Shown: in pieces, positions 1 through 35,612 of the stretch
Layout: the number at the start of each line of letters is the position of its first letter
Position numbering within the stretch: position 1 is the stretch's first letter
Origin: Monosiga brevicollis MX1
Taxonomy: Eukaryota
Direction of reading: 5' to 3'
Length of the DNA: 35,612 bases
NCBI RefSeq assembly: GCF_000002865.3
Contig: NW_001865081.1
Location: forward strand, 109,027 to 144,638
Program-made: the position numbers and the translations under genes
The notes under the pieces: generated by a model
Told to the model about the DNA's origin: nothing
The model's input: the letters and a program-made list of their open reading frames with translations, nothing else
Database searches by the model: none

Positions 1-381
1 CCTCCACCTCCACCTCTACCTCCACCTCTACCTCCACTGCGTCGTCTACCTCGACGTCGTCCTTCACTTCCACTTCGACGTCGAGCTCCAGCTCCAGCTC
101 CTCTTCGACATCCTCCTCCACATCCACCTCCACTTCCACCTCCACGGCCACGTCCACTTCAACATCATCGTTTACTTCGACTTCGACTTCGAGCTCGAGT
201 TCCAGCTCGAGTTCCAGCTCCTCGTCCACGTCCACTTCAACTTCCACCTCTTCGCAAACTTCGACCTCCACCTCGTCTTTGACTTCAACTTCGACGTCTA
301 CTTCCACATCTACAAGTTCATCGCGCACGTCTTCGACTTCAACCTCCACGTCCACCTCAACCTCTACGTCCACGTCCACCT
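1..381 (+). repeat. Low-complexity Ser/Thr (TS)n coding tract of gene 1
   Basis: Degenerate acc-tcc / act-tcg codon repeats translating to TSTSTS... Confidence 0.9.
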
Positions 382-3300
382 CCCTTCCTGAATTGATGAG
401 TCGTATCCCTTTTGCCAACCCAAGCTTTGAGGTTGATGAGTTGGCAGGTGTCCCTGAATTCTCGCGTTCAGCGTCAATGTGGACCGTCACTGGACGCGGT
501 GGAACGTTTCGCCCCAGCACGGACAGCTTTGCGTCGGTGCGTGTATTGTCTTTGTTGGCATTTTGGATGCTCTCGCTGGATCTGGCTTTCTCATTTGTTT
601 GACCTCACATTATAGGTCGAGCCCCTGCCTGAACCGGCACATGCCCGCCAAGCTCTCTTTCTTCACGTGGGCGCAAGTGCTGTTCAGGTACGTGGCCAGC
701 TGAAAGACACAAATGGATCTTGCACCGATGCTACACTTGCAAGCTCATGTCAGTCGTCTCATCAACATTCAATCTCACGAATGCCTGCTTCCATCGGTAG
801 ACGGTGCCCGACTACACGGTGCCAGTAGATCAAGATTGCACCGTGACCTTCTCCCTCGGCAACCGTCTTGACTTTGCGTTCCCCCGCCGTACCAACATTA
901 CCCTTCTTGCTGGGGACGTAGTATTGGACAGTATGTCCTTTGAGCGGTTAGTGTCTCAGCCACGCTTCATTATGGGTTAAGCGGCCTCTTTACCTCCTCT
1001 CACATGCTTTGCATTGGGGAACCGTGTCTTCCTCTTGTTCACCGCATTGTTAGCACCGACCCCGAAGCGGCGCCCATTAGTGGGGACTTTATCGAGCTCA
1101 TGTTTTCTTATTCGACCTTTGATGAGAATTTGGATGCCATCGGACAGCCGTTGACGGTAAGCGCAAATGTCATGGCAGCCTTCATCATGTGGAAGCCTGA
1201 GCCTTTTGACTTTGGATCTTTTGAGAACTCGCACTTTGAACGATGCTCGCTCATTCTTCGTGTTCTGCCCTCTCCTGTTATATTGCATCTTTGGCCTTCT
1301 CTAGCTTGCCTTTCAAGCCGTTGCCCAAGCACGCCCGGCGCAAGCCATTGTCGACAACGTCCGAGGCTTTTGCATGCAGCGCATTCGCACAACGCCAGCT
1401 CCGCTGGATGTTGTTCTGTACAACCCCTCGTTTGAGCGCGACGACCTCGCGGATGAGGACACACTCTTTGTTAACCGGGCTTCAGGCTGGAGCTCCTCGG
1501 GTCCAGCCGGTACATTCCGCCCGCCCATCAATGTTAGCGTTGCTGATATGGAGGCGCCGGCAGATGCCAAGCAGGTGGCCTTTGTCCGGCCTGGCGGCCA
1601 GATTGAGCAACCCCTGCGAGGTGTTGTGCTTGCTGCTGACGGATGTTACAACATTTCTTTTGCCGTTGCCGCTCGTATCGATCGCCCCTTTCCGACGGCT
1701 GCCACCGTCGAGCTTCGCGCAATGCCCTCAGACATCACCTTGGCCGCGGTCAGCTTTGACGCGAGTGATGTTGCAGGTGCAGGCTTTACGTTTGCCGAAT
1801 TGGGCTTCTGTGCGCCCGACAATGTTGCCAACGCAGGCGATGAAGTTGTCATCCGCCTGACGGCCCGTGGTGCAGCCAACACACAGGCTCTCTTTGACAA
1901 CTTTGATGCTGTCTCTCAGTTCATCCCCGTTGAGGTGGCCAGCACGCAACTCATGTCGACCATGGAGCAGACCACCGTTGAGCGGGTGGCGCCTTGTGCG
2001 GCCGCCTGCACCGGCTCCTTTTCTGCACTCCCAATGTACTCGGGCTTCAATGCCTCGCAAGAACTCGTCGAGGTCGACTACAATGGTGACGGCATTGCCG
2101 ACACCGTAGGCCTGGACATCTTCGGTCACCTCTATGTGGTTGCACTTGGAAGCATGCTTGACCTCGATACCAACGTCATGGCCTTTGCCGTCGGTGACCT
2201 GGACCGCGATGATTTTCCAGACGTCGCGTATGTGACGACCGATGGTGTGTTGCATGTGGTGTCCATGACCCTGACAACGTCGCTACAGCTGGACACGGAT
2301 CTTCACGATGTGACCGAGCTCAAGCTTGCCGATGTGGACGGCGATCGCGACGTGGACTTGGTCCTGGCTGTGGGCGACTCTGCTCAAGTGGCTGTGTTGG
2401 AGTCGACGTGTTGCCAGCGCTTCCGCCCGTGCCTCAACATGTGCTCTCTGGGAGCTTCTCTCCAGTTTTTGGTCCGTGGAGCCTTCAACGCCACGCTCGA
2501 TGCTCCTGTCATTACCACCGGTGACTTTAACGCCGACGGCAAGGACGATATTGCCGTGGCTTCCTCGACCGCTGGTGCCGTGGATGTCAGCATTCACTAC
2601 AGCACCGCAAGCGGCGACTTTCGCGCCGTTTCTCTCGACACGCTTGGTCTTGTCGACTCGGCCATCACTCAGATTGAGGCGCGGGATTTGGATAACGACG
2701 GTGCCCTGGATTTGGTAGCCATCACCGATGCCAGTGCGGGCGTGGCTGTTTTGCGACAGAGTCTCCCCCTTGATGCCGAGGAGTTTGTCATTGCTGTTCT
2801 TGCCACGGCAGGCCAGGTCCCGCAAAGCCTGAAGCTTACCGATCTGGATCAGGACGGCTTTACTGATGTGCTTTTTGCGACCAGTGCCAATCAAGTGCTT
2901 TACATGCGCGGCGGAACCGGTTTTGCCGTGCCCACCACTTTGATTACCATGTCTGACCTTGCGCCAGGCTTGGCTATTGTTGACGTTGACGAGGATGGAG
3001 ACTTGGACGTGAGTCATGGCTTGCATCTGAGATGTCTTTATGTCCTTTTCTTTCTTGCTTGTGTGCCTGCTTTATCTTTATCGTGCCGCTCGCGGTAATG
3101 ACAACGCTTATGCGCTTGTGCTTTTCTGGCTGTTTCCCATTTGTAGGTGGTCGTTGAGAATGGAGGCACCCGTGCCTACCTCATCAACTCGTGCTGCATG
3201 CTCACCACAACGCCAATGCCGACCACCACCACACCCGCACCCCGCTTTGTGATTGCCAACCCCAGTTTTGAGGTCGACAATTTGATGGGCTCGACCGTAC

Positions 3301-6300
3301 GCTTTGTCAATGCCGCCTCAGGATGGTCCATCAATGGTGCTGCCGGCACCTTCCGTCCCCGTGCCAGCTCTTTTGGAAGCGTTTCGCCTCTGCCCTCGCC
3401 ATTGGATGCAGACCAGGTGCTTTACGTGCGCTCAGGCGCCACCGTCGAGCAAGAGCTGGGCAACTCGCGCATTGTAGCCGAGGGCCAGGTCACCATCTCA
3501 TGTGTGGTGGCGTGGCGCGGCGATGGCACCATTCCTTTTCCGGACATTGTCAACATCTCGTTTGTGGCGGATCGCAGTGGTACCGTTCTCGGTAGCATCG
3601 TAGTGGTGCCAACAGACTTGACACCCGGTGCCGCCCTGCGCGTGTCGCGCAGCTTTGCGACCGACTATGGAGATGTTGTCAACGGCCAAAACTTGCACAT
3701 TGTCATCTCTGCGCAGGGACCCTCGAACGCGCAGGCTGTCGTGGATGCCTTCAGTTCAGAGTTCGAGGCCCCGATGACGACACAAATGCCCACGGTTGAT
3801 TTGACGACCGTCGCCGATACTACCGCGGCGCCCATCATCACCACGGACGAGCTGACAACAACTGCTGAACCTGAACCAACCACCACCACTGAGGAGTCCA
3901 CCACCACCGCCCCCACTACCGTCGAGCCCACCACTAGCACCAGTACTACGGAGGAAGAACCGACCACTGAACAACCCTTGACGACTACTGCTGCCATGTC
4001 TACTACCATTGAGACCATGGTTACAACCGCAGAGCCAGTGGGCCTGGGCGAGCCTCTGGTCATCTTCAACCCGAGTTTCGAGCTTGATCTGATCTTGCCC
4101 GCCGACGCCACCCGGTTCTTGCCAGGTCAAGCCAACTCGTGGAACGTGACGGGTACTGCGGGCACATTTTTGCCCCCTGCCGACGCATTTCCTATCGAAG
4201 AAGGATTTCTCTTACCTCCTGCAGACCAACGACAGGTGCTTTTCATGAAACCGGGCTCTTGGGCTCTTCAAACACCAGGCTTCCGCCTCGATCGCGCTGG
4301 CGTCTACCGACTCCTCTTCTCGGTGGGCTGGCGCCTTGACCGCCCCTTTCCCTTTCCCGATACCGTGTCACTGCACCTGTTTACCGACTCTGGCCTCGAC
4401 ATCTCGAGCGTTCAGTTCACCCGAACAGAGCTGGGTATTCGTGCTGGCCAGTTTGTTTCTGTGCAAGTTGATCTGCTGGTCGAGCGTAGCAGCAACTTTT
4501 TCAACGCTGTGCTAGGCTTTGGATTTCACGTTGAAGGGCCCGCTGCTTCGCAGCTGGCCTTGGACAACTTGCAGGCCTTTGTGGTGCCTGACATTATCGA
4601 GACCACTCAAGCGCCTACCACGACCACGGAAACCACCACCACTGTCACCACGACTGAGTCCACAACCGAGACCACCACGGCCACCACCACTGCACCGACA
4701 ACTCCTCTTATGACCACGACTGTCGAGTTGACGACCACCACTGAAGAGCGAACCACCACTGAAGAACGTACGACCACCGAGGAAATGACCACCGCAGAGC
4801 CCTTCATTCGCCTACCCGTGGCCAACCCCAGCTTTGAAGTTGATGACTTGGAGGGCGCCCCTTCCAATTTCATTTCGGCCGCCACGGGGTGGGAGGTCAA
4901 CACGGCCAACGGCCTTGCTGGTACATTCCGCCCTCCCGTCAACGCGTTTGGCGAGCCTGCTGTGGCTACCCTACCACTGCCAGCTGATCAACGTCAAGTC
5001 TTGTTTATCAAGCCTGGGGCCGTGGTGTCGCAAGTCATTGCTGACTCGGATCTCCAGCCTGGCGCCACCTTTGCGATTACCCTTGCCGTTGGTTGGCGCA
5101 TGGATCAAGCCACTACTTTCCCTCAGGCTGTCGTCATCGAGCTTGTCTCGAGTGAGACGCGTGTCCCATTGGGTTCTGCTTCGGTAAATAGTGGAACTTC
5201 CGGCTTGACGCAGGGCAGCTTTGTAGCCGTGTCTATCAACGCCGAGATTCCTCAACTTGCCGGCCTCGACGCCGAGTCACTCCGCATTGTCTTCCGGGCT
5301 GAGGGTCAGCGTTTGAATCAGGCCGCCATTGATGCCGTGTCAGTGCTGCTGTACCCCGCCGAAACGACAACGCCTGAGCCAACGACCACAGAGGAGCCAA
5401 CGACCACGATGGAGGTGACAACGGTGGATCTGCCCATCCTGGCGGGCCACTCGTTTGAGGAGCCCGACTTTGATGTGGTAGACGGCAGCCTCTTTGCGGA
5501 GACGGCGCTTGGTTGGGTTGTGTCCGGTTTGGCCGGCACCTTTGCCCCGACCAGCGAAAACTACGCCGAGCTGGCCAACAGCGAGATGCTGCTGCCCCCG
5601 GCCGAGGGCGATCAAGTGCTGTACCTCCGCCGTGGCGGCGTGGCGGCGCAAAACGTGAGTGAGGTCGAGTTGGCGCTGGGCACGCAGGTGCGCCTCGAGT
5701 TTGCGGCTGGCTGGCGCCGCGACTTTGTGCGCGTGGTGGATTCGCGCGTGGAGCTGCGCGTGGCGGAGACGGGCGCGCTGCTGGCGGCGCTGGACGTGAC
5801 GCAGAGCATGCTGGTGCGCGGTCAGTTTGTTGCCTTTGAGCTGGTGCACACGGTGGCGTCACCTGCGGTTGTGGGCCGCACGCTGCAAGTGTTGGTTCGT
5901 GCAGCGGATTTGGGTGCGGGCCAGATCAACTATGACAACTTTGATCTGGACGTTTTCCAGATTGACCTCCCCACCACCTCGACCTCGACTAGTACCACCA
6001 CTACCACTACCACCACCACCACCGCAGAGCCTACTACTACTACTACCACCACTACTACTACCACCACCACTACTACCACTACTACCACTACTACCACTAC
6101 TACCACTACTACCACTACTACCACCACTACCACTTCAGACTCGTGCCCTGCCATCGAGGATACATGCGTCTCAACTGGGTTTGGCACGTTCTTGGGTGTG
6201 TGCTCGCCTCGTTGGACAACCACGTCAATCACTTCGGATAACGGCGTGGCTACGTACGGCCTTGCTACCGGTGATTTTGATCAAGATGGAATGCAAGATG

Positions 6301-7633
6301 TTGTCGCCGCTTCTGCCGGTGATAACCGAGTCACAGTGGCCTACACCCGCGTGGCTGCCAACGGCAGGTTGACTTACGATGAAGTCACTCTCAGCTCACT
6401 GTTCCTTTCGCCTCGCGACGTGGCGGTGGGTGATTTTGACGCTGATGGTCACGCTGATGTCGCAGCCGTTTTTTCTACTTCTGGCACCATTGCGGTCTAC
6501 CTCAATGACGGAACCAACTTCTCCCTGGGATTTCTGAATACGGATGTCAGCGACGCCGTTTCGGTTGCCGCAGGTGATCTTGATGGGGATTCGGACATTG
6601 ATCTGGTCGTGGCACGCCGCAGCACCGGTCGCGTTGAGCTCTTTACCAACAATGGCGCCGCCAATTTTGCCATGTCCACGTTGACCGTGAGCGCTGCCGG
6701 TGCTTTTGCTGTCGAAGTGGGTGACATGGATGGCGATGGTGACAATGACATTGTTGCCAGCTATCGCGATGCCAATATGGTTGTGGTGTGGAGCAACGAT
6801 GGGTCTGGGTCGTTTTCGTCTGTTTTCAACTTCTCGGCACAAGGCCCTCGCGGCATGGAGCTGGCGGTATGTCTGAATCGTAGTGCTGCTTGTTTGATTG
6901 ATTGTTTTTTGTCTGTTTGTCTCTCATCTTATAGCGTTTGGATTCAGCTTCTCATTCAAAATCGTGTCCCCTTTCCTCTGCGCGACCTGGTGTAGGACAT
7001 GGATGGTGATGGAGATTTGGACATTGTCGTGGCTGAGGCGGGAGGCAACCAAGTCGTCATGTACGTTGAACTCGTTGGACTCGTTTGCTCATTCATCATA
7101 CCGGCACTTGTTAACTCTTCATGGTGATTTTCTGATTCTCATGCTTCTTACAATGAATGTCATCCATCCACAGGCTCACCAACGAAGGTGCCAATACGTA
7201 TGTGGCAACCGTCGTGACGGGTTCTGCCAATGACGCATTTGACGTCGCGGTTGGGGATTTGGATGGCGGTAGGTTTATTTTATTTTATTTTTCCTTGTGT
7301 TCTTTTTCTCACTAGCTCTTTCGCCTTGCCCGCATTCTCACATTGGCTCCTCGGTTTGTTTGTTTTTTTGTTTTTGTTTCTGTTTTTTTTTTGTTTTTTT
7401 GTATAGATTGCGATATGGATATTGCTGTCGCTCAGCGTCAAGACAACCTGGTCAACTGGTATGCTAACAACGGCAGCGGCAGTTTTTCACGCAACGCCGT
7501 GCGATCGGACGTACCAAGTGCACGAGCCGTAGTCGTGGTTGACTTGAACGGTGACGGTGATTTGGATATTGTCAGCGGCAGTGACTCGCCCAACTTGGTT
7601 GATCTGCACTCGAGCGATTGTTGCACCCTCTAG
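1..7633 (+). CDS. Giant extracellular-type protein, 5'-partial: Ser/Thr stalks, six NPSFE (galactose-binding/CBM-like) modules and three FG-GAP/VCBS repeat blocks
   Basis: Manual GT-AG splicing gives one continuous frame: exons <1-536, 616-687, 801-946, 1054-1156, 1305-3008, 3147-6866, 6996-7060, 7174-7268, 7407-7633 (ends SSDCCTL*). NPSFE-type motifs begin at 417, 1422, 3258, 4068, 4824 and 5445 (GHSFE). Many DxDGDGDxD loops occur at about 2070-3190 and 6270-7620. No C-terminal transmembrane segment is seen. Confidence 0.88.
5971..6135 (+). repeat. (ACT/ACC)n trinucleotide tract encoding a poly-Thr stalk
   Basis: actaccactact... in frame with the 3147 ORF. Confidence 0.92.
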
Positions 7634-8460
7634 AAGCATAGAAACCATCTCGCTTTTGTCTTTCGTTTGTGACTGATTATTATTATCCGCGAGGCCTGGA
7701 TTGAAGCTCAATTTGAAGCTTTCTTTGCGCGCGGCTTTCGCGCCTCCTGCCTCTTTTTCCAATTTCTCTGCCTGATTTTTTTTTTTCCATGCTTCCTTTT
7801 TTTTTTTGGTTTTCGTTTGGTGACACCAAATCGAATCTTCATGTTTTATTCAGATTTCTTGCTTCGATGGCTATCCGGATTTGTATCGCGTGCTTTCGCT
7901 GCTCGGCTAGTGATGTGATGTTATGGAGAAGGGGTCCCAGAAGGAGCCATAAGGAAAGAATTGAAGTAGTTTTGGCCAAGAAAGGTGGAACCATCTTTTC
8001 GCATTTTTTTTAAAAAAACTGACAGAACGTGTTCGAACTTTGAAGGATACATTCACTCTCTTGGTTCAATTCTTCTTGTCTTACACCAAACTGGTCAGAT
8101 CTGAGGGAACTATTCTAGATGCTTCACGGCTACTCGTGGCAACTCTGGCAAGTACATTCTAGCACATACAACGAAGTGCTTGCTCGTAGTTGACAACAGT
8201 TTATCTGCTCTCGTTACAAGCAAGCAAAACACAGGTGACACAATTTTTCCTCTTTCACGCACACATACACTACGATTCTCTCGTTGCATGCGAGCAGACG
8301 TCATTGGGCGCCGCTCACATATGTTGGTCAGAGGCCTTGCTCCTTGGCCGCATGTCGGCCAATTTGAAGAAAAAAAAATTAAAATAAAAGCTCATCATCT
8401 CAAGTGTCGACGCGCAGCGTCAAGTGCCCAATTTTGAACGACCATTACCGATCGAAGGAA

Positions 8461-11400
8461 TTAGTTCTCGCGCGGTATGATGAGTGCCGTAGAAATCCGT
8501 CCCGTAAAGAAGAGACGGTCGTTTTGCGCACCCAGCGCAATGGGATCTGCGCTGGTGCCATACGCCATGCTGCCGGACACCCCACTCTCAAGTATCGTGG
8601 TTCCATCCACGTCGACGCCGATGCGGGCGTGACTAAAGCGAACTTCAAAATCGTGATAATAGCCATCATTCACATGGGTGCCACAAATAGACCCAGCTTG
8701 ACCCGTCGCATAATAATAGACACACAGCCTGTACGTGCAACCAAGCAGTTCAAATAAGTTAAGAATGATTCGGCACGAGGCGTGGGCAAACCAAACCAGT
8801 TGTGATTGGACCCCAGCTCACCTCCGAGATGCACTGCTCAAGTACAACCCCCACAGCAACTGCCCGTCCATCCTGTGACGCGCCACAACAAATCCCAAGT
8901 CGCCTAAAGCTTGTTGAACTAAAAAATGTGCGCACATGGCCACGTGAGTGGCGCCGACGAATGACCGGGCTCAGCAAAGCTTGAGCCTGCACAGTAGGGA
9001 AAATCTGTCAATCAAAGACACACCTGTAGCGCGAAACGTCCATTGTGGTTCCAAACTACGATCCAGCCGGGCCCGCAACGCATCTCCTTGCCCATTGAAC
9101 TCGACGACCCCGTCCCGCAACAACCGTGCGCCTTGATAGTCACTGATAGCCAAGAGATTCCAAGGCACAAGGTCGGTGCTATGGCTAATTCCAGTGTAAA
9201 GCAGAGTTGCTTTCTGATCCACCAGTAGGCCCGTCCCATGCGGACCCACTTGCAAATTATGGAATGTCGCATTAAACGCCGGAAGGCTCGCAAGCGTCAA
9301 CTCGGCCCACTGTGTTCCATTCAAAAAGGCTCGTATCGTTCGGGCGTCTAACACCACGCTCAGTGACCACCAATCATTAAGAGTTGCCGAAAAAGCTGCA
9401 CGCGCAGTGACCACTCGTGCGGGTGCTTGGCGCACAACAAGCATCAAAGCCGAGGCATTGATGGTTTGGACCGTCAGCTCAAACGCAATCGATGACCAAG
9501 TGACTAGAATCAACCACGGCACGAGCAGGATCAGGATTGTAAGCGTTGACGCCACAGAAACTTCCACACCCACACAGACGCAAACACACACGCGCGCATA
9601 CACACACACACACGCACGCACACACACACATCTGAACCGACAATGGAGGGAGTCATCCATCAAGCACCTTGAAACTTGTTCTTACCTAAAGAGGTGGGAC
9701 TGGTGGGCGTCAAGGTTGTCATTGGACGCGCCAAACGACCGAGCATTTGTAGCACACCGCGCCCACTCGCAAGCTGGTGGCCAAATACCATTGGCCCGGG
9801 CGTGCGTAGATACGACTGTGTTCCCAGCAGGAGCGCTGGGCCCGCAAGACTTGTGACACTCCCGCCAGCTGCAGCGGTTGCTTGCGCCAAGCTCAAAACT
9901 TCATTCTCACCAACACCCAGACAAACAGGTGCCTCAAAGCAACACACCTGCTCATCGCCGGTCGTGTGGCAGCCAACCAAAGATCCACAGGGATATTGGC
10001 CGGTGCCAGGGGTCAATACCAAGGAGCCACTGCCATCCGTAGTAAACACCCGCGACGCAGCAAGGCACACGTATCCATCATCGCTGCACTGATCTGCGGA
10101 GCATTCGAGATCCTCACAAAAAGTGCCCGTGTAGCCCAAGGCGCACTGGCACACAAAGACAGCATCGTCAGCGTCATCACCATCGCCATCCATGCATTCA
10201 CCAGCATGAAGACAGGGGTTGTTTTCGCAAGGCGATATGCGTTCTGTGCACAGCGCTCCTCGATAGTTCTCAGAGCAAGCACAACTAAAGTTATGAACGC
10301 CCGTCTCCTCGATACAGACACCATAGGGACCGCACGGATTGGACTCACAATCCGCATCTAATTCCTCGCCACAATAAGGTCCGGCATGAGTCGCAGGACA
10401 AGTACAGTGCACTGCCGTGCCGTTTGTCCAGCAAGTGCCGCCATTCTCGCAGACAACTGAATCGCACAGAGGTATCGTCACGCAAGTTGAGTTGCGCAAT
10501 TGTGTACCAGCCGGGCAAACACATTTGTAGGACCCTGCCAGATTAATGCAGTCAAATCCAGGTGCACAGGGCATGTTCAAAGCTTCACATTCATTGACAT
10601 CAACCCCACACGCTGGGCCTGCCCAGCCAGGGGAGCAGGCGCAGCTGGCCTGATTGTAGCACGCTAAGGTACCCGCAGTGTAACACGCCCCGTCTTGTCC
10701 ACACAGGTTGAAGTCTATGTCACAGTTGGCTCCGGTCAAGAAGGGATTGCTGCATGCTGAGGGGCATGACATGGTGGTTGATTGGCATGGCTTTTCCTCG
10801 ACCTGAGCATTTTCATCACAAGGCACGCCTCCGTTCTCTGCAGACACGATCATGGAACGTCGGCGCTGTCGGAAAAACCCTGTCTCGCAAGTACCCGCAC
10901 AGCCGCCCCACTCACTCCACGAACCATACTCGCAATCCACAGTCCGACCATCAATCGGAAAAGGAAGACAAACTCGATCCGACGTTGCCGTGCACGCAAT
11001 AGCCTCGTATTGACCAGCAGGGCATGGGCCAAAGCCGCAGGACTGGCACAAACGATCTGTCTGCTCGGTTGGTGGTCGCGCTTCAAATTTTAACATTGTG
11101 CAGGTCGTCACATCGGCACATTGTCCTTGAACCACATACTGACCCTCCCTGCAGGACTGAATGAATGCCAACTCCACCGTGCCATTGATGGTGACCGTGT
11201 CCCCAGCTCGCCACCCGAGACCCTGTATATGCAGATGACGCAGGCCAGACAAGGTTTCATCTTCCGAAGGCGGTATAAATGCATTGAAATAGCTCAAAGT
11301 GCGCAACACACGTTGAAACTCGACAGATGGTGATGGGCCATTGAGATGCAGCTCGAGAAGCTCGGGATCATAAACAACTGAGATGTTAGAAGACGCTGTA

Positions 11401-14400
11401 GCCGCGGACAAGGCTTCTTGACTCGCGGAAAGAGGTGGGGCAGCAAAGGGATGGACCGCGACTACGCGCACCGTGATCATGTCCACCACGTCAATGTTTC
11501 CAAGTGTCGCAAAAGGCAGCACAAGAATGGGCTCGCCGCCCACACGAAAGTACCGTGTTACCGTGTGCGAAATTTCCATCAGATCAACATCGAATGGCTC
11601 TGCCCGCTGGATCGACATGATTGTGATGCCGTCTGCGGCCAGCGCACTAGATATATTGGTGCTACCGGACCCGCAACTTGCCACCCGAAGTGCCAAGCAC
11701 CCATCAGTGCTGTTGAGTGAGAGTGGCCATGCCAGGTCAGCTTGAAGGCGCACACCACCCAAAGCCTGAAGTCGTTCCATCACGGTGTCATCAAGAAGCA
11801 GCCATGATGGCCTTGACTTAGTTGGTTGTGTGCAACTGACAATACCCATCTCGGCGGAGTTTGGTGGCAAATAGCCCGTTGGTATGGCTATCGTGAAACG
11901 AACACGCACGTCCATCGCCTCGTTGAAGAATGGCTGCATCACGCTAACATTGGAACCCACCAACACGAGGATTTGTGGCCCATCGAGCAAGTTTGCATTG
12001 ATTTCAGGCAAAACGCTGTAATCTCTGTCGTCGGCAATCACGGCATGGCCTGTCACACGCCAGCCTGGAATTCTCATTGTAGCACTCACATTGGCTACTC
12101 TGAGATCCGGCTCCTCAAAGTTCCCGTTGACTAAAAGCTCGAATTGCCCTTCACCATCCTCCACCGTTGTCATCAAGTCCTGAGTCGTTGGCATGTCGAC
12201 CATCGTTGTGGTGGGAAAGTCAGGGCCGTCGCTAGTTGAAACCTGATATTCACCTGTTGTTGAGTAGAGCACCTCTTCACTATTTGTGGAAGCCTCTGAC
12301 GCGGGCGAGGTCCATTCCAAAGCTTCGGTGGTTGTTGAAACTGCATCAGCAGTGGTGATTTCCTCGCCACCTACAGTCGTCGATACATCGTCGGCTGTGG
12401 AAATCGCACTCTCTCCTGTGGTCAAATCATAGTCCGCATTTGTTGTCGATGCAATCGCATCGGACGTGGTCATAACATCATATTCTGACGTGGTAGCGAT
12501 GAGCGGCGTTGATGTGAGGGTCGTCGGAGGCGCTGAGGCGCTGAAGGTGGCTGATGTCGCTGAACTGGTAGGTGTCGTTGAAGTCGCCAAACTCGACAAG
12601 CTAGGCGAGGTCAACGTGCTGGTCGAGCTGGAGCTAGTCGAGCTAGTTGAACTGGTTGAGCTAGTCGAGCTAGTCGAGCTAGTCGAGCTGGTCGAGCTAG
12701 TCGAGCTGGTTGAGCTAGTCGAGCTGGTTGAGCTGGTCGAGCTGGTCGAGCTAGTCGAGCTAGTCGAGCTGGTCGAGCTAGTCGAGCTGGTCGAGCTAGT
12801 CGAGCTGGTTGAGCTGGTCGAGCTAGTTGAACTGGTTGAACTAGTCGAGCTGGTCGAGCTAGTCGAGCTAGTCGAGCTAGTCGAGCTGGTCGAGCTGGTC
12901 GAGCTGGTCGAGCTAGTCGAGCTGGTTGAGCTGGTCGAGCTAGTTGAACTGGTTGAACTAGTCGAGCTGGTCGAGCTAGTCGAACTAGTCGAGCTAGTTG
13001 AGCTAGTCGAGCTAGTCGAGCTGGTCGAGCTAGTCGAGCTGGTCGAGCTAGTCGAGCTGGTTGAGCTGGTCGAGCTAGTTGAACTGGTTGAACTAGTCGA
13101 GCTGGTCGAGCTAGTCGAGCTAGTCGAGCTGGTTGAGCTAGTCGAGCTGGTCGAGCTGGTCGAGCTAGTTGAACTGGTTGAGCTGGTCGAGCTAGTCGAG
13201 CTAGTCGAGCTGGTCGAGCTAGTTGAACTGGTTGAGCTGGTCGAGCTAGTCGAGCTGGTTGAGCTGGTCGAGCTAGTCGAGCTAGTCGAGCTAGTTGAAC
13301 TGGTTGAGCTAGTCGAGCTAGTCGAGCTAGTCGAGCTGGTCGAGCTAGTCGAGCTGGTTGAGCTAGTCGAGCTGGTTGAGCTGGTCGAGCTAGTTGAACT
13401 AGTCGAGCTAGTTGAGCTAGTCGAGCTAGTTGAACTGGTCGAGCTAGTCGAGCTAGTCGAGCTAGTTGAGCTAGTTGAGCTAGTCGAGCTAGTCGAGCTA
13501 GTCGAGCTAGTTGAAGTAGTCGAGCTAGTTGAACTAGTTGAACTAGTCGAGCTAGTTGAGCTAGTCGAACTAGTCGAGCTAGTTGAGCTAGTCGAGCTAG
13601 TCGAGCTAGTTGAACTGGTTGAGCTGGTTGAACTGGTTGAGCTGGTTGAGCTGGTCGAGCTCGAGCTAGTCGAGCTGGTCGAGCTTGTCGAGCTAGTTGA
13701 GCTAGTTGAGCTGGTCGAGCTAGTTGAGCTGGTCGAGCTGGTCGAAGTCGAAGAGCTAGTTGAGGTCGAAGAGCTTGTGGAACTCGAACTCATCAAGACC
13801 TCAGTTGTACTTTCAACCGTTGTGCCAGGTTGGCTGCTCGACCATGAATCAACATCCGTAGAAGTCACAACCGGCTCAGCCGTAGACTGAATTGTCGTCT
13901 CGATAAGTGATGTTGACACCATAGTGCCATCTGTCGTCAAATACACGTCAGGGGTCTCGGGTTGACCAGAGGTGCCGGCATTGGTAGTCGTGTGAACGGT
14001 GGGCTCCACTGTCGTTTTCAAACCGAGTGTCGTTACGAAAGCTTCGGTGGAAGTAAAACTCGTGGTCGTTGTCGACTCTGCCTGCGCGGTAGGCTCTGTC
14101 GTCAGTAAAGAGCCATCTGTGGTCACAACAGTAAGTGGAGTGGACGTAGAGGTAGAAGTAGACGTCGACGTCGACGTCGACGTGACAAGAGTTTGGGCTG
14201 TTGTCAATGGCAGCTCAGGCGTACTTGTCAGAGGAACATCAGCCGTGGTGCTCTCGAGGCTCTCGGGCGTACTTGTCAGAGGAACATCGGCCGTGGTGCT
14301 CTCGAGGCTCTCGGGCGTACTTGTCAGAGGAACATCGGCCGTGGTGCTCTCGAACTTCTCGGGCGTACTTGTCAGAGGAACATCGGCCGTGGTGCTCTCG

Positions 14401-17400
14401 AGGTGCTCGGACGTACTTGTCAAAGGGACATCGGCCGTGGTGCTCTCAAGGCTCTCGGGCGTACTTGTCAAAGGAACATCGGCGGTGGTGCTCTCGAAGT
14501 GCTCGGGCGTACTTGTCAAAGGAACATCGGCGGTGGTGCTCTCGAGGTTCTCGGGCGTACTTGTCAGAGGAACATCGGCGGTGGTGCTCTCGAGGCTCTC
14601 GGGCGTACTTGTCAGAGGAACATCGGCCGTGGTGCTCTCGAGGTTCTCGGGCGTACTTGTCAGAGGAACATCGGCCGTGGTGCTCTCGAGGCTCTCGGGC
14701 GTACTTGTCAAAGGGACATCGGCCGTGGTGCTCTCGAGGCTCTCGGGCGTACTTGTCAAAGGGACATCGGCCGTGGTGCTCTCGAAGTGCTCGGGCGTAC
14801 TTGTCAAAGGAACATCGGCGGTGGTGCTCTCGAGGCTCTCGAGCGTACTTGTCAAAGGGACATCGGCCGTGGTGCTCTCGAGGCTTTCGGGCGTACTTGT
14901 CAAAGGGACATCGGCCGTGGTCATATCAGCACGTATGGTGGGCGAAGAGGTTGTTTTCACATCTTTCACCGTTGTGTCGGCCGCCGTTGTGTCGGCCACT
15001 GTCGTGGCGGCCACCGTCGTGTCGGCCACCGTCGTGTCGGCCACCGTCGTTGAAAATGAGTGAGCTGTAGAGCTGATCTTGAGTGTAGCGGACATCGTGC
15101 TGCTTGGCAGTGACATTGTGATTGAAGCACTGGTTGATGTAGCTGGAGTTGTTGTAAAGGTGCTTGTCGAAGTCGTAGTAGTCGAGGAACGCGTCGAAGT
15201 CGTGGAGGTCGAGGTATCTGTCGAAGTCGTAGTAGTCGAGGTACGTATCGATGTGGTAGTAGCCGAGGAACTTGTCGATGTCGTGGAGGTACTCGTCGTT
15301 GTAGTCGAGGTACTCTTCGAAGTCGTTGTAGTCGAGGTACGTATCGATGTGGTAGTAGCCGAAGAACTTGTCGATGTCGTGGAGGTACTCGTCGTTGTAG
15401 TCGAGGTACTCGTCGAAGTCGTGGAGGTACTCGTCAAAGTCGTGGAGATACTCGTCGAAGTCGTAGTAGTTGAGGTACTTGTCGAAGTCGTAGTAGTCGA
15501 GGTACGTATCGATGTGGTAGTAGCCGAGGAACTTGTCGATGTCGTGGAGGTACTCGTCGTTGTAGTCGAGGTACTCGTCGAAGTCGTGGAGATACTCGTC
15601 GAAGTCGTAGTAGTTGAGGTACTTGTCGAAGTCGTTGTAGTCAAGGTACTTGTCGATATGGTAGTAGTCGAGGTACTTGTCGAAGTCGTAGTAGTCGAGG
15701 TACGTGTCGAAGTCGTAGTAGTCGAGGTACTTGACGTTGTGGTGGAGGTTGAAGGAGAAGCAGTTGTGGAATTGAGCTGAATGCTAGTTTCAGTTGTCGT
15801 ATGCAAAAGTTTGCTCGATGTCGTCTCGGCTGTGCTCAGTTCAGCAGTCGTTTCCGCTCCGATGGTACTCTCAGCGGTGCTTGAACCAGGCGTCGTCTCC
15901 ACCTCGGCCGTGCTCGGTTCAGCGGTCGTCACCCCATCGACAGTAGTAGCACCAGGCGTCGTCTCCACCTCCGCAGTAGTAGCACCAGGTGTTGTCTCGC
16001 TCTCGACAGTGCTTGATTCAGCAGTCGTCTCTACCTCGGCCGTGCTCGGCTCAGCAGTCGTATCCCCATTGACAGTAGTAGCACCAGGTGTCGTCTCTCT
16101 CTCGACAGTGCTTGATTCAGATGTCGTCGCCACCTCCGCAGTCGTTGCACCAGGTGTCGTCTCCACCTCGGCCGTGCTCGGCTCAGCAGTCGTATCCCCA
16201 TTGACAGTAGTAGCACCAGGTGTCGTCTCTCTCTCGACAGTGCTTGATTCAGATGTCGTCGCCACCTCCGCAGTAGTAGCACCAGGTGTTGTCTCGCTCT
16301 CGACAGTGCTTGATTCAGCAGTCGTCTCCACCTCGGCCGTGCTCGGCTCAGCAGTCGTATCCCCATTGACAGTAGTAGCACCAGGTGTCGTCCTCATACT
16401 CTCGACAGTGCTTGAGTTTCACCAGGTGTCGTCTCCACCTCCGCGGTCGTTGCACCAGGTGTCGTCTCCACCTCGGCCGTGCTCGGCTCAGCAGTCGTAT
16501 CCCCATTGACAGTAGTAGCACCAGGTGTCGTCTCTCTCTCGACAGTGCTTGATTCAGATGTCGTCGCCACCTCCGCAGTCGTTGCACCAGGTGTCGTCTC
16601 GCTCTCGACAGTGCTTGATTCAGCAGTCGTCTCCACCTCGGCCGTGCTCGGCTCAGCAGTCGTTTCTACCTCGGCCGTGCTCGGCTCAGCGGTCGTCACC
16701 CCATCGACAGTACTTGATTCAGCAGTTGTCTCCACCTCCGCAGTCGTTGCACCAGGTGTCGTCTCACCCTCGACAGTGCTCGGCTCAGCGGTCGTTCCTA
16801 CGTCGGCCGTGCTCGGCTCAGCGGTCGTTCCTACGTCGGCCGTGCTCGGCTCAGCGGTCGTCACCACATCGACAGTACTTGATTCGGGTGTTGTCTCGCT
16901 CTCGACAGTGCTTGATTCAGCAGTCGTTTCCACCTCGACTGTGCTCGGCCCAGCGGTCGTTTCCATCTCGACCGTACTTGATTCAGCGGCCGTCTCGCTC
17001 TCGCTGATACTTGAGTCAGCGGTCGTCTTCACTTCGGCGGTACTCTCGACGGTACTTGAACTATGTGTCGTCTCGCTCTCGCCGGTGTTTGCGTCAATGG
17101 CTGTTTCCACCACGGTGGTGCTCAATTCGACGGTCGTCTCCACCTGCGCGGTAGTTGCACCAGGTGTCGTCTCCACCTCGGCCGTGCTTGAGTCAATTGT
17201 CGTCTTCACTTCGGCGGTGCTTGAACCAGGAGGTGTCGTCCCTATCTCGGCGGTGCTTGAGTCAACTGTTGTTTCCATCTCGGCGGTGCTTGAGTCAACT
17301 GTTGTTTCCATCTCGGCGGTGCTCGGGTCAGCAGTCGTTGCCAGCCCGTCAGTCGCTGAATTGGCAGTCATCTGTATTCCGGCGAGGCTGGGCTGTACGG

Positions 17401-17764
17401 ACGGAGCTGCCGTCGATGCCGCAAGCGCACGAGGTGCTCGGTGAAAAGCATCCTCGTTCGCACCCTGAGCGGCAGCAAGCCCAAAGGCCGAGAGTACCAG
17501 AAAAAGGATTGCGGTCGTGGCAAAGGACGCCCACTTGCTGTGCTTGCCTGAGACGTGGCTCAGCCCTGCTCTTCTATCCAGAGGTACGCGCTCTAGCAAA
17601 AGAAGAAAAAAAATCAACAAGGAAAAGAGTGGAGGCAATCATGAGAGGAGGAGGGAAAGTGGTTGCTTGATGCCAAGACGAGTGGCACAAGAAGCATGAC
17701 AGCGTGAACATGCGTTTTAAAACCTACCAGCCATTGTGAACATGGATGGGAATGACACGGGCAT
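8461..17764 (-). CDS. Giant secreted mucin-like adhesion/matrix protein: signal peptide, long Ser/Thr/Glu repeat stalk, NGNFE module, calsyntenin-C/cadherin-like domain, TNFR-like Cys repeats, TSP1, about 5-6 EGF domains and two LamG-like domains
   Basis: Exon 1 is 17764-17728 (alternative in-frame ATGs at 17743 and 17734; donor G|gtagg). Exon 2 is 17592-9686, with a frameshift near 16400. Later exons are 9503-9024, 8918-8822 and 8728-8461 (ends IIPREN*). Motifs: hydrophobic ATTAILFLVLSAFGLAAA; TSP1 DCEYGSWSEWGGCAGTC...RQRRR; Ca-EGF DVNECE; LamG VNDGYYHDFEV...VDVDG...IALGAQ...FFTGRIS. Confidence 0.82.
12620..13790 (-). repeat. 9-bp tandem repeat (gagctagtc)n encoding (TSS)n
   Basis: More than 1.1 kb of a 9-nt unit with wobble variants; the + strand reads (VEL)n. 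Confidence 0.95.
14215..14925 (-). repeat. 48-bp minisatellite, 15 copies, encoding TTADVPLTSTPESLES
   Basis: gtacttgtca recurs every 48 nt from 14221 to 14893. Confidence 0.95.
15165..15750 (-). repeat. Degenerate Thr/Ser repeats (STSTTTT units with larger duplications)
   Basis: Recurrent gtcgaagtcgtagtagtcgaggtac blocks; SSSATTTSIRTSTTTT occurs three times. Confidence 0.85.
15820..17340 (-). repeat. Roughly 36-bp (12-aa) acidic mucin repeats with higher-order duplication (TTAEPSTAEVE / TTPGATTAEVE / TTAESSTVESE)
   Basis: Seen in both the 16394-17638 and 9660-16397 ORFs. Confidence 0.9.
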
Positions 17765-18391
17765 GGTCCTGGCTCGGTTATTGGCCGGGCTAACCAAATG
17801 GCGTGCTCGGGCGCGAGCGCCCAAGCAGTCGAGCCAAAAAAAAAATTGGTAAAGGAGCAGGCGCAAGGACGAAAGGGTAGCAATTGGAGACAGGCAACAG
17901 GGGCGTTATGTTCCAGTGCCAGAGGCATGGGCTGGTGGGTGCCTGATCATGAGTCGCCGATGGACGCCAGCGAAGAGCAGAGGTGCCAGAGAGGCGTAAA
18001 ATGCCGAGGCCGTATTCGAGAGCCGGTGCTGTTTGAGCACCGCCCTCTAAACTTCACCTCGAGGAAGAAGCGTCAAGAAGCAAACGAGAACCACCAAGCA
18101 CAGCTGAAACCTCACCACAAAAAGGCGAAGCGAGCCCTGATCCACCCGCGGCCGTCGCACGTCCCAGCACAACAGCACCGACAGCCGTCGCCTTCGCTCC
18201 GTCGAGGGCGGATGGGTATGTGTGCGTGTGATCGGAAATTCAGATGTTGTTGTTCGAATGTAAAAAAACACTCAAAAAAAATCAAAATTCGAGGCAAAGG
18301 CAGAAGATCGACGTCATGTGCGTCAAGTGGGTCAATTGCTAAGATTTTCATGCATGCATGCATCTATAGCGAAAACAATGGCCTCCCTCTC

Positions 18392-18901
18392 NNNNNNNNN
18401 NNNNNNNNNNNNNNNNNNNNNNNNNNNNNNNNNNNNNNNNNNNNNNNNNNNNNNNNNNNNNNNNNNNNNNNNNNNNNNNNNNNNNNNNNNNNNNNNNNNN
18501 NNNNNNNNNNNNNNNNNNNNNNNNNNNNNNNNNNNNNNNNNNNNNNNNNNNNNNNNNNNNNNNNNNNNNNNNNNNNNNNNNNNNNNNNNNNNNNNNNNNN
18601 NNNNNNNNNNNNNNNNNNNNNNNNNNNNNNNNNNNNNNNNNNNNNNNNNNNNNNNNNNNNNNNNNNNNNNNNNNNNNNNNNNNNNNNNNNNNNNNNNNNN
18701 NNNNNNNNNNNNNNNNNNNNNNNNNNNNNNNNNNNNNNNNNNNNNNNNNNNNNNNNNNNNNNNNNNNNNNNNNNNNNNNNNNNNNNNNNNNNNNNNNNNN
18801 NNNNNNNNNNNNNNNNNNNNNNNNNNNNNNNNNNNNNNNNNNNNNNNNNNNNNNNNNNNNNNNNNNNNNNNNNNNNNNNNNNNNNNNNNNNNNNNNNNNN
18901 N
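18392..18901. other. Assembly gap
   Basis: N run. Confidence 1.
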
Positions 18902-19473
18902 AGACTGAACATGAGCAGAATAGAATCAAATGCTTCCAAAAGTCAAAAGGGGTGAGATTGAGCATATCCAAATCTCGCAGCAGAAAAAAAAAAAATTAAC
19001 ATGGGAAGTATCCCAAACCCGCAGGAGAGAGAGGGGCAACTGAAGTTGCTTGGTCAACCAAAAGCAAGAAGATAAAGGGGGATAAAGGCCATCACCCTGG
19101 CCTCGCGCACACGGGCAGAGGATATCAGAGGTGGGGCGAAGAAAACCTAAGCAGTAAAAGAATGAACGGACAAAAAAACTAAAAAAAAAACTAAAAACCC
19201 CAACATACATGGAGAAGGAGAAAAAACACACGCAAACACAATGTTCCAGGTCGCCTCAAGCCGTGAAAGCAAGACCTGCGCACTGCTTGGTCACAACTAT
19301 CATATGGAGTAGATAGCTTTCCAAAACTGGTGGTCATGCCACAAGCGGCTTTCAAAATGGAGGGATAGTGTCATAACCATAAAGAACCAAAAACATGGGG
19401 AAAAAAGAAAGAGGAGAGGAAGCAGAAAAAAAAAAAAAAAATGATGCCAGCTACTGCCGAGTGCTGAGGCGGT

Positions 19474-22400
19474 TTAGGCATCATCATCATCGCTGAAAGC
19501 CGACTTGAACTTGGAAATCGTCACAACCGCGCCGCTGTTGGCTGTAACACGCAAGCATCAAAGGGAGACAGTGAATGAGGCAAAGGGAAAGAACAGATAG
19601 ATAGAGGGATGATTCACACGTCTCATCGAGTTGGTCCAAGAAGGGAAAGGGGGACAGAGAAAGAGACGCCAGCAACTCACTAGCAAACGTGTCGGCCAGA
19701 GAGTTGCCAATGGCCGTGATATCGCCGTCTTCCTCCGAGTCTGGCACCATCAAGATACCATAGCCAAAAAGCTGATTGATGCCCGCGGATTCTAACCAAA
19801 TGCATTTTTGGGACGCGTAAAATGAAGCCGTGAGACAAACACACTGCACGAGGCCCCCAATTCTCACAACCCAGCGGTCGAGCGAGTGCGTTAAGTGAGT
19901 TCAAGCGAGTCCTGACCGGCTGTAAACGTGCGCTTCAACGTCCACGCGTTGTTGGCAAACTCGTAGCGATACACCACACCGGCGCCGTTGTCTGGTGTTG
20001 CAATAACGTTATCATGCGCTTGTGAGACTAGATCATAAAGGCTGGGTGTTTCGATACGATGCATTGTGATGGCTCGCGGCTACGTTGTCGAACGTACTGG
20101 GCGCTGACACAAGAAGGGCGTTGCCATTCGGCGAAAGGCCAACACCCCAGCCAAAGTTGGTGTTAGTCGTGGTGTATGGAGGTTCAATCTATAGCCGACA
20201 CCAAGATACAGGTCGACAGGGTCATGAGAAACACAAAACGTGCAATCCAAAACGAAACGAACCAAGTATTCAAGCGCAAAGTCATGTGAATCGTGTAAAA
20301 GAAAACATTAAGAAAAAATGCCCGTAAGGGCGTACGTACCACTTTGACATTGTCCGCGTAAGACAGGGAGGAGGCGCTGCTTCGGCTGAAAATGTAAACG
20401 CGACCCAAGTTGTTGTGAAGGTACGCCCCAACTGCAAGACGCAGACCACCCATGGACATGGTCTGGCCAAAGTACGTGCTATCAAGAACCAGCGAGTCGG
20501 GTGGTGGCCAAGGATGATAAGTGACCAAATCGATCAGACAAACTTATTACGTTGCATAAAGCGACATTCTCTTGAGCAAACGTACCTGCTGGTGTCATCA
20601 GAGCCATACGTGCGACCCAAGAGCGTCGTCCGATAGACAACCGAATAGGCCGAGGTGCCTGTTGAATAAATGATCACCGCTCCCGTGTACGAATTCTGTA
20701 GATCGGTGCGAGGAGATTAGAGGTGGCGTGAGAGCAGAGGCAACACAAAAAAAAATACTGGCGCATGAACTGGCCATTTTGGAGGCATGGCATTGGCATG
20801 GCATTCTTTACCGAATGTGAAAAACACTTACATAGCGAGCCGAGGAAACAGCCGTANNNNNNNNNNNNNNNNNNNNNNNNNNNNNNNNNNNNNNNNNNNN
20901 NNNNNNNNNNNNNNNNNNNNNNNNNNNNNNNNNNNNNNNNNNNNNNNNNNNNNNNNNNNNNNNNNNNNNNNNNNNNNNNNNNNNNNNNNNNNNNNNNNNN
21001 NNNNNNNNNNNNNNNNNNNNNNNNNNNNNNNNNNNNNNNNNNNNNNNNNNNNNNNNNNNNNNNNNNNNNNNNNNNNNNNNNNNNNNNNNNNNNNNNNNNN
21101 NNNNNNNNNNNNNNNNNNNNNNNNNNNNNNNNNNNNNNNNNNNNNNNNNNNNNNNNNNNNNNNNNNNNNNNNNNNNNNNNNNNNNNNNNNNNNNNNNNNN
21201 NNNNNNNNNNNNNNNNNNNNNNNNNNNNNNNNNNNNNNNNNNNNNNNNNNNNNNNNNNNNNNNNNNNNNNNNNNNNNNNNNNNNNNNNNNNNNNNNNNNN
21301 NNNNNNNNNNNNNNNNNNNNNNNNNNNNNNNNNNNNNNNNNNNNNNNNNNNNNNNNNNNNNNNNNNNNNNNNNNNNNNNNNNNNNNNNNNNNNNNNNNNN
21401 NNNNNNNNNNNNNNNNNNNNNNNNNNNNNNNNNNNNNNNNNNNNNNNNNNNNNNNNNNNNNNNNNNNNNNNNNNNNNNNNNNNNNNNNNNNNNNNNNNNN
21501 NNNNNNNNNNNNNNNNNNNNNNNNNNNNNNNNNNNNNNNNNNNNNNNNNNNNNNNNNNNNNNNNNNNNNNNNNNNNNNNNNNNNNNNNNNNNNNNNNNNN
21601 NNNNNNNNNNNNNNNNNNNNNNNNNNNNNNNNNNNNNNNNNNNNNNNNNNNNNNNNNNNNNNNNNNNNNNNNNNNNNNNNNNNNNNNNNNNNNNNNNNNN
21701 NNNTGGTTGAGCTCGAAGTGGACGAGGAGGAAGAGGTTCGGGTGGAGGAGGAGGTTGAGGTGATGGAGGAGGTGGAGGTCGATGAGCTGGTTGAAGTGGA
21801 GGAGCTGGTCGAAGTGGAAGTAGAAGAGGAGGTCGAGGTCGAGCTGGAGGTGGAAGTGGAAGTGCTGGTCGAAGTAGAAGAGGAGGTCGAGGTCGAAGAG
21901 CTGGTTGAGGTGGAAGTCGAGGTCGAGGTCGAGGTTGATGTTGAAGTCGACGTACTGCTCACCGAAGTGGAGGTGGAGGTGCTGCTTGAGGACATTTCCA
22001 GTGGTCGCTTGCAGACTGCAACGACCGGTGCACACAAAGGGCCACGCAACCGTCAGGCAATCACGCTGCGAGTGGCAGACAGGTACGTTGCTTGGGGTGG
22101 GGGTGGGGTAGTGAGCCCATGCTTACCGTAAGTACGCGTGCGATCACAGCGGTAGTTGTCCAGGCCACCTCGGCCCTGATCCAGAATGAGACAACCATCA
22201 TGGCCTATGGCACCAAATAAAAAAAAAACGCGTGAGTCGGACAATCGTGTAAACGAGTAAAGAGCCTTAGGCACAAGGCAGAGGGCAGGGCCTTTAACGT
22301 ACGGCCGTTGCTAGGCTCGTCGGTCAACCACAGGGTTGGCGTGGTGTCAACAAAGAGGGACCCGTCGATCCAATTGGTGATGGCTCCGTTAGTGAGCTCT

Positions 22401-22946
22401 CCACCAACCCAAACCTAAGGTAACGGTGAGCAAACGCGTTTTGAGACCATGGAGTGACATGCGTGGGGTCAAGTCGCAGCTTGGTGGGAGAGGTGAAGAG
22501 CGGCCATGCAGGAGACAAGATTGGCGTTCGGAAGGCTCTGGCTTGGGCTGCTTATTTATCGACTGACCTGGTTGATCGAGTTGGGCACGAGGTCTAGGAT
22601 GACGTTGTACTCGTCGCGGGTGATGATGCTGGCCAGATCGCCGCCTTCGGCTTTGCAGGCGGCCTTGGCATCGGCAAAGTACGCCTTGTACGTGTCGCCA
22701 AAGTAGCGGTACTCGGATGTTTGATAAAACGTCCAGCCTGTGTGACAGGAATGGCGGCATGAGTGTTTGATGTGCGGGGGAGCGCAGGTGAGGCTGCGAG
22801 ATGGCTTGAAGGTCTTGAAGATGACTTGGAGACGAACCGTCATAACCGGTGACGAGGGGCGCGGCTTGTGTGGTTGAGGCATGGAAGACGATGCACAGGC
22901 AGACCAGGGCACCGATGGCCCGCGGCAGCACACTCGGGTGTGCCAT
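19474..22946 (-). CDS. Secreted C-type lectin domain, Ser/Thr stalk and FG-GAP (integrin-alpha-type) beta-propeller protein
   Basis: Exons: 22946-22847 (signal peptide MAHPSVLPRAIGALVCLCIVFHASTTQA), 22737-22568, 22414-22303, 22204-22127, 22015-gap, gap-20832, 20695-20586, 20478-20340, 20188-20098, 19991 (or 20027)-19917, 19791-19681, 19541-19474. Lectin domain: AKAACKAEGGDLASI...VWVGG...WIDGS...EPSNG..DGC...DNYRC....VCKR. FG-GAP: YFGQTM...LAVGAY...GRVYIF and NFGWGV...LLVSAP...GVVYRY. Joining across the gap is inferred. Confidence 0.8.
20857..21703. other. Assembly gap inside gene 3
   Basis: N run bordering the Ser/Thr repeat. Confidence 1.
21704..21992 (-). repeat. Ser/Thr low-complexity stalk of the lectin gene
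   Basis: Encodes SSSTSTSTS... Confidence 0.9.
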
Positions 22947-23269
22947 CCTGACGCGGCGATGAAAAGGTCGCTGCTAGAAGACTCTATGACAGGATATAAT
23001 TTGGCAGGCGCATAAGCTCACTCGGTCTCAAGGATCCAACGGATTTGACCAGGGCACCAACCGAGTGATCAAGGAAAAGAGGGCAGCGAGTGGAGGAGAG
23101 GGGCAAGGGGGTGTAGCGGAAGGCGAGCCGCGTCAAGTATGGCAGAGTTGGAAGGGTCCAAGGCCCGACACCTGGGGGAAAAATAAAAGCAAGGAGAACT
23201 GGTCGCCTTGGGCCACCTGCTGCGCTCGGGGGGGGGGAGGGAGAAGCGCGAGGGCGTCGAGAAAATGAG

Positions 23270-23319
23270 NNNNNNNNNNNNNNNNNNNNNNNNNNNNNNN
23301 NNNNNNNNNNNNNNNNNNN
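23270..23319. other. Assembly gap
   Basis: N run. Confidence 1.
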
Positions 23320-23911
23320 GACATGTGAATACGGAGACCGCGGCGGAGATGATACAATCACACCTTTTCTGCTTCCTTGTGTTACTTGTGTGTGTGTGTG
23401 TGGGCGTTGTGAGCCTTGATGATCTCAACGGCCATCCCGTCCCCGCACGTCCTCCGTCGAGTCAAAAGGACAAAAAAAAGAGCCGCAGCGCGTGCGTGAA
23501 CCTGCATGCACGCATGGATAGCCGTGCGTGTGTGCAAGGTGCGTTGGGGGAGTCAACTTGCATGTATGCACCTGATTGTGGTGCTTTCGTGCAGGCGTGA
23601 AAACCCTCAGGGCGTGGTGGTCGGACTGTTACCATGTCGGGGGGTCCTCGGATAAGGTCTGATGCTCGTCTGTGATGTGTGATGTGCTCGTGCAAGAGGG
23701 GGTGTGAGCTAACTACATGTATGGCGTTCTCATAGCTCGGTTGAATTCTCAGGGTCGATTATCAACGCTCAGGGCTGATTTGACGTGAGGGCGTGACTGC
23801 CTCTTTTGGTCGTAGTACATCATACTGTGCATGCCATCGTATTGGCACTCTGGCACAGGCGGGTTGCACTGGGTGGTGCCGGGGACTGACTGTCGCGAGG
23901 CGCTGCCGTTC

Positions 23912-24115
<204 letters not shown>

Positions 24116-24120
24116 TGTAG

Positions 24121-27100
24121 GCAGCCTTTCAAGAGTGCTTGTCCACCAATGTCTGGAAACGCGACGTCAAGCTTGGCAACGACGTGGTCGTCGTCCTCCG
24201 CAACAAGCTCTCCTACGTCCTTTACCAAGCTGGCTCCCCAGAACCCAAGGTAGGCTCACAGCACCCGTTGCGCAGCACTCGACCCATGCGAGCTCCAACC
24301 TCTGGTCCACGTGACCAGCCCTTATCCCGTCGCCAACGTCCTTCAGATTGTCAAGCGAGGATGTGAAGACAACTTTGATCAAGGTAAGGTTCACACCCCA
24401 AAAGTGTCTTGGAAAAAAAAAAAAAAAAGCTGACAGCCCAACACGAACTCACGGCCGCGCTCACATCCGATTTTGATTGGCACAGGTGAAGATCTGGCCG
24501 AGCCCATCGACCACCTGATCCTTGTCGTTAGCGGACCCGTCCCAGAACATCCCAACCTGGCCCGTCTCGGCTTTCGTGCCTCCAGTGATACGGTTCGGAT
24601 CCCGCTTCCTCCATTTGTGTTCAGTCAATCTGCCATGTCCTGCGAAACGACCTTACCATGCAAGTGCCGTTTAGGTCGGCTCGCTGGTGGATGCCGTTGA
24701 TGCCATGCGATACAACCGTCGCGAACTCATCGCTTCGCATTTTGAAAGTAAGCCGCAATCCCCAAGTACCCGTGTCTCCCTCGTCCGCGCACCTGCCGCC
24801 TTCATGATCATGTCCGATGTACTTCCACGCCAGTGACAACGGATAGCAAGAGCACGGGTCGAGTCGAACTGCTACCGGTCATCTGGCAACACGACATGGC
24901 CGCCGTCCGTGACGCCACCGAGTACGCACCAGCCCATGACCATTCACCTTGAGACGCACCCAGACTTTGTTTTTACAAGCCCCTCTTTGCTTTGTCGCGC
25001 TCAGGATCATGAACATGCTCTCGCTCCCCACGGCTGTGCGCATCCGCCATTTTCTCAAAGAGGCCCTCCTTGACGCCGTCACCTATGCCGTCGAGGTGTG
25101 TCACGCCCCATCTGCTTATGAAGCCATCCCTCAAGTTGAGGCACGCAAATGCTCGGGTTGCACAATCGCTCACACAATGTTCTCGGCGCATCTTTGATTC
25201 TCCAGCGCCAAGCTTGCGTCGATAAAGTGGCTGCAGCAGTGGCCGAGACCATCCACCGCTTCCGTGCCAACAATCCCGCCTTTACCGGCTCCGTCAACGT
25301 CATGGGTCATGGCCTAGGCGGGGTGGCCATGTTTGATCTTCTCGCAGCTCAAGGTGCGCCAAGGTGTTTAGATGCCAGCCATGAGAAGGCCGATGCATAC
25401 AACCTCATCCATTATTGCGCGAAATAACAACGTGTGGGCGTGTCAGGTCAAGAGAACAAGACCGAGGTGGCTGCAGTGGATGCCGCAGTTGTGGGCGATG
25501 ACGCAACCCCTGCTCCGATTGAGACAGACCCCAGCACGGAGGAGGAAGCCGTGCAGCTCCCTGCTCACCTGGCGGACGATGTGACGCTCGAGGCCCTGCT
25601 GAAAGAACACGAATTTGAGGATCTGTTGCCCCAGCTCCAGGAGGAGGGCATTGACCTCGAGTCGTTTGCCCAGCTCAACACTACTGATATGAAGGACCTG
25701 GGGCTGAACATGGGTCGTCGCAAGAAACTGGAAAAGGGTGAGCGGCTCATCTTTCCGCAAATGGGCCGTGTGGCCCACTCGTTCGTGTTGGTTTCTTGGC
25801 TGCTCTGGCCGGCTGCCTCATCCTGACCATATTGTCCCCCCCTCCTTTCCCAAATGTGATAGTGGTTGAAGACTTTGCGCAACGACAGGCCCAGAAGGAG
25901 GCCTATTTGGTATGTAGTCGAGGCGTCTGAGTGCGTCGCCGACGTTGTTTTGTTTGCGCGCATGATCAAATCCTTGTGTCGGTATTCGTGACCGATGGAC
26001 AGGCACTCGCAGTTTCATTTCGATGGTCATAATAGGAAAAAGCCCGTCAGGCGGCACTGGTGCAGCAGCAGGAACGAGCCTTGCAGCAGCGTCGGGCTCA
26101 GGCGGAGGCCGCAGAAGCCAAGGCCAAGGTGCGCATCTCCTTTCTTCTTGTTCATATAGTGTCATGCTACTTTGTTATCTGGCTCATTGACTTTGCTGTG
26201 GTTGCGGTGAGCTTTGTAGGCCGCTGCAGCCAAGTTGCAGCAGGCGCAGCGAGAGGCCCACACGGTCCAATTTCCTGTTTTGGAAGAGCAACTGGCCGCG
26301 CTCTTTCTGTGTGGTGCTCCCGTTGGTGCGTATGCCTCATATGGGATGCCTCAAACTGACCAAGGCTTGGCACTGCGCTCACATTATGGTGCGTGTCTGG
26401 GGGTGTGAATAGGCTGGGCCCTTGCACAGCGTGTGGCGGCTGACCTGACAGCCGAGAGTCGATTGAAGACGTGCGAGCGTGTGTACAATGTGTTTCATCC
26501 ATACGACCCAATGGCATATCGCTTGGAGCCGCTGGTCGACGAGACCATGGTCGAGCTTCCCCCAGCACAAGTGGCGCACGCCAATCGTTCTGGCCGACGA
26601 CTGCACAAGGGTGTGTCCTTGCCTTGTGCGCGTTTCTGTTTGTTTTGAATTTGGGGTTTGTTTGTTTTTTGTGGAACACTTTCTACATGACCCATGCTTG
26701 GCTCGAGTCGAGCCAGATTTTCAATCGGTCTCACTTGATGCCCCACTGGCACCACGGTGTCGATGCTGTCGGTAGAACTGCAAACATACCTGCGTGGTGC
26801 GGGACGCGACCTACGCCAAGAGTTGACATCCTTTGCGGGCAGTGCCGTGACGTCCTTTAGCGAAGCCCTGCGCAAGCGCACCGGCAAAGGTAAGCACAAG
26901 ACTGGTCATACTTGCGGGAGCTAAGCGATTGGACCAGGGAAAGCTTGGGGTGGGCTGACAGCCTTGACGTGTATACGTTTGGCCGGGGTGGCATGCTTAG
27001 GCTTGGAGGACTACGGTGTCAACGCCAGCAACTTGAAGCAACTCGTGTCCAGCACTGGTTAGTCGAGATGCGCACTGCCTTGCTATGTGGGCCGAATTCG

Positions 27101-27357
27101 AACCGTTGGTGTGGGATGCCTGCTTGTTGTGGATGATCAGACGTTGTGGGTGCGTAGATACAAGCATGCTGGCAGAAGATGGGTCCACAAGGAGCGTTTC
27201 GCAGCTGAATCCCGAGCGGCGGCTGGACTACATGCTTCAGGAAGCGCCAACCGAGGCAGTGTCGCAATCCCTCTTTGCCTTGGATGCTCACACGGCGTAT
27301 TGGAACTCGGAGGATATCGTGCTGTTTATGCTCGAGAACGTTTACGGCCATGAATAA
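24121..27357 (+). CDS. SEC23IP/DDHD2-like intracellular phospholipase A1 family protein with SAM and DDHD domains; 5' exons unresolved; catalytic Ser absent
   Basis: Spliced exons give IVKRG, IDHLILVVSG, GRVELLPVIW, RIRHFLKEALLD, FRANNPAFTGSVNVMGHGLGGVAMFDLL, a SAM domain (LQEEGIDLESFAQLNTTDMKDLGLNMGRRKKL), YNVFHPYDPMAYRLEPL and RRLDYMLQE...AHTAYWNSED. These occur in the same order as in SEC23IP/DDHD2. Confidence 0.88.
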
Positions 27358-27634
27358 AGGCCTTGAATTTTACAGTAAATTGGTTGGCGGTGACATGAGA
27401 TGCTTGCTTCTGAGCTTTCGTTTGTTTTATGGCTTTGTCTGCACCTGATTGGCTGCATCTTCAGAGCATTGATGTTGTAAACGGCACCGTGTCGGTGGCC
27501 CTTATAATTTTCAAAGTTTTCAAATGAGAGGACAAAATTTGAACGTGGGAAGGCTCACAAGTCAACCTCGCGCGTGTTTGTGTGCCTTGCAAGACCTTGG
27601 CAGACTGTCAGGCCTTATGCGCCTTTGACTACCG

Positions 27635-28130
27635 TCGTCTCTTCTTGTTGTAGGCCTGCGCTTGGACACACGTCGCACTTTCCCTGATTCTAGAGCTATT
27701 CCAACGGTGTGCCTGGTCTGGTCACTGTGAATATTTTCCAACCGCAGTTGGTACGATCGACCTCAGAAAAATCTTGTTCCGTCCCGACAAACGCCGGTTG
27801 AATCCCTCGAAAAAAGTTTTTTTTTTTTTTTTTTGACCGCCTCTACAGTCGTCGAGGTATCAAGGCAACCGTGTGCTGGAAGCAGTCATGAAACTCAGGA
27901 TTCCGAGAGACCGTTGTCGTCGATACAGTGCTCCAATGATTGCCTGAATGGCTTATGATGATGCCTGGGCAGCTGCCCTGGGGTGATAAGCTTGTCACTA
28001 CTGTTGTTTCCTTTGTTGTGACACCTGCGGTCGGGCACGGGTTGCACTTTCCCCATCCTCGGGCTTGAGCGGTGCACCTGGTCTGGTCACTGTGGATGCT
28101 TGCCAACCGCGGCTGGTTCAATTGACTTCA
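27635..28130 (+). repeat. Diverged direct repeat pair of about 130 bp (about 27635-27765 and 28005-28130)
   Basis: ggtgtgcctggtctggtcactgtgaatattttccaaccgcagttggt versus ggtgcacctggtctggtcactgtggatgcttgccaaccgcggctggt; both are preceded by ttgttgt...cctgcg...gcactttccc. Confidence 0.7.
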
Positions 28131-29278
28131 AGAGGCCGATCTCCCTTTCTGCTTCTGGCAGGGGTGTTGAATGATGTGGGCGCTCTGAGGGGATCAAGGC
28201 GTCGACGGTCGGGCTTTCCGACTACAGAAGGGGTCAAAAACTGGCATGCGCCGCACCGTGCCCCATCTTCAAACCTCCTCTTCGTCGTGGCCAGAGCGCG
28301 CCTTGCCTCCCTCTGCACCTTACCATCTCGCTTCCCATGCAAACCTCAACCCGCGTCCAAAGGGAACGAGCAGCATCATTGGCCCTTTTTTCATCGCTTC
28401 CAATGACTGCCACGGCAATGAACCTAAAGCTGACTGGCTCGCCGTCAGGAATGGTCGCTCGCATCCGGGCAAGGAGATGAGATTGATATGACTGGAGAGG
28501 CAGTTAGCCAAACGGGCTTGTCAAGCCATGGCACAGTACACGTTGTACGTACAGGCCCCAGATATGTGGTGCTCTAGAAGCTGCTCGTAACAGGCGAGCT
28601 GTCATGCCAGGCAAAGGGGCAGTCCACGTTGGTACGGACACAAGCTTGACGGCGCTTTGGAACATTTGCTTGTAAGACTGTTGTTGTTTTGACTTTTTCT
28701 CCGAAAATAAAAAATTAAAAAAGAAGAAAAAAGGTGTAAACGTGTGTGTGTGTGTTCTTCGCATTTTTCTCGTTCTTTGGCTTTTGCCATTTGCCTTTGA
28801 CTTCTTCTTCTTCTTCCCCTCTTTGGCATCGGTCTCGATCTCGATATCAGCTGACTTGACGTGTCTTGCTTTGTGTGTGTGTGTGTGTGTGACGACTGAT
28901 CGCTTGTGCTTGGTACGCTTTCCTGGTTGGGGCCTCAGAACGTTTTGATTGAAAGCACTGCTGCCATTTGTTTTGCTTTCAACTGAAGTTGGCCTCACTG
29001 ATCTTGCCTCGCAGTCGACAACGTGCGGTTGGGCAACCAAGTCCACCGGTCCTCGCAACTGTCAACCAAGTTATTTTTTTCCAGGTGAGTCGTTTGTTGC
29101 ATCAGGCAGAGAAGAGCAAAGAGCCCGCTGACCGGCTGCCGTTTTGGAAACGGCGCTGTTGGATCCCAGTCCGAATTCTGGGTTGTCAGACGAGTTGTAC
29201 TTGGAGGGGGCTCATGAGATTGGAGAAGCAAGCAAAGCGGTTTGAAGTGGATGGTGAATAGAGAGAGATACCGTTACC

Positions 29279-32200
29279 ATGAGTGATGATGGAGAGCAGC
29301 TGTGGATGGCGTGTTGTTCATCAGATCCACAAAAGGCGCTGCAGCTGGTGACCAGTTGGGACCAACAACGCATTCGAGATGCTGCCCAATACAAAGATAG
29401 GGTACGTATGCTGTTTGATATGATGTTGTGTGCTATTGGTTACACTTTGAAAGTGTCACTGGATGGGGTGACGTTATGGTATAACATGGGACATATACTG
29501 CATGTTTGCATCCTCCCACAGGATGGCTATACACCACTGCACTGGGCCTGCCTTTACGGTCATGTCAAGGTGGTGGAGATGCTGTTGAAGCACGGTGCTG
29601 ATGCTAAAGCCAAGTCCAGCGTCAGTACAGTACCTCCCTCTTCCCCCCCTTTAACCCCCCTATGATGGTGCACCTGTACCCCATGATGATGATGATGATG
29701 ATGACTGCTGTACCTGTACGTCATGCTGATGCATCATCCCACAGTATGGCTATACACCACTGCACTATGCCTGCCGTAAGGGTGATGTCAAGGTGGTGGA
29801 GATGCTGTTGAAGCACGGTGCTGATACTGAAGCCAAGAACAGGGTCAGTACAGTACCTCCCTCTTCTCCCCTTTACCCCTCTATGATGGTGCACCCGTAC
29901 CCCATGATGATGATGATGATGATGATGATGCTGTACCTGTACGTCATGCTGATGCATCATCCCACAGTTTGGCGAAACACCACTGCACGAGGCCTGCGGT
30001 AACGGTTATGTCAAGGTGGTGGAGATGCTGTTGAAGCACGGTGCTGATGCTAAAGCCAAGAAAAACGTCAGTACAGTACCTCCCTCTTCCCCCCCTTTAC
30101 CCCTCTGACTGCTGCTCCTGCTCCCGCTGCCCCGTCGCCTTTGCCCCCGTCCCTCCTCTCCGCTACACCCTGCCCACCCGTGCGCGCCCGTTCTCCACCC
30201 CTGGCTCCTTTGCTTCTTTCCCGCTATCCCTCTTCTTCCCCCGTTTTGCGTCCGCCCGTTGTCGGTGCTCCCCGCGCCCCACTTGTCTCTTCCGCCTGCC
30301 GTTTTCGCTCTCCCCTTTTTCTGATCCATCCCCAACCCCTTGCCATCACGCCTCTGCCTCCCTCGCTCGCCCAAGCGGCTCTCGGTGACCGTGCCTTGAC
30401 TTTTGCCCCCGGCACACGCGCCGTATCCTTTTTTTTTTTTCCTCTCTCCAAGCACGCCTCCGTTCGGACCCCTGCTACCTGCCCGCACCATTTGCACACC
30501 ACTCGCGCGTCTGGCGTCTTCGGCCCACTTCAAAGCATTGTCACCTCGCCTTTGTTATGAGAAAGCAAATGCACGTCGCCCAACTCAACCCTCGCGTCGT
30601 TGCCCACCTCACACGCTTCAACCACATGTTTTCAGAGTGGCAAAACGCCCCTCGATGTCGGACGTCAAGAAGGACATGGTGACAAGCTGGAACCCGTGTT
30701 TGCTGCCCACGAGGCTCACCTATCACAACCACCCGCGCCCCTCGCTCCGCCTGCACCTATCACTCCGCCCACGCCGGCACCGCCCCCCGCCTGGCTGCCG
30801 CCTCTGCCCACCACCCCCACCCTCGAGGTGAGCCTGCTCCCCCATCTTGTTTTCCCAATGCATTTGCCACCCCAATCCCCACGGCCTCACCCAACCTAAT
30901 CACGACCAATGGCACCACACAACCCTCCATCAGACCACGGCCTCTGTTGTGGTGGCGGTGGATACTTGGCTTAGGCCCCTCTTGCCTANNNNNNNNNNNN
31001 NNNNNNNNNNNNNNNNNNNNNNNNNNNNNNNNNNNNNNNNNNNNNNNNNNNNNNNNNNNNNNNNNNNNNNNNNNNNNNNNNNNNNNNNNNNNNNNNNNNN
31101 NNNNNNNNNNNNNNNNNNNNNNNNNNNNNNNNNNNNNNNNNNNNNNNNNNNNNNNNGTCAAACAAAACCCCAATCTTGCAACGGTCGTTGCTTCAATCCG
31201 CAAAAACATCGATGAAGCTCGACCAGAGTTTCCCGTCATGAATTGGGCTGCCTTCCAGACGACTACCACCCAGGCTCTCAACACACTCGACCAGGCACTG
31301 GCAGCGCCCGAAGCGTTAAGCAACCGCTTGAAGCAATTGGACCCCAACACTGACAACCTAGAATCAGTGCTGCAAGAGCTGCACGGTGTCACTGCTGGTT
31401 TTGAGCTGCAGCCGGTGCTTCTCGAGCTTCAGGACATGCTGGCAGCGTGCCCCGCTCCACCCACCACGCCAGTGATCGCGCCCAAGAAGCCACCCACCGA
31501 CCTAGCAGCGGCCCTGAGCAAAGTCATCGTTCTGAGCGGCGTGGAACCCAAGCGTCAGGAGCTGCTCACCAGCGCCAACAGCGACCTCAAGCGCCTGGTG
31601 CTGGCCTTGATCGATGCCCTGGGCGCCGTGGCAAAAGCGGGAACAACCGACACAATTCATCGCGTGGAAACGCTACGGCAGTGCGCACAATGCGTGAATG
31701 CAAGTGCACCGCCTCCAGCCGAGACATTGCCCGAAGCCTGGGAGGAGCTGTGCCAAGCTCACGAGAAGCTGAGCCTGCTCGAGCAAAATGGTCTTGAGCA
31801 AATTTCTCAGTGGCAACCACCTCCAGACTACGAGCATCAGAATTGGTACTTGGCGTTTGTGCACCACGAGTCGCAAGCTCTGCTGCAGCAGTTACAAGAC
31901 ATGATCGACTGGCAGGCCACGACGCTCTCCATGTTGGACTCGTGCATGAGGCACGTGGACAGCTTGACCCAAGGCGTCGATGATGAATCGGTTGCTGCCC
32001 ACGAGGAACTGACCAAGGTGGAGAAAGAGATGCAAGGTATCAGTGCGGCGTTGCAGCTGGTGCCTGAAGATATGCGTCCAAGCCTCGAACACAAGCTCCA
32101 AGAGAAGAAGGAACGGCTGGATATCTTGCGACAACAGTTATCAGATCAGCCACACGTGGACCACGTCGCAGAGCTCGCCCAGCTGCTGCATCAGCACTTT

Positions 32201-34129
32201 CCAGCGCTGCTGGTTTTTCTGCACCCTGAACAGAGCACGATGGGAGCGCGCCTCCGCACTGTGCTTGGGCCCGACCTTCCAGCTAGCCTGATCTTGGAGG
32301 CCATGACCGAAGTAGACCAGGGTTTGACGCTCTCCAGCCTGGGCCAGCTCTCTCTCCAATACAACCAAAATCACAAGGTGTACAAAGCCCGCGCAGCACT
32401 GCCGAATCTTCCTGAGCAAGATTTGGCTGTGAAGGAGTATGCACTTGCTGAGCAACACAAACAAGATCAGTGTCGGACGTTTCTCCGCGAACTGCGCGCC
32501 ATGCGCCAGCTTGAGCACCCTCACATCATTCCGGTCCTTGGCGCGCTCGTGGACGTACACAGTGGCCACCCCAGCGCCTACTTGGTGCAGCCATGGTGTA
32601 CCCAGGGGGATCTGCAGCAGTGGCTCGGTAGGGCGCGCCATCTGGCCACCTCGACCGTGGTTGCGGGTCTGATGACCCAGTTGCGCACGGCCCTGGCGTT
32701 TATGCATAGCAAGGGCCTGGTGCATCGGGATGTCAAGCTGAGCAACGTCATGCTGGATGGCGAGGAGGACCAACCTGTTGTGCGGCTCGGTGATTTCGAC
32801 ATTGCCAAGGCTGCCGCTGAAGCCACCATGCTACCATGCACGGCCACCGCATCGTCGGGCACGGCAGGCTATGTAGCACCGGAGGTGCTATTTGGAATGG
32901 GTCGTGTGGGCGCACGCCCGGCACAGGATGCCTTTTCCTTTGGCTGCGTTCTCTACAACACGTACATGTTCCCACAAACGGTGCCACCTGCTCACCCACG
33001 AGTTGATGAGGTTGTGGATCGATGCAGCTGGAGCATACGAGCAGGAGAGTCTGACTGCGACTTTACGCACTTGGCAACTGAGGTGAGCGATAGTGCGATA
33101 CCTATTGACCCACAACGAAGAACCAACCGCACCTCTCGTGTGGAAACTTACTTTGGTTTCTCTGATGCAGATGTGCGATTCGTCGAGTAATTTGTACAAG
33201 GAAACGCGAGCCTTGCTTGCAACAGATCCAAAGCAACGGCCAAGCCTTTTCAGCGCCAAGCAGATTTCGCAGCAGCCTGTCTTGGCCCAAGTCGGGCCAG
33301 CCATTGATGTCTTGCGCGACGCGCCCGAGCTCATGTCAGAGGTGCGTCGCTTGCGTTTTTTGTGCTTTTGTTTTCTCTCTCTCTCTCTCTCTTCCGCGAA
33401 TCGTCTGATTTGAACCTATTGGGTGGCTAGGTGGGTGAGCTACTGAAGCAGCTGAACACCGATGGGCGGGGGCCAGCGAATATCACAGTGCAACGGGTAG
33501 ATCGCGTGCACAACCCCGTGCTGTGGGAGCGCTACAGCGCCAAGCGACGCGAGATGTTGCATCGTATCAAAAATCAAGAGCACTATGATCAACTCCAAAC
33601 GGCCACATCGGATGCGCCCTCGGGCTCTCCAGCTCTGCTTCGCGATACATCCTGTCAAGAGCGCCTGTTGCTCCACGGCATCGGCCCTGACACAATGTTG
33701 CGCGACAAGATTGTGCGCCTGGGCCTTGACTATCGCTTTGCCGGCAACAGTGCCGGCCACCGATTTGGTCTCGGTGTTTACTTGGCGGACCATCCCGGCA
33801 AGGTAGGGCAGCGCTGGCTGTCAATCTCGCCTGTTTACCCAAGTGCTGTGGTGCTGACGCAATGTGCTTACACTTGATCTCAGAGTCATCAGTACGCCGG
33901 TGCCGGACCCAACGGCGAACGAATGCTCGTCATCACGCGAGCACTCCTGGGCCATGCCCATGTCCATCCATCGCCTCCTTCTGGTGCGCTGGCACCTCCG
34001 CTCCTGCCCAATGCGCCCAACAACGAGCGGTGCGTCGGACAACATCGACCATCTGTTGCATGTTGTCTCTGTCCGCCTCCTGATCTGACTGTTATGTTGC
34101 GCCGGCCATTTTACTTTTGCAGGTATGAC
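29279..34129 (+). CDS. Ankyrin repeat / Pro-rich / coiled-coil / Ser-Thr-type protein kinase / PARP catalytic domain fusion; 3' end lies in a gap
   Basis: Exons: 29279-29401, 29522-29620, 29745-29843, 29968-30066, 30636-30827, gap-33082, 33171-33341, 33431-33802, 33884-34029, 34123-gap. Ankyrin: GxTPLHx[16 protein letters not shown]. Kinase: [85 protein letters not shown]. The kinase-PARP join is directly in frame; the ankyrin-kinase join crosses a 168-nt gap. Confidence 0.85.
29512..30106 (+). repeat. Tandem 223-bp cassettes (99-bp ankyrin exon plus 124-bp intron containing (GAT)n)
   Basis: Exon starts at 29522, 29745 and 29968; each following intron begins gtcagtacagtacctccctcttc; acceptors end cccacag. 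Confidence 0.95.
30989..31156. other. Assembly gap inside gene 5
   Basis: N run. Confidence 1.
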
Positions 34130-34512
34130 NNNNNNNNNNNNNNNNNNNNNNNNNNNNNNNNNNNNNNNNNNNNNNNNNNNNNNNNNNNNNNNNNNNNNNN
34201 NNNNNNNNNNNNNNNNNNNNNNNNNNNNNNNNNNNNNNNNNNNNNNNNNNNNNNNNNNNNNNNNNNNNNNNNNNNNNNNNNNNNNNNNNNNNNNNNNNNN
34301 NNNNNNNNNNNNNNNNNNNNNNNNNNNNNNNNNNNNNNNNNNNNNNNNNNNNNNNNNNNNNNNNNNNNNNNNNNNNNNNNNNNNNNNNNNNNNNNNNNNN
34401 NNNNNNNNNNNNNNNNNNNNNNNNNNNNNNNNNNNNNNNNNNNNNNNNNNNNNNNNNNNNNNNNNNNNNNNNNNNNNNNNNNNNNNNNNNNNNNNNNNNN
34501 NNNNNNNNNNNN
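34130..34512. other. Assembly gap covering the PARP C-terminus
   Basis: N run. Confidence 1.
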
Positions 34513-34919
34513 TTTCACATGCTGTGTAGCCTGACTGCTGGCTGTCTCTGAATAAACGGCATACCTTTCCATACATGGATCAGGAAATCAGCATGCTGAT
34601 TCTCATCTATTTGCTGCTGAGCAATCTTCTGGAGCACAGGCTGAGCAGCTGGCTGGAGAAGCGGGGCAGGCTGGACACGCCCGACGACTATGCTGTATTT
34701 CGTCGACAAACGACAACGTACCTGTATCGGCCAACGCTTGGGGTACGCCGCGACCTTCTGGACGACGGCGGTTGTAATCCATCGACTCTTGGCCGAGACG
34801 ACCAGCGCCCTTGGCAGCCTATTCCACGATCAAGCTTGGCACTCTGGAGACACGGCCGAGCAAATGACCATGTGCAAACCAAGGTATCGTCTCGACTGAT
34901 GCATTTATTGTGTGGCTAG

Positions 34920-35612
34920 GTGGCTGAACTCCTCAGCAGCTGAGCACGGACAGGCAAGGACCAAGCAACATTGCAGTGCAGCGGGTGGAGCGTGTGCAGA
35001 ACCCCATGCTGTGGGAACGGTACAGCAGCAAGCGACGGGAGATGTGGTACCGCCTCACAAGTCAGGAGCACTATATTCGACTTGTAACCACCACCTCGGA
35101 TGTGCTCTCGGGCTGTCCAGCTTTGCTTCGAGAGACAACCTGTCAAGAGCACTGGCTGCATCACGCCCGAGCGATTTCTGCTGGACAAGATTGTGCGCTT
35201 TGGCCTCGATCATCGCTTTGCTGGTAGCCGCGCGAGCCACCGGTTTTGATTTCGGTGTTTACTTGGCCGACCATTTTTGGCAAGGTGGTGTTTGAAATTG
35301 CGACTGGTTTGATCGGAATGCGCCGCTGTTCTGATGCCAGATGCGCTTTTGTGTATGACTTTAGAGTCATCATCAGTACTCCTACGGTGGACTCGATGGC
35401 GAGCGCATGCTCGTTGTCACGCGAGTTTTGTTGGGTCATGCCTACGTCCATGAATCACCTCCTTGTCTAGCACTGGCCCCACCGCTCTTGCCAGACGCAC
35501 CCGACAATGAGCGGTGCGTTGGACAGACCCGACTTTGGCACGTTGCATGTTGGTTTTGAGCCGCGAGTACTTCTGGCTGGCTTTGGACTTGATATGTGCT
35601 TTTGCTACAGAT
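34920..35612 (+). pseudogene. Frameshifted tandem duplicate of the PARP exons of gene 5
   Basis: Same gtggctag|gtgg acceptor; encodes VQRVERVQNPMLWERYSSKRREM and FGVYLADH; keeps the same intron positions (ggcaag|gt, ag|agtcatca, gagcg|gtgcgt); carries several indels. Confidence 0.8.

What the first reader, a model, noticed from the sequence alone, without database searches (positions are those of the whole stretch)
29279..34129. Ankyrin-kinase-PARP fusion: candidate sensor-switch-effector immune protein
Seen: a protein kinase domain spliced in frame (33341 to 33431) to a PARP catalytic domain that keeps the NAD-binding His (33674, LLHG), Tyr (33779, GVYLA) and a tankyrase-like KSHQY. Upstream are a helical/coiled-coil region, a Pro-rich linker and ankyrin repeats. 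Established: tankyrase is ANK-SAM-PARP with no kinase, RNase L is ANK-kinase-like-RNase, and many animal PARPs are antiviral. I know no characterised ANK-kinase-PARP protein. Inference: this is an RNase-L-like design in which ligand binding to variable ankyrins drives oligomerisation and activates ADP-ribosylation or NAD+ depletion.
Basis: partly seen in the sequence, partly recalled or inferred. Interest (0 to 1): 0.88.

Follow-up and report, generated by a model that had tools for sequence, protein, structure and literature searches.

The report
Diversifying ankyrin-kinase-PARP receptor family
This gene from a single-celled relative of animals joins a fast-changing binding surface, a protein kinase and an ADP-ribose-writing enzyme domain; it is one of about two dozen copies of an unstudied gene family also present in other protists, and it likely recognises and chemically tags foreign proteins.

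Summary
Eleven GT-AG exons, with no stop in the known sequence, encode ankyrin repeats, a Pro-rich linker, a helical region, a kinase and a PARP domain. Contigs show spliced joints, including kinase-to-PARP, and one bridges gap 1; near-identical paralogues cannot be excluded. The closest relatives are 24 Monosiga brevicollis gene models. The third triad residue is hidden in gap 2 here but is Glu in 18 of 19 paralogues. The kinase-PARP core is not Monosiga-specific: 37 outside proteins (Hartaetosiga, Rigifila, Apiculatamorpha, Lacrimia, Naegleria, metagenomes) mostly share a DFD kinase and H-Y-E PARP, some behind ANK, LRR, WD40 or other domains. Their kinases group on one branch. The three ankyrin exons differ almost only by amino-acid-changing substitutions. 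Best reading: a diversifying intracellular receptor that binds a foreign protein and modifies it (inferred, 0.5). It is not RNase L or tankyrase, and no activity was tested. This scan already found the family on other DNA (e1-8068251, e1-8068253, e1-676747). My paper searches found no description of the kinase-PARP fusion.

The parts
29279..29401 (+). Exon 1: ATG and N-terminal helical cap of the ankyrin domain
   Evidence: spliced joint to 29522 in X11 and in X9 at 99% likeness, side 65
29522..29620 (+). Exon 2: ankyrin repeat 1 (99 nt, phase 0)
29745..29843 (+). Exon 3: ankyrin repeat 2 (99 nt, phase 0)
29968..30066 (+). Exon 4: ankyrin repeat 3 (99 nt, phase 0)
30636..30827 (+). Exon 5: C-terminal ankyrin cap and Pro-rich linker
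   Evidence: joint 30827>30934 in X11, X9 and X17, two studies
30934..30988 (+). Exon 6, known part: start of the helical region; runs into assembly gap 1 (30989-31156)
   Evidence: 18 residues expected in the gap; bridged by an X11 contig
31157..33082 (+). Large coding stretch: about 390-residue all-helical region, then kinase subdomains I-IX (Lys 32441, HRD 32723, DFD 32792, APE 32876; no GxGxxG loop at 32360)
33171..33341 (+). Exon: end of the kinase C-lobe and linker to PARP
   Evidence: joints 33082>33171 and 33341>33431
33431..33802 (+). Exon: PARP domain, first half, with His (33674) and Tyr (33779)
33884..34029 (+). Exon: PARP domain, middle
   Evidence: spliced loose ends at 33802/33882 in X6, X11, X9, X17
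34123..34129 (+). Start of the last exon; about 32 more codons, including the expected catalytic Glu, fall in gap 2 (34130-34512)
   Evidence: loose ends; paralogues
34581..34905 (+). Frameshifted relic similar to the segment that precedes the DEAD-type helicase in paralogue model P0002 (possible telomere-linked helicase remnant)
   Evidence: 70% over 40 aa in one frame, 31% in another; P0002 Pfam DEAD
34906..35525 (+). Broken second copy of the PARP exons (71% nucleotide identity, several frameshifts)

Best explanation
The gene encodes, in a multi-exon frame free of stops in all sequenced parts, ankyrin repeats, a helical arm, a protein kinase and a PARP domain, and it likely works as a diversifying intracellular receptor-enzyme whose variable ankyrin face binds a foreign protein that the kinase and PARP would then phosphorylate and ADP-ribosylate. 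Shown: exon structure and domains; spliced transcripts at family level; about 24 paralogue models; amino-acid-changing bias at six ankyrin positions; kept catalytic residues; a wider protist family, some members with other N-terminal domains. Inferred: the ligand is a protein from an invader or prey bacterium; binding is relayed through the helical arm or simply brings the target to the two enzymes; the kinase is active despite its unusual P-loop and DFD; the H-Y-E PARP transfers ADP-ribose (mono or poly not decided) and inactivates the target or starts a cell-level defence response.
For: One gene. 8 of the 21 Monosiga models listed carry Ank, kinase and PARP Pfam hits in one model. A Hartaetosiga balthica transcript ORF marked complete has all three (P0223). 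Selection: the three ankyrin exons differ at 8-10 codons per pair, none silent-only; pN is 0.16-0.18 against pS 0-0.02; 0 of 13 four-fold sites vary; 13 of 20 changes fall in 6 of 33 codons (binomial p 5e-6). The same six positions are the most variable among 25 paralogue repeats when this gene is left out. Median paralogue identity is ANK 0.57, helical 0.57, kinase 0.84, PARP 0.75. Catalytic residues. Modularity: 9 of 37 outside kinase-PARP proteins carry ANK, LRR, WD40, DUF4116, WWE, FYVE, SNase or DUF4210, and one LRR-DFD-kinase with an IBR-like end instead of PARP nests in the same kinase group (P0297). Precedent: exon-per-repeat diversifying receptors in Ectocarpus (PMC3341825, abstract). 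The closest solved PARPs are PARP15/12/14/10; PARP14 and PARP15 are under positive selection (PMC4038475, abstract).
Against: No activity, ligand, target or induction was tested. The pathogen RNA-seq tables of PMC8592570 could not be read. The selection test rests on three repeats of one gene that may be shaped by gene conversion. 28 of 37 outside relatives show no recognised extra domain (some are fragments). The Monosiga helical profile found none of the outside proteins. The kinase lacks the Gly-rich loop and has DFD for DFG, so it may be weak or inactive. The Glu of this copy was not seen. At 99% likeness the kinase-PARP joint was not listed, and one ankyrin joint differed by one base, so transcription of this exact copy is likely but not proven. 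No contig spans the whole gene.
Confidence: 0.5

Rival explanations
1. A non-immune recognition system: the variable ankyrins tell self from non-self cells, or read prey and environmental cues, and the kinase-PARP core passes on an ordinary signal.
For: Diversifying surfaces also arise in allorecognition and mating systems (general knowledge). The calls show diversification but no pathogen link. No membrane segment or signal peptide is evident in the model, so the ligand would be intracellular, which includes molecules from eaten bacteria.
Against: The PARP is closest to the PARP10/12/14/15 group, tied to host-virus conflict in animals. Broken copies lie next to intact ones, a birth-and-death pattern typical of defence genes.
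Confidence: 0.2
2. RNase L-like switch: a ligand on the ankyrins makes the kinase domains dimerise, and this unleashes the PARP as an NAD+-consuming effector; the kinase is mainly a scaffold.
For: The order ANK, kinase, effector is the same as in RNase L. The P-loop is degenerate and the DFG reads DFD; I recall that RNase L also has DFD, which I did not check. A long helical arm could mediate oligomerisation.
Against: All core catalytic kinase residues are kept across the family, unlike a scaffold pseudokinase. The ankyrin surface differs between repeats and paralogues, which does not suit one fixed small messenger. RNase L and IRE1 were not among the top 60 rows shown (lists cut, so inconclusive).
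Confidence: 0.12
3. A chromosome-end function convergent with tankyrase, or a selfish toxin-antidote gene spread by subtelomeric duplication, in which the kinase restrains a toxic PARP.
For: A helicase-linked relic lies next to the gene, and paralogue model P0002 runs into a DEAD helicase. Telomere-linked helicases are reported in M. brevicollis (bioRxiv 10.1101/2024.02.27.582403, passages). I recall that Robertson 2009 reports ankyrin and Ser/Thr kinase genes at most Monosiga telomeres (not held). Copies lie on 14 scaffolds of different length.
Against: There are no TTAGGG repeats in the window and the chromosomal position could not be tested. There is no SAM domain in the protein. A housekeeping telomere role would predict a conserved, not hypervariable, ankyrin face. 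A subtelomeric position is equally typical of contingency genes.
Confidence: 0.12
4. Artefact: ankyrin and kinase-PARP parts are separate genes, or this copy is broken inside a gap.
For: Two assembly gaps; a one-base frame offset across gap 1 if its length is taken at face value; broken copies exist next door.
Against: A contig bridges gap 1; paralogue length restores the frame; 8 gapless paralogue models and one complete Hartaetosiga transcript ORF have the full architecture.
Confidence: 0.06

Closest known systems
Tankyrase 1/2 (PARP clade 4; ANK-SAM-PARP)
   Same: N-terminal ankyrin repeats and a C-terminal H-Y-E PARP domain; weak sequence match to TNKS2 (E 2e-4).
   Different: Only three full repeats, each on its own exon and hypervariable; no SAM; a helical arm and a kinase instead; PARP closer to PARP15/12 (E 1e-10). 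PMC9688111 (passages) found no tankyrase in M. brevicollis.
RNase L (ANK-pseudokinase-KEN RNase)
   Same: Domain order ankyrin, kinase, effector enzyme; degenerate P-loop.
   Different: Effector is PARP, not an RNase; HRD, Lys, Glu, Asn and Asp are kept; a 390-residue helical region lies between ANK and kinase; multicopy and diversifying.
Clade 3 PARPs (PARP10/12/14/15)
   Same: Best sequence matches of the catalytic domain among solved structures.
   Different: The family keeps the third-position Glu, which PMC2964712 (passages) says nearly all clade 3 members have lost; no macro, WWE or CCCH domain in the Monosiga proteins; has a kinase.
Ectocarpus ROCO-LRR and NB-ARC-TPR candidate pathogen receptors (PMC3341825, abstract)
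   Same: One repeat per exon, variable repeat number, diversifying selection on the repeat surface, gene birth and death.
   Different: Different repeat type; the switch is a kinase, not a GTPase or NB-ARC ATPase; carries its own enzyme effector.
Monosiga ankyrin-PARP noted by Perina et al. 2014 (PMC4245714, passages) and telomere-associated ankyrin and kinase genes of Robertson 2009 (recalled, not read)
   Same: Probably the same gene family, seen in parts.
   Different: The passages read mention only ANK plus PARP, with no kinase and no family size. My recall of Robertson has no PARP. Neither has functional data as far as I saw.

Membership tests
Tankyrase (PARP clade 4) | N-terminal ankyrin repeats | tested here: met
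   Three Pfam Ank exons, far fewer than in tankyrase
Tankyrase (PARP clade 4) | SAM domain between ANK and PARP | tested here: not met
   No SAM hit in the exons scanned or in six paralogues; the space holds a helical region and a kinase
Tankyrase (PARP clade 4) | Catalytic domain closest to TNKS | tested here: not met
   PARP15/12 E 1e-10, TNKS2 E 2e-4, using the 94%-identical paralogue P0125
RNase L / IRE1 | C-terminal KEN ribonuclease domain | tested here: not met
   C-terminal domain is PARP; no RNase Pfam hit
RNase L / IRE1 | Kinase domain of the IRE1/RNase L lineage | tested here: inconclusive
   Not among the top 60 of 355 or of 814 rows shown; no RNase L sequence was in my tree
RNase L / IRE1 | Ligand-induced dimerisation | not testable with these tools
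   Needs biochemistry
PARP-like (ARTD) H-Y-E enzymes | His and Tyr of the NAD-binding triad | tested here: met
   His 33674 and Tyr 33779
PARP-like (ARTD) H-Y-E enzymes | Catalytic Glu | tested here: inconclusive
   Hidden in gap 2 in this copy; Glu in 18 of 19 paralogue models that include the last exon and in 30 of 37 outside relatives, the other 7 being gaps in that column
PARP clade 3 mono-ARTs | Third triad residue replaced by an aliphatic residue | tested here: not met
   Family keeps Glu; clade definition from PMC2964712 passages
Active ePK protein kinase | VAIK Lys, C-helix Glu, HRD Asp, Asn, DFG Asp, APE | tested here: met
   All present; kinase fold in the AlphaFold model of P0004
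Active ePK protein kinase | Gly-rich P-loop and the Gly of DFG | tested here: not met
   Loop lacks GxGxxG and DFG reads DFD in this gene; DFD in 21 of 24 Monosiga rows (3 models lack the segment) and 31 of 37 outside relatives
Unnamed protist DFD-kinase-PARP family | Kinase with DFD directly followed by H-Y-E PARP, kinase on the family branch | tested here: met
   8 Monosiga and 36 outside fusion kinases plus P0297 on one side of a branch, SH-aLRT 95, quick tree, 102 rows, midpoint root
Subtelomeric gene family | Position next to a chromosome end | not testable with these tools
   No genome held; no TTAGGG in the window; only a helicase-linked relic

The most novel reading that the evidence does not exclude
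Protists from at least four distant lineages share an ancient, undescribed class of one-protein immune receptors in which an exchangeable repeat sensor (ANK, LRR, WD40, DUF4116) is wired through a helical arm and a DFD kinase to an exchangeable effector (PARP, or an RBR-like ubiquitin ligase), a kinase-switched counterpart of NLRs; in Monosiga it has expanded into a DARPin-like repertoire built by shuffling single-repeat exons.
Probability: 0.3. Interest if true: 0.88.

Novelty: new variant of a known kind. Interest (0 to 1): 0.62.

Why it matters
Little is known about how the closest unicellular relatives of animals recognise pathogens beyond STING (PMC8592570, passages). A family of about two dozen diversifying receptors, each carrying its own kinase and PARP, in a species with genetics and public pathogen-challenge RNA-seq would make pre-animal pathogen recognition and ADP-ribosylation-based defence directly testable. 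The family also adds a kinase-coupled, Glu-retaining PARP type that the two PARP surveys I searched do not describe.

Tried and rejected
No RNA holder was listed on record; runs X6, X9, X11 and X17 were judged to be RNA only from their GT-AG joints or spliced loose ends, while X1, X2 and X3 showed introns covered and no joints. The broken downstream copy had almost no cover in X6 and X11 (one study), which is no finding. The catalytic Glu of this copy could not be read because loose ends are cut at 30 letters. Homodimer prediction of the helical end plus kinase of P0004 gave no verdict (score 0.00). The ESM Atlas gave no usable hit for the helical region. Fold searches of the helical model (pLDDT 65) gave no Foldseek match at E 0.001 and only generic helical hairpins and bundles, best Z 10.2 over 63 residues; a HeLo or MLKL four-helix-bundle identity is neither shown nor excluded. 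The word-indexed profile search for longer relatives returned 12 proteins, only 1 a kinase-PARP. P0002's kinase-helicase model is probably a chimera of two neighbouring genes, so I rejected it as a true effector swap. Non-RD kinases: 35 of 37 outside relatives are non-RD, a trait linked to plant immune receptors (search listing only), but the Monosiga copies are RD, so I give it little weight. Papers not held: Robertson 2009, Aravind 2015, Manning 2008; they may mention the family. The supplement text held for PMC4245714 was only 331 characters and the source-data zip of PMC8592570 was too large. Searches that did not turn up a description of the fusion.
Full report
Setting. The window is eukaryotic, intron-rich DNA with five assembly gaps. 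All close relatives of the kinase exon (70-96% identity) are Monosiga brevicollis gene models, so the window is very likely from this choanoflagellate.

Gene model. From the ATG at 29279 the gene has exons 29279-29401, 29522-29620, 29745-29843, 29968-30066, 30636-30827 and 30934 to gap 1, then 31157-33082, 33171-33341, 33431-33802, 33884-34029 and 34123 to gap 2. All 9 visible introns are GT-AG, eight of them 81-124 nt, and neither half has a stop. Pfam finds one ankyrin repeat in each 99-nt exon, a kinase in the large exon and a PARP domain in 33431-33802. Gap 1 is written as 168 nt, which would shift the frame by one. 12 of 12 paralogues checked have 18 residues there, which restores the frame. 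The predicted protein is about 1,145 residues.

Transcript evidence. I laid 7 different runs of the 24 listed. None is on record as RNA. At 96% likeness X11 shows GT-AG joints for 29401>29522, 29620>29745, 29843>29968, 30827>30934, 33082>33171 and 33341>33431 (the last also in X6), and one contig joining both sides of gap 1; X1 and X2 cover introns and show no joints. At 99% likeness the joints 29401>29522 (X9, 65 letters on the shorter side), 30827>30934 (X11, X9, X17; two studies) and 33082>33171 remain. The kinase-PARP joint is not listed at that level, and one ankyrin joint differs by a base. The exact joint 30066>30636 was not listed in either call; only variant forms were. So the whole chain is spliced at family level, and this copy or a near-identical one is probably transcribed, but no contig spans the gene. 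An independent case is a Hartaetosiga balthica transcript ORF marked complete, with ANK, kinase and PARP in one chain (P0223).

Family in Monosiga. name 24 Monosiga models on scaffolds of 14 different lengths; 8 of the 21 listed carry all three Pfam domains. Kinase catalytic residues are kept; DFG reads DFD in 21 of 24 rows (this gene included; three models lack the segment); the Gly-rich loop is absent. The third PARP triad residue is Glu in 18 of the 19 models that include the last exon. In this copy it lies in gap 2; loose ends show only the first six residues of the gap. Just downstream are a frameshifted relic of the segment that precedes a DEAD helicase in model P0002 and a broken 71%-identical copy of the PARP exons. 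Telomere-linked helicases are reported in this species (passages), and I recall Robertson 2009 placing ankyrin and Ser/Thr kinase genes at its telomeres (paper not held). A subtelomeric position is therefore plausible but untested.

Selection on the ankyrins. The three exons and their introns are recent tandem copies (the two short introns are nearly identical). The exons differ at 8-10 codons per pair with no silent-only codon; pN is 0.16-0.18 and pS 0-0.02; none of 13 four-fold sites varies; 13 of 20 changes fall in 6 of 33 codons (p 5e-6). The same six positions rank highest among 25 distinct paralogue repeats without this gene. By my recall of the DARPin consensus, five of them are the positions randomised to make binders. 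The sample is small and gene conversion is possible. This repeats, on new DNA, what note e1-8068253 reported.

Wider family. An HMMER profile of 7 ankyrin-free sequences against 1.84 billion representatives gave 146 new proteins among the top 150: 37 with kinase and PARP (one of them a divergent Monosiga model), 6 PARP only, 102 kinase only and 1 helical only. With one more there are 37 outside fusions. I looked up 19 of them for names; 5 are named: Hartaetosiga balthica, Rigifila ramosa, Apiculatamorpha spiralis, Lacrimia lanifica and Naegleria fowleri; the rest are unnamed JGI, ENA or Logan records. DFD occurs in 31 of 37, His and Tyr in 36, Glu in 30 (7 gaps in that column), while DFD occurs in 2 of 102 kinase-only hits. 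Nine of 37 carry another Pfam domain: ANK, LRR, WD40, DUF4116, WWE, FYVE (2), SNase, DUF4210. In a quick tree of 102 kinase domains (8 Monosiga, 36 fusions, 58 kinase-only: 45 drawn at random from the non-fusion hits and 13; the fragment P0152 left out) the fusion kinases form one side of a branch (SH-aLRT 95), with one LRR-kinase ending in a weak IBR match nested inside. The root is not inferred and the rows were chosen by a Monosiga profile. The Monosiga helical profile does not detect the outside proteins, so only the kinase-PARP core is shown to be shared. This corrects the 'species-restricted' wording of note e1-8068251 for the architecture (the close Monosiga expansion is species-restricted in these searches) and agrees with e1-676747.

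Structure. AlphaFold of paralogue P0004 gives mean pLDDT 84 and pTM 0.53: confident domains, uncertain arrangement, with an ordinary kinase fold. The helical region is all-helical with no specific fold match. The PARP of the 94%-identical paralogue P0125 matches PARP15, 12, 14 and 10 best, then tankyrase 2, yet keeps the Glu that clade 3 has mostly lost.

Mechanism. The most likely reading is a receptor-enzyme: a hypervariable three-repeat ankyrin face on a flexible Pro-rich linker binds a foreign protein, and the conserved kinase and PARP modify it, themselves or a host relay. Diversification, gene birth and death, exon-per-repeat structure and exchangeable N-terminal domains point to conflict, as argued for Ectocarpus receptors (abstract). 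Every functional step is inferred; I put it at 0.5. Rivals are non-immune recognition (0.2), the RNase L-like dimer switch (0.12), a telomeric or selfish role (0.12) and artefact (0.06).

Literature. Perina 2014 notes ANK plus PARP in M. brevicollis without a kinase (passages and sections 7 part 1, 12 and 13). Citarelli 2010 (passages) and the tankyrase survey (passages) do not describe the fusion; nor did passages of PMC9503650 or PMC4054682. Nine searches found no paper on it, but three relevant papers were not held and some supplements could not be read.

Verdict. Real, apparently undescribed and testable, with function unproven. It is a new variant of the repeat-sensor plus enzyme-effector kind, already met by this scan on other DNA. 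Interest 0.62.

Noticed in passing
window 34581-34905: Frameshifted relic resembling the segment before the DEAD-type helicase of model P0002; the same relic follows the PARP in models P0003 and P0005, so gene, relic and broken PARP copy seem to be duplicated as one block, possibly at chromosome ends.
   Followed up: partly
window 29522-30066: Run X11 holds many ankyrin exon junctions with other letters at the variable positions, and joints that skip or go back between exons; probably paralogues, but exon shuffling or alternative splicing within a gene is not excluded.
   Followed up: no
protein P0297: LRR, helical region and DFD kinase of the same branch, ending in a Cys-rich IBR-like (RBR ligase-like) region instead of PARP: a possible effector swap.
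   Followed up: partly
protein P0137 (MONBRDRAFT_36900): Divergent Monosiga member whose PARP triad columns read M-W-Y, so probably an inactive PARP; its model also runs into a Fringe-like gene.
   Followed up: partly
window 1305-6995 (+): Large secreted-type protein or proteins with several HpiC1-like domains, FG-GAP repeats and Thr-rich stalks.
   Followed up: no
window 9660-17638 (-): Very long Ser/Thr-rich mucin-like ORF with TSP1 and EGF domains.
   Followed up: no
window about 24900-27357 (+): SAM- and DDHD-domain gene (phospholipase type) ending 1.9 kb upstream of the finding; its SAM does not belong to the ankyrin-PARP gene.
   Followed up: partly
window 29059-29223: A joint in X6 suggests an intron in the 5' untranslated region.
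   Followed up: no

Follow-up and report, generated by a model that had tools for sequence, protein, structure and literature searches.

Many ankyrin repeat cassettes in the choanoflagellate Monosiga brevicollis likely form, by analogy with candidate immune receptors of other lineages, a repertoire of variable sensors coupled to a protein kinase and an ADP-ribosylating enzyme. The gene that led us to this repertoire lies on the plus strand of the window, by which we mean the whole analyzed stretch of 35,612 nucleotides from strain MX1. It is apparently intact and encodes an N-terminal cap, three internal ankyrin repeats, a C-terminal cap, a helical region, a kinase and a PARP domain, with an open frame in each visible exon. 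A sequence-only reading of the same DNA had described the cassettes correctly and overlooked the caps, the kinase and the PARP domain of the same gene.

The three internal repeats are encoded by cassette exons of 99 nt in phase 0 (29522..29620, 29745..29843 and 29968..30066, plus strand), with one repeat per in-frame exon and AG/GT boundaries. They are separated by two cassette introns of 124 nt, located at 29621..29744, where an ATG microsatellite is found, and at 29844..29967. All three exons match the ankyrin profile of Pfam above its cut-off as 33-aa repeats (E=2.5e-12, 1.3e-12 and 6.1e-10, respectively). The proposed organization of three 99-bp phase-0 exons in 223-bp units was reproduced in its coordinates, boundaries and translations, and TRF reports a period of 223 with 2.7 copies and 90% matches. 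The introns are nearly identical, as had been claimed, differing by 4 substitutions and short indels within a C-run and the ATG microsatellite. The window holds three cassettes only, and a window search for spare or inverted repeat exons in the introns of the locus revealed none beyond these three matches.

Comparison of the three exons recovered the previously given distances of 12 nt (repeat 1 versus 2) and 14 nt (1 versus 3), and 13 nt between repeats 2 and 3. The three pairs differ in 9, 8 and 10 codons (1v2, 1v3 and 2v3), none of them synonymously, and 3, 5 and 3 of these codons carry more than one change, so that both the absence of silent change and the multiple changes per codon were seen again. 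The statement that framework codons are identical holds for the 23 of 33 codons that are the same in all three exons and fails for codons 14, 28, 29 and 32, which vary along with codons 1, 3, 8, 11, 12 and 33. These four codons, including the A/T replacement at codon 28 and the K/E replacement at codon 29, are outside the sets randomized in designed libraries. Each pair of repeats is identical at 23-25 of 33 amino acids (70-76%), and at 86-88% on the nucleotide level.

The remaining parts of the gene, all on the plus strand, surround the cassettes. The first coding exon (29279..29401), assigned by translation and its GT donor, encodes an N-terminal capping repeat of 41 aa in phase 0 and is followed by an intron (29402..29521) of a type unlike the cassette introns, with the acceptor end alone in common. 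Downstream of the third cassette, a long intron (30067..30635), the first ~40 nt of which match the cassette intron, precedes a phase-0 exon of 64 aa for the C-terminal capping repeat and a Pro-rich linker (30636..30827; 72-87% to paralog C-caps by tblastn). A large exon (30934..33082) encodes an all-helical region of ~400 aa and then the protein kinase domain (Pfam Pkinase E=1.2e-34). Its frame is open, and we infer from the paralogs that it runs unbroken across the N gap at 30989-31156. The kinase Lys, HRD and DFD motifs are present; a Gly-rich loop and a DFG motif are the norm in kinases, and here the loop is missing and DFD replaces DFG. The kinase C-terminal end and a linker occupy the next exon (33171..33341; 71-97% to paralogs by tblastn, open frame), and the PARP-type ADP-ribosyltransferase domain extends over 33431..34129 (exons 33431-33802, 33884-34029 and 34123 onward). 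The last PARP exon enters the N gap at 34130-34512, and the Pfam match (E=3.4e-5) is under the curated cut-off for the visible part alone; the His and Tyr motifs are present, and the Glu position falls in the gap. A second PARP copy at 34906..35525, with 71% nucleotide identity to 33417-34041, is degenerate and frameshifted, as seen from the frame changes in tblastn. Pfam scans of the window exons found Ank, kinase and PARP only, with no SAM domain in the gene.

In the AlphaFold model of a paralog, P0004, the first exon, two repeats and the cap exon are confidently modeled (pLDDT 85-96, residues 1-130), the N-cap as helices (pLDDT 85-92). The capped stack overlays whole DARPin chains with TM (target) values of 0.85-0.88 over ~130 columns and an rmsd of 2.1-2.6 A for the top five matches. 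This overlay of caps and repeats points to the layout N-cap, repeats, C-cap, and in the model of this paralog the two caps close the ankyrin stack. Helix 1 of the model carries codons 8, 11 and 12, and the hairpin loop carries codons 32-33, 1 and 3. These positions agree with the accessible text of two studies (PMC4308713, PMC4986451) in putting the variable sites on the ankyrin binding face, as had been proposed, the assignment of codons to that face being taken from the two studies and not from a contact calculation. The kinase and PARP portions of the P0004 model are of low confidence, as is the model of the helical region (pLDDT 52.9). A wide fold search with the helical region returned generic helical hairpins only (best Z 9.9 over 71 residues), and a comparison of the paralog's helical region with the ESM Atlas gave no usable match, a result that bears neither on absence nor on novelty.

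Protein searches with the helical and kinase exon, each of which scored about 8,000 best candidates, yielded 35 matches, 24 of them Monosiga brevicollis MX1 proteins (58-96% identity) and the other 11 generic kinases (30-39%). Every close relative (24/24) is from M. brevicollis, and in these searches the paralog family is confined to one species. The N-cap query gave 18 representatives, and the 10 that were looked up comprise five more M. brevicollis ankyrin proteins, whose gene models lack a kinase, and five ENA fragments. The window gene agrees exon for exon with its paralogs, and 4 of the 24 family gene models, like 3 of the 5 further proteins, read through the cassette intron. Whole loci have been duplicated, with flanking remnants in common and some copies broken; many of the 24 gene models are partial, and those with the ankyrin motif have 1-7 hits to it. 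Catalytic motifs of the effectors are retained in most family models (kinase Lys in 20, HRD in 22 and DFD in 20 of 24; PARP His in 17, Tyr in 17 and Glu in 16). For the PARP domain of paralog P0149, the matching structures are those of PARP12/15/14 (best E=1.3e-9), and its Glu aligns with the third position of the H-Y-E/I/L triad of PARP12. PARP12, PARP14 and PARP15 act in antiviral defence.

NACHT and NB-ARC domains are absent from the Pfam scans of the window exons and from the annotations of the 24 paralogs. The protein query with the ankyrin region gave 965 matches, the best 120 of which are generic long ankyrin proteins. The framework pattern had no exact match in the JGI metagenomes, and none of three candidate viral contigs was confirmed. 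A weak match to the helical region (27%) in the JGI locus L001 was dismissed as chance, as this locus is a bacterial integrase/GAPDH-like region.

The prevalence of amino-acid-changing over silent variation, on which the sequence-only reading relied, is borne out by the window counts, by simulation and by many-copy alignments of both proteins and DNA. In simulations on a star tree with 20 minimum changes, dN/dS=1 and kappa of 1-4 (20,000 runs), a silent codon difference was lacking in 0.5-1.8% of runs, changes were limited to at most 10 codons in 0.2-0.4%, and both features coincided in at most 0.02%. The window pattern is thus real and beyond chance. The NG86 counts of Nd/Sd are 12/0, 13.5/0.5 and 13/0 per pair (Fisher p 0.02-0.03, the pairs being non-independent). 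For copies 1 and 2, 7 of the 21 nt in library-randomized codons are different, versus 4 of 120 in the introns (p=1.4e-4). Over the cassettes, transversions outnumber transitions (16 versus 5), and multi-base changes are frequent. As far as sequence comparison can speak to it, the counting tests and the simulation support diversifying selection on the binding-face codons.

For a larger alignment, 45 motif hits were collected from 28 family proteins; the 35 hits with no more than 3 framework mismatches were retained and the other 10 discarded, and together with the three repeats of the window the retained hits make 30 distinct repeats. Variation in such an alignment, suggested earlier as a check, proved uneven and is concentrated at codons 1, 3, 8, 11, 12 and 33. 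Entropy peaks at codon 11 (3.17 bits), followed by codons 8 (3.16), 1 (3.04), 33 (2.93), 3 (2.66) and 12 (2.45), and its mean is 2.68 bits at the seven library-randomized positions versus 0.58 elsewhere and 0.29 in the kinase core. Five of the six positions in the classic DARPin set vary in the window (hypergeometric p=0.005). The ANK-N5C library randomizes positions 2, 3, 5, 10, 13 and 33 according to the available portion of PMC4308713; these equal exon codons 33, 1, 3, 8, 11 and 31, and again 5 of 6 vary in the window, in keeping with the suggested correspondence to DARPin-randomized sites. The overlap is supporting and not decisive, because the library-randomized positions are in any case those with the greatest variability among ankyrin repeats in nature (PMC4308713, same portion).

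The proposal of exon shuffling or gene conversion accords with a common cassette pool that bears signs of recombination. Framework identity is 0.790 both within and between genes, an equality that the filter of at most 3 mismatches itself favors. Of 10 site pairs, 8 have all four allele combinations (automatic gene models, protein level), as would be expected from recombination, and recurrent mutation could contribute to them. The protein P0002 shares 96% identity with the window gene in the kinase and 73% in the best repeat. Gene pairs with more similar kinases also tend to have more similar best repeats (rho 0.36 for 45 non-independent pairs; 0.42 for the hypervariable sites), and thus the repeats are not freely shuffled. 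These patterns indirectly support recombination among the cassettes.

Of the public sequencing runs listed, X1-X3, X7 and X17-X19 were compared with the locus at the contig level. X1 and X2 were taken as DNA, since their contigs cover the introns. At exon 3, the 597 contig pieces of X1 contain 21 alleles with a share of at least 10% in the assessed span, codons 3-31. Sixteen of them fall in codons 3, 8, 11, 12 and 14, the same codons that dominate in X17, X18 and X19, and the other five are non-synonymous (codons 15, 23, 26, 28 and 29). No allele of at least 10% was found at the framework silent sites of this exon in X1, and the one allele of 21 that leaves the amino acid of the reference codon unchanged belongs to hypervariable codon 3 (binomial p=0.026). 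In the stretch with the least inflation of depth (29975-30006), the mean heterozygosity at the 11 nt of codons 3, 8, 11 and 12 is 0.45, and the interleaved framework codons have no silent allele of at least 10% in 4 of 4 runs. Of 40 alleles listed (at least 42 in all), 5 are synonymous versus 23.7% expected (p=0.06). Contig-based allele shares are distorted in the constant zone, where the summed depth is up to 38,000 versus 3,000-4,300, and this could hide silent alleles in codons 15-31. The ratio of summed variable-zone depth to single-contig depth, roughly 230-440, is not a copy number and is therefore read as probably hundreds alone; at this rough level, the species probably has a few hundred cassettes. 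The shares of cassette alleles differ between runs. Two marine metagenomes contain the cassette in 31 and 53 pieces, mostly below 95% identity, with loose ends like the window introns and the same variable codons, which suggests wild relatives.

The run X7, for which there is no RNA record, was taken as RNA from its intron depth of 6 versus thousands on exons and from joints without introns. All nine repeat-to-repeat joints listed for it (12 of 68 rows) fit clean splicing exactly, with junction letters all other than those of the window locus, and an N-cap-to-repeat spliced joint of exact length comes from a paralog; given these exact lengths, the paralogs are spliced as predicted. No exon-skipping joint with the letters of the locus itself occurs among the 15 of 138 joints listed.

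The best of the 24 runs listed contains 0.46 of the sampled words of the locus. At 29433, 29452-29453 and 30631 all X1 and X2 contigs differ from the window letter, which X3 does have at 30631. Any one of four causes could account for the word share and the absent letters, namely filtering, errors of the reference close to the gaps, strain drift and real turnover. The exact three-cassette order of the window copy is therefore unconfirmed, and the existence of the cassette pool is not in doubt.

We consider it probable that the cassettes come from a large M. brevicollis pool and build a variable sensor, diversified by selection and recombination, that would switch on the kinase and the PARP domain. 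Units of 223 bp, exon plus intron, would recombine by unequal crossing-over and gene conversion, homogenizing the framework and the introns and altering the number and order of repeats, and diversifying selection would keep the binding-face codons different. The capped stack would then sense a variable ligand, probably a foreign or parasite protein, whose binding would release the kinase and the ADP-ribosyltransferase as a defence or stress output. The sensing of a ligand and the defence role are suggested by analogy and by the PARP subfamily match. Alternatively, the repeats could be young segmental duplicates with a purified framework and neutrally drifting surface codons, and no recognition repertoire. 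The duplicated loci with common flanking remnants and broken copies, the many partial gene models and the tolerance of ankyrin surfaces to change (accessible text of PMC4308713) are in line with such relaxed drift. However, a neutral rate is capped at the silent or intron rate, yet the hypervariable codons are about tenfold above the introns (7/21 vs 4/120), heterozygosity at codons 3, 8, 11 and 12 is 0.45 with neighboring silent alleles below 10% in 4 runs, transversions dominate (16 vs 5) and multi-base changes are frequent; we therefore regard drift as unlikely. The three cassettes might also be a mosaic of paralogous reads, given the N gaps that flank the gene, the low word share and the missing reference letters. 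This is very improbable, since four runs have the same cassette, intron and hypervariable sites in contigs assembled independently, several family gene models (4/24) and further proteins (3/5) read through the cassette intron, and the exon structure equals that of the paralogs; mis-assembly would at most affect the local cassette order.

Active targeted diversification beyond selection, by ongoing recombination of cassettes at mitosis or by hypermutation within clonal cultures, would fit the best run having 0.46 of the window's words, the several window letters missing from X1 and X2 contigs and the variation of cassette allele shares by run. We find it doubtful, as contig filtering, reference errors near N gaps and strain drift explain these facts equally well, and reading of the window's long ORFs (10 pieces Pfam-scanned) recognized no reverse transcriptase or recombinase. 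Adenine-specific mutagenesis of the DGR type was rejected: 14 adenines are invariant among the 69 framework nucleotides, and 9 of 19 variable sites are without an A allele (10 of 19 have one). The repertoire could instead be made mainly at the RNA level, by skipping among in-frame cassettes as in the Ectocarpus ROCO genes, for which the available sections of PMC11378527 provide an exon-skipping precedent. All cassettes are of 99 nt and in phase 0, so any skip stays in frame, and one N-cap joint is listed as 21 nt shorter than the standard join. Nevertheless, the arrays are short (3 repeats here, 1-7 motif hits per gene model), so that skipping adds few forms, and the 15 of 138 joints listed include no locus-specific skipping joint, which leaves this mechanism rather improbable. 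An anticipatory antibody-like repertoire, in which a few hundred cassettes would be recombined during clonal growth into capped binders that trigger the kinase and ADP-ribosylation effectors, is speculative and has, in our opinion, a small chance of being correct; the hint in its favor is that recent runs contain the cassette pool and lack part of the reference sequence of the locus.

The evolutionary mode, homogenized repeats with a hypervariable binding face, is already known from brown-algal and fungal proteins that are candidates for a receptor role in immunity. The parallels drawn by the sequence-only reading are appropriate, as the accessible parts of PMC3341825, PMC11378527 and PMC4986451 describe similar modes. 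The ROCO-LRR and NB-ARC-TPR proteins of Ectocarpus are regarded as candidate receptors for pathogens (Zambounis et al., PMC3341825; Teng et al., PMC11378527; sections available). Like them, the M. brevicollis gene has one repeat per exon and an exon length that is a multiple of three, and it shares with them diversifying selection on the binding face, repeats that vary between near-identical paralogs and, by analogy, a candidate immune role. It differs in having ankyrin repeats and not LRR or TPR, a kinase and PARP in place of ROC-COR or NB-ARC, a 223-bp unit in which intron and exon are homogenized together, exons devoted to the caps and a unicellular host, and in the absence of spare or inverted repeat exons from the introns of the locus (3 matches only). 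Among fungal NLRs, the Podospora HNWD family and Pa_3_8560 have ANK, TPR or WD40 repeats of high internal conservation, HIC (Dyrka et al., PMC4986451; PMC13449251; accessible parts), and their ankyrins show concerted evolution and positive selection on the inner helix and beta-hairpin (PMC4986451, same part). Near-identical ankyrin repeats that evolve in concert under positive selection, a proposed exchange between paralogs and a sensor fused to an enzymatic effector are common to these proteins and the gene described here. In contrast, this gene has no NACHT or NB-ARC, its sensor is N-terminal and its repeats are exon-encoded, and its arrays are short compared with those of Podospora (7 to >16 ANK repeats). 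Its repeats were not assigned to the fungal HIC class, as their identity of 70-76% is under the threshold of at least 85% aa over 100 aa (accessible part of PMC4986451). Lacking ROC-COR, NB-ARC and NACHT, the gene belongs to neither the Ectocarpus-type receptors nor the fungal HIC NLRs.

In the combination of an N-cap, 33-aa internal repeats and a C-cap with a constant framework, the sensor resembles DARPins and ANK-N5C (PMC4308713, PMC8683736, available portions). Similarly, the hairpin and helix-1 positions are variable, and the predicted paralog structure overlays DARPin chains. Unlike DARPins, it is natural and fused to enzymes, and its binding is putative. Compared with the ANK-N5C library, there is extra variation at library positions 1, 16, 30 and 31, and position 33 is much less variable. 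Tankyrase has the layout ANK-SAM-PARP, and RNase L the layout ANK-pseudokinase-RNase. The ankyrin sensor is N-terminal to the PARP domain as in tankyrase, and N-terminal to a kinase fold and an enzymatic effector as in RNase L. To our knowledge, the repeats of tankyrase and RNase L are not known as hypervariable cassettes, and in contrast to tankyrase the PARP domain here is closest to PARP12/15/14. Tankyrase, of PARP clade 4, contains 15-18 ankyrin repeats, SAM and PARP (PMC2964712, accessible part); the window gene, with 3 repeats, a kinase and no SAM, is not a tankyrase. Ankyrin and PARP proteins are known to occur in M. brevicollis, and the available text of PMC4245714 mentions that alone. 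In PMC8592570, the main text as available has no mention of ankyrin or PARP, and supplement 1 contains no match in an expression table. No published description of the cassette family was found in a literature search that covered few subscription journals.

In the present gene, this mode is combined with another kind of repeat, exon-plus-intron cassettes, cap exons, kinase-PARP effectors and a choanoflagellate host. M. brevicollis is amenable to genetic work and has already served as a model for the study of immunity (PMC8592570). With the cassette family, one can test if the single-celled relatives of animals maintain diverse repertoires for recognition, and against what, and also if the repeats undergo reshuffling inside a clonal line. 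The family is the counterpart in nature of engineered DARPin libraries and reveals the positions and residues favored by selection. If the reading of recombination during clonal growth were true, the family would amount to a system of variable immune receptors built from cassettes in a unicellular sister lineage of animals.

Between the ankyrin repeats and the catalytic domains of the ankyrin gene lies an all-helical region of about 400 amino acids (31157-32350). Protein searches with this region revealed no close relative outside M. brevicollis, and fold searches gave no informative match. The kinase that follows (32370-33082) keeps the Lys and HRD motifs, lacks the Gly-rich loop, and has DFD in place of DFG, a replacement retained in 20 of the 24 paralog models. 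The same N-cap and cassettes, without kinase or PARP, are also found in five other M. brevicollis gene models (P0157, P0159, P0161, P0163, and P0169). These five may encode stand-alone binders or serve as cassette reservoirs, or the models may be incomplete.

On the 3' side, a short ORF (34530-34919) matches the tails of three paralogs, P0002, P0003, and P0005, and in the P0002 gene model the tail runs on into a DEAD-type helicase (PF00270). This ORF is possibly a mobile-element remnant that was co-duplicated with the ankyrin gene. A second, frameshifted PARP copy (34906-35525) shows 71% identity to the first one, and tails resembling the frameshifted copy are also present in paralogs P0003 and P0005. 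On the 5' side, the untranslated region (29000-29278) is multi-copy too, and is spliced in paralogs, as seen from the joint 29059-29223 in run X7, which behaves as RNA. Further upstream are a direct repeat with 73% identity (27628-27765 and 27997-28130) and a SAM-domain gene (Pfam SAM_2, E=5.3e-5), whose extent, 25428-27360, is an estimate from the sequence.

The window also contains two very large genes, 1305-6995 on the forward strand and 9660-17638 on the reverse strand, which, judged by eye from their ORFs, encode Ser/Thr-rich mucin-like tandem repeats with units of 9, 33, and 48 nt. By the same inspection, the former has FG-GAP-like repeats, and the latter EGF/thrombospondin-like modules.

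Comparison of positions 29200-30980 with public runs demonstrated that a fraction of 0.46 of the sampled words is present in the best-matching run, and that at several intron positions the window's letter occurs in no contig aligned there from X1 or X2, two runs behaving as DNA. The low word share and the missing intron letters could be explained by filtering, an error in the reference, or strain drift, or the locus may have turned over. Two marine metagenomes, X18 and X19, contain cassettes related to the segment 29945-30090. They vary at the same codons, and their intron ends match as well. These metagenome cassettes offer a way into the diversity of wild populations.
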